Of a DNA stretch of 61,212 bases, positions 1-61,212 are shown one piece after another. Each line of letters opens with the position of its first letter. Position 1 is the stretch's first letter. Under the pieces are notes generated by a model that had not been told where the DNA came from, ran no database searches, and worked only from the letters and a program-made list of their open reading frames with translations. The translations under genes and the position numbers were made by a program. The DNA is taken from NCBI GenBank assembly GCA_020434565.1, contig JAGRAO010000001.1, positions 1 to 61,212 on the forward strand, given 5' to 3'. Origin of the DNA: Bdellovibrionales bacterium (GTDB taxonomy: Bacteria; Bdellovibrionota_C; UBA2361; RFPC01).

Positions 1-23
1 GATTCGAATCCCCTGCCCCCGCA
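1..23 (+). tRNA. 3' end of a tRNA gene truncated by the window edge (isotype not determinable)
   Basis: The sequence starts inside a T-loop (GATTCGAATC). This is followed by T-stem 3' strand CCCTG, a 7-nt acceptor 3' strand CCCCCGC and discriminator A. No CCA is encoded. Confidence 0.5.
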
Positions 24-130
24 GGGAAAATAACGGTTCGAAAGCAACTCACTTGTGAGTTGTAAGTCCGCTCCTCTCCGATCTTCTGTTTTTGGAACAG
101 TTCGCAACGAGAGTTTTGATTGTTTCCTGT

Positions 131-217
131 GGAGAGGTGGCCGAGTGGCTGAAGGCGCACGCTTGGAAAGCGTGTGTACGTGAAAGCGTACCGAGGGTTC
201 GAATCCCTTCCTCTCCG
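131..217 (+). tRNA. tRNA-Ser (anticodon GGA), class II with long variable arm
   Basis: Acceptor stem GGAGAGG pairs with CCTCTCC. The D-arm reads GCCGAGTGG. The anticodon stem-loop is CACGC-TTGGAAA-GCGTG, giving anticodon GGA. There is a long variable arm, and the T-arm reads GAGGGTTCGAATCCCTT. Length is 87 nt, with no CCA encoded. Confidence 0.9.
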
Positions 218-302
218 TTGTTGTTGTCACCCCGGTTTCGCTTTCGCGAATCCACCTCTGAAGGGTTCTGGTGTCACATGGAAAGTTGCGGGAAGCTAAT
301 TC

Positions 303-1004
303 TTGGGTGCAAAACCAAAAGAAGGAAAACAATACGTGCAAGAACGTGAGAAAGTCTGGAACGATTTTTGGGCGGAAGACTTTACCCCTTGGGTTCGTGA
401 AGACTCGGATCAATTCTTACGGGAACACTTCGAACAGATTCGTGCTCATCTTCCGGTTGACCTCGCTCGATGCAGGGCTTTTGTCCCACTGTGTGGCAAC
501 TCCCAAGCAACAAGAATTCTTTTTGACCTCGGAATGATCGTGACCGGAGTGGAGCTCATTCCAAAAGCGATTCGCTCACTCAGAAATCTGTTTTTTTCGG
601 ATACCTCTCCAACACTCGGGGATAGCGAATCGTTCGAAGCTCCTCGCATTAGAGTAATTCAAGCTGATATATTTCAATTCGAAGACGAAACCGGCTTTGA
701 CTTCATCTACGATCGAGCCGCGCTTGTAGCGCTCAACCCCAAGGATCAACAAACTCCGTATTCAAAGAAGATCATCTCTCTCCTTAAACCTGGCGGGCTC
801 CTCTTTGTTGAGGGGTTTTCAAGCTCTCAACACACCCTTGGCGGACCTCCATATGAAACCCCGATTACTCTCACTCGCAAATATTACCAAGATCTTCGAG
901 AGGTCGAGTGTTTTGAGCAAAAGCTCTCGACAGAAAATCCTCGGTTCGTTGAACACGGCATCACCGAACTTAATCAATATCAACTTCTGTTTAAGGGAGG
1001 TTGA
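303..1004 (+). CDS. Thiopurine S-methyltransferase (TPMT)-family SAM-dependent methyltransferase
   Basis: TPMT-like N-terminus WNDFWAEDFTPW. The motif VPLCGNSQATRILFDLGMIVTGVELIPKAI matches the PLCGKS...G..V.GVE signature. IYDRAALVAL is also present. Confidence 0.7.
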   Translation: MGAKPKEGKQYVQEREKVWNDFWAEDFTPWVREDSDQFLREHFEQIRAHLPVDLARCRAFVPLCGNSQATRILFDLGMIVTGVELIPKAIRSLRNLFFSDTSPTLGDSESFEAPRIRVIQADIFQFEDETGFDFIYDRAALVALNPKDQQTPYSKKIISLLKPGGLLFVEGFSSSQHTLGGPPYETPITLTRKYYQDLREVECFEQKLSTENPRFVEHGITELNQYQLLFKGG

Positions 1005-1035
1005 GCAGTTAGCGTCTCGTTTTATTGAACCCAGC

Positions 1036-2826
1036 TTATTCCTGAACGAGAGCCACTATCTTCTGCCCCGCTCGAGGTGAGAGCTTTACGTCATGAGTAA
1101 CCACTTCGAACGTCTTGCTCTCGGCTATGAGAAAGAGCGGGATAAAGAGTTTCGAATACCGCTCCTGAATATCGTCAAATGAAAACTCTTCGGTAATGTT
1201 TATTGTTTTGAGAACAGCGCCATCATCTATCTGCTGTTCAAGCAAGCGATAATTTTCGTCCGGGCCAAAGAGGTAACGCCCTCGGAGATGCTTGGGATGG
1301 AGATCGCTCGCTTCACGTTGGTCCGCCGTGTCATGCGGGAGCTGGTAGACTTCAGCTCGACCGAAATGCTCAGAAAATCTTAATGCAGCAAGAGAATTTG
1401 CTTCATTGTTTGGTGTAAGAGCAAAAAGGCGCCCAATTCCCTCAAGATCGATGTCATCCAGAAAATGCTCAGAGAGAATATTTCCGTAGTAGGTCGGCAG
1501 CCCCTCCAGTTTAGCGAGAGAAACGTTGGTCCAGTTCGTATCGACAAGCACGACTTTAAAGCCCTCATCCCGGATTTTCGTTGCGATTTTTCTGGCGATA
1601 GCGTGGGCCCCAAGGAGCAAGACCCCTTGAGGTTGTACCTGTTCGACATCAAGAAGACGGGCCATCGGACGAGCCGCAAGCCCATAGACGAGTCCCGCTC
1701 CAACAATGACAAGAAAGGTATAGGTATTGATAAGCTCAGCTTGAGGAAATCCCCCCTGCGCGAGACCGAGAGAAAAGAGGGACGCAACCGCTGCTGCTAC
1801 AATACCACGTGGAGCGACAGAAGAGAGAAATGCTCTCTCGCGCCAACTCAGACCCGATCCAACTGTTGAGCAAAATACTGCCAACGGGCGAGCAACAAAG
1901 ATCAAGATTGCAAGAAAGATCAATCCTCCAAAGCCGACTTCCTTAAAGTTCTGGAGCTCCATGCGGGCGGAAAGAAGGATAAAGAGAATTCCGATAAGAA
2001 GGACTTGAAGGTTTTCCTTAAACTCAACGATATGTCGAACAGTAATAGAGCTCCAATTCGCAAGGAATATGCCCATCACCGTCACGGACAGAAGCCCTGA
2101 GTCCGCTTGGAAATGGTGAGAGCTCACAAAAACCAAAAGCACGAGCGCAACAGAAACCGAGTTCTGAAGATAATCAGGGATGAGATAGCGCTTGATGAGA
2201 AAAATGAGCAAAAGTGCGCCGACGGTCCCAGCGATTCCGCCAACGACAATCGTCATAATAACTCCCTCGGCAATATGAGCCGGAGCCTTACTGAACTCGC
2301 CCAAAATCATCGCCTCAAACACGAGCACTGCAACGATCGCTCCCACCGGATCGATAAGGATCCCTTCCCACTTCAAGATAGAACTCACCGTTGCCTTCGG
2401 ACGGATGTCTCGCAAAAGAGGAACAATAACAGTTGGACCAGAAACTGTGAGAATCGCTCCGAGAAGCACACTCATTGAAAATTCAAGCTCGAGGATATAG
2501 TGAGCGGCAAACGCTCCAATCGCCCAGGTCACGAGCATCCCGATACTGATAAGGCTAAAGATAACTCTCCTCACGCCCGGGAGCTCACGGAGCCGAAGGC
2601 TCAACCCGCCTTCGAAGAGAATAAGAGCTACCGAAAGAGAAACAAGAGATGGGAGCATCTCTCCAACGAGCTGATCTGGGTCGATAAAGCCTGTAACTGG
2701 ACCAGCGACAAACCCGAAGAGGAGCAGCAGAATGATCGATGGGAGATGAAATCGCCAAGCGATCCATTGAGCAACGATACCGAGGAACAGTACCGTCGCT
2801 AATCCTGTCATGATTCCGTGTTCCAA
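1036..2826 (-). CDS. Cation:proton antiporter (CPA1/NhaP-type) with C-terminal TrkA-N/RCK-like domain
   Basis: The N-terminal roughly 400 aa is polytopic, with about 11-12 hydrophobic segments. A Rossmann-like segment VLLLGAHAIARKIATKIRDEGFKVVLVDTN follows. Confidence 0.8.
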   Translation of the reverse strand: MEHGIMTGLATVLFLGIVAQWIAWRFHLPSIILLLLFGFVAGPVTGFIDPDQLVGEMLPSLVSLSVALILFEGGLSLRLRELPGVRRVIFSLISIGMLVTWAIGAFAAHYILELEFSMSVLLGAILTVSGPTVIVPLLRDIRPKATVSSILKWEGILIDPVGAIVAVLVFEAMILGEFSKAPAHIAEGVIMTIVVGGIAGTVGALLLIFLIKRYLIPDYLQNSVSVALVLLVFVSSHHFQADSGLLSVTVMGIFLANWSSITVRHIVEFKENLQVLLIGILFILLSARMELQNFKEVGFGGLIFLAILIFVARPLAVFCSTVGSGLSWRERAFLSSVAPRGIVAAAVASLFSLGLAQGGFPQAELINTYTFLVIVGAGLVYGLAARPMARLLDVEQVQPQGVLLLGAHAIARKIATKIRDEGFKVVLVDTNWTNVSLAKLEGLPTYYGNILSEHFLDDIDLEGIGRLFALTPNNEANSLAALRFSEHFGRAEVYQLPHDTADQREASDLHPKHLRGRYLFGPDENYRLLEQQIDDGAVLKTINITEEFSFDDIQERYSKLFIPLFLIAESKTFEVVTHDVKLSPRAGQKIVALVQE

Positions 2827-3062
2827 ACGATGCGCTCCGCTTTAGAGGAGTTTATACTTTGAGCTTGATAATCTCACCACTAACGTAGTTGAGAGTTTCA
2901 CTTGTACTCTGGAAGGCTTCTTCAAAAAAGTGCCGAAAACCGTTAATCTCCTCCTCGTGAGAGTGATGGTCGATTTGTGTGGTCAGCGAGAGGCAGCCTG
3001 CAGCCTCCTGAGAGCTATGGTATGAACAAGAGTAACGACGCTCATTTGTAGGAGAAGGGCTC

Positions 3063-3740
3063 ATGACATCCCCAAATCCCTCGTGGAAACCCGGAGATAC
3101 CGTGGAATCTCCAGTTGGAGAGATGGTTGAAATTGATCCTGCTTCGGTTTCTGCAACCGATATGTACAAGCTTATCATTGGCTCAATCGTACCACGGCCA
3201 ATCGCCTTCGTGAGTACTCAGAGTCCTGATGGCCAAGATAACCTTGCTCCCTATAGTTTTTTCAACGGTGTTTCAAGTAACCCACCGTGTCTCATGATAT
3301 CCGTTGGAACTCCAAGGCCCGATTTTCAGAAGGACACTCTTCGAAATATCGAGGCCACAAACGAGTTTGTGGTAAATAGTGCCAATGAATGGCTGATTGA
3401 ACCGCTCGTGCATTCAGCCGGAGAATTTCCGTACGGAGTAAGTGAGATGAGCGAGGTCGGGCTCACTCCTCTTGACTCTGTCAAAGTAGGTCCAAAAAGA
3501 GTCAAAGAGTCTGCGGTGCAGATGGAGTGCCGCTTACTTAAAACCGTCCAGATTGGTGACGGCTCACCCGGATCTTCAACGGTTGTATTTGGAGAAATTG
3601 TTTTCGTTCACGTAGACAAAAATTGCTACAAGGACGGAAAGATCATTTTCGACAACTACCGCAACATCGGTCGACTGGGAGGTTTCGGCTACGGAAAGAT
3701 CTCGGAGACGTTTGAAATTCCAGTTCCCAAGATTCGATAG
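3063..3740 (+). CDS. Flavin reductase-like (FMN-binding split-barrel) family protein
   Basis: IVPRPIAFVSTQSPDGQDNLAPYSFFNGVSSNPPCLMISV is a typical flavin-reductase-domain core. The 225-aa length fits the family. Confidence 0.75.
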   Translation: MTSPNPSWKPGDTVESPVGEMVEIDPASVSATDMYKLIIGSIVPRPIAFVSTQSPDGQDNLAPYSFFNGVSSNPPCLMISVGTPRPDFQKDTLRNIEATNEFVVNSANEWLIEPLVHSAGEFPYGVSEMSEVGLTPLDSVKVGPKRVKESAVQMECRLLKTVQIGDGSPGSSTVVFGEIVFVHVDKNCYKDGKIIFDNYRNIGRLGGFGYGKISETFEIPVPKIR

Positions 3741-3898
3741 CGCGTATCTCCTACGAGAATTTCCTAATGAAAAACTCTCCTTTTTGACTCCCTTGACATC
3801 GGTCTCTGCTCAACTGTTGCTCGCAATAAGAGAACTTATGAGACAGGCTGTCGAACCTTTCACTTCATCTGATACCGAGAATTGTCGATAGAAAAGAA

Positions 3899-4831
3899 AT
3901 GACGATTCCTTTGGTTGGACAAAAAACCATCGGGAGTAGTAGCAGCCCTTTGATTAATTCTACGGCAGGCCTCGGCGGAACTGCTGGTCGATTTAGTGCA
4001 TTTCGATCAACATTAAATCTCTCTTCAGCTGGCTCCTCTGAAGATGCCATTCGCAAATCCCTTGAAGAAGAACAACCACTCGACGAGATAAGCCCCGAGG
4101 AGAACGGACCTCTTCGAGTCAGCGGTTATCTTGCAAGCGCCCTCAAAGAACTTTCCCGACTCGCAAAAGACCTCAAAGAACTCGAGCAGAAAAAGGAAGA
4201 GGGATCTCCTGAAGAGGGTCTTGATGACAAAATCCTTGCTCTTCAGTCTGAGGTATCGCGAATCAAAACGAGTGACCCTTTCCAGCGAGCGCTTGAGGCT
4301 GGAAGGTCGATAGAACAATCACTTCAACGAGGAAGTGTTTCGAAGCGAGCCCTCGGTAGTGTTTCTTCCCTCTTAGGGGATGACTACCTGAACCTTGTTG
4401 CCTCGGGGGCCACGGGTGCCATCTCTACGATTCAGAGAAAACTCGAAGACATCGCAAGTTCAGACGACCCCGATCAACTCATAAACGCGGGAAAAGATAT
4501 CTTGAAGGCTCTTGCTGGTGCGAAGGCGCCAACAAAGAGCGAAGAAGAAAAGGAGAAGGAATCAGAGATAACTCTCATCGATGTTCCTCGCTACAGCGAG
4601 CAGCAGTTCGCGGCCGCTGGCGCTCTCGCACTCTCTCTTCGAACGTATGAGAGCCGGGATCTTTTGCAGGCTGTTGCCGGAGGATACATAACAGATCCAA
4701 AACATCTCACGGAACTGATTCTCACTCCTCCAAAAGAGGACGAGGAAGATGATGCTCCAACAAAGATTGAACAAGAACAGGCAAGGAATCGATCCTCTGT
4801 TGAAGGGGGATCAAACATCGCAGAGACGTAG
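3899..4831 (+). CDS. Hypothetical acidic, Ser/Glu/Lys-rich, probably largely disordered protein
   Basis: 310-aa ORF with no TM segment. It has low-complexity acidic stretches (EEEKEKESE, KEDEEDD). No family was recognised. Confidence 0.45.
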   Translation: MTIPLVGQKTIGSSSSPLINSTAGLGGTAGRFSAFRSTLNLSSAGSSEDAIRKSLEEEQPLDEISPEENGPLRVSGYLASALKELSRLAKDLKELEQKKEEGSPEEGLDDKILALQSEVSRIKTSDPFQRALEAGRSIEQSLQRGSVSKRALGSVSSLLGDDYLNLVASGATGAISTIQRKLEDIASSDDPDQLINAGKDILKALAGAKAPTKSEEEKEKESEITLIDVPRYSEQQFAAAGALALSLRTYESRDLLQAVAGGYITDPKHLTELILTPPKEDEEDDAPTKIEQEQARNRSSVEGGSNIAET

Positions 4832-4858
4832 ATTCACCGAATCGTGAAGCACTTGATT

Positions 4859-5347
4859 TTAGAGATACTTTGCTGGGAGTATCTGTTTCTTCGCTAAATC
4901 ACGAGCCTCTTCTCCTCGAAGCGCAGAGAGTTTCAGTCGAAGGCGAAACTTTTCAGCTAACTCGAGCTCTTCTTTTCGAAGATGGCCATCAGAAAAGACC
5001 ACTCGCCACACAAGAGTTAAGATCAGCATTCTCTGTTCTTCGTTAAAGCGATCGACAAGGGCTGTTAAGAATTTTTCTCTTTTCTCTTCTTGTTTATTCG
5101 CCTCATCGGCTCGCTCAAGCAACGTTAAGAGATCTTTTTCTTGGAGGTTAAAAACCTCCTCCATGCTATCAACGACCTCTCGGAACTCAGATGCACTAAA
5201 ATCCCCGTCAACCGCGGACATCTCGCCAAGCAAAAAGAGTGTTCCGAGCTGGATATCCTGAATAGTTGGGTTACCTTCCTTATCAAGCTCAAGCGGTGCA
5301 CCTTTTTCAAAATATTCCCACGTATTTTTTATCAGTCCTGAGCCCAT
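4859..5347 (-). CDS. TerB-like (tellurite-resistance TerB / DjlA N-terminal type) domain protein
   Basis: Two helical repeats each carry the DG...E signature (SAVDGDFSASEFREVV and VVFSDGHLRKEELELA). Its start lies 6 nt downstream of the rtcB stop codon on the same strand. Confidence 0.6.
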   Translation of the reverse strand: MGSGLIKNTWEYFEKGAPLELDKEGNPTIQDIQLGTLFLLGEMSAVDGDFSASEFREVVDSMEEVFNLQEKDLLTLLERADEANKQEEKREKFLTALVDRFNEEQRMLILTLVWRVVFSDGHLRKEELELAEKFRLRLKLSALRGEEARDLAKKQILPAKYL

Positions 5348-5353
5348 ATCTCT

Positions 5354-6748
5354 CTAATCCTCTGCCAACTCTCCATCGGGAGCCATCTTAACAATTTTTG
5401 GATCAAACCGCGCAAGAATACGAACAAGATCGCTCTGAGCGGTCATGACCCGAAGAATATCTTTATAAGCGTGCGGAGATTCGTCGAGGCCCGCTGATAA
5501 GAGGCTCACCCCGTGCTCTCTGACAATCTGCTTTAAAGCGTGCAGTGTTGTCGTACTCTTCGCTTTTTTCCTCGACATCTGACGTCCAGCTCCATGAGAA
5601 CTAGAACAGAGCGAGGTTTCATTGCCGAGCCCTTCCACTAGGAATCCCGGTGCTACCATCGTTCCTGGAATGTATCCGAGCGTTCCCCGATGAGCCGGGG
5701 TCGCGCCCTTTCGGTGAACAACAACCTCTTCTCCACCGTGGCTTTCCTTCCACGCAAAGTTATGATGATTTTCAATTTCAAAGAGTACAGAACCACCACA
5801 CGCCTTTCGAATTTCCCGATGGATCACGTGGTGGTTTGCGGACGCATACGCCCCCATCAGCTCCATCGCCTGCCAGTACTCTTGACCTTCCCCATCAAGT
5901 GGGAGCCAACTTAAGTGGCGATACCGCTTTGGAAGCGTGGGATGAAGCTTTTGCGCAAGGTCAGTATAGTACTGCGCAACTCTCGCTCCAGCACCGCGAG
6001 AACCAGAGTGACTTACAACCGCAATATACTCACCTTCTGGAATTTCTCCGAATTGATTGAGAAATTTCACAGTACCAAACTCTACAAAGTGATTTCCTGA
6101 GCCACTCGTTCCAAGCTGTCCCCAGGCGATGTCTTTGAGCGTTGCTGTGCGTGGACTCACGTTCCAATCGAGATCCATTACCGAATGTGACTTTTTATTC
6201 TTCCACTTCGCACCAATCCCAAACTGGGTCTTTTTTTCAAGAATATCTTCGTAAAGAGCTCGTTTTCTTCTCAGATCGTCAATAGGGAGATCAAATACCG
6301 TCATCATCACTCGACAAGCGATGTCGACTCCGACAGCATAAGGAATTACTGCTCCGCGAGTAGCCAAAACTCCTCCAATAGGGAGTCCATAACCGAGGTG
6401 AGCATCCGGCATGAGTGCCGCCGCTGCGGTGATCGGGAGAGCGCAAGCGTCTTCCATCTGAGAAAAGGTCTGGCTATCGATATCATCGCCCCAGTGTTCG
6501 AACGGTTTTGGCTCAAACACATATCTCGGTGACAAAAGGAATTGGCGTTCATGCAGTATTTCGTTGGCAAGCAGCCCGTAGAGCTCATGGTGAAGAAAGT
6601 TTTCAGGGGTTTGTGCAATACAAGCGAGATCTTCTTTGAGCTGCTTCTTTCTAACTCCAAAGCTTCGCGACTTTGAAGTAACTTTAATCGCTTCCTTGAG
6701 TACCTGATGTCCGGTCAGTCCCAGTTGTTCGAGATCTTTCTTCTTCAT
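5354..6748 (-). CDS. rtcB: RNA-splicing/repair ligase RtcB
   Basis: RtcB motifs are present: MPDAHLGYGLPIGG, VGVDIACR, SGSGNHFVEFG, VSHSGSRG, ENHHNFAW and VVHRKGATPA (guanylyl-His region). The start is set at the ATG of MKKKDLEQ (6748). The longer track ORF to 6925 overlaps the upstream gene. Confidence 0.9.
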   Translation of the reverse strand: MKKKDLEQLGLTGHQVLKEAIKVTSKSRSFGVRKKQLKEDLACIAQTPENFLHHELYGLLANEILHERQFLLSPRYVFEPKPFEHWGDDIDSQTFSQMEDACALPITAAAALMPDAHLGYGLPIGGVLATRGAVIPYAVGVDIACRVMMTVFDLPIDDLRRKRALYEDILEKKTQFGIGAKWKNKKSHSVMDLDWNVSPRTATLKDIAWGQLGTSGSGNHFVEFGTVKFLNQFGEIPEGEYIAVVSHSGSRGAGARVAQYYTDLAQKLHPTLPKRYRHLSWLPLDGEGQEYWQAMELMGAYASANHHVIHREIRKACGGSVLFEIENHHNFAWKESHGGEEVVVHRKGATPAHRGTLGYIPGTMVAPGFLVEGLGNETSLCSSSHGAGRQMSRKKAKSTTTLHALKQIVREHGVSLLSAGLDESPHAYKDILRVMTAQSDLVRILARFDPKIVKMAPDGELAED

Positions 6749-6780
6749 AGAAGCGCTTTTGCTTATATGGGCAACGTCGG

Positions 6781-7431
6781 TCAGCTCAGAACGAGTCCAA
6801 CTGCCCAAATACCATAGCCAATAAAAGCGATGAGGGCATATTTCCGCACGGCCGATCTCACGCAGACCCCTTCCCGAGAAAAGCCGCGCCAGATCGCCGT
6901 GAGAATTCCTACGAGGAATAGCCAAAACCCAAATTGAGAGAGCATTTGAAAAGAGACTTTGCGTTCACTTCGAAAAACCTCTCGTGCGGGCGATTGAAAA
7001 TTTTCTTCCCGAGTTCTGAGTTGCCCAATCTCGTCACGAAGGGATTTTAATAACCCTTCATTTCGAGGCATCAAAGCGTTTCGCGTTACCATTTTCGCTT
7101 GTAGCAAAATTTCTCGCGCGGCTATTTGAGCTTGAGGATCGCCCTTCTCTCGGGCAACCTCATCGAGCAGTCGACTCTCGGCAGATGATGCCCAAAAGTT
7201 TAAGGGAGAGTCCCAGGAGAGAGCTTCCCCATAGGATGCTATCGCGCTCCTGTGATTTCCCTCGGAAAGGTACTCTTCTGCGGCTACTACCGCTCGATAT
7301 GATTCAAAGAGAGTTCGAATCCAAACCGGCAGAATAAAAGCGACAGCCAGAAAAGAAAGAAATAGGACTCTGGTTCCAATATTTCTCTCCGCGGCTTTCT
7401 CGTCGAATTTTACAAGTGATCCTTCATCCAT
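6781..7431 (-). CDS. Hypothetical membrane protein with TPR-like helical periplasmic/cytoplasmic segment
   Basis: Two hydrophobic segments (VLFLSFLAVAFILPVWI and FGFWLFLVGILTAIW...ALIAFIGYGIWAVGLVL) flank a helical region (AEEYLSEGNHRSAIASYGEAL). It overlaps the upstream gene by 22 nt. Confidence 0.5.
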   Translation of the reverse strand: MDEGSLVKFDEKAAERNIGTRVLFLSFLAVAFILPVWIRTLFESYRAVVAAEEYLSEGNHRSAIASYGEALSWDSPLNFWASSAESRLLDEVAREKGDPQAQIAAREILLQAKMVTRNALMPRNEGLLKSLRDEIGQLRTREENFQSPAREVFRSERKVSFQMLSQFGFWLFLVGILTAIWRGFSREGVCVRSAVRKYALIAFIGYGIWAVGLVLS

Positions 7432-7832
7432 TGACGACTAAAGCTTACGAATTCATCAAGCGAGTTTCTCTCAAACTCTTCAGGGCTCCAATCTCTCTTA
7501 GCGAGAAGCTCTCTCCGAGAGAATGGAATAACGTAGACCTGGGCCAAAAGTTCTTCTTTCGAGGGGAGCTCTACTCGGCGTTCGACTCGAAGATACATTT
7601 CACCTTCAAAAACATCGAGTCGATCGACAACTTCTTCCGGAACATCGCGGTAGACAGTCCCAGACACGGAATCACCCTGCGATTCGACGACACCTGGATA
7701 CATCTCATCAAGAAAGACATATCGAGCAAAGTTCTTGAGGGTTGCTGGGGAATGCGCTGGGATATACCCACAGACTGCCTCCACGACATCATGAAAAATG
7801 AGGGTCCCGTACGCGAAGATATTCTTCCCCAT
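7410..7832 (-). CDS. AIG2/GGCT-like (gamma-glutamylcyclotransferase fold) protein
   Basis: The N-terminus IFAYGTLIFHDVV matches the (Y/F)GTL signature. YPGVV and VSGTVY...FEGEMYLRV are also present. Length is 140 aa. Confidence 0.7.
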   Translation of the reverse strand: MGKNIFAYGTLIFHDVVEAVCGYIPAHSPATLKNFARYVFLDEMYPGVVESQGDSVSGTVYRDVPEEVVDRLDVFEGEMYLRVERRVELPSKEELLAQVYVIPFSRRELLAKRDWSPEEFERNSLDEFVSFSRQWMKDHL

Positions 7833-7847
7833 TCTTCTCCCTGCTTC

Positions 7848-8795
7848 CTACCTATCTGTGCGAGGTTCACTTTCAAGCTCATTATACTTCTCCGAGAGCA
7901 CATGAAAGAGAGTCTCGTCTTCAACCCCAAAAAGCTTGTCGCCCTTCTCAAGACGAAGCGACGCAATCTGCTCAGCGATCAATCCCAACATAAAGACTAT
8001 CACTGACGAATTCATGAGGAGGTGCGACATGTTCGTGAACTGGCCGAAAAGGAAGTAGGTGTAGATATACCTCCCAAGCCCCAGAAAAAACAGAAAAGAG
8101 GCCACTGGTATAAAAACGCGAAGAGGTGAAAAGCTCATCGCGATTTTAATGATGATAAGAAAGAACTCGAGGCCATCGTGAATGAGTCGAATCTTACTCT
8201 TCCCGAGCCGATAGCGGGTTTTTATCGGTATATAGCGAACTGATCTTCCAGAGCGAATAAAAGCGAGTGTCGATGTTGTGGGGTAGGAAAATCCGTTTGG
8301 AAACATGTCACAAAAACGGCGAGCATCTTCACGTCGCATCGCTCGAAAACCACTTGTGAGGTCTTCAATTTGAAACTCAGCAATAAAACTTGCAAACTTG
8401 TTATAAACAAAATTTGCGAGATCTCGATGCCAGTGAGTTTCCGAACCACGAGATCGCGCGCCTACCACCATATGATAGCGGGGAATGTGTGCAAGCAGCC
8501 GCGGAATATCGTTTGGGTCGTGCTGCCCGTCACCATCAAGAAAGACACACACTTGCCCTCGGGCGTTTCGGATGCCTGTTTTTACCGCGGCACCATTTCC
8601 AATGTTATATGGGTGGCGCACAACTCGAGCACCTGCCGCCTCGGCATTAGCGGCGGTGTTATCTGAACTCCCATCGTCTACGACAAGAATCTCAAACGCA
8701 GGCAAATCAACGCGAGTAATCTGGCCAACGGTCTCAGCAATGGCCCCCTGCTCATTAAACGCTGGAATAATTATGCTGATAAGAGGTTCCGACAT
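7848..8795 (-). CDS. Family-2 glycosyltransferase, polyprenyl-phosphate sugar synthase (GtrB/DPM1-like) with C-terminal TM helices
   Basis: ISIIIPAFNEQGAI and VVDDGSSDNT are present, together with the DGDGQHDP (DxD) motif. Two C-terminal hydrophobic helices follow. The ATG at 8795 (MSEPL) is preferred over the TTG at 8831. Confidence 0.8.
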   Translation of the reverse strand: MSEPLISIIIPAFNEQGAIAETVGQITRVDLPAFEILVVDDGSSDNTAANAEAAGARVVRHPYNIGNGAAVKTGIRNARGQVCVFLDGDGQHDPNDIPRLLAHIPRYHMVVGARSRGSETHWHRDLANFVYNKFASFIAEFQIEDLTSGFRAMRREDARRFCDMFPNGFSYPTTSTLAFIRSGRSVRYIPIKTRYRLGKSKIRLIHDGLEFFLIIIKIAMSFSPLRVFIPVASFLFFLGLGRYIYTYFLFGQFTNMSHLLMNSSVIVFMLGLIAEQIASLRLEKGDKLFGVEDETLFHVLSEKYNELESEPRTDR

Positions 8796-8908
8796 AAGCG
8801 TGATCAGACCGTATTGACCGTGAACTAACAAGACCAGAATGTTCCTGTTTCAGTATACTCAAGGGTCATCGTCAACTGACAATGGTTTCGCTATAAACAC
8901 TTTTAGCT

Positions 8909-9991
8909 ATGGAATTTCTCTTTGTGTACTACACCCATAAACCAGGCGGGCTCTGCAAGAGGCTCTATCGGCTCATGAGAGCTCTCTCCGAGCGGGGCCA
9001 TGGAGTTCACTATCTCTCCCTCGATCCGCCACCGGAACCGCTACCAATCACGTTTCATCAGATCCCGTTTCCTTTGCGCAACCGCGCCGGTCTCTTGTTC
9101 TGGGCAACCTTTACGGTGTGGCTCCCAGCCTTTGTTCTCTGGAAAGCTCTTTGCATTCGACCACGTCGGCTCATCGCGTTTAGTGGGTACTACAGCTTTG
9201 CCTTCTTCCCAGCAAGGTTGATTACCCGTGCTCCCATCATACTGTTTATTCGCTCCGTTTCATTTTGTGTAAATCGAATAACGCAAAAGCCTCGGATAGT
9301 GCTCTTCTTTGCCGACCTTGTTGATAAACTCGGAGTACGATCTGCCTCGCACGTTGTCTGCATGACGGAAGCAATGAAGGCTCAGCTAGAAGGTTTTGCT
9401 TCACTCACCCACGCAAAGGTCTCAATTCTGCCAAACGATCTTCCAGATATCGACCGTAAAGAAGTAAGATTGAGACGATCGGGAAAACCCCTGCGGCTTA
9501 TATCTGCTGGAGTCATTGATCAACGAAAAAACTTTAGACTGCTCATTGAAGCTGTAGCGAAAGTTGAGAGCACTCTCGGCTCGGGAAGCGTGAGTCTTTC
9601 GATTGCCGGAAACGGCCCGATGAAAGACTCCCTCCCGGCCAATCCTTCAGTCAAGTTGCTTGGCTGGGTTCCAGATGTTGAAAGTTTCTTTCGGAAATTC
9701 GATCTCCTGGTTCATCCAGCATTTCACGAAGGGGTTCCAAATGTCTTGATGGAGGCACTGGCTCAAGAGCTCCCGGTTCTCGCCTCTGACATCCCTGAAC
9801 ATCGCGAGGTCCTTGCCTTTGACACTCTCCTCTTTTCACTTGATTCGTCTGAGTCCTTAGCAAATCAACTTATTGAAATAATTCAAGAACCAGAAAAAAT
9901 GTCCTCGCTTCAAGAGCGTTGTCGTGAACGTGCCGAGCTTTTCCGCTTCGATTGGGACGAAAAAGCATCCCAGATATGCTTATCCGAGTAG
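8909..9991 (+). CDS. Family-4 (GT-B fold) glycosyltransferase
   Basis: The C-terminal signature HPAFHEGVPNVLMEALAQELPVLASDIPEHREV matches the E(x7)E GT4 motif. Confidence 0.8.
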   Translation: MEFLFVYYTHKPGGLCKRLYRLMRALSERGHGVHYLSLDPPPEPLPITFHQIPFPLRNRAGLLFWATFTVWLPAFVLWKALCIRPRRLIAFSGYYSFAFFPARLITRAPIILFIRSVSFCVNRITQKPRIVLFFADLVDKLGVRSASHVVCMTEAMKAQLEGFASLTHAKVSILPNDLPDIDRKEVRLRRSGKPLRLISAGVIDQRKNFRLLIEAVAKVESTLGSGSVSLSIAGNGPMKDSLPANPSVKLLGWVPDVESFFRKFDLLVHPAFHEGVPNVLMEALAQELPVLASDIPEHREVLAFDTLLFSLDSSESLANQLIEIIQEPEKMSSLQERCRERAELFRFDWDEKASQICLSE

Positions 9992-10093
9992 ATTTTACCT
10001 TAAAACCAATTACGGTTATTCTAAATCTGACCTCAGTTATGCTAAAAGTCTGCGCATTAAACTCTCTTCCTTTTTAGATAAGGATATAACTCC

Positions 10094-11527
10094 ATGGAAC
10101 TTAAGACCTACCTCGAACTCCCGTACGAAGAACTTCAGGAGCTAAACCTCGAAGCAAAACAGAAAGCCGCCAACGGTACCGACGAAGACACCTTGCGCGA
10201 GTACTATCTCAAGTATCTTCACGAAGAGAAGCGTATCAAGGCGGTAACCATCTGCTTTAGCGATATCGAAGGTCGTTTTCACATGTTGGATTACGACAAA
10301 CAGTTTCTGTTGAAGTCTCATGACAATCTCACCTTCGACGGTTCTTCGATTCGTGGCTTCACGCAAGTCAACATGTCAGATCTCCGCTTAGAAGTTGATT
10401 GGGGATCGTTCAGATGGCTCCCTTCGGACGTATTTTCCGCTGGGAAAGTGCTCGTCTTTGGAATCATCAAAGACAGAGATGGGTCACTCTATCAGTCAGA
10501 TATGCGCGGATTGCTCAAGAAGTATTTGAGCGATCTCAAATCTTCACATGGATACAGCACAAACATATCGGTTGAGTGCGAAGGATTCCTCTTCGAAGGA
10601 GTAAACGCTGAGCAGACGTACCAGTCGAGGACTGGGTTTGAAATGGTTTCTAAAGGTGGATACTTCAACTCACTTCCGAACGATCCACTAAGACTCTTCA
10701 TTGACGCGTTTGCTGAAGCTCAACGCGCGCTTGCTTTTGAAAACGAGAAGGATCATCCCGAGGTAGCTCCGTCTCAGTTTGAATTGAACTACAAATATTG
10801 CAACGCGCTTCAGGCAGCAGATCAGCTTCAACTCTACAAGTTGACTGCTCGTCAAGTGGCTTCAAACATGGGAATGACTGCGAGTTTTCTCCCAAAACCA
10901 ATCGCTGGAATCAACGGCGACGGTATGCACACGAATATGTCCATTTCCAAGGGTGGAAAGAACCTCTTCTTTGATGCAAGTGGCGAAGATGGGCTCTCGA
11001 AGATCGCTTGGGATTTCATTGATCGGCTACTCTTTAGCGCGAACGATCTTTGTCTCATTATGAACCCGAGCGTCAACGCGTATCGACGACTTGATCCAAA
11101 TTTTGAGGCACCAAATCAGATCAAGTCCTCTGCTGTCGACAGGACCTCTATGATCAGAATTCCTCTCGGAAACGAAAACTCGGCTCGAATAGAGGTAAGA
11201 ACGGTGGCTCCTGATGCCAATCCGTATCTGACTTTCTTGGCGCTGCTTAAAACGGGACTCGAAGGACCAGTCGATGCTGGTGCTGCTGAAGAAAATCGCC
11301 GTTCGAGAACGCGTTTCCTCCCTGGAAATATCTATGACGCAATCCGTCACTTCAAAGGGAGCGCCTTCCTTGCTGAAGCGCTCGGACAGGAAAACAAGGA
11401 CAAATTTATCGATCGAAAGCGCAAGTCTGCCGATCGATGCCCTCGAGAACTTGGAACACTCGTAAAGACAGAAGAGATCCTCTTCCATCACGAAGTTACC
11501 AACCAGTACATCTGGCAAAACTTCTAG
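10094..11527 (+). CDS. glnA: Glutamine synthetase (type I-like)
   Basis: FDGSSIRGF (beta-grasp), HPEVAPSQFELNY, GDGMHTNMS, NAYRRL and SMIRIP are present. Length is 477 aa. Confidence 0.85.
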   Translation: MELKTYLELPYEELQELNLEAKQKAANGTDEDTLREYYLKYLHEEKRIKAVTICFSDIEGRFHMLDYDKQFLLKSHDNLTFDGSSIRGFTQVNMSDLRLEVDWGSFRWLPSDVFSAGKVLVFGIIKDRDGSLYQSDMRGLLKKYLSDLKSSHGYSTNISVECEGFLFEGVNAEQTYQSRTGFEMVSKGGYFNSLPNDPLRLFIDAFAEAQRALAFENEKDHPEVAPSQFELNYKYCNALQAADQLQLYKLTARQVASNMGMTASFLPKPIAGINGDGMHTNMSISKGGKNLFFDASGEDGLSKIAWDFIDRLLFSANDLCLIMNPSVNAYRRLDPNFEAPNQIKSSAVDRTSMIRIPLGNENSARIEVRTVAPDANPYLTFLALLKTGLEGPVDAGAAEENRRSRTRFLPGNIYDAIRHFKGSAFLAEALGQENKDKFIDRKRKSADRCPRELGTLVKTEEILFHHEVTNQYIWQNF

Positions 11528-11542
11528 AGCGTCTCTCTCCCC

Positions 11543-11575
11543 GTCCCGAGGGATTGCTTCTCAAGCCCTCGGGAC
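11543..11575 (+). terminator. Perfect 10-bp stem-loop downstream of glnA, with no U-tract
   Basis: GTCCCGAGGG (11543-11552) pairs with CCCTCGGGAC (11566-11575). The loop is 13 nt. Confidence 0.4.
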
Positions 11576-11667
11576 ACTCGCCCGTCCTTGCTTTGCCTCA
11601 ATTGCCACTCTCTGTGCCCTCTCTCGGGAACGAAACTACTAGGCGAACATGCTAAGCATTTCTCCTG

Positions 11668-13179
11668 GTGTTTGCTCGAACTCTTCGCGTCTATACTAGG
11701 AGCATGTCTTCCGAAAAGGCCCTCTCAATCTGGCTCATCGCGCTCCTCGGAGGAGTGTTACTCGTAAGAAATTACTTTGGCTTCTCCCTTTCTTCGAGCC
11801 TCTGGCTGGATGAAGCGATTACAGCCTGGATCATAAATGCCGATCTGCAAGAGGTTTTTCGTCGAACACTGAACTTTCAGGGCCACTCTCCCTTGTATTT
11901 CACTTTGATGTGGCTCTATCGAGCTGGAGGATTTCTTCACGAGTGGCAACTTCGCCTCCCATCCTTGCTGCTCTCTATCGCAACTCTCGTTTCGCTCGCA
12001 GCAATCACTCGAGCCTATTTTAGCGACCGCTCCTCTCTTGTGGTTGTTCTTTTTGCTCTCTCGTTTACGCCGTGGATTCGTGATGCTGTGAATGCAAGGC
12101 CGTATGCTCTTGCACTTGCTGGAGTCCATCTCTCGACACTTCTTTTCCTCTCTCTCATAAAGGATTTTCGTCTTTGGAAAGCGGCGTTGTATCTCTGCAC
12201 TCTCGTCATAACTTGCTATGCCCACTACCTTTCGGCTCTCGTTGTTACGGTGCATCTCTTTTTCTTTTTACTTCTTCCCCGATCAGAAAAGGGCATCTCC
12301 CTTCGGGGGGTGATCCTCGCGTGGACCGTAAGTGCTGTAGCCCTCATCCCCGGAATGATTCATTTTCAAGAGATCCTCGAGCGAAGCGCCCTCTATTCAT
12401 ACCCGGTACCGCTCTCTCTGAAGAGCACACTTATCAATTTCTTTCCCCTAGAGTTTTTAGTGCCTTTTATTTTTGCCATGGTTGTGGCACGAATCTTTTT
12501 CCCATATCGATTGGCGCTCAAGTTGGACCAAAAGATCCTCGCTGCCCTGCTCTGGTTTCTCTTTCCTCCCCTTGTATTTCTCGCTCTTTCTTGCATAAGG
12601 GGCGAGAATCTCTTTTTCTCCCGGTATTTCGAGTGGCATTTTGGTGGACTCGCGCTTCTTGCCACGGGAATTTTTCTTTCAATCGACTCCCTCAGGGCCA
12701 AGAAATGTGTGGTGCTCGTCTTTGTTGTGATGCAGCTCCTTGCTCCGCGCACGTGGCAGCTCGAGCAGTGGAGAGAAGTTGCGGAGGTGATTCGAAGCGC
12801 TCCAGAGCCAGTTGTCGTTTATACCGGCTTGATCGAACTTGAAAATGCCACCTTTCGACAAAATCCGAAGAACCGCGATTACCTCCTCGCCCCGTTTCAA
12901 TACTATCCGGTTCCAAATGAAATGGAGCTTACCTCCTCTTCTTTTGAAACTCTTTTCTCGGACAGGTTAGAACCTCTGAGTTCGTCGGTTCTAGTCGTAA
13001 CACCAAAGATCGTTCAATTTTCGGATCCCGCTCGAAAAGGTGGCGTTCGCGGGTTTGTCACTCAAGAGCTTAAGAAGCGAGGATTTAAAGAAGAGACGCT
13101 CGTTGATTCACAGGTCGTACTCCAACACTACGAGAAAAGTGACTTACACCTCCCAAACAATCGGACTATTACCCCCTAA
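11668..13179 (+). CDS. Polytopic GT-C-type (GT39/GT83, ArnT/PMT-like) glycosyltransferase candidate
   Basis: About 11 hydrophobic segments. An early-loop acidic motif SLWLDEAITAW resembles the DE motif of ArnT/PMT enzymes. A soluble C-terminal domain follows. The start is ambiguous (GTG 11668 or ATG 11704). Confidence 0.55.
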   Translation: MFARTLRVYTRSMSSEKALSIWLIALLGGVLLVRNYFGFSLSSSLWLDEAITAWIINADLQEVFRRTLNFQGHSPLYFTLMWLYRAGGFLHEWQLRLPSLLLSIATLVSLAAITRAYFSDRSSLVVVLFALSFTPWIRDAVNARPYALALAGVHLSTLLFLSLIKDFRLWKAALYLCTLVITCYAHYLSALVVTVHLFFFLLLPRSEKGISLRGVILAWTVSAVALIPGMIHFQEILERSALYSYPVPLSLKSTLINFFPLEFLVPFIFAMVVARIFFPYRLALKLDQKILAALLWFLFPPLVFLALSCIRGENLFFSRYFEWHFGGLALLATGIFLSIDSLRAKKCVVLVFVVMQLLAPRTWQLEQWREVAEVIRSAPEPVVVYTGLIELENATFRQNPKNRDYLLAPFQYYPVPNEMELTSSSFETLFSDRLEPLSSSVLVVTPKIVQFSDPARKGGVRGFVTQELKKRGFKEETLVDSQVVLQHYEKSDLHLPNNRTITP

Positions 13180-13386
13180 CTCTAGCTGAGACCTGAACGG
13201 GAACAGACCCGCTATCAACAGCCAGAATCCTCTCGAAATCTTTTTTGAAGTATACCCGCCGCCAATAGAAATACCCGGTTTATTATGAAGGTAGTGGCCA
13301 GATTTAGTTTTGTCATGGAAAGGGCCTGAACGGTCCTTATAGCTTGTTGCGGCGGATATATCTGTGTTGAGACCAGAGAGCTGCAG

Positions 13387-13408
13387 GAAAAGCCCTACGG
13401 GCATTTTC
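13387..13408. terminator. Bidirectional intrinsic-terminator-like hairpin between convergent GT-C gene and topA
   Basis: GAAAAGCCC-tac-GGGCATTTTC has an A-run on one side and a T-run on the other. It lies 17 nt beyond the topA stop codon. Confidence 0.5.
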
Positions 13409-13424
13409 ATTTGCCTCTGGTATA

Positions 13425-16157
13425 TTACGAAGCGCTCTTTGATGAAGCTTTCTTTTTAGTCGAAGTCTTTTTCTTGGCAGAAGTTTTCTTGGTTGAACTT
13501 TTCTTTTTAGCTGTGGTCTTTTTCGACGCTGCCTTTTTGGAAGCAGTCTTTTTTGTAGCGCTCTTCTTTTTACTTGAGGCCTTCTTCTTCCCTCCCTTGG
13601 CGCCTACTTTTGCCGCACGTTCCGCGAGAAGGGTTACAGCCTCTTCGAGGGTGAGGTTGTCTGGATCGGCACCTTTTGGGAGAGAGGCATTGAGTTCGCC
13701 GTCTGTCACATAAGGACCGTAGCGGCCAGCTTTAAGAACGAGTTTCTTTTCTGTTACTGGATGAACCCCAACTTCTTTCAACTGTTTTGGCTGACTTGCT
13801 CCCCCTCTTCGCCGCGGTTGTTTCAGAAGTTCGACACACTGCGGAATCGTAATCTCAAGTGGGCTTATATCATCAACCGGTATTGACCGCGTTTCGGCAC
13901 CGCACTTGATATACGGTCCGTATCTTCCGTTTGCTACCGTTATCTCTTCACCGTTTTCCGGATGCTTTCCAATCACTTTGGGAAACTCAAGCAGCTTGAC
14001 GGCTGTTTCAAAGTCGACCTGGTTCGGTTCCATACCAGGGAGAAGAGATGCCATCTTTGGCTTATCTCCCCCTTCTTCTTGATCGCCGAGCTGTACATAC
14101 GGACCAAACCGTCCAGATTTCAGATATACCGGCTGTCCGGTTTGCGGGTGTGCCCCTAGAGACTCAGGGCCTTTTCGAGCGATTTCAAGAAGCTTGTCGG
14201 CCTCCTCAACCGAAAGTTCATCCGGCGCCACCCCCTCTGGTAGACCAGCTCTGTTCTCTCCATCCGAAAGAAAGGGACCGTAGCGACCAATTCGAACTTC
14301 GATCTTTCGACCATCCCCTGTTGTACCAATGGGAATCCCACATACTTCGCGAGGATCTATCTCTTCCTCTCCTTTTTCCACTAAGGTCTTTAAACCGGGG
14401 TGACCATTACCAAAGTAAAATTTGTTTAAGTACGTCAGGCTATCGCGCTCTCCTCGTGCGATCTCATCGAGATCGTCTTCAAGCCGGGCAGTGAACTCAT
14501 AATCCATGAGCTGGGTAAAATGCCCTTCCATCAGGTTCGTTACGCCACTTGCAAGAAACGTCGGAACGAGAGCGGTTCCCTTTTTAAAGGCATAACTTCG
14601 ATTCAATACGACACCAACGATTGTCGCCCACGTACTTGGGCGTCCTATTCCAAGCCTCTCGAGTTCCTTTATAAGGCTGCCCTCGGTATAACGAGCGGGC
14701 GGTTGGGTTTCGTGTTGCAGAGAATCGAGTTTTTTTGTTTGGAGAGCTTCACCCTTTGAAAGCTGAGGAAGAATCTTTTCTCTATCTGCAAGCTCAGCTT
14801 CTGGATCGTCTGAGTCCTCCACGTAAGCGCGAAGAAATCCGGGAAACGTAATGGTTTTACCAGAGGCTCGAAACACGGCGTCCGCGCATTCAACCTGAAC
14901 GCCGATCCTCATTCCCTCAGCGTCTTTCATCTGACACGCTAGGGTTCGTTTCCAGATCATCTCGTAGAGCTTAAACGGCTCCATTCCGAGAGACTTCCGA
15001 ACGATTTCAGGATCAACGAAACTTTCACCAGATGGCCGAATCGCTTCGTGAGCTTCCTGGGCGTTTTTTACCTTTGTTTTATACACCCTGGGTTGTTCAG
15101 AGAGGTACTCCTTCCCAAAAGCAGAGCCGATCAGAGTACGAGCTGCTCCGAGACCTTCGTCCGAAAGAGCCGTGGAGTCGGTTCTCATATAGGTAATGTA
15201 CCCGTTTTCGTAGAGCTTCTGAGCAACTGACATAGTATGTCGTGCTGCAAATCGAAGCTTTCGACTCGCCTCCTGTTGGAGACTACTTGTCGTAAATGGC
15301 GGATACGGTTTGGTCGTGTACGGCTTCTCCTCTACAGAGAGGACATTTGGCGATGCCGCCTGAAGTTTTTCCTTTAACTCCAGAGCTTCTTTCTCTCCAA
15401 GGAGGACGACCTTCCCCGGGTCAGACAATTTTCCAGTAGTTGGTTCAAAGTCTTTTCCGGAGGCGACCCTCTTGTCGCCGACATGTGTGAGCTCTGCTTC
15501 AAAAATTCCCGAGCCATCTTTCTTCGCAAATTCTGCTTTGAGATCCCAATACTGAGCTGAGCGAAAACGGATTCGCTCCCTCTCTCGTTCAACGAGGAGT
15601 CGCATCGCAACACTCTGTACCCGACCAGCGCTCAGTCGAGGAGCCATTTTCTTCCAGAGAAGAGGGCTCACCGTATACCCGAACAAACGGTCAACTATCC
15701 TTCGCGTCTCCTGCGCTCGAACGAGGCTCTCATCGACATCTCGGGGATTCTGAATAGAGTGCTGAATGGCAGCCTTCGTAATTTCATTGAAGACCAGTCG
15801 CCGAACTGGAACCTTTGGCTTTAACACCTCAAGCAAGTGCCAACTGATTGATTCTCCCTCTCTGTCTTCGTCGGTTGCGAGGAGCAGTTCATCAGAGTCT
15901 TTGAGGAGTTTCTTGAGCTCAGCTACCCGCTTCTTTTTCTCTTCAGGGACGATGTAGAGCGGAGAGAACTGCTCATCAACGTTAATGCCGAGGCGAGACC
16001 ACTTTTCCTTCTTTATGTCTTCGGGAATCTCAGCGGCGCTATTCGGGAGATCTCGGATGTGCCCATAGGAAGCCGTTACCTTGTAGCCTTTGCCAAGGTA
16101 CTTTTCGATAGTCTTCGCTTTGGTAGGAGACTCAACAATGACGAGCGACTTCGCCAT
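13425..16157 (-). CDS. topA: DNA topoisomerase I
   Basis: Toprim N-terminus LVIVESPTKAKTIEKYLG and active-site region YITYMRTDS. Four cysteine-less C-terminal repeats are present (GRYGPF, GRFGPY, GRYGPY, GRYGPY). A Lys-rich tail follows. Confidence 0.95.
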   Translation of the reverse strand: MAKSLVIVESPTKAKTIEKYLGKGYKVTASYGHIRDLPNSAAEIPEDIKKEKWSRLGINVDEQFSPLYIVPEEKKKRVAELKKLLKDSDELLLATDEDREGESISWHLLEVLKPKVPVRRLVFNEITKAAIQHSIQNPRDVDESLVRAQETRRIVDRLFGYTVSPLLWKKMAPRLSAGRVQSVAMRLLVERERERIRFRSAQYWDLKAEFAKKDGSGIFEAELTHVGDKRVASGKDFEPTTGKLSDPGKVVLLGEKEALELKEKLQAASPNVLSVEEKPYTTKPYPPFTTSSLQQEASRKLRFAARHTMSVAQKLYENGYITYMRTDSTALSDEGLGAARTLIGSAFGKEYLSEQPRVYKTKVKNAQEAHEAIRPSGESFVDPEIVRKSLGMEPFKLYEMIWKRTLACQMKDAEGMRIGVQVECADAVFRASGKTITFPGFLRAYVEDSDDPEAELADREKILPQLSKGEALQTKKLDSLQHETQPPARYTEGSLIKELERLGIGRPSTWATIVGVVLNRSYAFKKGTALVPTFLASGVTNLMEGHFTQLMDYEFTARLEDDLDEIARGERDSLTYLNKFYFGNGHPGLKTLVEKGEEEIDPREVCGIPIGTTGDGRKIEVRIGRYGPFLSDGENRAGLPEGVAPDELSVEEADKLLEIARKGPESLGAHPQTGQPVYLKSGRFGPYVQLGDQEEGGDKPKMASLLPGMEPNQVDFETAVKLLEFPKVIGKHPENGEEITVANGRYGPYIKCGAETRSIPVDDISPLEITIPQCVELLKQPRRRGGASQPKQLKEVGVHPVTEKKLVLKAGRYGPYVTDGELNASLPKGADPDNLTLEEAVTLLAERAAKVGAKGGKKKASSKKKSATKKTASKKAASKKTTAKKKSSTKKTSAKKKTSTKKKASSKSAS

Positions 16158-16452
16158 ACGCTAACACTGTTTGCTTTTTAGGCCGATAAATTGGCTCAAA
16201 GAATACACACTTCCTAAGCCCTTGCAAGCTAGCCCGCACTATTCATGAGGAATCTGCTACGGAACTATGTGCTACGAAAATACCTCGACAGTTTTGACTG
16301 CAACGTCCGATTCGAACAATCCGGTGGACATCGCTGGGTTCCCGATACACCTTCAGCCCAAAATCCAGACTTTCCTTGTCTTTTCGCTGCCTATAGCCCC
16401 TCGCGACAAGGACTCATGAATAGTGTGAGCGAGAGCGCGTTCGCGAACACCG

Positions 16453-18336
16453 TTAGGCGACACCGCGCCGCTTTTCGACATGGAGGGCCAGCAACGTAAC
16501 ACAACTGGGGGTAACCCCCGGAATTCGCAAAGCTTGGGCTATCGAGGTTGGCCGATATCGGAAGAACTTCTCGCGCGCCTCTGTTCTCAGATTAGGAATC
16601 GCATCAAAAGGAAAATCTGAAGGGATGCGGAGTGACTCGAGTCGCTTCAATCTTAGAACCTCGCTCTCTTGGCGACGCAAGTAGCCATCAAACTTAATCT
16701 CAACTTCAGCGCGGGAGAGCACCTCAGCCGATTGGCTACCCAATTCCGACGGAAACCTTTCAAAAAGGTCGGAAAGTTTTAACTCAGGACGCTTGAGTAA
16801 TCTTTCAATAGAACAAGGCTCTTTAACTGGGCTACTGCCACGACAGGAGAGCCATTCATTCAACTCCGGATCAGGCTTTACTCGCGTACCTCGAGCCCAC
16901 TGGAGTGTCGCCTCGAATTCCTGCATGGATTGCTCGAAAAGCACCTTTTGTTGATCTGATAGCATGCCGAGCGATATCGCGAGTGGGCTCAGACGTTGTG
17001 CGGCATTGTCTTCGCGCAAAACGAGCCGATATTCAGCTCGAGAAGTAAACATCCGGTACGGCTCATCTACTCCATTCGTAATAAGATCATCTACCATAAC
17101 CCCGAGATAACCTTCACCGCGAGAGATTGTTACCTCTTCACGACCGAGGGCGCTAAGGGCGGCATTCATTCCGGCGAGCATTCCCTGTGCGGCTGCTTCC
17201 TCGTACCCTGAAGTTCCATTGATCTGCCCAGCTAAATAGAGTCCTGAGACCTCTCTTGCTTGAAGGGTTGGACCGAGCTGGCGGGGATCGCTGGCATCGT
17301 ACTCGACCGCATAGCCCGGGGTGAGAATGACTACGTTCTCAAGCCCTTTAATCTTTCGAACAAACTCATACTGAATCTCTGCTGGAAGACTTGATGAGAT
17401 CCCATTTGGATAGACAATATCAGAGGTGAAGCCTTCGGGCTCAAGAAAGATATTGTGAGATCTCTTATCAGCAAATCGAAAGACCTTATCTTCAATCGAC
17501 GGACAATACCGGGCTCCGGTTGCTGCAATTTGACCATTAAACATCGGGCTTCGATGACGATTCGAGCGGATCGTTTCGTGAACTTCTTCGTTCGTTGCAG
17601 TTATCCAGCAGGAGATCTGTTCTCGCTCAATAGAGCGCGTCGTAATACTGAAGGGACGAACGGGAAACTCACCTGGCTGTTCTTGAAGAACATCAAAACG
17701 AATTGAACTTCTCTTCAGTCGCGCGGGCGTTCCGGTTTTGAGCCGTTGCAATCGAAAACCGAGATTGCGGAGACAGTCACTCAGTGCGTTTGATGCCACA
17801 TCATCTTTTCGGCCACCAACTTCCTTTGATTCACCGCAGTGCATCAATCCACGGAGAAAAGTTCCTGTCGTCAACACTACTGTGGGAGCACGCAGAAGCG
17901 ACCCGTCGGAGAGCGCAACGCCTGTAACACGCCCATTCTTTGCAACGTCGATAGAAGCGGCCTCCCCTTCGATAACCGTAATCAGCGGAACCTGCGAAAC
18001 GAGTCGCTGAACCTCTGCCTTGTATAGATCGCGATCTGCTTGCGCACGTGACGCCTGAACTGCCGGCCCTTTGCTCGTATTGAGGGTTCGAAACTGTATT
18101 CCGGTAGCATCAATTGCCCGGCCCATCACGCCGCCCAGAGCATCAACTTCTTTGACGAGGTGCCCCTTCCCAAGTCCGCCTATTGCCGGGTTACACGACA
18201 TCTGCCCAATAGAACTCCGGCGGAATGTGACCAGAGCGACTCGAGCTGAAAGGCGAGCAGCAGCACAAGCCGCCTCAACCCCAGCATGGCCTCCTCCAAT
18301 TACGATAGTGTCAAATGGCGTTTTCACAGAAACCAT
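16453..18336 (-). CDS. mnmG: tRNA uridine-5-carboxymethylaminomethyl modification enzyme MnmG (GidA)
   Basis: The FAD motif [15 protein letters not shown] is present, together with [20 protein letters not shown]-like [11 protein letters not shown] and TSRAEYRL. Length is 627 aa. Confidence 0.95.
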
Positions 18337-18545
18337 GGCCTAATCTAAATAATTTCAAATAGTTAATCGGATTTCTCACAGCGCATACCGTATCAGAGAA
18401 AGGGCCCTAAGAGCAATTACGCGACCGAAAGAGCAAAAAGATGAAAAAACTTAACCATCGACAATTTCTACATTTTTTCTTTGGTCGCAACTGAAGCAGA
18501 ACCGCTTAAACAGCGGATAGGATTAGACAAGGGAGAGTTATGCGC

Positions 18546-18554
18546 TGTGGATAA
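18546..18554. promoter_or_regulatory. Perfect consensus DnaA box TGTGGATAA
   Basis: Exact 9-mer TGTGGATAA in the 263-bp spacer between the mnmG start and the lytic transglycosylase gene. Confidence 0.5.
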
Positions 18555-18599
18555 CTCTCATTTGACCTTGCAAATAGAAACGGATACCTCACCTCGGCT

Positions 18600-19457
18600 A
18601 TGCGGCATTCAGCTTTTGCACATCTCCAAAAGATTGAGGTTCAGGACCACCTGAGCTTGAGCGATCTTCGCCAAAGGGTTGGGTCGGCCAAGGCTTCAGT
18701 TCGAACGAGCCCACATCTGCTCGCACTCTTGAGTCTCGTTAGTGCTCTTGGCCTTTGCACAGTGGTGCTGCTTGCAAACACATTCGTGATTCCCCTTCCG
18801 GGTATCTTGAGCGGAGACTCAAGCGCCTTCTCGGAACAATTTGTGACCCCTAACTCCTACCGAGAGCGCTATCTTCAGAACTTAGAAGCGGAACAGAAAC
18901 GAGAGCTCGCCAAAAGTGTTCATTTCCTTAGTGGAATAATAGCCTCTGAAAACCCACGCGTGGCGAGTAAGTCCAAAGAAATCGCGTATCTGATTGCCTC
19001 CGAGAGTAGGGCCGCAAACATCGATCCGATTCTCGTAGCGGCAGTCGTAAAGTCTGAGAGCACATTTAAAGAGAATGCCCGTTCCCACGTGGGGGCTCTC
19101 GGGTTTATGCAGGTCATGCCCCAAACTGGTCAGTTTGTCTCGAAGGTGTTTGGCCTCCCTTGGAAGGGAAAATCGGTTCTCTTAAACGATGGTCGATACA
19201 ACTTAACCCTTGGAATAGCCTACCTGCAGTACCTTCTCGATAAGTACGATGGAGATTTCAAGACAGCTCTCTGGGCTTACAACTGGGGGCCATCGAATGT
19301 TCAACGGCTCGACGCCGGAGAAGCTCAGCTCCCATCAGTCACAAAACACTATGCCAAAACGATCTTGGCAGACTTTTCAAAATGGAAACAAGCGTTTGCC
19401 CAACGCCAAACACAGTACAAATTCTTTAATGCCAGCTATCTCGGAAAGAAACTCTAG
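18600..19457 (+). CDS. Membrane-anchored lytic transglycosylase (SLT domain)
   Basis: One N-terminal TM segment. The SLT catalytic region reads VVKSESTFKENARSHVGALGFMQVMPQTG, and AYNWGPSNV is also present. Confidence 0.8.
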   Translation: MRHSAFAHLQKIEVQDHLSLSDLRQRVGSAKASVRTSPHLLALLSLVSALGLCTVVLLANTFVIPLPGILSGDSSAFSEQFVTPNSYRERYLQNLEAEQKRELAKSVHFLSGIIASENPRVASKSKEIAYLIASESRAANIDPILVAAVVKSESTFKENARSHVGALGFMQVMPQTGQFVSKVFGLPWKGKSVLLNDGRYNLTLGIAYLQYLLDKYDGDFKTALWAYNWGPSNVQRLDAGEAQLPSVTKHYAKTILADFSKWKQAFAQRQTQYKFFNASYLGKKL

Positions 19458-19520
19458 CTTGACGTTGAACGATCCACAGTCAAACTCAAGGTTCAGGAAC
19501 TGTATCTTCACATTTTCGCT

Positions 19521-19748
19521 ATGACTGAAAATCCTCCGTGGGAAAAGCTCCATGACCAGGCTTGTATGTGTGGAGAGGAGAGCTATATCGATCCAGAAAC
19601 TGGATACAGCGTTTTTACCAGTGTCTTCCACTTGTCGCGAGGGTATTGTTGTGGCTCAGGCTGCCGCCATTGCCCCTACGACGAGAAGAGTGAATCGCCT
19701 TATGAGGCCTCACATCAAACAACTAAGACAAAACGGAGAAAAGAATGA
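19521..19748 (+). CDS. Small Cys-rich protein, DUF5522-like
   Basis: CMCGEESYIDPETGYSVFTSVFHLSRGYCCGSGCRHCPY carries the C-terminal CCxxGCRHCPY signature. The stop overlaps the next start (ATGA). Confidence 0.6.
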   Translation: MTENPPWEKLHDQACMCGEESYIDPETGYSVFTSVFHLSRGYCCGSGCRHCPYDEKSESPYEASHQTTKTKRRKE

Positions 19749-20605
19749 TTCGAAAGCTCTTCACATTGGTCATCTGCTGCTTGCTAGTCGCCAGTTGCAC
19801 AAAGGGAGGCGGCTCTTCCGATGACGACAACAACTCGGGAAGTGGTTCTGGTGGCTCGACCGAGGGAGCTGCTGGAGAGAGAAACTTTACTACAGAGTGC
19901 GGGACGGTCATTGGTGAAAATCTCAGAAATCCCGCAAACGAACGCGAAGGGGTTGACGTCACGATCACCTCGATTGCAAGCCACAACGTTGTGATAGTTT
20001 CCCGTGATGGAGGTCAGCAGCTTGTGCGACTGCGCGGAATGCGGAACGACATTCCAGATTTCCAAAAAACTCGAGCTCTCAATCTTGCACGTCAGTTCTT
20101 AGGGAGTGCTATTCTTTTTACTGACGGCTGCGCTACAACTGTCTCTGGCGGCGGCGAAGGAGTCGTTGGTGAACTCTTTCGCGCGTCCGATGGTACAAGC
20201 CTTTCAGAATTTCTGATTCTCAATAATGCGGGAGACGGAGACGCCACTGGGTCCTGCGGTGAAAACCTCGTCGGAGTGTGCCTCGCTGCACTAGCGGAAG
20301 AAGTTCAACCTGAAACCGGCGCGACCGTAAGTAACTTTCTCTGGAAGCCCCAGTCAGATAAAGACGGCAATCTCGTTGTTCTTTTGAATCCATTCGGAGC
20401 AACTATAGTCGTTAACGGAGTAACTTTGAATAGCGTTGGGCCGAGCAACGGACGCGGCACCACTGCTCGCGCAAATCGTTCTGGAGGGTCCTTCGGAGTA
20501 AATGTGAAGATTCAAGCGTTTGATAGACAGGGTCGCTTTCTCGTTTGGCCTGGTGGAGTCACTGAATACACAATACCGAACGGTTCTCAGAGACTTGAGT
20601 TTTAG
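19745..20605 (+). CDS. Hypothetical lipoprotein
   Basis: A lipobox LLVASC follows a basic N-terminus. A Gly/Ser/Asp linker (GGGSSDDDNNSGSGSGGS) comes next. No family was recognised. Confidence 0.6.
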   Translation: MIRKLFTLVICCLLVASCTKGGGSSDDDNNSGSGSGGSTEGAAGERNFTTECGTVIGENLRNPANEREGVDVTITSIASHNVVIVSRDGGQQLVRLRGMRNDIPDFQKTRALNLARQFLGSAILFTDGCATTVSGGGEGVVGELFRASDGTSLSEFLILNNAGDGDATGSCGENLVGVCLAALAEEVQPETGATVSNFLWKPQSDKDGNLVVLLNPFGATIVVNGVTLNSVGPSNGRGTTARANRSGGSFGVNVKIQAFDRQGRFLVWPGGVTEYTIPNGSQRLEF

Positions 20606-20840
20606 AAAAACCCGTACCGGATACTGAAAACTCGACGACGAGAGTTGCGGCCCTGTAGCGAGGCAGCAGGGTGTATTTTTGGAACGCCTTCTCGAGCTTT
20701 GGAGAGAGAGGAGGATCGTTTCCACATTCTCAATCCTCGTGCTCGTGTTCAGTTCAGGAAGAAGAAGAAGCCAGGGATGGAGACTCGAAACAGGGAAGGC
20801 GTTAGTTCCAGAAAAGTTTCATTTTAATGACTTCCAACCA

Positions 20841-20892
20841 CACGATCTCTCAACTACACGATCTCTCAACTACACGATCTCTCGACTCCACG
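20841..20892. repeat. 16-bp tandem repeat, 3.25 copies (CACGATCTCTCAACTA x2, CACGATCTCTCGACTC, CACG)
   Basis: Read directly from the sequence. Copy 3 encodes the last residues of rnhA (WSREIV). The end of copy 2 supplies the TAG stop (20870-20872). Confidence 0.9.
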
Positions 20893-21367
20893 CTGTGGCG
20901 AGGGAATCTGCGTACTCGTTCCAAAGATCTCCATTGTGGGCTTTCACCCACTGCAGCTTTACCCCTGGTCGCTTCTTGGCAAGAGAGTAGAGCTGCTGGA
21001 CCAAATCGAGGTTCTTAATTGGGCCTGTCTTGCGTTTCCAACCTCGCTTTTCCCACGCAGAGGCCCATTCGTTTATAGTTTGAACACAGAGGTTACTATC
21101 CGAGTACACGGTGATAACGGCATCTGGGCTGAGCGATTTCAACGCTTCAATGAGTGCGGTTAACTCCATCCGGTTGTTGGTCGTAGACGCATCATGGCCG
21201 TACCCTTGGTGCACAATCTGTCCTTTTTCAACATGAACAAAGCCCCAACCTCCTGGGCCAGGATTCGGACTTGCGCCACCATCGGTAAACACTCCTGTGT
21301 CTGGACCTGAATGAAATTTCTCCAAAACCTCTGACAACGTAAGAGAACCAGAACCGTTCTGTGCCAT
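20870..21367 (-). CDS. rnhA: Ribonuclease HI
   Basis: TDGGASPNPGPGGWG, NNRMELTALIEAL, YSDSNLCVQTINEW and VKAHNGDLWNEYADSLA together contain the DEDD catalytic residues. Confidence 0.9.
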   Translation of the reverse strand: MAQNGSGSLTLSEVLEKFHSGPDTGVFTDGGASPNPGPGGWGFVHVEKGQIVHQGYGHDASTTNNRMELTALIEALKSLSPDAVITVYSDSNLCVQTINEWASAWEKRGWKRKTGPIKNLDLVQQLYSLAKKRPGVKLQWVKAHNGDLWNEYADSLATAWSREIV

Positions 21368-21420
21368 AAAAACTCTTTACAATATTCCGCTCACTCTCCA
21401 TCGAGAGGAAAAAAGCATTC

Positions 21421-21975
21421 CTAATCTGAGTGATATCGAACGCACTCTCGTCGACAAAAGCCGTCCCGCTCGGGAACAAACGTGGTACATGTTTTCATTT
21501 CGCCGCCATAGACATGTAACGTGTAAGCCGGAATATCCGCCGAGGCATTTTGCATTCGGTGGTACTCAAGGGGTGGTATGAGATGGCCTGTCTCGCCCTT
21601 GCCAGCAACGATCGTTTCATGCTCCGCAAACATCACTCTCCCGGCATCATCGACTTCTTTGGGATCATATCGAGTGATTTTCATCTCACCGCGTAAAACA
21701 CACTCAACACACCACAAGCGATCGTGATCGTGTATCGGCCCTCCTTGCCCCGGGGCCCACGCCATCAATATCACGGAATATGCTCGATCCTCTGGGAGAG
21801 CAAGACAGTAGCGAGCATATCGGTCGTCCCTTGTTCTTTCCTTCTCGCCAGGAATCTCAACTTCGCAGGAGCCGAGTTGCGAAAGGAGCCGCTCAACAGC
21901 CGGAACCACTTCGTTACTGGGAGATGAACGAACAAGACCATCAAGCTCCTTCAAAAAGTCATCCAAGGTTTTCAT
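21421..21975 (-). CDS. Cysteine dioxygenase type I-like cupin protein
   Basis: The cupin metal motif GPIHDHDRLWCVECVLRGEM is present, with a later HVYGG. Length is 184 aa. Confidence 0.6.
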   Translation of the reverse strand: MKTLDDFLKELDGLVRSSPSNEVVPAVERLLSQLGSCEVEIPGEKERTRDDRYARYCLALPEDRAYSVILMAWAPGQGGPIHDHDRLWCVECVLRGEMKITRYDPKEVDDAGRVMFAEHETIVAGKGETGHLIPPLEYHRMQNASADIPAYTLHVYGGEMKTCTTFVPERDGFCRRECVRYHSD

Positions 21976-22150
21976 GACAACTCCTCGCTTTCGGGAAACT
22001 TCGCGAGACTATCTTACTCTCCGTCGTGTTTCCAGAAGAGATTCACCTGCGCACTTTAAGACTCTCTGTGCTGAGAGGATTTAGAGAAGATTCCTCTTTG
22101 AAGAGCGAGGCTCGACTTCCCACTATTTCCACCCAAACGACACAGCGGGA

Positions 22151-22771
22151 GTGGCTCTCACCGAAATTACCGCTATACTGGGGAGTATGACAGAAGTCCT
22201 TCTCATCATACTCGCCCTGATCGGAGCGTTCCTGATATTTTGGATACTGAAATCTGTTCTCACTGCTCTGCCCATCCCTGGCCTGAAGCGAGGATTTTTC
22301 GAACGTTGGAAGCTTCGACGAAGTCAACGAGTCCTCGGAGAGATCGACAAGCTGATTGATCAACAGGAATATGCGAGGGCGATACAGCTTTTTCCTTCGT
22401 GTCTCTATCTTGACCTCGTTCGCTCTGATTCTGACCTGATCGGACGAGTGGGGGCCCATCATGTTGCGGTACTGAATAAGACTATTCTTCTCTCTGATCT
22501 TATGGAGCGCCCTCTCTCAGATCTCGCCATCCTCGAAGATCTTTTGAATACCCGTATACAACTCCTTCGAGCCTGGTTTGAACTCCGTGGTCAACGCCAG
22601 GGCGCTTCGCGAAAGAGCGCTCCAAAATGGGCTCGAGAGGAATTTCGGAAAAAAGAGGACGAGATATCGTCAAAGTTGCAGCTCAACGCTTCAACTGTTC
22701 TGACTCAGTTTGAACGATCTCTTGAAGCAGTGGCAAAGGAAGGCGGCTCTCAGTCCGTTACGTACCATTGA
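22151..22771 (+). CDS. Hypothetical single-pass membrane protein
   Basis: N-terminal TM segment VLLIILALIGAFLIFWIL followed by a helical soluble region. No family was recognised. Confidence 0.45.
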   Translation: MALTEITAILGSMTEVLLIILALIGAFLIFWILKSVLTALPIPGLKRGFFERWKLRRSQRVLGEIDKLIDQQEYARAIQLFPSCLYLDLVRSDSDLIGRVGAHHVAVLNKTILLSDLMERPLSDLAILEDLLNTRIQLLRAWFELRGQRQGASRKSAPKWAREEFRKKEDEISSKLQLNASTVLTQFERSLEAVAKEGGSQSVTYH

Positions 22772-22777
22772 GCTCCA

Positions 22778-23530
22778 ATGAATGATTCACCGGGTTCACC
22801 GACTCACAAAAAGCTCTTCTATATCCACGAAACGCCCTCTCTGCTTTTCATCCTCAAGCCTGCGATGGTTCATTCAGTAAGAAGGGGAAGGGGGCCTTCG
22901 AAAAGCCTATCCGCGATTGACTGTCTTGAGAAGCAATACCTTTGGGCGAAAAGTGTTCGTCCGAACACTTCCGACGGATGCCTCTGTAATCGTCTCGACT
23001 TTTCCACCAGCGGGATCTTAATAGCCGCAAAATCAGATCAGATTTGGGAGAAAGTGCGTGAGCAATTCTCTCACAAAGAGATTAAAAAGAAGTACCGCTG
23101 CCTTGTCGACGGCCATCTTGACCAGCCAAGAGAAATACAAGCTTTTCTTGGCAATCGCTACAAAAACTCCAAGAAGGTGACCGTATTTCCCCCATCTTCA
23201 AATCAAGGGATCCTGACAACGTCAAGCGTAACACCGATCGAACATTCTCAAGAATTTCACTGCACCCTGGTAGAAGTGACAACATCTTCGGGTGCACGCC
23301 ACCAGGTCAGAGCACACCTCGCCCATATACGACACCCTCTTTCTGGCGACAAGCTTTACGGATCGTTATCCACTCTTGAGAACACATGCCCTAGACTCCT
23401 TCGCAAAGATTCCGAACAAGATCGGATGTTCTACCTCGAAGCGTTTGAGGTAGAAATGACGGATCCCCAATCAACTGAAAGGCTCAAGGTAACCTTGAAA
23501 GATTGTGAGTCTGTCTTTGCGACGTCTTAG
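22778..23530 (+). CDS. RluA-family pseudouridine synthase (short form, no S4 domain)
   Basis: The catalytic-loop variant CNRLDFSTSGILIAAKS corresponds to the canonical HRLD..TSG. SGARHQVRAHLAHIRHPLSGDKLYG corresponds to G..HQIR.H....G.P..GD..YG. Confidence 0.7.
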   Translation: MNDSPGSPTHKKLFYIHETPSLLFILKPAMVHSVRRGRGPSKSLSAIDCLEKQYLWAKSVRPNTSDGCLCNRLDFSTSGILIAAKSDQIWEKVREQFSHKEIKKKYRCLVDGHLDQPREIQAFLGNRYKNSKKVTVFPPSSNQGILTTSSVTPIEHSQEFHCTLVEVTTSSGARHQVRAHLAHIRHPLSGDKLYGSLSTLENTCPRLLRKDSEQDRMFYLEAFEVEMTDPQSTERLKVTLKDCESVFATS

Positions 23531-23543
23531 CGCCAAGCTCTCT

Positions 23544-25214
23544 TTACCGAGAACCTCTCCGTTGAAAGGCGAAGAGTTGATTTGAGGTCTTTTTCTCAAG
23601 CACTTCAGAGATGAGGGCATTGAGACATGCAGTTTTCCCATTTGAAATACGGCAATCAGCTGCACTGGCCCGCTCACCCGAGCCTGAGATCGGTCGAGCG
23701 AGAAAGTAACCATCCGACCGATGCACCACTTCCACTTCGATGATTTCCGAAGTAAGAGAACGTTTCCATTGAAGTCGCTCAACATACTCCGCTCCAGCAC
23801 AAGAAGCGCGGTGCTCGGGGTCCTTCTTACGAAGAGCGCGAAGCTGCTCAAGACAAGCGGGAGAAAACTCTCGCCCAACAAAGTGTATGTCTACCGGGGC
23901 TTCAACGAACGGACTCAAACAAAGAAGCCAGCGATGAAAATTGAGATTCGTCTCAATCCCCTCAATTTCATAATCAGAAAGTATCATTCGGAGCTGCTCA
24001 AGTGCTTCTTTTCGATCGCGACCTTTGACAATGAGCTTTGAAAGCATCGCGTCGTAGTACGGGGAAACGACGGTTCCTTCTTCAAGAGAGTGATCCTCCC
24101 GTAAGAACTCACATTCAGGGCGGTCTATCTTTGTGACAGTACCCAGAGATGGTCTAAAATCTTGAGCTGGATCTTCAGCGTAAACTCGCAATTCGATGCT
24201 GTGACCGTCGAAATGAACATCCGACTGTTGAAACGGGAGCTTTTCACCCTGAGCAACTCGGATTTGTAAGCTTACGAGATCGGTAGCCGTTACTTCTTCA
24301 GTAACCGGATGTTCAACTTGGATCCTTGTATTCATTTCCAAGAAGAAAAACTCCTCTCCCTTGACTAGAAGCTCTACAGTTCCAGCACTGTCATATCCGA
24401 CACTTTTAGCAGCGTTTATCGCAGCAACGTGAATCTTCGATCGAACTTCCTCACTCAAAAATGGCGCTGGGGCTTCCTCAATAAGCTTCTGATGCCGCCT
24501 TTGTGTCGAGCAGTCACGAGTTCCAAGATGGATAAGATTTCCGTGTGAATCACCCAAAACCTGGACTTCAACATGGCGAGGCTTCTCGATATAGCGCTCA
24601 AGAAACACATCTTCATTTGCAAAGTTCTTTTTGGATTCTGCCCGAGCTCGCGGGAGGAGAGATTTTAGCTCTTCGAGCGATTGCACAACGCGCATACCGC
24701 GACCTCCTCCCCCTCCCACTGCCTTAATCAAGAGAGGAAATGCCAGGTTGTTCGCTGCCGAGAGGAGTTCTTCGTCCGAAAGCCCGCCTGCTGTGCCAGG
24801 GACAACCGGAACGTTGTGCTTCTGGACGATCTTTCGAGCTTCGGTTTTACTCCCCATTATCGATATGGCTCTTGGATTCGGGCCAATAAAGACTAACCCT
24901 GCGTCCAAGACTCGCTGACTGAACTCGCTATTTTCAGAAAGAAATCCGTAACCTGGATGAATGCTGTCACATTTAAATTTTCGAGCGAGTTCAAGAATCG
25001 CATCAATGTTGAGATAGGTATCAAAAGGAGAAGAGCCCGGAAGGGGAGCAACCTCTTGGGCTAATCGAGCAAAGAGCCCAGACCTGTCGGCATCTGAGAC
25101 GGTTACCGCCGAAGCAATTCCGAGTGCATCACAACTTCGCTGTATTCGAGACGCAATCTCCCCTCGATTCGCAATGAGCACTTTTTTTATCTTCGGCATC
25201 GGGTATCTCCCCAT
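23544..25214 (-). CDS. accC: Biotin carboxylase (ATP-grasp, AccC-like) with about 100-aa C-terminal extension
   Basis: KKVLIANRGEIASRI, GYGFLSEN, KAVGGGGGRGMRVV and FLEMNTRIQVEHPVTE are present. The BC fold ends near IHFVGREF. The tail that follows has no biotinyl (AMKM) motif. Confidence 0.85.
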   Translation of the reverse strand: MGRYPMPKIKKVLIANRGEIASRIQRSCDALGIASAVTVSDADRSGLFARLAQEVAPLPGSSPFDTYLNIDAILELARKFKCDSIHPGYGFLSENSEFSQRVLDAGLVFIGPNPRAISIMGSKTEARKIVQKHNVPVVPGTAGGLSDEELLSAANNLAFPLLIKAVGGGGGRGMRVVQSLEELKSLLPRARAESKKNFANEDVFLERYIEKPRHVEVQVLGDSHGNLIHLGTRDCSTQRRHQKLIEEAPAPFLSEEVRSKIHVAAINAAKSVGYDSAGTVELLVKGEEFFFLEMNTRIQVEHPVTEEVTATDLVSLQIRVAQGEKLPFQQSDVHFDGHSIELRVYAEDPAQDFRPSLGTVTKIDRPECEFLREDHSLEEGTVVSPYYDAMLSKLIVKGRDRKEALEQLRMILSDYEIEGIETNLNFHRWLLCLSPFVEAPVDIHFVGREFSPACLEQLRALRKKDPEHRASCAGAEYVERLQWKRSLTSEIIEVEVVHRSDGYFLARPISGSGERASAADCRISNGKTACLNALISEVLEKKTSNQLFAFQRRGSR

Positions 25215-25633
25215 TCGGATCTCTCATGTTGACCGAGAACACAAACGATATCACCTCAACGGCCCATTACAATCTGTGGATGGCGTAGGGAGCGTGTCCT
25301 GAAAGTTACAATAAAGTAACCCGCCAATTCAGGAGCGGGAATATCTCGGGCGAAGAGACAAATGCCTGAAAAGAGAGTGAATTCCGCGAAGCGCTCATGC
25401 GCATTACACCGTTTTCTTCTTGTCCGGGCGAGAGAATTTTTGATTCCTTATGACATGAGGCCATTTCTATTGTGCCAAACTGGAGAACTGGTGTACGAAC
25501 CAAAGCTGTCGTGAAAAGCCCAGATTCTGGGACTGCTTTTGTGACTCTATGCTCAAGAGGTTTGAAAATTTCAAGCGGAACATCCTTTGGGCATCTGGAG
25601 TCGAGTGTTTGATTGAGAAGAGAGAGAAAAAAA

Positions 25634-26575
25634 ATGGCAGAACCAACAAAAAAACGCGTCATTATCCTTGGATCTGGACCTGCCGGTCTCACGGCAGCGG
25701 TGTATACCGCTCGCGCAAATTTGGAGCCTCTTCTTATTCATGGCCCTCTCCCGGGAGGTCAGCTGACGACAACCACTGATGTGGAAAACTATCCTGGTTT
25801 CCCCGAGGGCATCATGGGGCCAGACCTCATGCAGAACATGGAGAAACAAGCAAAGCGATTTGGAACTGAGATTGTCGTTGACACAGTCATCGAGGCAGAC
25901 CTCCGATCAAGACCATTCACACTCAAAACCAACTCCTTTGAGTTTCAGTGTGATGCCCTAATCGTGGCTACGGGAGCTGCACCAAAATACCTTGGGGTTC
26001 CTGGAGAAAAAGAGTTGCTCGGTTTCGGAGTATCGACGTGTGCGACCTGTGATGGTGCATTTTTTCGAAACAAGGTGATCACCGTCGTTGGTGGAGGAGA
26101 TTCAGCCTGTGAAGAAGCAAGTTTTCTCACAAAATTTGGATCAAAAGTTTACATGGTCCACCGACGTGACGAGCTTCGAGCATCGAAAATTATGAGAGAA
26201 CGAGTCCTGTCGAACCCGAAGATTGAAATGATCTGGAACATGCAGCTCAAAGAGGTCCGTGGTTCTAAAAAGGACGGCGTAACCTCCGCTGTCTTAACGC
26301 ACTCTTCAAGCGGGGAAGAGAAAGAAATTGAAACAAGCGCAGTGTTCATTGCGATTGGGCACACTCCGAATTCGCAACTCTTTCAAGGAGTTCTCGATAT
26401 GGAAGACTCCGGATATCTTGTCGTTAAGCCGAACTCAACCAGAACAAACGTTGAGGGGGTTTTTGCTTGTGGCGACGTTCAAGACCACGTATTTCGACAA
26501 GCAATCACGGCCGCTGGAACTGGGTGTATGGCCGCGATTGAAACCGAACGGTGGCTCGAGGCGCAGCATAGCTAG
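25634..26575 (+). CDS. trxB: Thioredoxin reductase
   Basis: VIILGSGPAGLTAAVY, the redox-active CATCDG and VVGGGDSACEEA are present. The ATG at 25634 is preceded by a purine-rich tract. Confidence 0.9.
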   Translation: MAEPTKKRVIILGSGPAGLTAAVYTARANLEPLLIHGPLPGGQLTTTTDVENYPGFPEGIMGPDLMQNMEKQAKRFGTEIVVDTVIEADLRSRPFTLKTNSFEFQCDALIVATGAAPKYLGVPGEKELLGFGVSTCATCDGAFFRNKVITVVGGGDSACEEASFLTKFGSKVYMVHRRDELRASKIMRERVLSNPKIEMIWNMQLKEVRGSKKDGVTSAVLTHSSSGEEKEIETSAVFIAIGHTPNSQLFQGVLDMEDSGYLVVKPNSTRTNVEGVFACGDVQDHVFRQAITAAGTGCMAAIETERWLEAQHS

Positions 26576-26655
26576 TGTCTCTTCACTCTCAAAAGTAGGG
26601 GACGCCGACCGAAGAATTCCGCCTCGTCGCAGCCCAGAGTTCTTCTTGAAAAAGA

Positions 26656-26696
26656 AAAAGCGGCAGCTCCCGAAAAAATGGGAACAGCCGCTTTTT
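26656..26696. terminator. Bidirectional rho-independent terminator between convergent trxB and atpE
   Basis: AAAAAGCGGCAGCTCCC-gaaaaaat-GGGAACAGCCGCTTTTT forms a GC-rich stem. It is flanked by an A-run and a T-run. Confidence 0.7.
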
Positions 26697-26763
26697 ACGT
26701 CTACCGCTTGTTAGACTTTCGCTCTCAGAGCCTCCTCGCAAGAGAGAGCTCTCTGCAGAAGGC

Positions 26764-27066
26764 CTACAGAAGCGAAAACGCGATAACGAAAGAGAGAATT
26801 ACCAACGACTCAATAAGAGCGAGTCCGATAATCATCGGGTTGAACACCTTTCCAGCAGCAGATGGATTACGTCCAACTGAATCTAATGCTGAAGAAACTG
26901 CACGTCCCTGGCCAAGCGCTCCACCGAGGGCTGCGATTCCCATGCAAATCCCCGCTGCGAGTTTTCCGAGGCCAATATCCGCTACGCCATCAGCAGCAAA
27001 CGCCGGCTCGACTACAAACGCCGATGCTACCAATGCAGCGACGATCAAGCTGATATTCTTCTTCAT
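26764..27066 (-). CDS. atpE: F0F1 ATP synthase subunit c
   Basis: The hairpin core is GIAALGGALGQGRAV...GRNPSAAG...IGLALIESLVILSF, with the carboxylate Glu in helix 2. The start is set at MKKNISL (ATG 27066). An N-terminal hydrophobic extension ends in AFA-AD. Confidence 0.85.
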   Translation of the reverse strand: MKKNISLIVAALVASAFVVEPAFAADGVADIGLGKLAAGICMGIAALGGALGQGRAVSSALDSVGRNPSAAGKVFNPMIIGLALIESLVILSFVIAFSLL

Positions 27067-27097
27067 GTCCGTTTCTCCGTCCTTATGGTTAAGAGTT

Positions 27098-27841
27098 TTA
27101 GTGCTCCTCTCCATGCTCAGTGGCAAGGAGAATGTACACCATCGTTAAAGTTGTAAAGATGAAAGCCTGCATGAAAGCGACAAAGAGCCCGATTCCGTAA
27201 AACGGAAAGGCAAGTGCCCCATAAATCGGGAAAAATTCAATATTCATGATCTTTGTAAAAACGGATAACACGATGTGATCAGCTGAAATGTTCCAATACA
27301 ACCTAAGATTGAGAGTGAGTATCCTCAAACAGGTGCTGAGAATTTCGAGAACGAAGATGAGTGGGGCAATCCACCAAACAGGCCCCATAAAATGTTTCAA
27401 GTAACCTGCGACTCCGTGCTCTCGGACTCCGTTCCAGTTGAAATGAATAAACACAACTAAAGCCATACCGACGTTCAACCAAACTGTCGTCGTAGCAGCC
27501 GGCATACCGGGGATCAGGCCGAGAAGGTTAAGGGAAAAAATGAAGAAGAAAATCGAGGCAGTAAACGGAATGTGTTTTCGGTTCGCCTTCCCCACTACCG
27601 AGTCGTGGTATTTGACAAAAGTTTCCATGAGAAGGTCGAAAAACCAAAAGGTGTTTATCTTCTTTGGGGGAATGAGTGCATCTTTAGAGGTCTGAGCGAG
27701 CTGAAAATGCCGTCGAAACGCCACTCCGAGCGCGACGAAGAAAAGCGCTACAAGTGTAGCAATGACCATCTTCTGGGAGCCGGTAGCGATCTCTGAAACG
27801 GGTTCAATGACTCCATCGAGGTAGGTGTAATGTGATTCCAT
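27098..27841 (-). CDS. atpB: F0F1 ATP synthase subunit a
   Basis: The protein is polytopic. The conserved-Arg helix reads LTLNLRLYWNISADH, against canonical LSLRLFGNM.AGH. It lies directly upstream of atpE. Confidence 0.8.
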   Translation of the reverse strand: MESHYTYLDGVIEPVSEIATGSQKMVIATLVALFFVALGVAFRRHFQLAQTSKDALIPPKKINTFWFFDLLMETFVKYHDSVVGKANRKHIPFTASIFFFIFSLNLLGLIPGMPAATTTVWLNVGMALVVFIHFNWNGVREHGVAGYLKHFMGPVWWIAPLIFVLEILSTCLRILTLNLRLYWNISADHIVLSVFTKIMNIEFFPIYGALAFPFYGIGLFVAFMQAFIFTTLTMVYILLATEHGEEH

Positions 27842-28257
27842 CTTTTCGGTGTCCCTAAGGATTTCCTGTTACGTGAGCGTCTCTATTTCAGCGCCCCTCT
27901 CCGTCACTACCTCTGCACGTCACTGACGCCGCTCAATTCGCATCCTCGTCAATCCCTTCGAAGCCGTACATTGACGGGCACCAACCTTTCAACGAGCGAC
28001 GCTCAAACAAGCAAACGCACTCCGCTGAAGTAGCATTCTCAAAAGCCAGGACGGTCTCACCACCGAACTATAAAGATCTTCGCAATGCAGATCTTCCCTG
28101 TCGCAGATTTCTGCGAGAAGAATAAGGAGCCTTGCAAACTGAGCTAATGTCCTGTGAACACAGCGGTTGTATCAGAGCTTTCTAGCTAAAACTCGAACCC
28201 AGGTCAAACTTCTCGAGAGCCAAAATCCCCGTCAATTCTCCCGTGACTCTTTCTCCC

Positions 28258-28548
28258 TCAGTCGTCCATGCCCTCCTTAAGGGTTGCCCTCACACGGGGG
28301 AAGAGCATAAAGCCCAAAGCTACTGAAAACCCAACCAAAAACGCCAAGAGGCTCTCAAACCCCAGGAGCGAACTGCAATAAACAAGGAGTGCAAGAATTG
28401 GGAGCTTAAGGAGAAACACAATTGCCGTAACCAAGCGCGAGGTTTCATCTAATAAGACGGCCTTCACCACGAGTGAGTGCGCCTTGTTTGAGAAGGAAGC
28501 AGCCAATACACCGAGGCAAAATCCAATCCCAATTGAGTAAAGTTCCAT
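28258..28548 (-). CDS. Small 3-TM membrane protein, possible AtpI/AtpZ-like ATP synthase accessory protein
   Basis: 96 aa and hydrophobic, on the same strand upstream of atpB. The call rests on position and composition only. Confidence 0.35.
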   Translation of the reverse strand: MELYSIGIGFCLGVLAASFSNKAHSLVVKAVLLDETSRLVTAIVFLLKLPILALLVYCSSLLGFESLLAFLVGFSVALGFMLFPRVRATLKEGMDD

Positions 28549-28785
28549 TGTTTCAAGTGTAATCGAGGAGAGGCACGATTAAAATGGCCTTGAAAGCGGC
28601 AAAACCCATCTCGCTCAACGAGCTTGTAAAGGAAATTCTTGTCATACAGCTACGTTTTTTCTCGATCAGCGTTTTTTGTCTCGGGCAACAACAGTGTGTT
28701 GAACCACATGAAGTCCCTTTCTCCGTTTACAAAGATAAAGCTGTGGTTTTCGAGTGCAGAGAGAGTCTTTTCGAGCGTTGCTTTC

Positions 28786-28975
28786 GATTACGAAATTAAA
28801 CTTATTTTAGTTCACTTATAGTAACGAATATTTTTTTACCGAAAGCATCTGCATTTCTGTCCAATTATGGTTTGGTGCATTTTTTTTTTCAAAAATCGCT
28901 TGTAAATTTTTCGAACCAACATATAAATTCTCTCTCCGTTGCCGATGAAGATTTTTTTTCTTCGTAAGCTTTTCG
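28786..28975. promoter_or_regulatory. AT-rich tract upstream of dnaA (dnaA promoter region, possible origin-associated unwinding or box cluster)
   Basis: Runs such as TTAAACTTATTTTAG, ATATTTTTTTAC, CATTTTTTTTTTCAAAAAT and ATATAAATT. This stretch is far more AT-rich than the flanks. Confidence 0.4.
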
Positions 28976-29095
28976 TAAGAGCATCGTTTTTACAACGCAG
29001 TCACTTTTCGGCTTTGTAGCACGAGAAGGCTTGTATCGGTGTTCTGAAGATTCGTAGTCGGCATTCCCCGAACCTACAACGTAAGCTGTCGTTCT

Positions 29096-30559
29096 ATGCA
29101 AGACTCGAGATCAGGGCAGGAGAGGTCAGAGCATGATAATGCTGAGCAGGTTGGAGTCCTTGCCGGTGTGACCCAAGAGGAGCAAGAGCTCTGGGAGAAT
29201 GGGAAGAAGGAGTTGGAACATCAACTCGACCCACACATTTACAAAGCATACATAGAGCCTCTCGAAGTATCGGGTGTGAATAGAGCGGCACGTGAGATTC
29301 ATATCATTGCTCCCTCAAAGCTTGTTTGTAATCACGTCGACTCTAACTTTCGAAGAAAGCTCGAAGACGTGCTCCAAGAGAAAGGGAGTTCTACGAATTT
29401 TTCAATTAAACTTACCGTTGATGAGAAGACGGCTTCTCAGCCAAACAATGCGACCGGATCATCTCGAGACGGCTCATATATCGTCGTAAAGAAGGTAAAA
29501 ACAACGGTTCAAGGCCGAAATGCCGAAAGTGGTGATGGTCGGACTCACCTCAATCCAAAGTACACATTCTCGAGTTACGTTGTCGGAAATAACAATCAGT
29601 TTTGCCATGCCGCCTGCACTCATGTGGCCGAAGACCCTGGTGCTGCATACAATCCTCTCTTTATTTACGGCGGGGTTGGGCTTGGAAAAACGCATCTTCT
29701 CCACGCAATCGGCAACTATGTCTTGGCTCGTAACCCTAAGGCGAGAGTGCTCTACATGTCTTCCGAGACTTTTACGAACGAACTGATACTCGCCCTCCGT
29801 TTTGCGAAGATGGATGAGTTTAAGCGTCGACTGAGAAACATTGAAGTGCTTCTTATTGATGACATTCAGTTCATGTGCGGCAAGGAGAGAACTCAAGAGG
29901 AGTTTTTTCATACCTTTAATGCGCTCTACAGCGCGAAGCACCAGATTGTCATTACCTCTGATAAGCTCCCGCAAGAGATTCCTGGAATTGAAGAGCGACT
30001 CCAAACGCGGTTCTCTTGGGGATTGACTGCGGACATTCAAGCACCTGACTTTGAGACAAGAGTTGCTATTTTAAAAAGAAAGGCTGCTCTGGAGTCTTTT
30101 GTGGTTGGCGAAGATGTCGCGCACTATGTAGCCGAAAAAATTTCCTCAAATGTTCGAGAACTCGAAGGCGCTCTTACAAGATTGCACGCGCTCAGTAGCA
30201 TTCAAAAGGTTCCTATAAACCTCGCTCTTGCTGAAAGTGCTTTACAACCCCTTCTGAAACAGAAAAAAGTTCACGTAACTGTTGACGACATTCAACGTGT
30301 AGTAGCGGATCATTTCAGCATTCGCGTCTCTGAAATGATCTCAAAGAGACGAACAAAAAATCTTTCTTTCCCCCGGCACATCGCCATGTATCTGTGTAGA
30401 AAGCATACCACGTGCTCTTACCCAGAAATTGGAAGTAAGTTCGGAGGAAGAGACCATTCAAGCGTTATTCACGCAGCGAATGTGGTGTCTGGAAAGATTC
30501 AAGACTCTTCAGATGTGAGCAATCACATTCAAGAGATAGAGCATAAGCTCTTCGCTTAA
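29096..30559 (+). CDS. dnaA: Chromosomal replication initiator protein DnaA
   Basis: The Walker A motif GGVGLGKTHLLHA is present, with LLIDDIQF, the sensor region and the C-terminal DNA-binding helix SFPRHIAMYLCRKHT...IGSKFGGRDHSSVIHA. An alternative GTG start at 29168 is possible. Confidence 0.95.
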   Translation: MQDSRSGQERSEHDNAEQVGVLAGVTQEEQELWENGKKELEHQLDPHIYKAYIEPLEVSGVNRAAREIHIIAPSKLVCNHVDSNFRRKLEDVLQEKGSSTNFSIKLTVDEKTASQPNNATGSSRDGSYIVVKKVKTTVQGRNAESGDGRTHLNPKYTFSSYVVGNNNQFCHAACTHVAEDPGAAYNPLFIYGGVGLGKTHLLHAIGNYVLARNPKARVLYMSSETFTNELILALRFAKMDEFKRRLRNIEVLLIDDIQFMCGKERTQEEFFHTFNALYSAKHQIVITSDKLPQEIPGIEERLQTRFSWGLTADIQAPDFETRVAILKRKAALESFVVGEDVAHYVAEKISSNVRELEGALTRLHALSSIQKVPINLALAESALQPLLKQKKVHVTVDDIQRVVADHFSIRVSEMISKRRTKNLSFPRHIAMYLCRKHTTCSYPEIGSKFGGRDHSSVIHAANVVSGKIQDSSDVSNHIQEIEHKLFA

Positions 30560-30576
30560 TTAGAGCGGCACAAGTA

Positions 30577-30626
30577 AGACTCTCGTGTAACCCCGAACTA
30601 GGGGCTTGTGAGTCTAGGGTTTTTTG
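30577..30626 (+). terminator. Compound hairpin plus T-run downstream of dnaA
   Basis: AGACTC pairs with GAGTCT, enclosing CCCC-gaacta-GGGG. The hairpin is followed by AGGGTTTTTT. Confidence 0.6.
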
Positions 30627-31366
30627 ACGCTCGACTTTTCTCCTAAGCACGGTTTTCAGAACAGAGAAGCGAAATATTCGTTCGCTCGCGGGCTCAGTGC
30701 TTACCTCAACAGGGTATTCGTTCACGGAGCACCGCCGAGATTTTTGTGGACAACCCCGCTAACGTTTATTTATTACACTGTTTTTTCCGGTAAAACCTGT
30801 GGGTTTCTCTGTAGTACTTGGGGGTATCGTTCACCAAAAGGATCGTTTGCTTCATCCGAAAAAATGAACGGGAGAAATCACTCCCCTTTCCAACGGGTTT
30901 TCATCAGCTTTTCGCGGCGAGATCACAAACACTTTTCAGGATGTGGCCCACTTTCCAACAGATCTCACCCGTCCCTACTACTACAACTACTAAATCTCTC
31001 TTTAATAATAGTTACAAACCAAACCTCTTCGCTTTGATCTTATCTGTCTTTCACTCTCCACATTGAGCGAAGGAAAGAATGCTCTCTGTTTCGTGCAAAT
31101 GCCGCCTTATTTATCCCAGGAGGAAGTCCCCTTTGACTCTCCGAGGATTTCTAAGATTCAGTTCAATTACCGGCTCTTTTCGAATTGTTTTTAAATAATT
31201 TAATGTATAGTCACAGGTGCTGATGTACTCAGTGGGTTCGTAAACGTTCGTTTCATAAACGTTGTCTCTTTGCTTTTCTCGATTTCGAGGGCGAAGATGA
31301 GTTGCTCGCTCTCATACCTGTCATTGGGCAGTGATGGAGACCGCAACTTCAGCGAAAGGATTGCTG
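30627..31366. other. Candidate oriC in the long dnaA-dnaN spacer
   Basis: About 800 bp lie between the dnaA stop and the probable dnaN start. TGTGGACAA (30745-30753) has one mismatch to the DnaA box. CTCTCCACA (31054-31062) has two mismatches. An AT-rich run GAATTGTTTTTAAATAATTTAATGTATAG lies at 31182-31210. Confidence 0.5.
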
Positions 31367-32494
31367 ATGAATATTGTTGTAACTAAAGAAAATCTCGCGA
31401 AAGCCCTCTCCCTTACCCAAAGTGTGGTTGAACGAAAAACGACCATGCCTATCCTTGCAAACATTCTTTTAACCGTTCGTGAGAAAGGGTTGCAGCTTGC
31501 TGCCACAGACCTTGAAATTACTGCTCTCACATCAATTGACGCTCGTGTCCAGTCTACAGGAAGCACCACTGTCAATGCTCGAGTCTTTTCCGATATCGTT
31601 CGTGAGCTACCCGATGGAGAGGTTTCGCTTTCCCTAAGCGAGGGAGAGAGGCTAGAGATACTCGCTGGAAAATCTAAGTTTCGCATGATTGGAGTAAGTG
31701 CGGATGAATTTCCGAGTCTTCCCGGGATTACTATCGAAGTTTCCCATCGTGTTCCAGGAAAGCAGTTTCTTGAGATGATTCAGAAGACGTTGTACGCCGT
31801 CTCGCACGATGAAACACGGTTCAACCTGAACGGAGTTTGCTTTGAAGCATTGAGCGAAGGCAAGGGCAAGTCAACGAAGAAGATGGTTCGTATGGTAGCA
31901 ACAGATGGTCATCGACTCTCGATGATTACTCGCCCGTTTGGGGAGCTTTCTTTCGACGGAAGAGCCATCGTTCCCGCAAAGGGATTAAGTGAACTTCGAA
32001 AGCTCCTCGATGATGACGATTCAGAGGTCGGAGTGGCCCTTTCAGATGGATTTTTTGTGATTGAGAGTGCTCGGGGCAAGATTGCAACCCGCCTCATAGA
32101 TGGAGAGTTTCCAGACTATAATCAGGTGCTGCCGAAAAAAGCTGGAGAAATAGTGAGTGTGCCTTCAGGAGATTTTGCTCAAGCGCTGAGGAGAGCGGCT
32201 CTGATGGTGACTGACAAAGGCAAGTGCGTGAAGCTTGATTTCGGGAAAGACCGCTTGCGAATTTCAAGTTCCTCTCCTGAGCTCGGAGAATCAAGCGAAG
32301 AGTTGGCAGTTGGATTTAAAGGGGATCAGACGACGGTTGGTTTTAATGCTCGCTATCTCCTTGAGTTCTGCTCAAGTATAGAAGAAGAACAACCGCTTCT
32401 GCTTGAGTTGTCCGGTGAGCTTGGGCCTGCTCGGTTAAAAGTCGAGGGAGATGATTCATATTTCGGCGTAGTTATGCCAATGCGGCTTAACTAG
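31367..32494 (+). CDS. dnaN: DNA polymerase III beta sliding clamp
   Basis: MNIVVTKENLAKALSLTQSVVERKTTMPILANILL, ATDGHRL and GEFPDY are present. The start is set at ATG 31367, with AAAGGA 7 nt upstream. Confidence 0.95.
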   Translation: MNIVVTKENLAKALSLTQSVVERKTTMPILANILLTVREKGLQLAATDLEITALTSIDARVQSTGSTTVNARVFSDIVRELPDGEVSLSLSEGERLEILAGKSKFRMIGVSADEFPSLPGITIEVSHRVPGKQFLEMIQKTLYAVSHDETRFNLNGVCFEALSEGKGKSTKKMVRMVATDGHRLSMITRPFGELSFDGRAIVPAKGLSELRKLLDDDDSEVGVALSDGFFVIESARGKIATRLIDGEFPDYNQVLPKKAGEIVSVPSGDFAQALRRAALMVTDKGKCVKLDFGKDRLRISSSSPELGESSEELAVGFKGDQTTVGFNARYLLEFCSSIEEEQPLLLELSGELGPARLKVEGDDSYFGVVMPMRLN

Positions 32495-32752
32495 TATCCC
32501 GACCAATAGGCTTCCTCAATCTAGATTTTTAAGGAGAATTTTTAGGAATTACGAGCGCCGACCGAAGGAAGGCAAGACGACAAGGCACCTCGACTCGAGG
32601 AAAATCGGCTAACCTTCGGGTTTTTGCTGTGTAGAAATCTCTTCGTCTAGGTTCCTGTTGAAGCACTAGCCCGTTTTGCCAAATTCTTTTTTCTTAATGA
32701 AATGGTGGATCCTTTTTGAAGGACTTGTGCCAAAGCATCATGAAACTCTTGT

Positions 32753-33871
32753 ATGCATCTTTCTTCGCTTTCCCCCTATTGTTTTCGAAATCTCAGCCCC
32801 GGTTCGATAACGTTTAGTCCGGGGCTGAACTTTATTTTTGGAAAAAATGGCCAGGGCAAAAGCAACATTCTCGAAGCGGTCTCTCTTTTAAGTACAACCA
32901 CTTCATTTCGGACGAAGCGCTCCTCAGACCTTACCACGTGGGGGAAGGACGAATGTTCAGTAGCTGGGATAGTGTCTCAAGACGGGACTATCTTTGAGCT
33001 TCTTGTGACCCTTCAGCACGGGAGAAGATCGGCTTTTGTAAACGGTGACCGACTTAAACGTCTCTCGGATTTCGTTGGCAAGTTACCTGCTGTGACCTTT
33101 TCGCCAAATGATCTCGAACTCATTAAAGGGGGTCCCGGGGAGAGGCGCGCCTTTCTCGATCGATACTGCAGTTTTCTCTATCCTCAATATTTTGAATCTC
33201 TTTCACGTCTTCACCAGATAACGAGGAGCAAAGCAGCCCTTCTCAAAGAGAATCCAAGCTCGTTGAGCGCCTTGCAAAGCTGGAACGAGCTTTTCGCGGA
33301 GGAGGCTTTCACGGTTGCCTCATTTCGACGCCTCTTCATATCCGACCTTGAGCCCGGGGCTCAGATCGTCCACAGACGATATGCGAGCAATGATGGTTCT
33401 TTAGAGCTGCGACTTGTTTCGCAACTTTTACATGAGTCGGGAGCGGTGAAATCGAGGCAAGAAATTCTGAATGATTTATCGGCGGTACACCAGCGAGAGC
33501 GGGCAGCTGCAAAGGTTCTCTACGGACCGCAACGCGATGATATCGAGATATTTCTTAATGAGAAAAGCTCTCGAAGCTTTGCTTCTCAGGGGCAAAGCAG
33601 AAGCCTTGTACTCTCTCTCCTCATGAGCGTTCTTGAGCTCCTTCGGGCTAAAAACGGCGACTACCCGATTCTGCTCCTCGACGATGTAGAGTCTGAACTC
33701 GACCATGGTCGTCGAAATGACTTTTTTACCGCCCTCCTCGATCACGGATGCCAGACAATCGTTACCGGTACGGAAAGAGCTGAATTTTCAATATCGAATC
33801 AACTTTTGGACCAAGCAAGCTACTACGTTGTAGAGGCAGGAGAAGTTTGCCAGATTGACTCCAAAAACTAG
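32753..33871 (+). CDS. recF: DNA replication/repair protein RecF
   Basis: FRNL and the Walker A motif GKNGQGKSNILEA are present. The signature region is GQSRSLVLSL and the Walker B motif is ILLLDDVESELD. Confidence 0.9.
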   Translation: MHLSSLSPYCFRNLSPGSITFSPGLNFIFGKNGQGKSNILEAVSLLSTTTSFRTKRSSDLTTWGKDECSVAGIVSQDGTIFELLVTLQHGRRSAFVNGDRLKRLSDFVGKLPAVTFSPNDLELIKGGPGERRAFLDRYCSFLYPQYFESLSRLHQITRSKAALLKENPSSLSALQSWNELFAEEAFTVASFRRLFISDLEPGAQIVHRRYASNDGSLELRLVSQLLHESGAVKSRQEILNDLSAVHQRERAAAKVLYGPQRDDIEIFLNEKSSRSFASQGQSRSLVLSLLMSVLELLRAKNGDYPILLLDDVESELDHGRRNDFFTALLDHGCQTIVTGTERAEFSISNQLLDQASYYVVEAGEVCQIDSKN

Positions 33872-33938
33872 GCGATATGCAGGGGATAAGAGCGCTTTTT
33901 GTTCCCAGCGAACAAACAAGTAAAACTCTACCAAGAAC

Positions 33939-36733
<2,795 letters not shown>

Positions 36734-36902
36734 CCACTCGGGATCGGGTATCACGCTTTGGCCTCGTAGAAGGTCAATTCCTCTCGAGCGAACAGTTGGT
36801 GTCGTGCTCAGTTGCCTAAGCAGCTGAATATTCAATAATTCTGCTTGAGTTGATCTTATCCCGGGGAGACTGTATTCTCCCGCCTCTTAATTGGTGAACG
36901 AT

Positions 36903-37034
36903 ATGGCATCCCCTACAAAACAAACTTCAGCTCGACGCAAGAACCGAGATAGTCGGCTCGCAAAGCGGAAGCAGAACAAAACGAGAGCTCGTGAGCGGAA
37001 ACTGCTGAAAGAAGGCGCTCTCATTTTCCCGTAG
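36903..37034 (+). CDS. Possible 43-aa highly basic small protein (not in ORF track)
   Basis: Hand translation gives MASPTKQTSARRKNRDSRLAKRKQNKTRARERKLLKEGALIFP*. GGTGA lies 6 nt upstream of the ATG. About 40 percent of residues are Arg/Lys. Confidence 0.25.
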   Translation: MASPTKQTSARRKNRDSRLAKRKQNKTRARERKLLKEGALIFP

Positions 37035-37390
37035 CGCTTTTAGCCCTTCTATCTGCTTGCTGAGTACGGAGTTCTTTTTGCGTCTCCTCTCGATTTCATT
37101 AAAAATAAAATAGAAAACGTTTGTATTTTCGGTCTCATATGCAGTAAATGGGAGTGCTCGGAATCACTCTTCCTACTTCGCTTTTCTTGGGATGTGTCAC
37201 GTCCTGAGGCTTGAACACCATAATATTTAGAAATTACAGCGAAATTTGATTGGTTTTTCGCTGTTCGTAGGCTCGAAAGCAGCAGGTCTAAAATTTGCTG
37301 GTGTCGTTGGTGGGAATCAAATTGGTTCGGAGTGTGCTCTGGACCGGTCGTTCAGAGGCGTTGACCGCTCAGAAACGAATCTAGTGTTGA

Positions 37391-40279
37391 TTGTGGTTCT
37401 TGCACGTGAAGGTTGTTTTTACGAGGAGCGTCGCATGGGCGTGGTTGCTTCTCATCTGCATATTTGTTTCTCTTGTTCATCCTGAAGTGAGCTTCGCCAA
37501 ACGGAAGCGGCTGCCGCCGACGATGACGGTTGAACTCGAGGGAGATCTTGTTTGTGTCTACGATCAGCATCGCGATCGGTACTCGTCAGCCAAGGTCAAG
37601 CGTGTCACCCGTTCTGGAAAATTCCTTTTAGACCTCTCGACTCGCGATCTCTACCGGCAATCAAAGAAGCTTTCAAAAAAATTGAGACGCGATATCTCTC
37701 GCCTCGAAGCGCAGATACAGGTGCTCGATGTTGAGTCTCAAAAGTTCCAAAAGAGATATAAGAGGTATCAAAAGAAGCAGGGACAGCTAGAACTCGCGCA
37801 GCGTGAGTCTCTCGCTTACGAAAGATGCCGAGAACTCGACCAACCACCACTTAATTATTCTTCGTGTTCTATTAGCTCAGCTCACCAAGTAGTTCGCTAT
37901 TTGCCGGGTAAGGAACGCTCCTTTCACGTTCAACCTCTCGGAAACTGTATGGGAGAAACGAAGCTCGAAGTTCCAGAAGGGATATTGCCAGCGGGAGTCT
38001 CCGTTCAAAACGAGGAGATTCTCTTCACAAAGAATTCGTCGGACAGCGAAAGCTTTCCCTATAAATTGTGTACTGAAATTCAAGAAGGATTCCAAAGAGG
38101 GTTTACTCTCTGCAGTGATTCTTCGGTTCTCACACTTCAGAGCTGCTCTCTTTCTGGCGCAGCCCTGAACGTGACGGTGCCGGAGAAGATGACCTTTCCA
38201 CTATCGCTCTCAAAAACGGGAGACTGCGGTGGAAACCTCTCCCTTTCGGTCGTCTCGGAACCCGCAAAGGGCGAGCTTTCGACTACTTCCAATGGTGTGC
38301 TTGAATATACGGTCGGTTTTGCGACTGGGAGCGACTCTTTCGCATATCAAGTTTGTGACTCGGAAGTTGAAGGGTGCAGCGATCCGTATAACGTTAATCT
38401 TAACCTTTCTTCAGACCAAGACTTTATAGGCGACCCTCTTTCGTTAGAACCCTATCGCGAGCACGCGAGCTACGCGGAGAAAAAGTATCTTGTTTCCAAG
38501 CTTGCCGGAAACCTCCTCTCGCTTCTCGATATACAATCAGAAAGGTTGAGCGAGTTTGTAGACGATGTTCTTCTCGATGAGAACGTGTTTTCAAGTGACC
38601 TCCTCCCCGAACTCGAAGTCCTTCGCGACGGAAATTTTCCGGGAGATCATGGATACGAGTTCCGAATCAGCAACGTGACAGACCCGTTTATTGTTGACCA
38701 TCCGGATGTGAGTGACCCAAATAGTCCGCCGTTTAGCTCTTTTATAGAGATGTTTACAGGGGAAAGTTTTGATACTCCCGAAGTACAGCGGGAGGCAGTT
38801 ACTCGATTTCTCTCAACATCGGCGAGATCGAATCATCCTACGAATTCAAATTACCATTGGGGATATCCGCAAGCAGGCGGCTACCTCTTATTCAACGGGC
38901 GTTACCAAAATCCTTTTCATGCGACGATGATGCACCTCTTTCTCGGACACTTTGGAACAGCAACTCACGTACTTAATGGCGCGCAGGAGCATTGGGTTGG
39001 CGATTATCTCTATACGATAAAGCGGGAAGCTCTCGGCAATTTTAAGCGGATGATTCTTGGAACCGCCCCACACGGTTGCGCAAATGGAACGGGAGAAACC
39101 TCTACCAATGGGTTGGCAGGGATTCTCTGTGATGGAGCCTCCAATTTTTGGTTGAATCACCACCTCAATACGGGAACAACGCCAAACGAAAACTTCCCGA
39201 GAGAATTTCTTGAACTGTATATGATGGGTCCATTTGATCCGGTAACAGGGCTCGCGAACTACACCGATGTAAATGACATTCAGGGTGCAACGAGATTTCT
39301 CTCGGGTTTCACTACTTCAGGAGGAAATCCGTTTTATCTCAATTTATTTAAGTATTTCTCTAGTCGGCACTCCACTGAAAAACGAACCTTGTTCAATGAG
39401 CTTGAAGATCTCTATCCGGGGCTTGCGATTGAAAGCCAAAACATGACTCCAGAAGAATTTGTGAATCACTTATTTGAGCATCATCCAGGAATTTCGCGCT
39501 TTATTGCTCGAAAGCTCTTTAGTATGTTGGCATATCCCGAGCCACCCGCCGCTATCGTTGAGGATCTTGCGACGAGCTTTCGAGCTGATGGCTACGACTT
39601 AAAAAAGCTTCTCCGGCGCATTTTGCTTTCTGAAGCGATGTTCTCCCAACAGGCCGCTCAAAAGAATTGTGTCGCAAGCCCTTATCAAGGGCTCCAAAAA
39701 TTGATTAACGGTTTGAATCTCTCTCTCGTCGGGAACTATGAAGGGGGTGGAGGGTATCCGTATAACACTCGCATGTTTCGGCAAAAAGAGCTCTTTGACC
39801 ACCTGACTACCGCTGTCTCCTACGGCGGAGAAAAGATATTAAGCTATCCAAGTGTTTTTGGTTATGATTACTGCGGTGAAGATCCTGGAGAGACGGGAGC
39901 GAGCGAATGGCTCTCAGCAGCGAATATCGTCGGAAGAACCCAGGGATTAGTTCACTTCGCTTATTGGCATGGTGCTCGAGTGTATGAAAGACCGGAAAGC
40001 CCCGCGGCTACTCGATTTCGACAGATCTTAAATTCGATACCGATTGCGCGTGAAAATTTAACTCCACAAAACGTTCTGGATTACTATCTCGATCGATTTT
40101 CAGTGACTCTCACTGAACTCGAATATGAGCGGCTGATTCACTATCTTCAGTACAATTTTAGTGGTGGCGAAGAGGGGACGACGAATATTTGGAACCCAAT
40201 GAGTGACTCGGTCATGGAAGCAAAACTCGCAGGACTCTCTGTGATTTTTGGGAGTCTCCCACAAGCAAACATCTACTAG
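37391..40279 (+). CDS. Secreted DUF1800-family protein with long N-terminal extension (coiled coil plus Ig/cadherin-like segments)
   Basis: Signal-like N-terminus AWAWLLLICIFVSLVHPEVSFA. A Lys/Gln-rich coil follows, then DSFAYQVCD-type Ig-like segments. The C-terminal half carries DUF1800 hallmarks (FWLNHHLN, REFLELYMMG). The start codon is TTG 37391 or GTG 37406. Confidence 0.7.
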   Translation: MWFLHVKVVFTRSVAWAWLLLICIFVSLVHPEVSFAKRKRLPPTMTVELEGDLVCVYDQHRDRYSSAKVKRVTRSGKFLLDLSTRDLYRQSKKLSKKLRRDISRLEAQIQVLDVESQKFQKRYKRYQKKQGQLELAQRESLAYERCRELDQPPLNYSSCSISSAHQVVRYLPGKERSFHVQPLGNCMGETKLEVPEGILPAGVSVQNEEILFTKNSSDSESFPYKLCTEIQEGFQRGFTLCSDSSVLTLQSCSLSGAALNVTVPEKMTFPLSLSKTGDCGGNLSLSVVSEPAKGELSTTSNGVLEYTVGFATGSDSFAYQVCDSEVEGCSDPYNVNLNLSSDQDFIGDPLSLEPYREHASYAEKKYLVSKLAGNLLSLLDIQSERLSEFVDDVLLDENVFSSDLLPELEVLRDGNFPGDHGYEFRISNVTDPFIVDHPDVSDPNSPPFSSFIEMFTGESFDTPEVQREAVTRFLSTSARSNHPTNSNYHWGYPQAGGYLLFNGRYQNPFHATMMHLFLGHFGTATHVLNGAQEHWVGDYLYTIKREALGNFKRMILGTAPHGCANGTGETSTNGLAGILCDGASNFWLNHHLNTGTTPNENFPREFLELYMMGPFDPVTGLANYTDVNDIQGATRFLSGFTTSGGNPFYLNLFKYFSSRHSTEKRTLFNELEDLYPGLAIESQNMTPEEFVNHLFEHHPGISRFIARKLFSMLAYPEPPAAIVEDLATSFRADGYDLKKLLRRILLSEAMFSQQAAQKNCVASPYQGLQKLINGLNLSLVGNYEGGGGYPYNTRMFRQKELFDHLTTAVSYGGEKILSYPSVFGYDYCGEDPGETGASEWLSAANIVGRTQGLVHFAYWHGARVYERPESPAATRFRQILNSIPIARENLTPQNVLDYYLDRFSVTLTELEYERLIHYLQYNFSGGEEGTTNIWNPMSDSVMEAKLAGLSVIFGSLPQANIY

Positions 40280-40290
40280 AGGAGCAGATT

Positions 40291-41637
40291 GTGAGATCCT
40301 TCAATTCACTTCGGGGAGTATCGAGACGAAAATTTCTTAAGCTGTTAAGTCTTGGGCTTGCGTCCTACGGAATGGTTGGCCCGCGTGTCGCGAAGGCAGA
40401 TTTGAGTATCCCGGGAGGCGGGGAAACCAACGCTCCGAGGGTACTTATCATACTTGAAATGCTTGGGGGGTGTGACAATCTTGGACTCGCGCTTCCAACC
40501 GATTCGGAACGACTCTCACTGCTTCAGACAATTCGGGGAAATGCAATTTATGATTCGGAGGTAGTCAATCTTCACGGATATGGCATACCGATGGCACTTC
40601 ATCCTTCATTTGCTCCATTGTTGCCGCACTTTGATCACCTCAGAATTACGCAGAACATTGGGCATGCTACGCACACGAGCTCAAACGGCTCTCACGAAAA
40701 CATGCAGCTACGAATGGCGCTCGGAGGGGTTGGGTCGGACACGAACAATATTGGAACTGTTGGGAGAATGTACGATGCAGTGTCTGATTTGGAAGTTATC
40801 GGATTTCGTCCCTCTGAAGGGGTAAATTTCAATTGTCAGAGCGAGAAGTGCCAGATTCACAAGCCGCCAGTCTTTGATGTTTATGAGACTTTTACTCTCT
40901 CAGGTGAGTACTTCTCGAGTTCCCAAGGTGGTTCTAACAACGCAGCTCATGTAGCGAAGGTGCTTCGAGACCTATCGGACTTGCCCCCTCCTGAGGGAGC
41001 CAGCGCAAGAGAGCTTGAGTATCGTGAGAGCTTTCGAGGAGTATTTCCTGTCATCGATGAAATTCAAACCACGTTGACACAACACCAAACAGCTTTGCAT
41101 GACTCCTATCCGAGTACGAGCCTCGCAAACAAATTTCGAAATATTGCAAGTACAGTGTTACGGTGGAAACGAGAAGAGAGAACCATGCCAGCGGTTTTTG
41201 TGCTCGGAACTGGAGGATTCGATGTTCATCAGAGTTGGCAAACGAGTATGAGCAATGCCTTGTCTCCGATTGCCGATGCTCTTCGAGTTTTTTGTGACGA
41301 TATGATTGCCGAAGATCTCTTTGAAAATATCGTTGTTACAACCATGACAGAGTTTGGGAGACAACTCGCCTGGAATGGCTATGGAACAGATCACGGACGA
41401 GCCTTCCACGCCTTAACCATAGGCGGACGTATTAATGGTGGCACAAACGCAGTTTTCGGAAATACGATCTCAGCCGCGGATATCTCTTCGAACGTTTTTT
41501 GGGAGATAGAACGAGATTCGCGATCGCTCCTATCTGAGATTGTAGAAAATCATCTTCTCCTCGATCCACTTACAACAGCTTATCCAGGAGTGCTCGGTAC
41601 CCAATTCACGAGAGAGAGTTACGGCCTCTTCATCTAG
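40291..41637 (+). CDS. Tat-exported DUF1501-family (sulfatase/alkaline-phosphatase-like fold) protein
   Basis: The twin-arginine signal is SRRKFLKLLSLGLASYG...AKA. GGCDNLG and MTEFGR...NG.GTDHG are typical of DUF1501. It starts 11 nt after the DUF1800 gene. Confidence 0.8.
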   Translation: MRSFNSLRGVSRRKFLKLLSLGLASYGMVGPRVAKADLSIPGGGETNAPRVLIILEMLGGCDNLGLALPTDSERLSLLQTIRGNAIYDSEVVNLHGYGIPMALHPSFAPLLPHFDHLRITQNIGHATHTSSNGSHENMQLRMALGGVGSDTNNIGTVGRMYDAVSDLEVIGFRPSEGVNFNCQSEKCQIHKPPVFDVYETFTLSGEYFSSSQGGSNNAAHVAKVLRDLSDLPPPEGASARELEYRESFRGVFPVIDEIQTTLTQHQTALHDSYPSTSLANKFRNIASTVLRWKREERTMPAVFVLGTGGFDVHQSWQTSMSNALSPIADALRVFCDDMIAEDLFENIVVTTMTEFGRQLAWNGYGTDHGRAFHALTIGGRINGGTNAVFGNTISAADISSNVFWEIERDSRSLLSEIVENHLLLDPLTTAYPGVLGTQFTRESYGLFI

Positions 41638-41724
41638 AACTCGTTCTCTGAATCTCAGTAGTCACCCTCCCGAACCCTCTCAGAGAGAATGTTTAGAGGC
41701 GGGGAAAGGGAGCAGTGAGTGGCA

Positions 41725-42426
41725 TCACTGAAAAATTATAAAATATCCAACCGTCATAATCGCAAGGTCAGCGATAAGGTGACTTATCCACGCACCGGCA
41801 ATTGTTTGTTGACGTTCGTAGTGAATATTCCAAATGATTCCTCCCACCGCGACAGAAGCGCTGAAGAAAAGAGCCCAAGAGAGAGGAAAGTATTCCTTTA
41901 AGACCACGAGGTGATGCGAAGCAAAAGCGAGCGCTGCGAGGAGGTTGGCGAGAATTGGGTGGATGAGTTTCCGAAGCGTACCGTAGACGAACCAACGCCA
42001 GTAGTATTCTTCCAATAGGGAGTGAAAAAAAGAGAGGAAGATCGCAAATGGGATATACAGATTATAAAACCCGAGTTCCTGGGCCTTTTGTCGAATTCGC
42101 CAACCATAGCGGAAAACGGCATCACCGATCGGAGTAAAGAGTCCGAGAATCATTACAGCAGCGATAAGAGAACCAGTGATAGCGCCGGGCACAAGAGCTT
42201 CGGTATGACGTGAGTGTCTCAGCTCAAACCGCGGGATCCAGTATCGAAAAATGAGAAATGTCGCAACGAGAGGCCAGAAGAGAGTAAAGAATTTGGTGAG
42301 AAAATAGAGCGCCGTCGCAAGAGGATGCCCTGAATAGAGGTCAAAATAGAAGATAGCGGAAATACACGGCAGGGTCATCGCCGGAACAATGAGAAACCAA
42401 CTGAGCCATCGTGACGTAGAAACCAC
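41725..42426 (-). CDS. CPBP-family (CAAX/Abi) intramembrane glutamic protease
   Basis: Motif 1 is EEYYWRWFVY (EExxxR). Motif 2 is FASHH and motif 3 is SHLIADL. About 6-7 TM segments. Confidence 0.75.
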   Translation of the reverse strand: MVSTSRWLSWFLIVPAMTLPCISAIFYFDLYSGHPLATALYFLTKFFTLFWPLVATFLIFRYWIPRFELRHSRHTEALVPGAITGSLIAAVMILGLFTPIGDAVFRYGWRIRQKAQELGFYNLYIPFAIFLSFFHSLLEEYYWRWFVYGTLRKLIHPILANLLAALAFASHHLVVLKEYFPLSWALFFSASVAVGGIIWNIHYERQQTIAGAWISHLIADLAIMTVGYFIIFQ

Positions 42427-42440
42427 TTCCTCTCTCCCTA

Positions 42441-43193
42441 TCAGTCGATGAAGATCTCCGATGCGCTCGTTGCAAAGGAAAGTTCAACGAGGGTTGCCAC
42501 TGCGAGAATAAAGAAACTTACGACTATTAAAAGGAGAGCCGTTTTTGCCACACGCTTCATAGGCACAGAGCGCAACTCATATTTTCGAAGGGCTTTACTC
42601 AGAAAAACCGCTCCTAAGCCCGAGAGGCAGATGGCTATCACCTCTAGACCAAGGAATGGCAGCCAAGATCCGGCGGTTTTTGTCACTTCCCACAAACCAA
42701 CTCGGCCCGCCGCTACGGCAGTACCAAAATAGACAAGTGAAGTAGACCAATGAAAAGCATACCAGTTGAGAATGAGCAGAAGCCCTCCACCCGAAAAAAG
42801 TAAAGAGAGCAGGATGCCAGTCGTGAGTACTACAAAATTTGTGTAGTAGAGTTCCGGAAACGACGTAGAAGATTTGGGGCTCATAGTGAGTCTACCACCG
42901 CCACTGACAAAGATCTCGGCGAGTCCAAACACGACAAAGACCGTTCCAAAGAGAGTGAGAAGTTGCAGAGCGAGTTCTGAATTTGCCTTTGCGGGATGGA
43001 GCTTTTCTTTCCAAATGTAGATTCTGTTCCTTGTGAGAAGAGTATCGATAAGCGTGCGAAGCTCTAACCCACAAAGCGCCGAAGCGCCAAGCTCGGCTTT
43101 GTCAGGAAAGAGGAGATAGACGATGAGTGAGGCGATGAAAGCAGCGTACGCGCTTCGAAGTGCAATGTGAGAATACGGCAGCGGAGCAAGCAC
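42441..43193 (-). CDS. Hypothetical polytopic membrane protein (weak SpoIIM/DUF95-like impression)
   Basis: About 6 hydrophobic segments. WLPFLGLEVIAICLSG is reminiscent of the LPHG.FE.PA motif of DUF95. This is a weak call. Confidence 0.4.
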   Translation of the reverse strand: MLAPLPYSHIALRSAYAAFIASLIVYLLFPDKAELGASALCGLELRTLIDTLLTRNRIYIWKEKLHPAKANSELALQLLTLFGTVFVVFGLAEIFVSGGGRLTMSPKSSTSFPELYYTNFVVLTTGILLSLLFSGGGLLLILNWYAFHWSTSLVYFGTAVAAGRVGLWEVTKTAGSWLPFLGLEVIAICLSGLGAVFLSKALRKYELRSVPMKRVAKTALLLIVVSFFILAVATLVELSFATSASEIFID

Positions 43194-43196
43194 AAG

Positions 43197-44606
43197 CTAA
43201 GATCCTTTCGATCGCTTCTTCTTTTTAGACCAGTTAGCAATCTCTCGCTGTTCCGCTCGAGTGAGAGCAAGGGCGTCCTCTGATACTGACTTTGTAATAA
43301 CGGATCCAGCTCCTATGGTCGCACCTTTTCCGACTTCAACTGGGGCAACGAGGGAAGTATTGCTGCCGATGAAAGCACCCTCTCCTACAACGGTGCGAAA
43401 TTTTGAAGAGCCGTCGTAGTTACACGTAATTGTGCCAGCTCCAATATTGGCTTCTGCGCCAATCTCAGCATCACCTATGTAGCTCAAGTGAGAAACTTTT
43501 GATCCCTTCAAAAGAGAAGACTTTTTTACTTCAACAAAGTTTCCAATCTTGACCTCTTCAGCAAGTATAGTTTCTGGTCGAAGGTGCGCAAACGGCCCGA
43601 CAGTGCTGTGAGCACCGACAATCGAACTCTCTATTCGCACACCGAGTTTAAGTATTGTATCAGCTCCAATCGTTGAATCCTGAATGAGGGCCGTTCCCTC
43701 GATTCGGACACGTTCTCCAAGAGCTGAACTCCCAAGGATTTGCACGTTTGGACCAATAACGGTGCCAGTCCCAATTGTTACGCCGCAACTAATGTTTACT
43801 GAAGTTGGATCGCAAAAAGTCACCCCTGCCCTTTGAAATTTAGCTATTCTCTGAGAGCGCAAGATAGCGTTGACTTCAGTAAGGTCTTCGAGCGTGTTGA
43901 CACCGATACACTCTCTGAAGTCAGGTGCCAACAACGAGCAAACCCTCTGTCCCTCAGAAACCGCCTTTTCAACAATATCTGTTAAATAGTATTCCTTCTG
44001 GCTATTTTCGTTCTTCAAGCCTCGAAGCGCTGGAGCGAGGAACGATGAGTCAACAAGATAAATCCCCGTGTTGATCTCTTGAATCAGTTGCTCTTCAGCA
44101 GAGCAGTCCTTTGACTCTCGAATTGCAGCAAGCTCGCCATTTTTTCGGATAATTCTTCCATATCCATGAGGACGGGAAGTAAGGGCGGTGAGGACCGATA
44201 TCGTAGCTTTGCGCTTTTCGTGTTCCTGGGCCAAGAGAGCAAGTGTTTCAGCAGAGAGCAAAGGAACATCGCCGTAGAGAATGAGCACCGGGCCATGAGC
44301 TTTTTCAAGAATTGGTAAAGCTTGAAGAACGGCGTGCCCAGTCCCGAACTGTTGTTCTTGAACAACTGATGAGACGACAACTTGATGAGAGTTCTTCTTC
44401 TTCCAAGCTTCAACAAACGCGTCTGTCAACTCACGTTTATGTCCCGTTACGAGAGCGATAAGAGAGGGATTAAGAAAGAGGGCTGTTTTCAGCACTAGTC
44501 CGAGGAGCGGGCCTTCATCGGATTCAACCAAAACTTTCGGCATATCACTGCCCATTCGTTTGCCGCGTCCGGCAGCAAGGATCACTACGGAAAGCTTTTC
44601 AGGCAT
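43197..44606 (-). CDS. glmU: Bifunctional UDP-N-acetylglucosamine pyrophosphorylase / glucosamine-1-phosphate N-acetyltransferase
   Basis: LSVVILAAGRGKRM is present, followed by the left-handed beta-helix hexapeptide repeats in the C-terminal half. The start is set at MPEKLSVV (ATG 44606); the track ORF extends to 44723. Confidence 0.9.
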   Translation of the reverse strand: MPEKLSVVILAAGRGKRMGSDMPKVLVESDEGPLLGLVLKTALFLNPSLIALVTGHKRELTDAFVEAWKKKNSHQVVVSSVVQEQQFGTGHAVLQALPILEKAHGPVLILYGDVPLLSAETLALLAQEHEKRKATISVLTALTSRPHGYGRIIRKNGELAAIRESKDCSAEEQLIQEINTGIYLVDSSFLAPALRGLKNENSQKEYYLTDIVEKAVSEGQRVCSLLAPDFRECIGVNTLEDLTEVNAILRSQRIAKFQRAGVTFCDPTSVNISCGVTIGTGTVIGPNVQILGSSALGERVRIEGTALIQDSTIGADTILKLGVRIESSIVGAHSTVGPFAHLRPETILAEEVKIGNFVEVKKSSLLKGSKVSHLSYIGDAEIGAEANIGAGTITCNYDGSSKFRTVVGEGAFIGSNTSLVAPVEVGKGATIGAGSVITKSVSEDALALTRAEQREIANWSKKKKRSKGS

Positions 44607-45186
44607 TCTTGTCCTATCCATATTTCTCAGGAACTGATCACGGCCCCAAAATCCTTGCAACGATACTTCAGGCGATAGAAAAATTCGACCGGGCCAGAGG
44701 CTTCTTGTACTACGAAGCTCCAAGAGAGGGATTCTCCGTCGTCGGAGAAAAGGAGAGGAGCACGAAAAGTTCCCTGTCTGAGGGGCCGTGTTGACTCGGG
44801 CGACATGGCTCCCAAAGCTGTCAGAAAAATGTACTAAATCTCTAAATATTTTAGCTAATTACCCATATCTCGAGGTCCCCGGTTCTGAGACGAGAGGAAA
44901 ATCTGAAGGGCCTCTCCGGCTTTTTCGCGTCAGATTCTCACGGATTCTCTCAGAGTCTCGATATTTCTAAGGAGAGCGCGTCTCGTCATGTAGGAAGATT
45001 CTAAAAGTCTCACCAAATCGAGGCACGTTTTCTGAGGAGCGCAATAGAACGCCTTGTTGTCTCAAGGCGTAATGCCGCCACTTCTTGAAGTGGTGAAAGA
45101 GCAGATGCTCGGAGAAGAGTGGTGCGCTGAGTAGATGGGAGGAGGATCGCCTCGCCTCTTTCAGTCGGTGCGGGAGAAGGTAAGGT

Positions 45187-45798
45187 ATGGCCGCGGGGTA
45201 TTCGCAACCGCCAGAAAAAACGCTCGCTGAGCGAGCTCACGAACGTCTCGATGTTCGAAGTGAGATTTCACGTCTTGAGTCTTTGCTTGAGAAGTTACGG
45301 ATTGACTACGAACAGCATTTTCTCGGTATTCTTCCTCAAGCTCCCACTTCGCTCCATCGTGAAGTAAAGAGGCTCATTCGGGTTCTCCAGAAAGCACCAT
45401 TTAAAAACTCTCAGATGAATTATGCGCTCCGTGCCGTGGAGAGTCGCTACCAAACCTACAATAACTATTGGACCCGTGTTGAGCGACAGCGCGAGGAGGG
45501 TACGTATGTTCGTGACGTGTTTAAGGCAAATCTTCGCGAGCGAATAGCGCAGGAAGAAGCTGAGTCCCAGTCTGTTAAGGGAAAGGCAAAATCAAGCATG
45601 CATCAGCTCTTTGACAGCTACCGTGCAGCTCTTGAGAAAGAGACGGGCAAAACGCAGAGAATAGATTTTGAGCGGTTTCAAAAATCTCTGATCCAAAAGG
45701 CGAAGAGCTATCAGGAGAAAACTGGAAATAAGCGCTTTTCTTTTAAGGTCGTTGTAAAGGATGGGAAGGTTTCGGTTCAGGCCAAGGCCAAATCTTAG
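45187..45798 (+). CDS. Hypothetical helical/coiled-coil protein
   Basis: 203-aa ORF with AAGGTAAGGT just upstream of the ATG. The region FKNSQMNYALRAVESRYQTYNNYWTRVERQREEGTY looks conserved, but no family was firmly recognised. Confidence 0.5.
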   Translation: MAAGYSQPPEKTLAERAHERLDVRSEISRLESLLEKLRIDYEQHFLGILPQAPTSLHREVKRLIRVLQKAPFKNSQMNYALRAVESRYQTYNNYWTRVERQREEGTYVRDVFKANLRERIAQEEAESQSVKGKAKSSMHQLFDSYRAALEKETGKTQRIDFERFQKSLIQKAKSYQEKTGNKRFSFKVVVKDGKVSVQAKAKS

Positions 45799-46122
45799 AA
45801 TCTCCGTGAGGATCTTTCGTCGATGGATCCCCCCTGTTTGAAAGCAATTACCGCGAATCGGAAGTATTTGTGGAGATTTCCGTTTTTGGCTATACCGTTC
45901 GCGCGTGAAAATGTCAGGATGGAGTGTCGAAGGCAGATCGCTTTCGGCTACCTTTGCCGGTGGTATCGTGGTATTCCCTCAGGCTTCGCTCGTTCGATGA
46001 GACGGGGACCTGGCCTTGACGCGGCCTCGACGGTAAGCTCAGCCGAACCGAACTCCGACCCAAGGGCGGCTGTGTCAAGAGTCCTCCAGTATAATTGGTA
46101 AAAAATTTTCGGAAACCGACAT

Positions 46123-47349
46123 ATGGAAAAAATTAAAGTTCAAAATCCGATTGTCGAGCTAGATGGAGACGAGATGACACGGGTCATCTGGAAACTTATT
46201 AAAGACAAGCTCGTTCTCCCATATCTTGATCTCGATATCCGATATTTCGATCTCTCTATTCAAAACCGAGATGATACTGACGATAAGGTTACGGTTGAGG
46301 CTTCACAGGCTATCCGTGAGCACGGTGTTGGCATTAAGTGCGCAACCATTACTCCCGACGAAGCGCGCGTGGAAGAATTTGGCCTCAAGAAAATGTGGAA
46401 GTCTCCGAATGGAACGATTCGGAACATTATTGGCGGAACTGTATTTCGAGAGGCCATCATCTGTAAGAATGTTCCGAGGCTCGTTCCTGGGTGGAAAAAG
46501 CCAATCGTTATCGGTCGGCACGCGTTTGGTGATCAATATAAAGCAACAGATTTTCTTGTCCCGGGAAAGGGAAAGTTGACGATGACTTTTACGCCGGAGG
46601 GAGGTGGGCAACCAATTGAGCACACGGTGTACGAGTTCAAAGAACCCGGTGTCGCGATGGGGATGTATAATGTCGACGCTTCCATTCGCAGCTTTGCTCG
46701 CAGCTGCTTTAACTATGCTCTCGCAAAAAATTACCCGATGTACTTTTCTTCCAAGAACACGATCTTGAAGGCATATGACGGTCGTTTCCGTGATATTTTT
46801 CAGGAAGTATTTGAGGGTGAGTTTGCTGCCAAGTACAAGGAAAAGGGTCTTTGGTACGAACACCGTCTCATAGATGACATGGTAGCGTTTGCCATGAAAA
46901 CGGAAGGTGGATACGTCTGGGCGTGTAAGAACTACGATGGTGATGTGCAGTCGGATACAGTGGCTCAAGGCTTTGGTTCCCTCGGCCTCATGACCTCAGT
47001 CTTAATGACCGAAGATGGTAAGACGGTAGAAGCAGAAGCGGCGCACGGCACGGTAACGAGGCACTATCGACGATATCAGCAGGGTGAAGAAACAAGCACA
47101 AATTCAGTCGCTTCTATTTTCGCGTGGACGCGAGGGCTTCTCTATCGTGGACGTTTTGATGGCAATAGTGAATTGGTAGATTTCTGCGAAAAACTCGAAA
47201 GAGTTTGTATCGATACGGTGGAGAGCGGAAAGATGACCAAGGATCTCGCGCTTTGTGTTCACGGGAAAGATCTCCGTCGAGACCATTACCTGAGCACAGA
47301 AGAGTTTCTTGACGTCGTTGCTTCCAACTTTCTGTCCGCGCTTTCTTGA
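46123..47349 (+). CDS. icd: NADP-dependent isocitrate dehydrogenase, eukaryote-like homodimeric subfamily II
   Basis: [36 protein letters not shown] and NYDGDVQSD are present. The 408-aa length matches IDH1/2-type enzymes. Confidence 0.95.
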
Positions 47350-47372
47350 GGACTCTTTTCACGAAAAAGGCG

Positions 47373-48722
47373 TCACTGCTTATCTTCCTTAACGCAGTCG
47401 TTAACAGTCTTCATTGTAAGCAGGACTTCTTTTCGAGATTTCTCCTGTGTAACATGGAGTCGCCAGGTTTTTCCGACAATGTGAGCGGGTGAACTCTCGA
47501 AGGTGGCTGGATCAATTCCAAAGCGAGTCTTAAGCCCCGTTCGTACTCCAGTGAAAAACTCTTCCGCGTCCTTTGTGGAGTCCCATCGGGTGACCCAATC
47601 GAGTCTCTCGGCATCACAATTATTTTTTCTCGACAGAGAGAGGGTGAGAAGGTCTCCTCCCCAGCCGGCCGCAGTTTGAGCAGAGACCTGCTTTTCGAGT
47701 TTTAGTGCAGCAGCAAACAATGAAATCCCAAATTCTCCCATTGTATCTCGGTAAGCAACCTCCCACTGTGCCTGATCGTAGGCGGGTATATCACTGAGAG
47801 TGACGACCGAGTATTCTTTGCCGATAATAGCAGGGTATTTTTCAGGGTGGAGAATCTCTTCTGTTGTGCGGGGAGGTGTCTGAAACGCCCTATCAAGTGC
47901 TCGGTATCCGTCCTGTTTGAGGAGATAGTGGCCGAATCGCAGCCCACTCGTGTAAGGGAATATCAACATGAGCTGTAAGGATTCAGGAACGGTACCGAGT
48001 GCGGTCATGAAAGAAGCACCGATCACATTTTGGAGCATCAGACTTTCAACACCTGTTTCCTCTTGAAGAGTTGGCTGCCCGAACAGTCTTCGGGTGTAGT
48101 CGGTCATAACGAGAGAGGCGTCTCCTTCAGTGAGAGCAGATCGAGCAAGAAGCAAATCCGTATTATCAAGATCATGATCGAGGAACGTTTCGAGATCAAA
48201 ATGCTGATCTTGAAGAGCATGAGTCAACTCGTGAACAGCGATTGTGGTTTGGAGAACTGCCGGCATCCAAGATGCCATCACGAAGTAATCTTTTTGTGGA
48301 TCGTAGTAGCCGCCAATTTGTCCTACATAGAGCTGCACCAGACCCTCTTTATAGGCATACTCCTCTGGTATGAGACCCAATAACTTATAGACGCGTTCTT
48401 CGTTGAGAAGTTTTTCCGGAGGAATTTGAGTCTCTATCGTGTCGAGGAGATACTTTTTTACTTGTTCTTTCGTATGGGCTTCGCAAGGAACAGGCTTCTT
48501 TAGCGCGAGGCCACGAATTTCACTTGCCTCACTTATGGCACTTTGAGCGATGGCACAGATATCATCGGGCTTCTCCGCCGTCGCCTCGTTACAAACGATA
48601 GCCGCGAGAAGGGAGAGGCATGCCAATTGAAGCGCTAGACGAGCAGTCACGCCTCGTCGCGCAGAACGAAGGGTTCGTTGAGTGCCAGAGGTGAAAAGGT
48701 AAAATCTCTGGTTAAAGCGCAT
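47373..48722 (-). CDS. Putative secreted zinc metallopeptidase (HExxH)
   Basis: Signal-like N-terminus LALQLACLSLLAAIVCNEATA. The motif is HELTHALQDQH, with a downstream acidic residue in TEGDA. No specific family was recognised. Confidence 0.55.
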   Translation of the reverse strand: MRFNQRFYLFTSGTQRTLRSARRGVTARLALQLACLSLLAAIVCNEATAEKPDDICAIAQSAISEASEIRGLALKKPVPCEAHTKEQVKKYLLDTIETQIPPEKLLNEERVYKLLGLIPEEYAYKEGLVQLYVGQIGGYYDPQKDYFVMASWMPAVLQTTIAVHELTHALQDQHFDLETFLDHDLDNTDLLLARSALTEGDASLVMTDYTRRLFGQPTLQEETGVESLMLQNVIGASFMTALGTVPESLQLMLIFPYTSGLRFGHYLLKQDGYRALDRAFQTPPRTTEEILHPEKYPAIIGKEYSVVTLSDIPAYDQAQWEVAYRDTMGEFGISLFAAALKLEKQVSAQTAAGWGGDLLTLSLSRKNNCDAERLDWVTRWDSTKDAEEFFTGVRTGLKTRFGIDPATFESSPAHIVGKTWRLHVTQEKSRKEVLLTMKTVNDCVKEDKQ

Positions 48723-48935
48723 GCCTCGAGTTCCTTCATATTGAGAGCGCCTCTACGTGAAGTCGCTGCTCTTTCGTTGGACGAATGGAAAATATCGCGT
48801 ACAGTTATTCCCACGCCTTCTTGGCGGGAGGAATGAGGTGTCTTCTGAGGGCTCCCTTCAGCTGATACCATACGACAGTACCGGAAGGAGAGAAACCGAA
48901 GAAGACGAGAGAGGTTTCGGACGAATCGACCAACA

Positions 48936-51227
48936 ATGACCGAAGAGAGCACGTTAGACGAAGAGTCCAGTTCAAGCCAAGGAGCGAGAGCTGAGACCGA
49001 TTTCTTTCCAGATTATAGCCTTTCATACAAAAGGAGATTCGGGGCATTCCTCTTTCTCTTTGGTCTCCTCATGTATCACCGCTTGCCAGTAGTGGAGCAT
49101 CTTTCCACCGCCTATTATGGCGGTGCAAGAGGCGATGCTGGGCTCTACGTTTGGTTGACGAGAAGTATCGGAGATGCGCTGTCGTGGCGACGTTGGTTTG
49201 ATACATCTGCGTTTTTCCCTTACCGAGAAACTCTCGCGTGGAGTGATAATTTCATTCTTCCGTCGCTCTGTACTCAAGCGCTGGAGGCGCTCGGATTTTC
49301 TCATATCGCGGCGTATAATCTTGTCTTGTTAGGCGCGGGGCTCCTTGCTGGGTATTGGACTTTTCGACTTGCGTACCTGATTTCGGGCCAATTTTTGGGT
49401 TCACTCTTGAGTGGGTCAACTTTTCTTTCGCTCGGGTATCTCTCGGGTGTCTCCGGCCATCCGCAGTTGCAGTTCGTGTTTTTCTTTCCGCTTGTTTTCT
49501 ACTTTTTCTTTCGCTTTGTTTCGTCACCGAGCTACTCCCGCAGTTTCATTATAGGCCTCGGGCTTTCGGGAGCGTTTTTAACCACGGTTTACTTCGCGCT
49601 CTTTTCGGGCTTTGCCGTGGTATTATTGTTTTGTGCGTTCTCTGTGCTTCGGCCTTGGAGGATGAATCGCTTCGCAGCCTCGAGGTTCATCGTTGGGGTC
49701 TCAGTTGGTCTCGTTCCAGCAGCTCCCTTTATTGTTCCCTACTTCGACGTTGCGAATATTTTTTCAGCTCGAGATATATTCGAAGCATTTGCGTTTCGAG
49801 CGAGTCCACTTTCGTATTTTGCCGGCTCGGAACATAATGTTCTCTACTCGTTTACAAATTCCCTTTCCCATGCAGAAGCACACCTCTTTCCGGGATTTGT
49901 CTTTTATCTTTTGAGTTTTATTCCAATTGCCTTGTTGTGGTGGGTGCGCTCGCTTCGTCCTTATTATTTAGGAGTGATTCTATCGGGGGTCTTCGGCTCT
50001 GCGCTTGTCGCCCTTGATCCAAAAGTCGCAAACTCATTTATTCAATCGGTCATCCATGGATTCGTGATTTTTCTTCTTTGGCTTTCCTGGTTTCTCTTTG
50101 CTGGGGCCCTCTATCGCTTAGGGCGCCGAGAAGAGGAGACAGGAGTACTGTTCGTAACAAACCGTTCGCTCACACTTCTGATTGGATTTCTTGCCTATTC
50201 TTTCTATCTCCTCTCTCTCGGGCCGGTCTTTGACCCGCGCGCGACATCACTCGGATCGTTTTCGCCATTTGGCATTTTGTATCATATCGTTCCCGGCTTT
50301 GATTCTATGCGAGCGATTAGTAGGTGCGGAGTTTTGGTCCTGCTTTTCTTGAGTGTCCAGCTCAGCTTCTCCACTGTCTCTTTAAAGAGAGTACGTAGAG
50401 CCGAAGTAGTCGTCGGTTTGTTGTTTCTCTTTATCTATGGAGAGAACCTGGTGCGCTATATCGATTTAGAGACCCCCCAAAAGCTTCCTACTGTTCTCTC
50501 GGAGGTCCAAAAGGTAGCGCAGAGAGAAGATGTCATTATGTTTCTCCCCTGGACACAAGAGATCAATCCGAGTGGAGGGGTAAAAAGTTGGGGAGATTTT
50601 GCAAGAAAGAACTCAATATATATGAATTGGTCGGCCCAGATCGGTTTGAAGACTACAAATGGGTACAGTGGTTTGAGGTCAAAGCTCATGAAAGAATTGC
50701 CGCGCAAAATGAGCGGCTTTCCTGATCAGCGTTCACTTACGACGCTTGCATTTCTTGGTAATGTTCGATTTGTCGTGTTGTGTCCATACCTCTTGGAGGG
50801 ATTTGACGAGAACTATTTTCGCGAAGAACTCTCTCTTTATGAGAATGATTTAAAACTTCTCGGGCAAGATGAGGACGGAAACTTCGCCTTTGAGTTTATT
50901 GGAGAGAGTAAGGTTCGAGAGGCACTTCAGGTGCTTCTCCCAGCTCACTCACGGTCCTTCGTGCATTTGGAAGTCAAATCGCTCTACCAGCCGAATTCTC
51001 CCGAGATTCCCTTGACTCTGAGGGAATCTCTTCACTACCAGGGCGAAGCGCTTGGCACCCTTACGATCAAAAGCGATGGGCAGTGGCAAGGTTTTCTCTT
51101 GCCTCTGCCCGAACCAAAGGTTCCCGTCATTCCGTTTCAACTTCAGTTTGAAACGACGGAGGGCAGTGCTGTCTATGTGAAGGATGTTCGTGCCGTTCCG
51201 GGAGAGTCAAGTGAGGAAGAGATGTGA
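48936..51227 (+). CDS. Large polytopic membrane protein with C-terminal soluble domain (GT-C-like architecture)
   Basis: About 12-14 hydrophobic segments over 480 aa, then a soluble domain of roughly 270 aa. The architecture resembles YfhO/ArnT-type glycosyltransferases. This is a call from architecture, not a motif-level match. Confidence 0.45.
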   Translation: MTEESTLDEESSSSQGARAETDFFPDYSLSYKRRFGAFLFLFGLLMYHRLPVVEHLSTAYYGGARGDAGLYVWLTRSIGDALSWRRWFDTSAFFPYRETLAWSDNFILPSLCTQALEALGFSHIAAYNLVLLGAGLLAGYWTFRLAYLISGQFLGSLLSGSTFLSLGYLSGVSGHPQLQFVFFFPLVFYFFFRFVSSPSYSRSFIIGLGLSGAFLTTVYFALFSGFAVVLLFCAFSVLRPWRMNRFAASRFIVGVSVGLVPAAPFIVPYFDVANIFSARDIFEAFAFRASPLSYFAGSEHNVLYSFTNSLSHAEAHLFPGFVFYLLSFIPIALLWWVRSLRPYYLGVILSGVFGSALVALDPKVANSFIQSVIHGFVIFLLWLSWFLFAGALYRLGRREEETGVLFVTNRSLTLLIGFLAYSFYLLSLGPVFDPRATSLGSFSPFGILYHIVPGFDSMRAISRCGVLVLLFLSVQLSFSTVSLKRVRRAEVVVGLLFLFIYGENLVRYIDLETPQKLPTVLSEVQKVAQREDVIMFLPWTQEINPSGGVKSWGDFARKNSIYMNWSAQIGLKTTNGYSGLRSKLMKELPRKMSGFPDQRSLTTLAFLGNVRFVVLCPYLLEGFDENYFREELSLYENDLKLLGQDEDGNFAFEFIGESKVREALQVLLPAHSRSFVHLEVKSLYQPNSPEIPLTLRESLHYQGEALGTLTIKSDGQWQGFLLPLPEPKVPVIPFQLQFETTEGSAVYVKDVRAVPGESSEEEM

Positions 51228-52180
51228 AAAGGAGTGACCTTAGGACCGAGTCTCGAAAAAGTTTAACCCCTGTGTGGTTTGGTGGATGGCAAGCGAGCGG
51301 TTGGGTCACATCAAGAGAGTCAAGATTTACTGAAACTCTGGAGCACTATCTCTCGCTTGGAGGAAATGCGATCGACACGGCCGAGGGGTACGGAAATGGC
51401 CTCTCTGAAAAGCTCATTGGACAAGTCCTCAATTCAAAAGAGAGAGAGGACGTTTTTGTTGCTACAAAATTTCACCACTACAGAACCTCTCTCTCTCAAA
51501 TTGAGAAGGCTCTTGATCGATCACTAAAAAATCTCCGGACGGACTATGTAGACCTGCTCTATCAACACTGGCCCGCAAAGGAGCGCGTAAGCGAGAGGGT
51601 GATTGAATCTATCATATCGCTTCGTGAGAAGGGAAAGGTCAGAAATATCGGGGTCTCAAATTGGGATCAGAATGTCTTTCAAGAACTTTTCGATCCGACA
51701 CTGATTGACGTCATCCAGAATTGTTACAATCTCTTGTGGCGAAAGGATGAGTCCTGGTTTCCCAATTTTCAGGAAAATGGTCGGCCTCGCTATCTCGCAT
51801 ATTCTCCTCTTGCTCAGGGTCTGCTTGCCGGTCGAAGAGAGTTGTTTCAAAAAGTTCCATCAGATCACCGATCGAAAAATGTCTTGTTCGATCAGTCATC
51901 AGCGAAAGACACACTTGCGCTCCTGGAGAAGCTGGACTTCATTTCGAAGGAGTTTCGGGTACCAACAGCAACCCTTTCACTCGCTTGGGTTCTCTCAAGG
52001 CCCTTTGTCTCAGGGGCGATTGCTGGAGCAAGTAGTCTCGGGCAAGTCGACGAGAACTTCGCTGCAACTTCCTTCCTTAACTCTGAAGCAACAGGGCTCG
52101 CTGACAAACTTTTCTCTCGGCCTATCGACCTAGAGCGACCCTTAAAAAGCATGTGGGAGTGGCATCCGCGGGCAGAGTAA
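51224..52180 (+). CDS. Aldo/keto reductase
   Basis: GGNAIDTAEGYGNGLSEKLIG, VFVATKF, DLLYQHWP and NIGVSNW are present. The GTG start overlaps the upstream stop (GTGA). Confidence 0.85.
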   Translation: MKRSDLRTESRKSLTPVWFGGWQASGWVTSRESRFTETLEHYLSLGGNAIDTAEGYGNGLSEKLIGQVLNSKEREDVFVATKFHHYRTSLSQIEKALDRSLKNLRTDYVDLLYQHWPAKERVSERVIESIISLREKGKVRNIGVSNWDQNVFQELFDPTLIDVIQNCYNLLWRKDESWFPNFQENGRPRYLAYSPLAQGLLAGRRELFQKVPSDHRSKNVLFDQSSAKDTLALLEKLDFISKEFRVPTATLSLAWVLSRPFVSGAIAGASSLGQVDENFAATSFLNSEATGLADKLFSRPIDLERPLKSMWEWHPRAE

Positions 52181-52230
52181 TTCCCATCCAAGCGGATAGA
52201 GTTGGGGAGGCCCACTTCAGATGAGAAACG

Positions 52231-53748
52231 CTATCCTATCTGACTTCCATCGCTACACGCAGCACACTGACCTTCGTCATCAACGCCGCACGGGCACTCG
52301 CAATAGCAAGTGTCATTCGCGCCCTCTTGAACTGCGCCACCATTGGCGCACGAAAAATCCTGGCATCCACATTCGCAAGAATCAGGATCTCGGGTTTTAT
52401 TTCCTGGGCAAGCAGTCGATACACACACACAATCTCCAACCTCTGGAGCGCCACCGGACCACTCTCTGTTTCCTTGACAAGTGCACTGACATTGAGCGTT
52501 GTGATACGGATTATTCGGATTACCATTTACTGAGTAGGGACGTTGGCCATATCCGAGAATTGAATTTGCAGGGCACCCTCCCCAGTTTGACAGGCACCAA
52601 CACGAACAGCGATCGGGAGCAAGCATCATTCGCTCAGCAGGGATGCCGTACAACGTTTCACAATCAGACATCGTAAGTTCTCTTCCTTCAGCCGAGCCAT
52701 CGTCTACGCGACATTCACAACGATAGGTGGAATCATCTGTCCCGGTTATGACTCTGCCAGGAAGAAAGGTGATTGGCGGTGCCGGCGGATCTCCATCATC
52801 TGGATCCCAATATGGCATGGGTGGAGCGGGAGAGTCTCCTCCAGGCGGTGGATCACATTCGCACTCTGCCTCAACACCACCATTAAAGCCGGTATTTTGA
52901 TAGCAACCACAACGACACTTGTTTGGACCAACCGAGTATCGCACACTTCCCGGCCCGTATTTGTCGACACAAAATTCTGTCGTTGGACATTTGCAATTAA
53001 AATCGTCTGCAAAGCTGTTGAAATAATTTTTCCCTTCAGGTTCTTCTCCGGTTGCTGAGCGGTCAAACTGGCAGGCGTGGCAGGTTCCAATCCCTTCATC
53101 GTCAATGAACCACAGTGAATTCGGCTCATCAGAACAATCACACGGCCCCTGACCATAGTTCGGCATTCCAAATGGAATGCCAGCGCAATCCACCTTGAGT
53201 GTGCCGGAGTACGGGGTAATCTGTTCTCGATACGCTACTGCCGTTCGAACAACCTGCTGGTACGATGATGAACCATCAAATGCGGAGTAGATGAGCGACA
53301 CTGGATTTACGACATAATACGTCAGCCGCAACACTATCGGCTCAGAGAGAAACGCTGCTCGTTGGCTTTGTCCGTCTTCTGGTTCGGGAAGGATAACCGA
53401 AGCGGCATCAATCGGGGCAAATGCGAATCCCCCCGGTCCGCCTATCGAGATGAGGCCTTGAGATACTGGAAGATCAAGCATCGCTGCTCTAACTTTTTCA
53501 ACTCCGAGACACCATCCGGTCGCATCGTGGTCATTCGCAGTGCAATCCTCTCGGTTCTCTTCGAACTCGGCGGCTGTTGTGGCCAAGGTAATCGCGCGCC
53601 CTAGTGCGGTGTCAACAATTCCGTTAGTGAGCATCCACAATCCAAAGTAGCAGACGGCGAGAACGAGAGAGAAGAAAATAGGGAGGCCAATAGCGTACTC
53701 TATGAACTGAGCACCGGCTTCGTGGGATATTTCTCTTCGCCTCTTCAT
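52231..53748 (-). CDS. TadE/Flp-type pseudopilin-like N-terminus fused to a large Cys-rich (CxC/CxCxC) domain
   Basis: The N-terminus is MKRRREISHEAG-AQFIEYAIGLPIFFSLVLAV, a G/AxxIEY prepilin-type motif plus a hydrophobic helix. I count about 39 Cys by hand. Clusters include PCDC, NCKC, KCRCGC, ECEC, RCEC, RCSCWC, QCQCTC, DCVC, SCECGC and TCYCECPC. Confidence 0.7.
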   Translation of the reverse strand: MKRRREISHEAGAQFIEYAIGLPIFFSLVLAVCYFGLWMLTNGIVDTALGRAITLATTAAEFEENREDCTANDHDATGWCLGVEKVRAAMLDLPVSQGLISIGGPGGFAFAPIDAASVILPEPEDGQSQRAAFLSEPIVLRLTYYVVNPVSLIYSAFDGSSSYQQVVRTAVAYREQITPYSGTLKVDCAGIPFGMPNYGQGPCDCSDEPNSLWFIDDEGIGTCHACQFDRSATGEEPEGKNYFNSFADDFNCKCPTTEFCVDKYGPGSVRYSVGPNKCRCGCYQNTGFNGGVEAECECDPPPGGDSPAPPMPYWDPDDGDPPAPPITFLPGRVITGTDDSTYRCECRVDDGSAEGRELTMSDCETLYGIPAERMMLAPDRCSCWCLSNWGGCPANSILGYGQRPYSVNGNPNNPYHNAQCQCTCQGNREWSGGAPEVGDCVCVSTACPGNKTRDPDSCECGCQDFSCANGGAVQEGANDTCYCECPCGVDDEGQCAACSDGSQIG

Positions 53749-53800
53749 TTTTTGTCGGTCCTTGGCGAGGTATCGTCTCCGAACAATATCTCGTGCAATA

Positions 53801-56092
53801 TTAGAGATCGGGGTCTACGATCGCAAAACTCTGGCTATTGATAAAGACATCTTTAAACGCTTGGCTCACCTGTTCTCTCGGAGAGCGACAGCCCCAGTCG
53901 TAAAAATTGCGCTGTCCGCTGAGTGCTTTACAATCGATAACTGGAACGTCATCGGGGCAGCCGGGATGTACCGTTCGAACCGGTTGATAGATCCCACCGG
54001 TAATAACAGATGCCCTATAGAGAGCCTCAGCAGCTGGGGTAAACCCAAAATTTTCATACCGGTTATTAAACAGACCATTTCCGAATTCGTCGTTATAGAC
54101 CTCTCGGCCCTCAACAAAGAGCTGGCCGGAAGCCCGCGCCTCGTCGTCCGATATGCAAGCGACAGCTCCCCCCTCCTCCTTTTTGTCCTTCGGTATGAAG
54201 AGGGTATGCGCTCCGCCCTGTTGGCCGGCGTGAATATGATGCAGCGCGATATTTGACTGAAAGAGCGAAATGAATGCGATGTCAAGATAGTCATCGGCAG
54301 CTTTGCGCCATGTTTCGTAGTTTAGCTCGCAAAATTTTCCCTTTCCTGAAATGCCAGACAGCTGTTCGGCTGATTCACCATTGACGCATGAATGGATTCC
54401 GTCTGTAGCGTGAACAATCAGCTTTACTGCAGAGAAATTTGCTTCAGCGTCGGAAAGCTGTCGGGCGGCTTCGGTCAACGCCAGGGTAGAATTTGTAAAT
54501 CCCGACGCAGTCGGAAAAAGTCGGAGCTTGATCCAGCGCGGGAGCTGAACGACGTCGTCCCCGAGATCGTTGAAATAGGTGTTGGGATCTGGAGAATTGA
54601 GTCCGGGGAGAGATCCAACGCCATTTTCTCCAACAATCTCTTCGAGGACAGAGAGCGGGTAGTCGAGATTCTGGGTAAGATTAATGACTCGTCCCCATGT
54701 GAGCTCTTCGTCGTAGGCAATGAGGGCTGCGCGATCGTTTGGAACACCACGCTTCTTTAGCAAGGCGAGAGTTTCGTGGATTCCCCGAATAATCGACATG
54801 AACGGTTCCGGCCCAACAACGGGATAATTGTCACGCTCGTTGTCGAGGTAATAATAAAGGGGTGAAGGATCAGCCGAGTCGGTAATATTTTCCGCTTCTC
54901 CCGGTACTGGATGATACTGTCTGTCAGAGTAGAGCTCCCTTCCCTCTATTGAGATGGGATACGTAAAAACAGGATCGGTCCGGTATTCGTCCTTGGCGTG
55001 TGAGCGAAAATCGGGGCTTCCATCGTCTGTTTCAGGGAGGTTTTCCCAGTTCGTCGCAACCAAATCAGGGGTAACTTTCCAGGCTCCAGCGTCTTGCACA
55101 ACCTGATAAGCGAAAAATGCCGCAGGAGGCTGGTCAGAATTGGGATCAGGAGTGGCGGTCGGACTCGGCTCTTCCTCTACCTCAGCCTCATCAAGCGGGT
55201 CTACGGGAGAAAGGATATCGGACTTTACAGGTGTTTCGAATTCATAAGTTCCGAGCGCTTTCCCAAAATCAAAACCAGCAAATTTAGACTCCTCTTCTTC
55301 GCCAGAAGCCGCGCTCTCTTCTTCGCTTCCTTCATCCGCACCCTCGTTCTTTGCTCCGAGGTCGACCTCTTTAGGAGCTTCTGGATTTTTTGTATCAATT
55401 TCCGGATCATTTTTCGCATTACCACCTTCATCATCGCCAAGGGGCGGGAGGTGAGTTATCTCAGCCACGGAAGCTGAGAGATCAGCCATAAATACGGCAA
55501 AAATAGGAGCAACTGCAGCAGCCGAGGTAATCTCTATGTAATCTCGTTTTGAGCTGGTGAAAGAGTTTGCCCATGAAAGGCGGTCACTCGCGATTTTCCC
55601 ACGAATCGTTACAGCGTTTGCCAGCTCATCCGAGGTGCGACCGCATAGAGTAGGGGGAACCTGGCGATTACACGACTCGGGGAGAGAACCGTCAAGCGGT
55701 AACGCGGTATAGTGACGTTGAGCCGTTACCTGGAGGATACCAACTTCGTTTGAACTCTCAGTTTGGAACTCTACATTTCCTAGCACAGCTGAGCTTTGGT
55801 AGGAGAGGGCCTCGAGGGCGTCGAGTGCAGCTTCTTGTTTTTTAGCGTGGCACACCGAAGTCGAGTCAGCCGGCTCACACTGTTCCGCCGCATATCCCTT
55901 TAAATAGGCAAGGGCGAGGTGATTCATTGCCGCCTGCATCTGCTCGACGGTAGAGCCGGTTGTTGAGATGTAATAGATCCCAAAAGCAAAGAGCACCGTA
56001 AAAGAAAACACGGCTGTAGCGAGAAGGATCATTCCTCCACCAGCTTCCGATTGGAATCGCCTTACATTTTGCATATAGCCATCAGTTCGCAA
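53801..56092 (-). CDS. TadG-like membrane-anchored von Willebrand factor A (vWA) domain protein
   Basis: The N-terminal anchor is GGGMILLATAVFSFTVLFAFGIYYI. The MIDAS motif is FMADLSAS (DxSxS). Later vWA elements are GFTNST and LIVHATDG. A large acidic insert follows the MIDAS motif. Confidence 0.7.
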   Translation of the reverse strand: MRTDGYMQNVRRFQSEAGGGMILLATAVFSFTVLFAFGIYYISTTGSTVEQMQAAMNHLALAYLKGYAAEQCEPADSTSVCHAKKQEAALDALEALSYQSSAVLGNVEFQTESSNEVGILQVTAQRHYTALPLDGSLPESCNRQVPPTLCGRTSDELANAVTIRGKIASDRLSWANSFTSSKRDYIEITSAAAVAPIFAVFMADLSASVAEITHLPPLGDDEGGNAKNDPEIDTKNPEAPKEVDLGAKNEGADEGSEEESAASGEEEESKFAGFDFGKALGTYEFETPVKSDILSPVDPLDEAEVEEEPSPTATPDPNSDQPPAAFFAYQVVQDAGAWKVTPDLVATNWENLPETDDGSPDFRSHAKDEYRTDPVFTYPISIEGRELYSDRQYHPVPGEAENITDSADPSPLYYYLDNERDNYPVVGPEPFMSIIRGIHETLALLKKRGVPNDRAALIAYDEELTWGRVINLTQNLDYPLSVLEEIVGENGVGSLPGLNSPDPNTYFNDLGDDVVQLPRWIKLRLFPTASGFTNSTLALTEAARQLSDAEANFSAVKLIVHATDGIHSCVNGESAEQLSGISGKGKFCELNYETWRKAADDYLDIAFISLFQSNIALHHIHAGQQGGAHTLFIPKDKKEEGGAVACISDDEARASGQLFVEGREVYNDEFGNGLFNNRYENFGFTPAAEALYRASVITGGIYQPVRTVHPGCPDDVPVIDCKALSGQRNFYDWGCRSPREQVSQAFKDVFINSQSFAIVDPDL

Positions 56093-56171
56093 TACAGGGC
56101 TCTATGAGAATCATAAAAGAGAGAGCCCGATTCGCGAACTCCTAAAAATCACTCTCAAGAGAGATTTGTAC

Positions 56172-56867
56172 CTATTCACCGACAAAGAGAAACGGTCCAG
56201 TGCTCGAAGCAGAAATTTTAGCAGTGTTTCCCCAAATCGCACGGAAAAAAATCGGCGCACTCATCTCAAGTCGGACCTCTACCATGTCAGTTCGAGTGTT
56301 ATGAGGCGGCTCTGACGGAGTTGGAGTTGGCTCTGGGCTTGTACCTCCCCCACCTGCTTCGCAAGGACTTCCTTTGTCACCAGCGTCAAATATGTTGTCA
56401 GGAGTGAGAGAGTTGTCATCTTTTATTTCTGCCACTTCTTTGCACGGCTCAGGCGAAAGAACCGATCGAAGCTGTGGATCACCTCCGACAAGCACATCCT
56501 CCTGCCACCGTCGGGTCGTTACAGAAACCCCGGCACGGAGTTTGTTGCCATACTGGTTGATCATCCGGTTAATCTTATTCTGCACTTCGTAGTGAACCGT
56601 TCCTTGAGGGGCTTCACCTGCATACGTGGCAAGCTCAAGGTCGGGAGTATCTGACATGAGCCGTGATCCTTGGTACGCCAACTGTGAGAGTGTGTAGTAT
56701 TGCTGCAAGAGCATCCCGACATCAACAAGCAGCGCAAAGAGCAACAGAAATACGGGCAGTACTAAACTGAACTCCACCAACGCCACGCCGCCCTCATCCC
56801 GAATTTGAAAAGGGAAGGGGGAGGTGCGTCTTTGTCCTCTCCGGATAGCCATTGTTGAAAAGCCCAC
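56172..56867 (-). CDS. TadE-like pseudopilin-type protein
   Basis: EGGVALVEFSLVLPVFLLLFALLVDVG is the TadE-like N-terminal motif. The start is GTG 56867 or ATG 56852. Confidence 0.7.
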   Translation of the reverse strand: MGFSTMAIRRGQRRTSPFPFQIRDEGGVALVEFSLVLPVFLLLFALLVDVGMLLQQYYTLSQLAYQGSRLMSDTPDLELATYAGEAPQGTVHYEVQNKINRMINQYGNKLRAGVSVTTRRWQEDVLVGGDPQLRSVLSPEPCKEVAEIKDDNSLTPDNIFDAGDKGSPCEAGGGGTSPEPTPTPSEPPHNTRTDMVEVRLEMSAPIFFRAIWGNTAKISASSTGPFLFVGE

Positions 56868-57118
56868 TTTGTTGTCCGAGGGAAAGATCGTCCTATTGTC
56901 TCGAAATACTTAGGAGTGGGACCTTCTTCTTTAGGTAAAGGTGAAAATGTGGGTATTGCGGATGTACGAATCAGTCATCTTCTGATTCTTCAATCAGCGA
57001 ACCTTGAGATAGCATTACAAAAGGGCGCTTTGTCTATGAAAAATTCGTAGCCCCTTTTTCAGCAAGAGAGTGTGTGCAGTCAGGTAAGCGGCAGTCAAAT
57101 TGAGAAAAAAGAGAAAGG

Positions 57119-57559
57119 CTAGGATCGGCTTTCGAGAACTCGTTTTGCGAGCGAGCTCGCCATTTTTCCGTCATATTGGCCATCAAAATCGGCCTTCAGC
57201 CTCTGCATGACTGCGCCCATATTTGATACTTCAGGGCTTTGAACAATCTCTCCAATCACTTTCTCAAGTTCCTGTTCTGTCATCTGTTTGGGGAGAAAGG
57301 CATTGATGCACTGAATCCGCCTCTCAAGCTCAGTGCAGAGATCTGTGCGGTTGTCGTTCTTGGCAAATTCCAGAGACTCCTGCTGTTTCTTCAATTCGCT
57401 CTTGAGCACAGCAATCGACTGCGCATCAGAGAGAGAGTCGACTTTCTTGCTCATCTCTTCGTATTGGATAGCACTCAAAAGAGAACGAATCGTCTCGACA
57501 GAGAGCTTGTCTTTCGCCTTCATTGATTCTTTCATCTGAGACTTGAGCTGTTCTTTCAT
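57119..57559 (-). CDS. GatB/YqeY domain protein
   Basis: MKEQLKSQMKESMKAKDKLSVETIRSLLSAIQYEE and a C-terminal MGAVMQRLK...DGKMASSLAKRVL are typical of YqeY. Length is 146 aa. Confidence 0.85.
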   Translation of the reverse strand: MKEQLKSQMKESMKAKDKLSVETIRSLLSAIQYEEMSKKVDSLSDAQSIAVLKSELKKQQESLEFAKNDNRTDLCTELERRIQCINAFLPKQMTEQELEKVIGEIVQSPEVSNMGAVMQRLKADFDGQYDGKMASSLAKRVLESRS

Positions 57560-57659
57560 CGAAATGTACCAGTAAAGTTTAAGAGTCGTATTTCAAAAAT
57601 ATCTTCTTTATTCCATCAGAGTTCTTGCGAAGGTACTCTTCTCGGCAGCGAGGAGAACT

Positions 57660-58061
57660 TCAAGAGTGAGCAGTGAGAAATTTTTCAAGTTTAGCGGTAG
57701 TTTCTCCGCTTATCAGATGTTCAGTCTTGCATGCATCAATCTCAGCCTGTTCTGGATCTACTTTCAACACATTTACCAGGAAATCAAAAAAGACTTTCTT
57801 TCGCTTTAACACGGCGCTTGCTAGCTGAGCACCCTCATCCGACAAATCGAGAAAGCGATTGTCGTCTTCTATGAGGAGCCCCTTGTTCTTCAAGCTCTTG
57901 AGGTTCGTAGAAGCACTCCCGGTTGTGATGTTGAGATATCGCGCTACATCAGTAACTCGTGCATATCCACGGGTTTCACGGAGGTCTTTTACCGCTAACA
58001 GATGATGAGCGGCGCTGTGAGTTATGTTGTTCTCTTCAAATTTTTTCCAAACGTCTTCCAT
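57660..58061 (-). CDS. DtxR/MntR-family transcriptional regulator (short, MntR-length form)
   Basis: The winged-HTH region is RGYARVTDVARYLNITTGSASTNLKSLKNKGLL, followed by a dimerisation helix region. The start is set at MEDVWKK (ATG 58061). Length is 133 aa. Confidence 0.75.
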   Translation of the reverse strand: MEDVWKKFEENNITHSAAHHLLAVKDLRETRGYARVTDVARYLNITTGSASTNLKSLKNKGLLIEDDNRFLDLSDEGAQLASAVLKRKKVFFDFLVNVLKVDPEQAEIDACKTEHLISGETTAKLEKFLTAHS

Positions 58062-58221
58062 ATCGACACTCCTGCTTATTCCCCTTTTTAAATGTGCCCG
58101 AGCGGAAACAAGTACCAAGCTTCAGTCGGTGAACGCCTCCTGTGAACGACAGGGCGCAATGAGGCACTTCCCCAAAAAAGCCACGTAAAAAAGAGGCTCG
58201 TTCAAAACAAAAAGCATTTGT

Positions 58222-58310
58222 TTTGGCTATTAAAACAGCTAGGAGAATAGCCAAACTCGTCAACAAAAGGAAGAGTTTGGCTAGTAAAGGAAAAGTATTT
58301 TATGCCAAAT
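58222..58310. promoter_or_regulatory. Array of four alternating TTTGGCTA / TAGCCAAA motifs (candidate operator)
   Basis: The four motifs are TTTGGCTATT (58222-58231), AATAGCCAAACTC (58246-58258), GAGTTTGGCTA (58273-58283) and a degenerate TATGCCAAA (58302-58310). The spacers between the first three arms are exactly 14 nt. Confidence 0.55.
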
Positions 58311-58419
58311 TTTATCTATTTGATATGCCGAGAAGCTGTTTTGGTCTCAAAAGCACCTCTTCTCTCTTGGCTTTACTCGCGAGAGGCAACCTTTCATCCT
58401 GCGACACACTAGTGAATAA

Positions 58420-59253
58420 TTGACGATCGTGAGCGCTAAAATCTTCATCTTTGCCAGAGCAATCGTCTTTTTGTGGATGGTTGTCACCGGGGTATCAATC
58501 GCAATGGCGATTGAACAACCCACGAAAGAGCTTGAGCCGGTAAATCTTGAACCTCATCTCGGTCAGCAAGTAACTCTTGTTTCTTCCTTTGTCACCTCTA
58601 CCGGTCAAGCCGTTACAGTCGCTGATCTCTTTCTTGCTGGTAAGCCACTTTTGGTCATTCCGGCATACTACACTTGCCCGAGGCTGTGCGGGCTGGTCCT
58701 CACGGGGGTTGCCGAGGCCCTTTCGAAAGTAGGGCTTGAGGTCGGTACCGACTATAAAGTTATCACTGTGAGCTTTAATCCCAAAGATACTCCCGAAAAG
58801 GCCAAGAGAACTGCGGAGAAATACCGCGCGATGTACTCAGGCAAGGGAGACCCAACGGCCGGCTGGGAATTCCTCGTCGGAACCCAGGAAAATATTGACT
58901 CTCTTATGGGAGAACTCGGGTTTCGCTATATCGAAGATAAGAAAGAGTATGCTCACACTGCTGCTTTCATGATATTGACTCCTGACGGTCGAATTTCACA
59001 GTATTTCCCTGGGGTTCAGTTCCCTGAGCGGGATGTGAGGCTAGCTCTGGTAGAAGCGAGCGAGGGAACGATCGGTTCGTTCATCGATCAAGCGCTCCTC
59101 TTTTGCTTCCGTTTCGATCCGACCAAAGGTCGATACACTATGGTTGCCTTTAATGTCGTCCGGGCAGGGGGTGGAGTGACTCTCGTGTTGCTTGGAGGGT
59201 TAATGTTAATTCTCTGGCGGAGAGAGGCACGGAAGAAGAGAGGTGTTGTCTGA
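58420..59253 (+). CDS. SCO1/SenC-family copper chaperone (thioredoxin fold)
   Basis: CPRLC (CxxxC) sits in the context IPAYYTCPRLCGLVL, with a downstream His in YAHTAAF. There are N- and C-terminal TM segments. The start is uncertain (TTG 58420 or GTG 58429). Confidence 0.8.
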   Translation: MTIVSAKIFIFARAIVFLWMVVTGVSIAMAIEQPTKELEPVNLEPHLGQQVTLVSSFVTSTGQAVTVADLFLAGKPLLVIPAYYTCPRLCGLVLTGVAEALSKVGLEVGTDYKVITVSFNPKDTPEKAKRTAEKYRAMYSGKGDPTAGWEFLVGTQENIDSLMGELGFRYIEDKKEYAHTAAFMILTPDGRISQYFPGVQFPERDVRLALVEASEGTIGSFIDQALLFCFRFDPTKGRYTMVAFNVVRAGGGVTLVLLGGLMLILWRREARKKRGVV

Positions 59254-59330
59254 AGTCGTAGCAGATTCTAGGGAATCTGCTTGAAACCGGAAGTTGCTTG
59301 AAACAGGGTGCCCTAAAGTAAGGAGAAAGG

Positions 59331-60653
59331 ATGTTTCGTTTTTTGCCAGAGCAAGCCTCTGCGGTCGCACCAGAGGTTGATTGGTTGCACAACTGGATCA
59401 CTGATTTGTCGGTTTTTTTTACCGTTGCCATCTGTGGAGCGATGTTATGGTTTGCTCTCCGTTATCGGAAGCGCGGTGAACAGCACCATGAAACGCCGCG
59501 GATTGAGGGAAATAATCTCGCCGAAATTATCTGGACGGTAGTTCCAACGATAATCAGCATCTTTGTGGCGTACTACGGAGTCGTTATCTACTTCGATATG
59601 TATCGGATTCCACCGGGACAAGAGGCCGAAGTTGTCACGATCAATGCGACTGGGAAGAAATGGGACTGGAGCTTCCAATATGCAAATGGCAAAACAACAG
59701 CCGGAGAGTTTTATGTCCCTGTTAACCGGCCCGTTAAGGTCGTATTGACAGCGGTCGACGTTCTCCACAGCTTCTTTGTGCCAGCCATGCGAGTAAAACG
59801 AGATGCTGTTCCTGGCCAGTATTCTTCGGTTGTTTTTACCCCGGTAAAAACGGGTGTCTACAACACGTTCTGCACTGAGTATTGCGGTACAAATCACTCG
59901 GCGATGCTTGCGAAACTCCATGTCGTCTCTCAGGCAGAATATGATCGATGGCTTAACGACAGAACGGCTGATCTTGCAAAATTAACCATGACTCCTGAGC
60001 GACTTGGTAGAACACTTTACGGTGAGGGTGAGCTTGGTTGTAAACAGTGCCACAGTTTAAACGGTGCGGCAGGAATAGGGCCGACCTTCCTCAAGCTCTG
60101 GCAGAGTGAGCGTCACTTTGCAGATGGCACGACTGCCGTCGCTGATGAGAACTACATTCAGGAATCCATCCGATATCCCGGTAAGAAAGTTGTTCAGGGA
60201 TTTGCAAATGGAATTATGCCTGGCAATTTCGTCGATCTTCCACAAGACCAGATCTCAGCTCTGATCGCGTTTATTCAAGCGCAGGATGGTACTGCTCCAG
60301 TGGAAGAAGAGACCGAAGAAGAAGAAGATCAAGCGGTAGACCTTGAGAGTATGACTCCTGCCGAGCGAGGAGAGTATCTCTACGCTAACGCCAAACCAGC
60401 GGCGTGTGTGTCGTGTCACAGTATTGACGGAAGCAAAGTAGTTGGTCCGAGCTTCAAGGGCCTTTACGGTCGCCACGGTGAATTGGAAGATGGTTCGAGC
60501 TACGAAGCTGATGAGTCATACATTAAACACTCAATCCTTGAACCGCAGTCTCAGATCGTGAAGGGAATGCCGCCCGTGATGCCTTCGTATAAAGATGCTT
60601 TGTCAGAGGCGGATATAGAGGGAATCATCGCGTATATGAAAACGCTTCAGTAG
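59331..60653 (+). CDS. coxB: Cytochrome c oxidase subunit II fused to two c-type cytochrome domains
   Basis: Two N-terminal TM segments. The CuA site is HSFFVP...CTEYCGTNHSAM. Two CxxCH motifs (CKQCH, CVSCH) are separated by an acidic linker EEETEEEEDQ. Confidence 0.9.
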   Translation: MFRFLPEQASAVAPEVDWLHNWITDLSVFFTVAICGAMLWFALRYRKRGEQHHETPRIEGNNLAEIIWTVVPTIISIFVAYYGVVIYFDMYRIPPGQEAEVVTINATGKKWDWSFQYANGKTTAGEFYVPVNRPVKVVLTAVDVLHSFFVPAMRVKRDAVPGQYSSVVFTPVKTGVYNTFCTEYCGTNHSAMLAKLHVVSQAEYDRWLNDRTADLAKLTMTPERLGRTLYGEGELGCKQCHSLNGAAGIGPTFLKLWQSERHFADGTTAVADENYIQESIRYPGKKVVQGFANGIMPGNFVDLPQDQISALIAFIQAQDGTAPVEEETEEEEDQAVDLESMTPAERGEYLYANAKPAACVSCHSIDGSKVVGPSFKGLYGRHGELEDGSSYEADESYIKHSILEPQSQIVKGMPPVMPSYKDALSEADIEGIIAYMKTLQ

Positions 60654-60705
60654 AAGATTTCACCGAAGCGCTTTGAAGTATGAGAAAATTGGGGAACGAA
60701 ACGTT

Positions 60706-61212
60706 ATGACAAGCCATGCAGCGACTGCGGACTCAACCGCGAACTACCTCAATCATGAGAAAGGGATCTGGTCTTGGTTGGGAACAGTCGACCACAAGCG
60801 AATCGCTCTCATGTACCTCTTTACTATCACCACGTTCTTTATTGTTGGAGGATTGGCCGCCCTGACCATGCGTCTTGAACTGATGGCTCCGGGAGAGCAG
60901 CACATAGATGCGAATACCTATAATCAGCTCTTTACGCTGCACGGAGCGATAATGATTTTTCTGTTTATTGTGCCCGGTATCCCGGCAACGATGGGAAACT
61001 TTCTCCTTCCCTTGATGATAGGAGCAAAAGATGTGGCGTTTCCGAGATTAAATCTCGTGAGTTACTACGTCTACATAGTTGGTGCGATCATGGCCCTTCT
61101 TGCACTCATCAGCCCGATCGACACCGGTTGGACCTTCTACGCTCCCTACAGTATCCAGAGCGGAAAGGCGGTGATCCTTATGACCGGTGCCGCCTTCGTT
61201 CTTGGATTTTCT
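60706..61212 (+). CDS. coxA: Cytochrome c oxidase subunit I (5' part, truncated by the window end)
   Basis: Hand translation from ATG 60706 gives MTSHAATADSTANYLNHEKGIWSWLGTVDHKRIALMYL...FTLHGAIMIFLFIVPG...LPLMIGAKDVAFPRLN. The frame is open to the window edge. Confidence 0.9.
   Translation, partial: MTSHAATADSTANYLNHEKGIWSWLGTVDHKRIALMYLFTITTFFIVGGLAALTMRLELMAPGEQHIDANTYNQLFTLHGAIMIFLFIVPGIPATMGNFLLPLMIGAKDVAFPRLNLVSYYVYIVGAIMALLALISPIDTGWTFYAPYSIQSGKAVILMTGAAFVLGFS

What the first reader, a model, noticed from the sequence alone, without database searches (positions are those of the whole stretch)
52231..56867. Orphan three-gene Tad-like module (TadE-like, TadG-like vWA, TadE-like with Cys-rich domain) with no pilin or secretion machinery nearby
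Three consecutive minus-strand genes are separated by only 52 and 79 nt. All begin with Tad minor-pilin-type N-termini: GVALVEFSLVLP, a GGGMILLATAV anchor, and G-AQFIEYAIGLP.

Classical tad loci carry tadE/F/G next to flp, tadV/cpaA, rcpA/cpaC and the tadA/cpaF ATPase. None of those is in this 61-kb window. The neighbours are an aldo/keto reductase (convergent) and a YqeY gene.

The two larger proteins (763 and 505 aa) are far larger than typical TadE/TadF pseudopilins. They carry an adhesin-type vWA domain and an unusual Cys-rich domain. This suggests a specialised pilus-tip or surface-display complex, or a module that has lost its link to pili altogether. This is my best candidate for an undescribed system in the window.
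Basis: partly seen in the sequence, partly recalled or inferred. Interest (0 to 1): 0.7.

Follow-up and report, generated by a model that had tools for sequence, protein, structure and literature searches.

The report
Stand-alone Tad pilus tip gene trio
Three adjacent genes encode a conserved set of Tad-type minor pilins (a small one, a cysteine-rich one and a large one carrying a metal-dependent vWA adhesion domain) that most likely form the tip of a Tad pilus whose machinery is encoded elsewhere. This arrangement was recently described in predatory bacteria, so it is a divergent new member of a known kind rather than a new system.

Summary
The three minus-strand genes are real, at the stated coordinates. 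P1 (226-231 aa) and P3 (505 aa) match Pfam TadE and keep the prepilin Gly(-1)/Glu(+5) motif.

P2 (757-763 aa) matches no HMM. An exhaustive HMMER search nevertheless found about 170 relatives. An AlphaFold2 model (pLDDT 84) shows a pilin-like N-terminal helix, a beta module and a vWA domain with an invariant MIDAS motif. Its best PDB matches are vWA pilus-tip adhesins. P2 has a hydrophobic residue in place of Glu5, as capping subunits do.

P3 carries a conserved 36-cysteine module of unknown fold.

The trio recurs in 10 other loci. Eight stand alone among housekeeping genes. Two are operon-linked to a TadB/C-like gene and lie next to an FHA gene. No Tad core gene is in the 61-kb window, which is the whole contig.

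The module corresponds to TadE/F/G. It resembles Caulobacter CpaJKL, the stand-alone Myxococcus kilLMN "Tip" clusters (2025) and the dispersed Bdellovibrio tad genes (2026).

Verdict: observation confirmed, pilus-tip reading supported, "undescribed system" not supported. Interest is moderate.

The parts
56172..56852 (-). P1: small TadE-type minor pilin (226 aa from ATG 56852; the ORF extends to GTG 56867). The leader ends at Gly22, with Glu at +5 (GG|VALVEF). It carries a window-specific insert of about 60 aa, rich in Pro/Thr/Ser (roughly aa 130-190).
   Evidence: PF07811 TadE 46.2 bits, E 5e-12. Homologs lie at the head of the trio in 10 other loci. Gly(-1) and Glu(+5) are conserved. The insert is absent from homologs.
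53801..56074 (-). P2: large TadG/CpaL-like minor pilin (757 aa from ATG 56074; 763 aa from TTG 56092). It has a pilin-like alpha1 helix and beta module followed by a split vWA domain, and it lacks Glu5.
   Evidence: About 170 relatives by exhaustive phmmer. AF2 model pLDDT 83.9, pTM 0.84. Foldseek top hits are all vWA proteins, many of them pilus-tip adhesins. 10 of 34 homologs hit PF13400 Tad.
55886..56044 (-). P2 N-terminal hydrophobic alpha1 helix (aa 11-63 of the 757-aa form). It is preceded by a conserved Gly. The +5 position is Leu, not Glu.
   Evidence: DSSP on the AF2 model shows helix H11-63. Gly is present in 96 of 113 aligned family members. The +5 position is Leu, Phe, Met, Ile or Val, and never Glu among the listed residues.
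55469..55483 (-). P2 MIDAS motif D-x-S-x-S (D198/S200/S202 in 757-aa numbering; D204/S206/S208 in 763-aa numbering), at the end of the first vWA beta strand. The other MIDAS residues are T527 (nt 54494-54496) and D558 (nt 54401-54403).
   Evidence: D, S, S and D are invariant in the 34-sequence alignment, and Thr is also invariant among the 7 closest sequences. The motif follows strand E191-198 in the model.
55154..55432 (-). P2 acidic, disordered insert (aa 215-307) that splits the vWA domain just after the MIDAS DxSxS. It is followed by a structured insert up to about aa 424.
   Evidence: pLDDT is below 50 for aa 215-307. Length and sequence vary between homologs. CpaL has an insert at the same position (PMC11870444).
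53804..54802 (-). P2 C-terminal main part of the vWA alpha/beta domain (aa 425-757), with conserved cysteines.
   Evidence: Alternating helix/strand pattern at pLDDT mostly above 90. This is the region matched by most family members. Cysteines are invariant.
52231..53748 (-). P3: TadE/TadF-type modular minor pilin (505 aa). The leader ends at Gly12, with Glu at +5 (AG|AQFIEY).
   Evidence: PF07811 22.9 bits, equal to the cutoff. Homologs are adjacent to the P2 homolog in 11 other loci. Glu17 is invariant and Gly12 nearly invariant.
53224..53715 (-). P3 pilin-like module (aa 12-175): a long alpha1 helix plus a small beta sheet.
   Evidence: AF2 model shows H3-58 followed by strands, with pLDDT about 70-82 in this part only.
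52234..53187 (-). P3 cysteine-rich C-terminal module (aa 188-505). It has 36 Cys and recurring CxC/CxCxC motifs; the fold is unknown.
   Evidence: 27 Cys are conserved in at least 9 of 10 homologs. The module has only 2 His and no internal repeat by BLAST. No Pfam hit: CXCXC PF03128 scores 13.9 bits against a cutoff of 15. The AF2 model is low-confidence here and Foldseek finds nothing.

Best explanation
The three genes encode the minor-pilin 'tip' (priming) complex of a Tad (type IVc) pilus.

Proposed mechanism:
1. P1 and P3 are made as prepilins. A prepilin peptidase encoded elsewhere (TadV or PilD type) cleaves them after the conserved Gly.
2. They use Glu5 to dock into the filament.
3. P2 has the same pilin-like helix but a hydrophobic residue in place of Glu5. 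It is therefore the first, capping subunit.
4. The three alpha1 helices bundle on the TadB/C platform, nucleate polymerisation of the Flp major pilin, and are carried outwards at the distal end.
5. At the tip, P2 presents a MIDAS-containing vWA domain that binds a ligand on a surface or another cell through a bound divalent cation. P3 presents a disulfide-stabilised Cys-rich module that braces or extends the tip.
6. The Tad motor, platform, secretin and major pilin are encoded elsewhere in the genome, as in Bdellovibrio bacteriovorus and Myxococcus xanthus.

Shown here: domain and fold assignments, the processing motifs, co-conservation of the trio, and occasional operon linkage to a TadB/C-like gene.

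Inferred: cleavage, heterotrimer formation, tip location, the ligand, the disulfide (rather than metal-bound) state of the P3 cysteines, and the existence of Tad core genes in this genome.
For: Family and motif evidence:
- TadE domain in P1 and P3.
- Gly(-1) and Glu(+5) conserved in the P1 and P3 families. The P2 family keeps the Gly but has Leu, Phe, Met, Ile or Val at +5. The review PMC10191384 states that tip complexes are capped by a subunit lacking Glu5.

P2 structure:
- High-confidence model with a 53-residue alpha1 helix, a beta module and a vWA domain.
- Foldseek top hits are vWA domains, including the pilus-tip adhesins SpaC, GBS104, RrgA and Mfa5 and the S. sanguinis vWA minor pilin PilB.
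- MIDAS D-x-S-x-S, T and D are invariant.
- 10 of 34 homologs hit PF13400 Tad.
- The architecture matches CpaL, the Caulobacter TadG orthologue: a pilin module plus a vWA domain split after the MIDAS motif, with SpaC as top structural analogue.

Gene neighbourhood:
- The trio is conserved in 10 further loci, tightly spaced at 1-41 nt in most of them.
- In L007 and L016 the P2 homolog is followed by a TadB/C-like T2SSF gene, with start and stop codons overlapping in L007 and a 2-nt gap in L016. An FHA gene is adjacent in both.

Published precedents:
- Detached three-gene Tip clusters that prime Kil/Tad pili and are rich in predicted disulfides (PMC12075869).
- Dispersed tad genes, a lone tadG, and FHA and histidine-kinase neighbours in B. 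bacteriovorus.
Against: - No Tad core gene or Flp pilin lies in the 61-kb contig. The rest of the genome could not be examined, so a cognate machine is assumed.
- P2 itself matches no Tad or vWA HMM.
- The T2SSF hits in L007 and L016 are below Pfam's gathering score (22.7 bits against 25.2) and have no NCBIfam or PDB sequence support.
- The heterotrimer was not modelled.
- The gene order here (P1-P2-P3) differs from every other locus (P1-P3-P2).
- The P3 Cys-rich module has no structural or functional assignment.
Confidence: 0.75

Rival explanations
1. A pilus-independent envelope complex. The three proteins stay anchored in the inner membrane by uncleaved N-terminal helices and act as a periplasmic or surface vWA adhesin or sensor, like the BatA/BatB-type membrane vWA proteins. 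They would have kept only the pilin-like anchor from a Tad ancestry.
For: - The best Foldseek hits are the membrane-anchored vWA proteins BatB and 4jdu.
- No Tad core gene lies within 61 kb here, nor within up to 10 kb in 8 other loci.
- An older view places TadG in an inner-membrane subcomplex (Table 1 of PMC10191384).
Against: - Gly(-1) and Glu(+5), which matter only for cleavage and filament docking, are conserved in the P1 and P3 families.
- The Glu5-less P2 next to two Glu5-bearing pilins is the pattern of tip complexes.
- Operon linkage to a TadB/C-like gene in two loci.
- Detached tip clusters are functional parts of the pilus in Myxococcus.
Confidence: 0.12
2. Same assembly, but a specifically predatory function. 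The trio would be a Kil-like 'Tip' used for prey recognition, killing or invasion by a Bdellovibrio-like predator, rather than for generic surface adhesion. It could be one of several interchangeable tips per genome.
For: - Family members occur in MAGs labelled 'uncultured Bdellovibrionales'.
- Kil Tips are detached three-gene clusters with many predicted disulfides, and Tip-like complexes were predicted in B. bacteriovorus.
- tadG depletion impairs prey invasion in B. bacteriovorus.
- FHA and histidine-kinase neighbours in L007 and L016 mirror those described around Bdellovibrio tad genes.
Against: - The taxonomy and lifestyle of the window's organism are unknown. Its genome is absent from the GTDB species representatives searched.
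- KilN's distal domain is reported to have no PDB analogue, whereas P2 carries a canonical vWA domain like the non-predatory CpaL/TadG.
- Only one trio is seen in the window.
- Homology to Kil Tip proteins was not tested.
Confidence: 0.3
3. A decaying remnant of a lost tad locus with no current function.
For: It is isolated from any machinery in the window, and its gene order is rearranged relative to all relatives.
Against: - Three long intact ORFs.
- Functional residues are conserved in the window's own proteins: the MIDAS residues and cysteines of P2, 27 well-conserved Cys positions in P3, and Gly/Glu5 in P1 and P3.
- The same stand-alone layout is maintained in at least 8 divergent loci at 22-35% identity, which implies purifying selection.
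Confidence: 0.03

Closest known systems
[quoted passage not shown]
   Same: - Three minor pilins: two TadE-like plus one large protein.
- The large protein has a pilin-like module, then a vWA domain split by a large insert immediately after the DxS/TxS MIDAS motif, with Thr and Asp contributed from the second segment.
- SpaC is among the best structural analogues.
- CpaL is predicted to be the first (tip) subunit.
   Different: - The cpa genes lie within the cpa/tad locus, whereas this trio stands alone.
- CpaL's insert is two beta-barrels. P2's insert begins with about 90 acidic, disordered residues.
- No detectable HMM-level similarity of P2 to Tad or VWA models.
- P3 carries a module of about 320 aa with 36 Cys, which is not described for CpaJ or CpaK.
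Myxococcus xanthus KilL/KilM/KilN 'Tip1-4' clusters (PMC12075869)
   Same: - Three-gene clusters of TadE/F/G-like modular minor pilins: one short, one with an extended C-terminus, one large.
[quoted passage not shown]
- Numerous predicted disulfides.
- They prime pilus assembly and decorate the tip.
   Different: - The KilN distal domain is reported to have no PDB analogue, whereas P2's is a canonical MIDAS vWA domain.
- By the authors' HMMs the Kil Tips are restricted to Myxococcota.
- Homology to P1, P2 and P3 was not tested here.
- Only one trio is seen in this contig.
Bdellovibrio bacteriovorus HD100 dispersed Tad system with a lone tadG (bioRxiv 10.64898/2026.07.08.737194)
   Same: - Tad genes are scattered over several loci and tadG is encoded on its own.
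- tadC is encoded separately.
- FHA, TPR and histidine-kinase genes lie next to tad genes, as in L007 and L016.
- Relatives of P2 occur in MAGs labelled Bdellovibrionales.
   Different: - In the window all three minor pilins travel together.
- The relationship of P2 to HD100 TadG is untested.
- The window's organism is unidentified.
Streptococcus sanguinis modular type IV minor pilins PilB (vWA) and PilC (lectin)
   Same: - A pilin module fused to an adhesive module.
- PilB structures (7b7p, 7ba2) are among the Foldseek hits to the P2 model.
- They form a tip-located heterotrimer with a third minor pilin.
   Different: - A type IVa pilus of a monoderm, not a Tad/type IVc pilus.
- No sequence similarity.
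- A different partner module: a lectin versus the Cys-rich module.

Membership tests
TadE-like minor pilin (Pfam PF07811) | Match to the TadE N-terminal HMM at or above the gathering score | tested here: met
   P1 scores 46.2 bits against a cutoff of 22.9. P3 scores 22.9 bits, exactly at the cutoff. Precomputed Pfam marks several P1 and P3 homologs in other loci as TadE.
Type IV (class III signal) prepilin | A short charged leader ending in Gly, Glu at +5, then a hydrophobic alpha1N helix | tested here: met
   P1 has GG|VALVEF and P3 has AG|AQFIEY. Gly and Glu are invariant or nearly so in both families. Long N-terminal helices appear in the models. P2 has the Gly and the helix but Leu at +5.
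Type IV (class III signal) prepilin | Cleavage by a prepilin peptidase (TadV or PilD) | not testable with these tools
   No peptidase gene is in the window. This needs an experiment.
TadG / CpaL-like large minor pilin | N-terminal Tad (TadE/G-like) domain, Pfam PF13400 | tested here: inconclusive
   P2 itself has no hit even at E <= 10, but 10 of 34 aligned homologs hit PF13400, best E 2.3e-5.
TadG / CpaL-like large minor pilin | vWA domain detectable by sequence HMM (PF00092, PF13519) | tested here: not met
   No VWA-family hit for P2, with or without its inserts. Only 2 of 34 homologs reach VWA_2. PDB sequence and profile searches found nothing.
TadG / CpaL-like large minor pilin | vWA fold by structure | tested here: met
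   AF2 model pLDDT 83.9. The Foldseek top 50 are almost all vWA or integrin-I domains. Best E is 3.5e-5, and the target-normalised TM-score is about 0.5 for single-domain targets.
TadG / CpaL-like large minor pilin | MIDAS motif DxSxS...T...D | tested here: met
   In 763-aa numbering, D204, S206, S208 and D564 are invariant in 34 sequences, and T533 is invariant in the 7 closest. Metal binding itself was not tested.
Canonical tad locus (flp-tadV-rcpCAB-tadZABCDEFG) | Minor pilin genes adjacent to tadA/B/C, rcpA, tadV and flp | tested here: not met
   None is in the 61-kb window, nor in the flanks of L002, L005, L008, L009, L010 and L013. Only L007 and L016 have a sub-threshold T2SSF (TadB/C-like) gene directly downstream.
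Detached Tad 'Tip' cluster (KilLMN type) | Three co-conserved genes for one short, one extended and one large minor pilin, encoded apart from the core machinery | tested here: met
   The trio is present in the window and in 10 other loci, 8 of them without any Tad core gene in the sequence available.
Detached Tad 'Tip' cluster (KilLMN type) | Predicted or observed heterotrimer with an alpha1N bundle; sequence homology to Kil Tip proteins | not tested
   No multimer prediction tool was available and no Kil sequences were on hand.
CXCXC repeat (Pfam PF03128) | HMM match at or above the gathering score | tested here: not met
   The P3 Cys-rich region scores 13.9 bits against a cutoff of 15, E 0.076. 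The resemblance is compositional only.

The most novel reading that the evidence does not exclude
The P1-P3-P2 trio would define a previously unrecognised, sequence-divergent class of Tad pilus tips. It would be specific to uncultured Bdellovibrionota-like bacteria. The roughly 320-aa, 36-cysteine CxC-rich module of P3 would be a new fold that, together with the MIDAS vWA domain of P2, determines which prey or surface the pilus engages. The cassette would be free to move around the genome independently of the machine.
Probability: 0.3. Interest if true: 0.55.

Novelty: new member of a known kind. Interest (0 to 1): 0.38.

Why it matters
Tad pilus tips are only now being recognised as the part that gives these pili their specificity: prey killing in Myxococcus, prey invasion in Bdellovibrio, surface sensing in Caulobacter.

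This trio, with its family of about 170 sequence clusters, is a divergent tip module. Pfam and NCBIfam detect only the short N-terminal TadE domain of P1 and P3, and nothing in P2. That suggests tip diversity in uncultured lineages is under-counted.

It also offers two handles for experiments: a MIDAS site to mutate, and a conserved Cys-rich module of unknown fold.

It does not reveal a new kind of system.

Tried and rejected
- Word-indexed homolog searches with P2, P3 and a 34-sequence P2 profile returned only the window's own proteins. These proteins first looked like orphans, until the exhaustive HMMER search found about 170 relatives.
- Pfam on P2 with its inserts removed, on its N-terminal part, on the P3 Cys-rich part and on the P3 middle part gave nothing significant.
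- NCBIfam gave nothing for the three proteins or their homologs.
- PDB sequence and profile searches for P2 and P3 gave nothing.
- Locus searches with alignments A1, A2, A3 and A8 failed because they had no conserved 7-10-residue stretch. The P3-based patterns found nothing in GTDB representatives.
- The exact-sequence look-up of P1 (GTG form) and of P0001 found no record.
- The P3 structure came out at low confidence (pLDDT 58) and its fold search was uninformative.
- No Rfam element, such as a c-di-GMP riboswitch, lies near the genes. No sigma-70-like promoter was predicted on the minus strand upstream of P1.
- A metallothionein-like metal-binding role for the P3 module was considered and judged less likely than disulfides. 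The protein is exported, the number of cysteines in the module is even (36), there are only 2 His, and Kil Tips are predicted to be disulfide-rich. This was not tested.
- A functional link to the neighbouring aldo/keto reductase or YqeY was rejected, because neither neighbour recurs in other loci.
Full report
**1. Observation**

The three minus-strand ORFs exist as described.
- P1 is at 56172-56867 (231 aa from GTG). An in-frame ATG at 56852 gives 226 aa.
- P2 is at 53801-56092 (763 aa from TTG). The database gene call starts at ATG 56074 and gives 757 aa.
- P3 is at 52231-53748 (505 aa).
- The gaps are 52 nt and 79 nt (97 nt with the ATG start of P2).
- The neighbours are a convergent aldo/keto reductase and a YqeY gene on the same strand.

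The window is chromosomal core DNA. It holds the dnaA-dnaN-recF-gyrB cluster, topA, gidA, glnA, icd, a COX2 gene and others. It is also the whole contig, at 61,212 bp.

None of the 43 ORFs scanned matches a Tad core component. A six-frame search for the pilin motif G-x4-E-[YF] found only P1 and P3 as pilin-like, and no Flp. So both the observation and the 'no machinery nearby' statement are confirmed for this contig.

**2. What the proteins are**

*P1 and P3.* P1 matches Pfam TadE at 46.2 bits and P3 at 22.9 bits, which is exactly the cutoff. Both have a short basic leader ending in Gly, Glu at +5 and a hydrophobic helix. In alignments of their homologs, Glu(+5) is invariant and Gly(-1) is invariant or nearly so.

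*P2 by sequence.* P2 matches nothing in Pfam or NCBIfam. This holds even after I removed its acidic insert. The word-indexed homolog search returned only P2 itself. The exhaustive HMMER search, however, found 170 cluster representatives at E <= 1e-3, of which 110 were at E <= 1e-10. Most are 620-800 aa long and 25-34% identical.

In alignments of these relatives the residues D204-x-S206-x-S208 and D564 are invariant, and T533 is invariant among the seven closest. Together they form a complete MIDAS motif. Several cysteines are also invariant. Ten of 34 members hit the Tad (TadE/G-like) N-terminal domain and two hit VWA_2.

*P2 by structure.* An AlphaFold2 model built on 113 sequences is confident (pLDDT 83.9, pTM 0.84). 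In 757-aa numbering it contains:
- a 53-residue N-terminal helix;
- a beta module;
- a strand ending in the DxSxS motif;
- a disordered acidic insert (aa 215-307);
- an alpha/beta domain.

Foldseek against the PDB returns almost only vWA or integrin-I domains. They include BatB, the sortase-pilus tip adhesins SpaC, GBS104 and RrgA, the type V pilus tip protein Mfa5, and the S. sanguinis vWA minor pilin PilB.

*P2 processing site.* The P2 family keeps Gly(-1) in 96 of 113 aligned sequences, and 10 are gapped at that column. At +5 it has Leu, Phe, Met, Ile or Val, and never Glu among the listed residues.

*P3 C-terminal half.* Residues 188-505 contain 36 Cys, of which 27 are conserved in at least 9 of 10 homologs. 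CxC and CxCxC motifs recur. There are only 2 His and no detectable internal repeat. The region has no Pfam assignment, its model is unreliable (pLDDT 58) and the fold search found no match. Only the N-terminal pilin-like module of P3 is modelled with moderate confidence.

**3. Conservation of the trio**

I used context look-ups and locus scans together with profile HMMs built from my own alignments.
- A P1-like, a P3-like and a P2-like gene lie together in L002, L005, L006 (the same contig as L014), L007 (the same locus as L017 and L018), L008, L009, L010, L012, L013 and L016.
- The order is P1-P3-P2 in all of them; in L010 the P1-like gene is divergent. Spacing is tight in most, at 1-41 nt.
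- L001 has a P3-like gene divergent from the P2-like gene. L003 has a weak P3-like fragment at its cut end. L015 has no P3-like neighbour. L004 and L011 are cut at the P2-like gene.
- The window's order, P1-P2-P3, is unique.

The genes are therefore strongly co-conserved.

Eight of the ten complete trios show no Tad core gene in the sequence available. Six were checked by Pfam:
- L005: YajQ, aconitase, thyA and folA.
- L008: transketolase, a VKOR-DsbA fusion and PEPCK.
- L009: polysaccharide export genes, a UDP-glucose dehydrogenase and an FG-GAP protein.
- L010: phosphoglucose isomerase, DsbD, thiolase, alanine racemase, AspRS, FliD and FliS, within a full 10 kb on each side.
- L013: gatCAB and a shikimate kinase.
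- L002: a thiolase and an FG-GAP protein.

L006 and L012 are short contigs with almost no flank.

In L007 and L016 the picture differs. Their P2 homologs are only 41% identical to each other. In both, the P2 homolog is followed directly by a 302-310-aa protein with a near-full-length but sub-threshold T2SSF match (E 1e-4, 22.7 bits against a cutoff of 25.2). These two proteins are 29% identical to each other (E 1e-33). The L007 protein has a TadB/C-like arrangement of transmembrane segments, and its GTG start overlaps the P2 homolog's TGA stop. An FHA-domain gene lies next to both clusters.

**4. Mechanism**

The most economical reading is a Tad pilus tip, or priming, complex.
- There are two Glu5-bearing minor pilins, P1 and P3. 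There is also one large Glu5-less pilin-like protein, P2, which caps the filament.
- A published review states that tip complexes are capped by a subunit lacking Glu5 and that filaments grow from tip to base (PMC10191384).
- P2 would display a metal-dependent vWA adhesion site at the distal end.
- P3 would add a disulfide-stabilised module.

The following remain inferred: processing, heterotrimer formation, tip location, the ligand, and the presence of a Tad machine elsewhere in the genome.

**5. Comparison with known systems**

- *Caulobacter CpaL.* The TadG orthologue CpaL is described as a pilin-like module plus a vWA domain. Its vWA domain is split by an insert right after the DxS/TxS MIDAS motif. 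SpaC is its top structural analogue, and it is predicted to sit first in the filament with CpaJ and CpaK (PMC11870444). This is the same architecture as P2.
- *Myxococcus xanthus.* It has four paralogous three-gene kilLMN 'Tip' clusters. [quoted passage not shown] They are predicted to form disulfide-rich heterotrimers. Pilus polymerisation was abolished only when all four Tips were deleted. Tip-like complexes were also predicted in B. bacteriovorus (PMC12075869).
- *B. bacteriovorus HD100.* It has a dispersed tad repertoire with a lone tadG, a separate tadC locus, and FHA, TPR and histidine-kinase neighbours. Depleting tadG impairs prey invasion (bioRxiv 10.64898/2026.07.08.737194).
- *Taxonomy.* Two loci with P2 relatives come from MAGs labelled 'uncultured Bdellovibrionales'. 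The window's own taxon is not established, and its genome was not among the GTDB representatives searched.

**6. Verdict**

'Lost its link to pili' is unlikely. 'Undescribed system' is not supported, because detached TadE/F/G-type tip clusters are a known kind.

What is new is a divergent family that standard HMM libraries barely detect: Pfam sees only the N-terminal TadE domain of P1 and P3, and nothing in P2. The family includes a conserved Cys-rich module of unknown fold on the TadF-like partner. I rate it a new member of a known kind, with moderate interest.

Noticed in passing
window 48936-51227 (+); L003 3165-5087: A 763-aa protein with a multi-transmembrane N-terminal half has no Pfam, NCBIfam or PDB match. 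Its homolog (36% identical, E 2e-101) lies directly downstream of the P2 homolog in L003. In the window it is one gene away from P3. This could be plain synteny or a functional partner, for example a membrane glycosyltransferase; that idea is untested.
   Followed up: partly
L010 3456-5714; L008 3864-5096: Disulfide-handling genes sit two genes upstream of the trio in two loci: DsbD in L010 and a VKOR-DsbA fusion in L008. This fits the 36-42 cysteines of the P3-like proteins, but it may be coincidence (2 of about 12 loci).
   Followed up: no
window 56300-56480 (P1, roughly aa 130-190): The window's P1 carries an insert of about 60 aa, rich in Pro/Thr/Ser and containing two Cys, that is absent from the P1 homologs aligned with it.
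   Followed up: no
L009 7196-7765; L012 1678-4614: The Cys-rich module is expandable. L009 has an extra 190-aa Cys-rich ORF between the P3-like and P2-like genes, 34% identical to part of the P3-like protein. L012 has a 979-aa P3-like protein with 87 Cys.
   Followed up: no
window 29096-36733 and composition profile: The dnaA-dnaN-recF-gyrB cluster coincides with the minimum of cumulative GC skew at about 30-32 kb. The chromosomal replication origin therefore probably lies in this window, about 20 kb from the trio.
   Followed up: no
window 37391-41637: A DUF1800/DUF1501 gene pair. The DUF1800 protein is 962 aa and has a bacterial Ig domain. It appears unrelated to the finding.
   Followed up: no
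P2 and P3 (method note): The word-indexed protein search returned only self-hits for P2, P3 and even a 34-sequence P2 profile. The exhaustive HMMER search found about 170 relatives of P2. 'Orphan' calls from the indexed search alone would have been wrong.
   Followed up: yes
L007 3681-8072; L016 12026-12970: In the two loci where the trio is linked to a TadB/C-like gene, an FHA-domain protein is adjacent. In L007 a PAS-GAF histidine kinase lies upstream as well. This echoes the regulatory neighbours reported around Bdellovibrio tad genes.
   Followed up: partly

What the first reader, a model, noticed from the sequence alone, without database searches (positions are those of the whole stretch)
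52234..53166. Roughly 310-aa extracellular-type domain with about 39 cysteines in repeated CxC / CxCxC / CxCxCxC clusters
I read at least ten clusters directly from the translation: PCDC, TCHAC, NCKC, KCRCGC, ECEC, RCEC, RCSCWC, QCQCTC, DCVC, SCECGC, TCYCECPC and QCAAC. They are interspersed with Pro/Gly/Asp-rich linkers (DPPPGGDSPAPPMPYWDPDDGDPPAPP).

I do not recognise this as EGF, a metallothionein, a keratin-associated protein or any bacterial Cys-rich repeat family I know. Alternating CxC spacing attached to a pilin-like anchor could mean one of two things. It could be a very densely disulfide-knotted adhesin. It could also be a surface-displayed metal- or metal-sulfide-binding module, since CxC is a classical thiolate-cluster motif.
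Basis: seen in the sequence. Interest (0 to 1): 0.65.

Follow-up and report, generated by a model that had tools for sequence, protein, structure and literature searches.

The report
Cysteine-rich Tad pilus tip pilin
This gene belongs to a rare, unnamed family of Tad-pilus minor pilins whose tail is a conserved, almost certainly disulfide-packed domain of CxC/CxCxC repeats resembling the "silk-homology" repeats of animal VEGF-C, and it probably forms part of an adhesive pilus tip rather than a metal-binding module.

Summary
ORF 52231..53748 (-) encodes a 505-aa protein with 39 Cys, 35 of them in residues 195-505. There are 16 CxC steps against 3.8±1.7 in shuffles, and no CC.

The N-terminus is a TadE-type prepilin signal (G12|AQFIE17Y). 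An exhaustive search of 1.84 billion representatives found only 25 homologues. All share the architecture, and 36 of the 38 ectodomain Cys columns are present in at least 16 of 19 aligned relatives at about 28% identity.

The ectodomain Cys count is even in 24 of 26 members (p=5e-6), and Cys are lost or gained in even sets. This supports intramolecular disulfides over metal-thiolate clusters.

In 7 of 8 genomic contexts the gene sits in a three-gene cassette with a small TadE-like pilin and a 660-760-aa TadG-like protein, away from core tad genes. In the eighth, only the large gene is seen. This matches the stand-alone KilL/M/N "Tip" clusters of Myxococcus.

The repeat C-x10-C-x-C-x-C equals the BR3P/CXCXC motif (Pfam PF03128). 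Two relatives pass Pfam's threshold; the window protein does not. No PDB fold match was found.

Verdict: a new variant of a Tad tip minor pilin. Function is inferred, not shown.

The parts
52231..53748 (-). Complete gene for the 505-aa Cys-rich TadE-like minor pilin (stop codon 52231..52233)
   Evidence: ORF list and translation. There are 25 full-length homologues in the exhaustive search.
53713..53748 (-). Leader peptide, residues 1-12 (MKRRREISHEAG), ending at the predicted prepilin-peptidase site G12|A13
   Evidence: The G-x4-E-Y motif is read directly from the sequence. E17 (+5 Glu) is invariant in A1 and A2. Cleavage is inferred, not shown.
53605..53712 (-). Hydrophobic alpha1-N helix with the TadE motif, residues 13-48
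   Evidence: Pfam PF07811 TadE matches residues 12-48 at 22.9 bits, equal to the gathering score. TadE is hit by 24 of 26 family members, best E 1.8e-12. AF2 predicts a helix over 8-58 with pLDDT about 90.
53194..53604 (-). Pilin-like alpha/beta body, residues 49-185, with the C69-C80 pair
   Evidence: AF2 with the family alignment gives helices plus 5 strands at pLDDT 80-91. C69 and C80 are lost together in P0011 and P0016.
52855..53193 (-). Cys-rich subdomain 1, residues 186-298 (VDC188..G..P..PC203DC205 ... C252xCP..C260..YG..C278xCxC..C296xC)
   Evidence: All 13 Cys columns are present in at least 18 of 19 homologues. D187, C188 and G190 are invariant. pLDDT is 65-91.
52774..52854 (-). Pro/Asp/Gly-rich linker, residues 299-325
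   Evidence: Read from the translation. Residues 304-314 have pLDDT below 50. This region varies strongly in length among the homologues.
52234..52773 (-). Cys-rich subdomain 2, residues 326-505, holding C344xC, C363, C381xCxC, C392, C420xCxC, C440xC, C447, C458xCxCx4C467, C481xCxCxC and C495xxC
   Evidence: The Cys columns are conserved except C487 and C498, which occur together in a minority of members. The CxC motifs coincide with predicted beta strands 343-348, 383-385, 422-424, 440-442 and 481-484.
52363..52410 (-). Strict BR3P/CXCXC-type unit C447-PGNKTRDPDS-C458-E-C460-G-C462
   Evidence: Regex C-x10-C-x-C-x(1,3)-C; shuffles expect 0.03 occurrences. The motif definition comes from PMC5816233 and PMC10328876.
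53801..56092 (-). Upstream partner gene: a 757/763-aa TadG-like large minor pilin. It has an N-terminal hydrophobic helix, invariant D204xS206xS208 ... T533 ... D564-G565, and an acidic insert. The likely start is the ATG at 56074.
   Evidence: Homologues lie next to the Cys-rich gene in all 8 contexts examined. The alignment of four of them, A5, gives 28-30% identity over the full length. There is no Pfam or PDB hit, so the vWA/TadG assignment is an inference from motifs and context.
56172..56867 (-). First gene of the cassette: a small TadE-like pilin (231 aa; G27|VALVE32F)
   Evidence: Pfam TadE at 46.2 bits, E 5e-12. It is 32% identical to the small TadE gene of locus L081, E 1e-16.

Best explanation
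The gene encodes a minor pilin (pseudopilin) of a Tad/Flp-type type IV filament.

How it would be built and placed:
- A class III signal (leader MKRRREISHEAG, cleavage after G12, Glu at +5) would be processed by a TadV/CpaA-type prepilin peptidase.
- The hydrophobic alpha1 helix and a small alpha/beta pilin body dock the protein into the filament.
- With the two co-oriented upstream genes, a small TadE-like pilin and a roughly 760-aa TadG-like protein, it most likely forms a heterotrimeric complex that primes and caps the pilus. The Myxococcus KilL/KilM/KilN "Tip" complexes are modelled to do this.

The 320-aa C-terminal extension:
- It is an acidic, secreted module in which essentially all 36 Cys are paired in intramolecular disulfides.
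- CxC and CxCxC motifs lie on beta strands, so alternate Cys point to one face and staple neighbouring hairpins together.
- This would give a rigid, protease-resistant domain built from diverged copies of a C-x(10-17)-CxCxC unit of the BR3P/CXCXC type.
- Displayed at or beside the pilus tip, it would serve as a contact or adhesion surface, or as a rigid scaffold for the TadG-like head. The target would be prey or substrate.

Shown here: the gene, the family, Cys conservation, parity, the cassette and the TadE motif.
Inferred: cleavage, tip location, disulfide status, adhesive role and host lifestyle.
For: Anchor:
- Pfam TadE matches residues 12-48.
- TadE is hit in 24 of 26 members.
- E17 is invariant, and the G-x4-E motif is read across the alignment.

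Family:
- There are 25 homologues with the same full-length architecture among 1.84 billion representatives.
- 21 Cys are invariant and 9 nearly invariant.
- 36 of 38 ectodomain Cys columns are present in at least 16 of 19 sequences.

Disulfides:
- The ectodomain Cys count is even in 24 of 26 members, binomial p=5e-6.
- C69 and C80 are co-lost twice. C487 and C498 co-occur. Four Cys are lost together in P0025 and five in P0009.
- The CxC motifs fall in predicted strands.

Cassette:
- In 7 of 8 contexts (the window, L081, L084, L098, L100, L101, L103) a small TadE gene, the Cys-rich gene and a 660-760-aa gene lie together. In L099 only the large gene is seen next to the Cys-rich gene.
- The large partners are homologous over their full length, with DxSxS..T..DG invariant.
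- The small partners are homologous.

Precedent and lineage:
- Stand-alone kilLMN tip clusters with many predicted disulfides are described in PMC12075869.
- Tad and TadG are needed for prey invasion in Bdellovibrio (preprint 10.64898/2026.07.08.737194).
- One member comes from a MAG labelled uncultured Bdellovibrionales.
- The window's GyrB is equally distant (about 50-55%) from Binatia, Bdellovibrionota and Myxococcota MAGs.

Model: AF2 with the family alignment gives mean pLDDT 77, with the Cys domain mostly at 70-90.
Against: - No core tad genes (tadA, rcpA, tadB/C, tadV, flp) lie in the 61-kb window or next to any of the 8 cassettes (and the context calls). The link to a Tad machine therefore rests on the TadE motif and on analogy.
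- The window protein's TadE score sits exactly at Pfam's threshold.
- The partner protein has no Pfam or PDB match. Its TadG/vWA nature is motif-level inference only.
- I could not run a complex prediction or inspect model coordinates. The trimer and the disulfide map are untested.
- Two family members have odd Cys counts.
- The domain is acidic (net -32), unlike the basic, heparin-binding BR3P domains, so no ligand can be transferred.
- The lineage of the window is unresolved.
Confidence: 0.6

Rival explanations
1. The domain is a surface-displayed metal-binding or metal-sulfide-binding module. The CxC/CxCxC thiolates stay reduced and coordinate Zn, Cu, Cd or Fe-S clusters, as in metallothioneins.
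For: CxC and CxxC are classical thiolate motifs. The domain is strongly acidic, which could attract cations. A DtxR/MntR-type regulator, SCO1 and a cytochrome oxidase subunit II gene lie 4-7 kb away.
Against: - The ectodomain Cys count is even in 24 of 26 members across counts of 26-100, and Cys are lost in even sets. A pairing constraint predicts this; cluster ligation does not.
- The location is extracytoplasmic, after a prepilin signal, where disulfides are the norm (established knowledge).
- Cys is 11% of the domain, with 26 aromatic residues and long non-Cys loops, unlike metallothionein.
- No metallothionein or metal-domain Pfam hit was found in any member.
- His content is low and not conserved.
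- The metal-related genes are in separate, differently oriented transcription units and are absent from the other seven contexts.
Confidence: 0.06
2. The protein is a pseudopilin of a short periplasmic, type II secretion-like filament or another non-Tad type IV filament. The Cys-rich domain would then act in the periplasm, or as a secreted cargo adaptor, not at the tip of an extracellular pilus.
For: There are no tad core genes nearby in any context. In MAG 6_bin.32 a protein that reads like GspK lies divergently upstream of the cassette (my reading, untested). Tip location is inferred only by analogy.
Against: The N-terminal motif matches the Pfam TadE and Tad families rather than the N_methyl/GspG-type signals. 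The G-x4-E-[YF] spacing is the Flp/TadE type. The three-gene small/extended/large layout is that of the tadE-tadF-tadG and kilLMN sets. A 320-aa cystine-rich acidic domain is more typical of exposed proteins.
Confidence: 0.15
3. The Cys-rich tail is a true homologue of the eukaryotic BR3P/CXCXC "silk-homology" repeats, either by shared ancestry or by horizontal transfer. It would work like them, as a matrix- or surface-binding multivalent repeat. This concerns origin and is compatible with the best explanation.
For: - The strict motif C-x10-C-x-C-x(1,3)-C occurs in 15 of 26 members. P0019 has 12 copies against 0.14 expected.
- Pfam PF03128 is passed by P0020 (19.1 bits) and P0019 (16.7 bits), with a gathering score of 15.
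- The repeat consensus C-[PG]-[GP]-[NG]-x-x-x-[DN]-x-x-[TS]-C-x-C-x-C mirrors VEGF-C units.
- With Cys held fixed, Smith-Waterman z is 4.2, 4.1 and 5.0 for P0019, P0003 and P0026.
Against: - The window protein itself does not hit PF03128. With Cys held fixed it scores only z=2.0, with 20 of 500 shuffles reaching the observed value.
- The Pfam model has 13 positions, so its threshold is easily reached by convergent Cys spacing.
- The exhaustive phmmer search returned no eukaryotic-type proteins.
- The same spacing also resembles resistin, CxCx3Cx10CxCxC.
- The charge is opposite to that of the heparin-binding VEGF domains.
- The VEGF-C sequence was recalled from memory, not retrieved.
Confidence: 0.3
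4. The ORF is not a real gene. On this reading it is a chance open frame, or an alternative frame of something else that happens to be rich in TGT/TGC.
For: Several shorter ORFs overlap it in other frames. A spurious Cys-rich alternative-frame ORF does exist elsewhere in the window.
Against: It has full-length homologues at 25-36% identity with conserved Cys, Glu, Asp and Gly columns. It has conserved neighbours, a Pfam TadE motif, and a confident AF2 model once the alignment is supplied.
Confidence: 0.01

Closest known systems
TadE/TadF pseudopilins of Tad (Flp, type IVc) pili, Pfam PF07811
   Same: They share the N-terminal class III signal with the G-x4-E-[YF] motif, a hydrophobic alpha1 helix and a small alpha/beta body. 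Both are encoded beside a second TadE-like gene and a large TadG-like gene.
   Different: Canonical TadE/TadF proteins are about 150-200 aa and have no C-terminal extension. This protein adds a 320-aa module with 36 Cys. The cassette is not inside a tad locus.
KilL/KilM/KilN minor-pilin "Tip" complexes of the Myxococcus xanthus Kil (Tad-like) pilus (Herrou et al. 2025, PMC12075869)
   Same: Both are three-gene sets of short, extended and large (TadG-like) minor pilins. Both are found as stand-alone clusters away from the machinery genes. Both have many predicted intramolecular disulfides. In both, variable distal domains are proposed to customise the pilus tip. Both occur in predatory delta-like lineages.
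   Different: No sequence homology to the Kil Tips was tested here, and the paper found tip1-4 restricted to Myxococcota. In the Kil Tips the variable distal domain belongs to KilN. Here the conspicuous extra domain sits on the TadE/F-like (KilL-position) protein and is a CxC-repeat module that the paper does not describe.
BR3P / CXCXC repeat (Pfam PF03128): the VEGF-C/D silk-homology domain, Chironomus Balbiani ring 3 silk protein and the Acanthamoeba mannose-binding adhesin MBP1
   Same: They share the unit C-x10-C-x-C-x-C, with similar non-Cys preferences (G/P-P/G-N ... D/N ... T/S before CxCxC). They also share tandem arrangement and extracellular location. Two relatives pass the Pfam threshold. 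The eukaryotic examples are matrix-binding, fibre-forming or adhesin proteins. PF03128 has no solved structure (PMC8078820), in line with the absence of PDB fold hits here.
   Different: The eukaryotic repeats are not known from pilins. The window protein has only one strict unit and does not reach the Pfam score. Its first subdomain (VDCxG..PCDC..CxxC..CxCP) has no counterpart. The domain is acidic, whereas the VEGF silk-homology and heparin-binding domains are basic. Homology is unproven.
Resistin / RELM C-terminal Cys signature
   Same: The window's spacing C440-x-C-x4-C-x10-C-x-C-x-C nearly equals resistin's C-x-C-x3-C-x10-C-x-C-x-C. The repeat profile aligns to resistin and RELM-beta in register.
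EGF-like / laminin-EGF repeats
   Same: These are small disulfide-stapled beta-hairpin modules with a CxC step followed by G-[FYW]. The weak top Foldseek hits are Notch, Jagged and DLK1 EGF repeats.

Membership tests
TadE-like minor pilin (Pfam PF07811) | The N-terminal TadE motif scores at or above Pfam's gathering threshold | tested here: met
   The window protein scores 22.9 bits against a cut-off of 22.9, so it only just passes. 24 of 26 family members match, best E 1.8e-12.
TadE-like minor pilin (Pfam PF07811) | Prepilin-peptidase site with Gly at -1 and Glu at +5, followed by a hydrophobic helix | tested here: met
   G12|AQFIE17Y is read from the sequence. E17 is invariant in A1 and A2. 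AF2 predicts a helix over residues 8-58.
TadE-like minor pilin (Pfam PF07811) | Processing by TadV/CpaA and incorporation into a Tad pilus | not testable with these tools
   This needs experiment. No prepilin peptidase gene lies in the window.
TadE-like minor pilin (Pfam PF07811) | Genomic association with a tad/cpa machinery locus | tested here: not met
   No tadA, rcpA, tadB/C, tadV or flp gene lies in the 61-kb window or in the flanks of the other 7 contexts. Dispersed tip clusters are known in Myxococcus and Bdellovibrio, so this does not exclude membership.
KilLMN-type Tad "Tip" minor-pilin complex | Three adjacent genes for a short pilin, an extended pilin and a large TadG-like pilin | tested here: met
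   Window: 231 aa, 757/763 aa and 505 aa, all on the minus strand. The same trio is present in L081, L084 (partly), L098, L100, L101 and L103. In L099 the small TadE gene is not seen.
KilLMN-type Tad "Tip" minor-pilin complex | Predicted or observed heterotrimer with a bundled alpha1-N base | not tested
KilLMN-type Tad "Tip" minor-pilin complex | Sequence or structural homology to the KilL/KilN proteins | not tested
   No Kil sequences were on hand. The paper reports tip1-4 as restricted to Myxococcota.
CXCXC / BR3P repeat (Pfam PF03128) | Score at or above the Pfam gathering threshold (15 bits) | tested here: not met
   The window protein has no hit at E up to 1. Relatives P0020 (19.1 bits) and P0019 (16.7 bits) pass, and P0010 (13.7 bits) does not.
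CXCXC / BR3P repeat (Pfam PF03128) | Motif C-X10-C-X-C-X(1,3)-C, as defined in PMC10328876 | tested here: met
   It occurs once in the window protein (C447..C462), with 0.03 expected. It is present in 15 of 26 members and 12 times in P0019.
CXCXC / BR3P repeat (Pfam PF03128) | Similarity beyond the Cys spacing to VEGF-C repeats | tested here: inconclusive
   With Cys fixed, Smith-Waterman z is 2.0 for the window protein (20 of 500 shuffles). It is 4.1-5.0 for P0019, P0003 and P0026. The hhalign probability is 80%.
Metallothionein-like thiolate-cluster protein | Small protein with very high Cys content (about 20-30%), few or no aromatic residues and no pairing constraint on Cys number | tested here: not met
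   The domain is 11% Cys over 320 aa, with 12 Tyr, 9 Phe and 5 Trp. The Cys count is even in 24 of 26 members. No Pfam hit was found.
EGF-like domain | Six-Cys EGF signature recognised by profile or by fold | tested here: not met
Resistin/RELM | C-terminal Cys signature with significant sequence or fold similarity | tested here: not met
   The profile hit has E of 1.5-2.3 only. No fold match was found.
TadG-like vWA tip protein (the neighbouring gene) | vWA fold with a MIDAS motif (DxSxS, T, D) | tested here: inconclusive
   D204xS206xS208, T533 and D564-G565 are invariant in 4 homologues. There is no Pfam VWA/Tad hit and no PDB hit, and no structure prediction was run.

The most novel reading that the evidence does not exclude
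The family may be the first prokaryotic home of true BR3P/CXCXC "silk-homology" repeats. This cystine-stapled repeat has so far been described only in eukaryotic secreted proteins: VEGF-C/D, chironomid silk and an amoebal adhesin. A review calls its phylogenetic origin unknown. Here it would be fused to a Tad minor pilin and displayed on the pilus tip of Bdellovibrionota-like, possibly predatory, bacteria. That would link an animal growth-factor propeptide repeat to a bacterial contact organelle. It would also offer a tractable bacterial system for solving the repeat's structure and finding its ligand.
Probability: 0.25. Interest if true: 0.7.

Novelty: new variant of a known kind. Interest (0 to 1): 0.5.

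Why it matters
Tad pili are widespread adhesion, biofilm and predation organelles. Only recently has it been proposed that interchangeable minor-pilin tip complexes give them target specificity.

This family adds a tip-associated module of a quite different kind: a conserved domain of about 300 aa with roughly 18 cystines, carried on the TadE/F-like subunit. It is confined to a handful of uncultured lineages, and one carrier is labelled Bdellovibrionales. If it sits at the tip, it is a candidate determinant of what these cells attach to or attack.

Its CxCxC repeats also resemble a eukaryotic repeat (BR3P/CXCXC) that has no solved structure and no known origin. A bacterial version could help resolve both questions.

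Tried and rejected
Searches that found nothing:
- Word-indexed protein searches with the protein, the family alignment A1 and the partner alignment A5 returned only the window's own proteins. They did not even return family members that are in the collection. Cys-rich words probably saturate the 8000-candidate list.
- PDB sequence searches with the protein, A1 and P0019 gave nothing at E up to 10.
- NCBIfam gave nothing.
- tblastn against plasmids gave nothing for either the Cys-rich or the TadG-like protein.

Structure:
- Single-sequence AF2 was unusable, with pLDDT 42.
- Model coordinates could not be read, so no disulfide map was made.

Related loci:
- The search for related loci with A1 and A3 failed for lack of a conserved 7-10-residue stretch.
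- A hand-made degenerate DNA pattern (D-C-x-G-x-P-x9-P-C-D-C) gave 13 hits in GTDB genomes, of which only one (L092, which encodes P0022) was real.
- A5 against the same genomes found only that MAG again.

Taxonomy: GyrB gave 49-55% identity to many phyla, so the lineage stays unresolved.

Readings rejected: metallothionein-like, EGF and resistin membership (see the membership tests), and a spurious ORF.

Promoter and terminator scans of the cassette showed nothing above shuffle expectation that helps. No Flp major-pilin-like ORF was found in the window.

Internal-repeat tests within the window protein were only modest: z of 2.3-2.7 with Cys fixed.
Full report
**1. The observation**

The finding's coordinates (52234..53166) are the minus-strand codons for residues 195-505 of a 505-aa ORF at 52231..53748.

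The count needs one correction. The whole protein has 39 Cys, and the 311-aa stretch has 35 (36 from C188). One Cys lies in the N-terminal helix, and two (C69, C80) lie in the pilin body.

The pattern is not a by-product of composition. There are 16 CxC steps against 3.8 +/- 1.7 (maximum 13) in 20,000 shuffles of the domain. There are no CC dipeptides against 3.8 expected.

**2. What the protein is**

Pfam finds only a TadE motif, at residues 12-48 and exactly at the gathering score. NCBIfam and PDB sequence searches find nothing. The leader reads MKRRREISHEAG|AQFIEY, which is the Flp/TadE-type G-x4-E-[YF] prepilin signal.

The word-indexed protein search returned only the protein itself. The exhaustive HMMER scan of 1.84 billion cluster representatives found 25 homologues (E from 5e-37 to 9e-5), all 349-806 aa, and most aligned end to end. 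All are unnamed singleton clusters, so the family is rare and undescribed.

Of the 26 members, 24 hit Pfam TadE, with a best E of 1.8e-12.

In a 19-sequence alignment at 22-32% identity to the window protein:
- E17 (+5 Glu), E175, D187 and G190 are invariant.
- 21 Cys are invariant and 9 more are nearly invariant.
- 36 of the 38 ectodomain Cys columns are present in at least 16 of 19 sequences.

The Cys are conserved.

**3. Anatomy**

AF2 without an alignment was useless, with pLDDT 42. With the 19-sequence alignment the mean pLDDT was 77. The model shows:
- a long alpha1 helix (residues 8-58);
- an alpha/beta pilin-like body (up to about residue 175);
- Cys-rich subdomain 1 (186-298);
- a low-confidence Pro-rich linker (304-314), which is also highly variable in length among homologues;
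- Cys-rich subdomain 2 (326-500).

The CxC motifs coincide with short predicted strands (280-282, 343-348, 383-385, 422-424, 440-442, 481-484). Alternate Cys would therefore face one side of a strand. This arrangement suits stapling neighbouring hairpins together.

Within the protein, segments 241-312, 331-445 and 416-505 resemble one another modestly (z of 2.3-2.7 with Cys fixed and 4.1-4.5 against full shuffles). This suggests diverged copies of a C-x(10-17)-CxCxC unit.

The domain is acidic in every member, with net charge from -1 to -60 and -32 in the window protein.

**4. Disulfides or metal thiolates?**

Three sequence-level tests favour cystines.

(a) The number of ectodomain Cys is even in 24 of 26 members, although it ranges from 26 to 100 (binomial p=5e-6).

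(b) Cys disappear or appear in even sets:
- C69 and C80 are lost together in two members.
- C487 and C498 co-occur in a minority.
- P0025 lacks C254, C278, C442 and C485.
- P0017 lacks C481 and C485.

(c) The composition is unlike metallothionein: 11% Cys, 26 aromatic residues and long loops. No metal-domain profile matches any member.

The protein also follows a prepilin signal and so is extracytoplasmic. The nearby MntR-like, SCO1 and CoxII genes are separate transcription units and do not recur in the other contexts. I put the metal-thiolate reading at about 6%.

**5. Genomic context**

In the window the gene is the last of three co-oriented genes:
- a 231-aa TadE-like pilin (Pfam 46 bits; G27|VALVEF);
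- a 757/763-aa protein with an N-terminal hydrophobic helix and no Pfam hit;
- the Cys-rich pilin.

I recovered seven further contexts for homologues: L081, L084, L098, L099, L100, L101 and L092/L103. In every one a 660-755-aa gene lies next to the Cys-rich gene. Wherever upstream sequence exists, a 144-175-aa TadE-like gene precedes it, except in L099, where transposase genes lie upstream.

The large proteins are homologous over their full length (28-30% identity). They share invariant D204-x-S-x-S, T533 and D564-G565, the pattern of a vWA MIDAS site, around an acidic insert. Neither Pfam nor the PDB recognises them, so "TadG-like vWA" remains an inference. The small pilins are homologous as well.

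No core tad gene and no Flp-like ORF occurs in the window or in any flank.

**6. Comparison with what is known**

This layout is what Herrou et al. (PMC12075869) describe for Myxococcus xanthus:
- TadE/TadF/TadG homologues KilM (short), KilL (extended) and KilN (large);
- partly encoded in stand-alone clusters;
- modelled as heterotrimeric spearhead "Tips" with numerous intramolecular disulfides;
- required for prey recognition and killing.

Structural analogues occur in Bdellovibrio and in pathogens. A 2026 preprint shows that the Tad machinery and a lone tadG are needed for prey invasion by Bdellovibrio.

One family member (P0010) lies in a MAG labelled uncultured Bdellovibrionales. Another (P0022) lies in an unclassified bacterial MAG.

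The window itself is an origin-proximal chromosomal region (dnaA-dnaN-recF-gyrB). Its GyrB is at most 55% identical to any GTDB species representative, and the best hits are spread over Binatia, Bdellovibrionota/Oligoflexia and Myxococcota MAGs. Its lineage is deep and unresolved.

**7. The repeat**

The unit C447-PGNKTRDPDS-C-E-C-G-C is an exact instance of C-X10-C-X-C-X(1,3)-C. This is the BR3P motif of the VEGF-C/D silk-homology domain and of chironomid Balbiani-ring silk protein. A review calls it unique within vertebrate proteins and of unknown phylogenetic origin (PMC5816233, PMC10328876).

Evidence for a link:
- The strict motif occurs in 15 of 26 members and 12 times in P0019, against 0.14 expected.
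- The consensus of 29 bacterial units is C-[PG]-[GP]-[GN]-Q-[TV]-x-[DN]-x-x-[TSD]-C-x-C-x-C.
- Pfam's 13-position CXCXC model (PF03128, gathering score 15) is passed by P0020 (19.1 bits) and P0019 (16.7 bits). It is missed by P0010 (13.7 bits) and not hit at all by the window protein.
The repeat profile gives an hhalign probability of 80%.
- With the Cys held in place and the other residues shuffled, z is 4.2, 4.1 and 5.0 for P0019, P0003 and P0026, but only 2.0 for the window protein.

The resemblance is therefore real at family level and marginal for this protein. With so short a unit, convergence cannot be excluded.

The same spacing also recalls resistin (CxCx3Cx10CxCxC), but only at E of 1.5-2.3.

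Other CXCXC-repeat proteins are extracellular binders or fibres, for example the Acanthamoeba mannose-binding adhesin MBP1 (PMC9692275). The bacterial domains are acidic, unlike the basic heparin-binding VEGF domains, so no ligand can be transferred.

**8. Most likely mechanism (confidence about 0.6)**

The protein is a Tad-type minor pilin. It would be cleaved at G12|A13 and anchored by its alpha1 helix. With its two operon partners it would assemble into a priming and capping complex.

Its C-terminal module of about 18 cystines would form a rigid, protease-resistant, acidic surface at or beside the pilus tip. There it would contribute to contact with a substrate or prey, or brace the TadG-like head.

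Shown: gene reality, family, conserved Cys, parity and co-loss, cassette conservation, and the TadE signal.
Inferred: processing, trimer formation, tip location, oxidation state and adhesive role.

The main rival is a periplasmic or non-Tad pseudopilin role (about 0.15). Homology with BR3P repeats (about 0.3) is compatible with the main reading.

**9. Novelty and score**

The kind of system is known: Tad minor-pilin tip sets. The particular module and family appear to be undescribed. I rate it a new variant of a known kind.

Interest is moderate at 0.5. It would be higher if the BR3P link or a role in predation were confirmed.

Noticed in passing
window 12083..12842 (+), overlapping the gene 11668..13179 (+): A second very Cys-rich open frame (8.3% Cys, 252 codons) appears in the six-frame scan. 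It lies in an alternative frame of a PMT_2-type membrane glycosyltransferase gene, in a strongly T-rich stretch (AT skew -0.24). It is most likely a frame artefact, not a gene.
   Followed up: partly
window 29096..36733 (+): The dnaA-dnaN-recF-gyrB order marks the chromosomal origin region. GyrB is at most 55% identical to any of the GTDB species representatives returned, with best hits scattered over Binatia, Bdellovibrionota/Oligoflexia, Myxococcota and 'Deltaproteobacteria' MAGs. The window therefore comes from a deep, poorly sampled lineage.
   Followed up: partly
window 57660..60653: A DtxR/MntR-type metalloregulator (-) is followed on the + strand by an SCO1/SenC copper chaperone and a cytochrome oxidase subunit II fused to a c-type cytochrome domain. 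These are metal-related neighbours of the pilin cassette, but they lie in separate units and are not conserved in the other contexts.
   Followed up: partly
window 53801..56092 (-): The TadG-like partner has a roughly 130-residue, highly acidic low-complexity insert (about residues 215-345) directly after the DxSxS motif. Its length varies greatly among homologues. The public gene call starts at the ATG (757 aa, 56074), not at the upstream TTG.
   Followed up: partly
L103 1039..2187 (-) (MAG JAUIBK01, isolate 6_bin.32): Divergently upstream of the cassette lies a 382-aa protein. Its N-terminus (..RGVALILVLFVVALASIIV..) and size read like a GspK/PilX-type large pseudopilin. This is my reading only; I ran no profile on it.
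   Followed up: no
L099 175..1922 (+): In the contig carrying homologue P0006, the small TadE gene is not seen upstream. DDE transposase genes and a DruA-domain gene sit there instead, which hints that the cassette can be rearranged or moved.
   Followed up: no
window 37391..41637 (+): A DUF1800 protein (962 aa, with a Big_9 Ig domain and a PSD1-like stretch) is followed by a DUF1501 protein. This conserved pair is of unknown function.
   Followed up: no
window 48936..51227 (+): A 763-aa polytopic membrane protein in a T-rich region has no Pfam family above threshold. It lies just upstream of an aldo/keto reductase whose end converges on the Cys-rich pilin gene.
   Followed up: no
method note (against 21, 89): The word-indexed homologue search missed every family member, although they are in its collection as singleton clusters. 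Cys-rich or low-complexity words probably fill the 8000-candidate list. For such proteins only the exhaustive scan is informative.
   Followed up: yes
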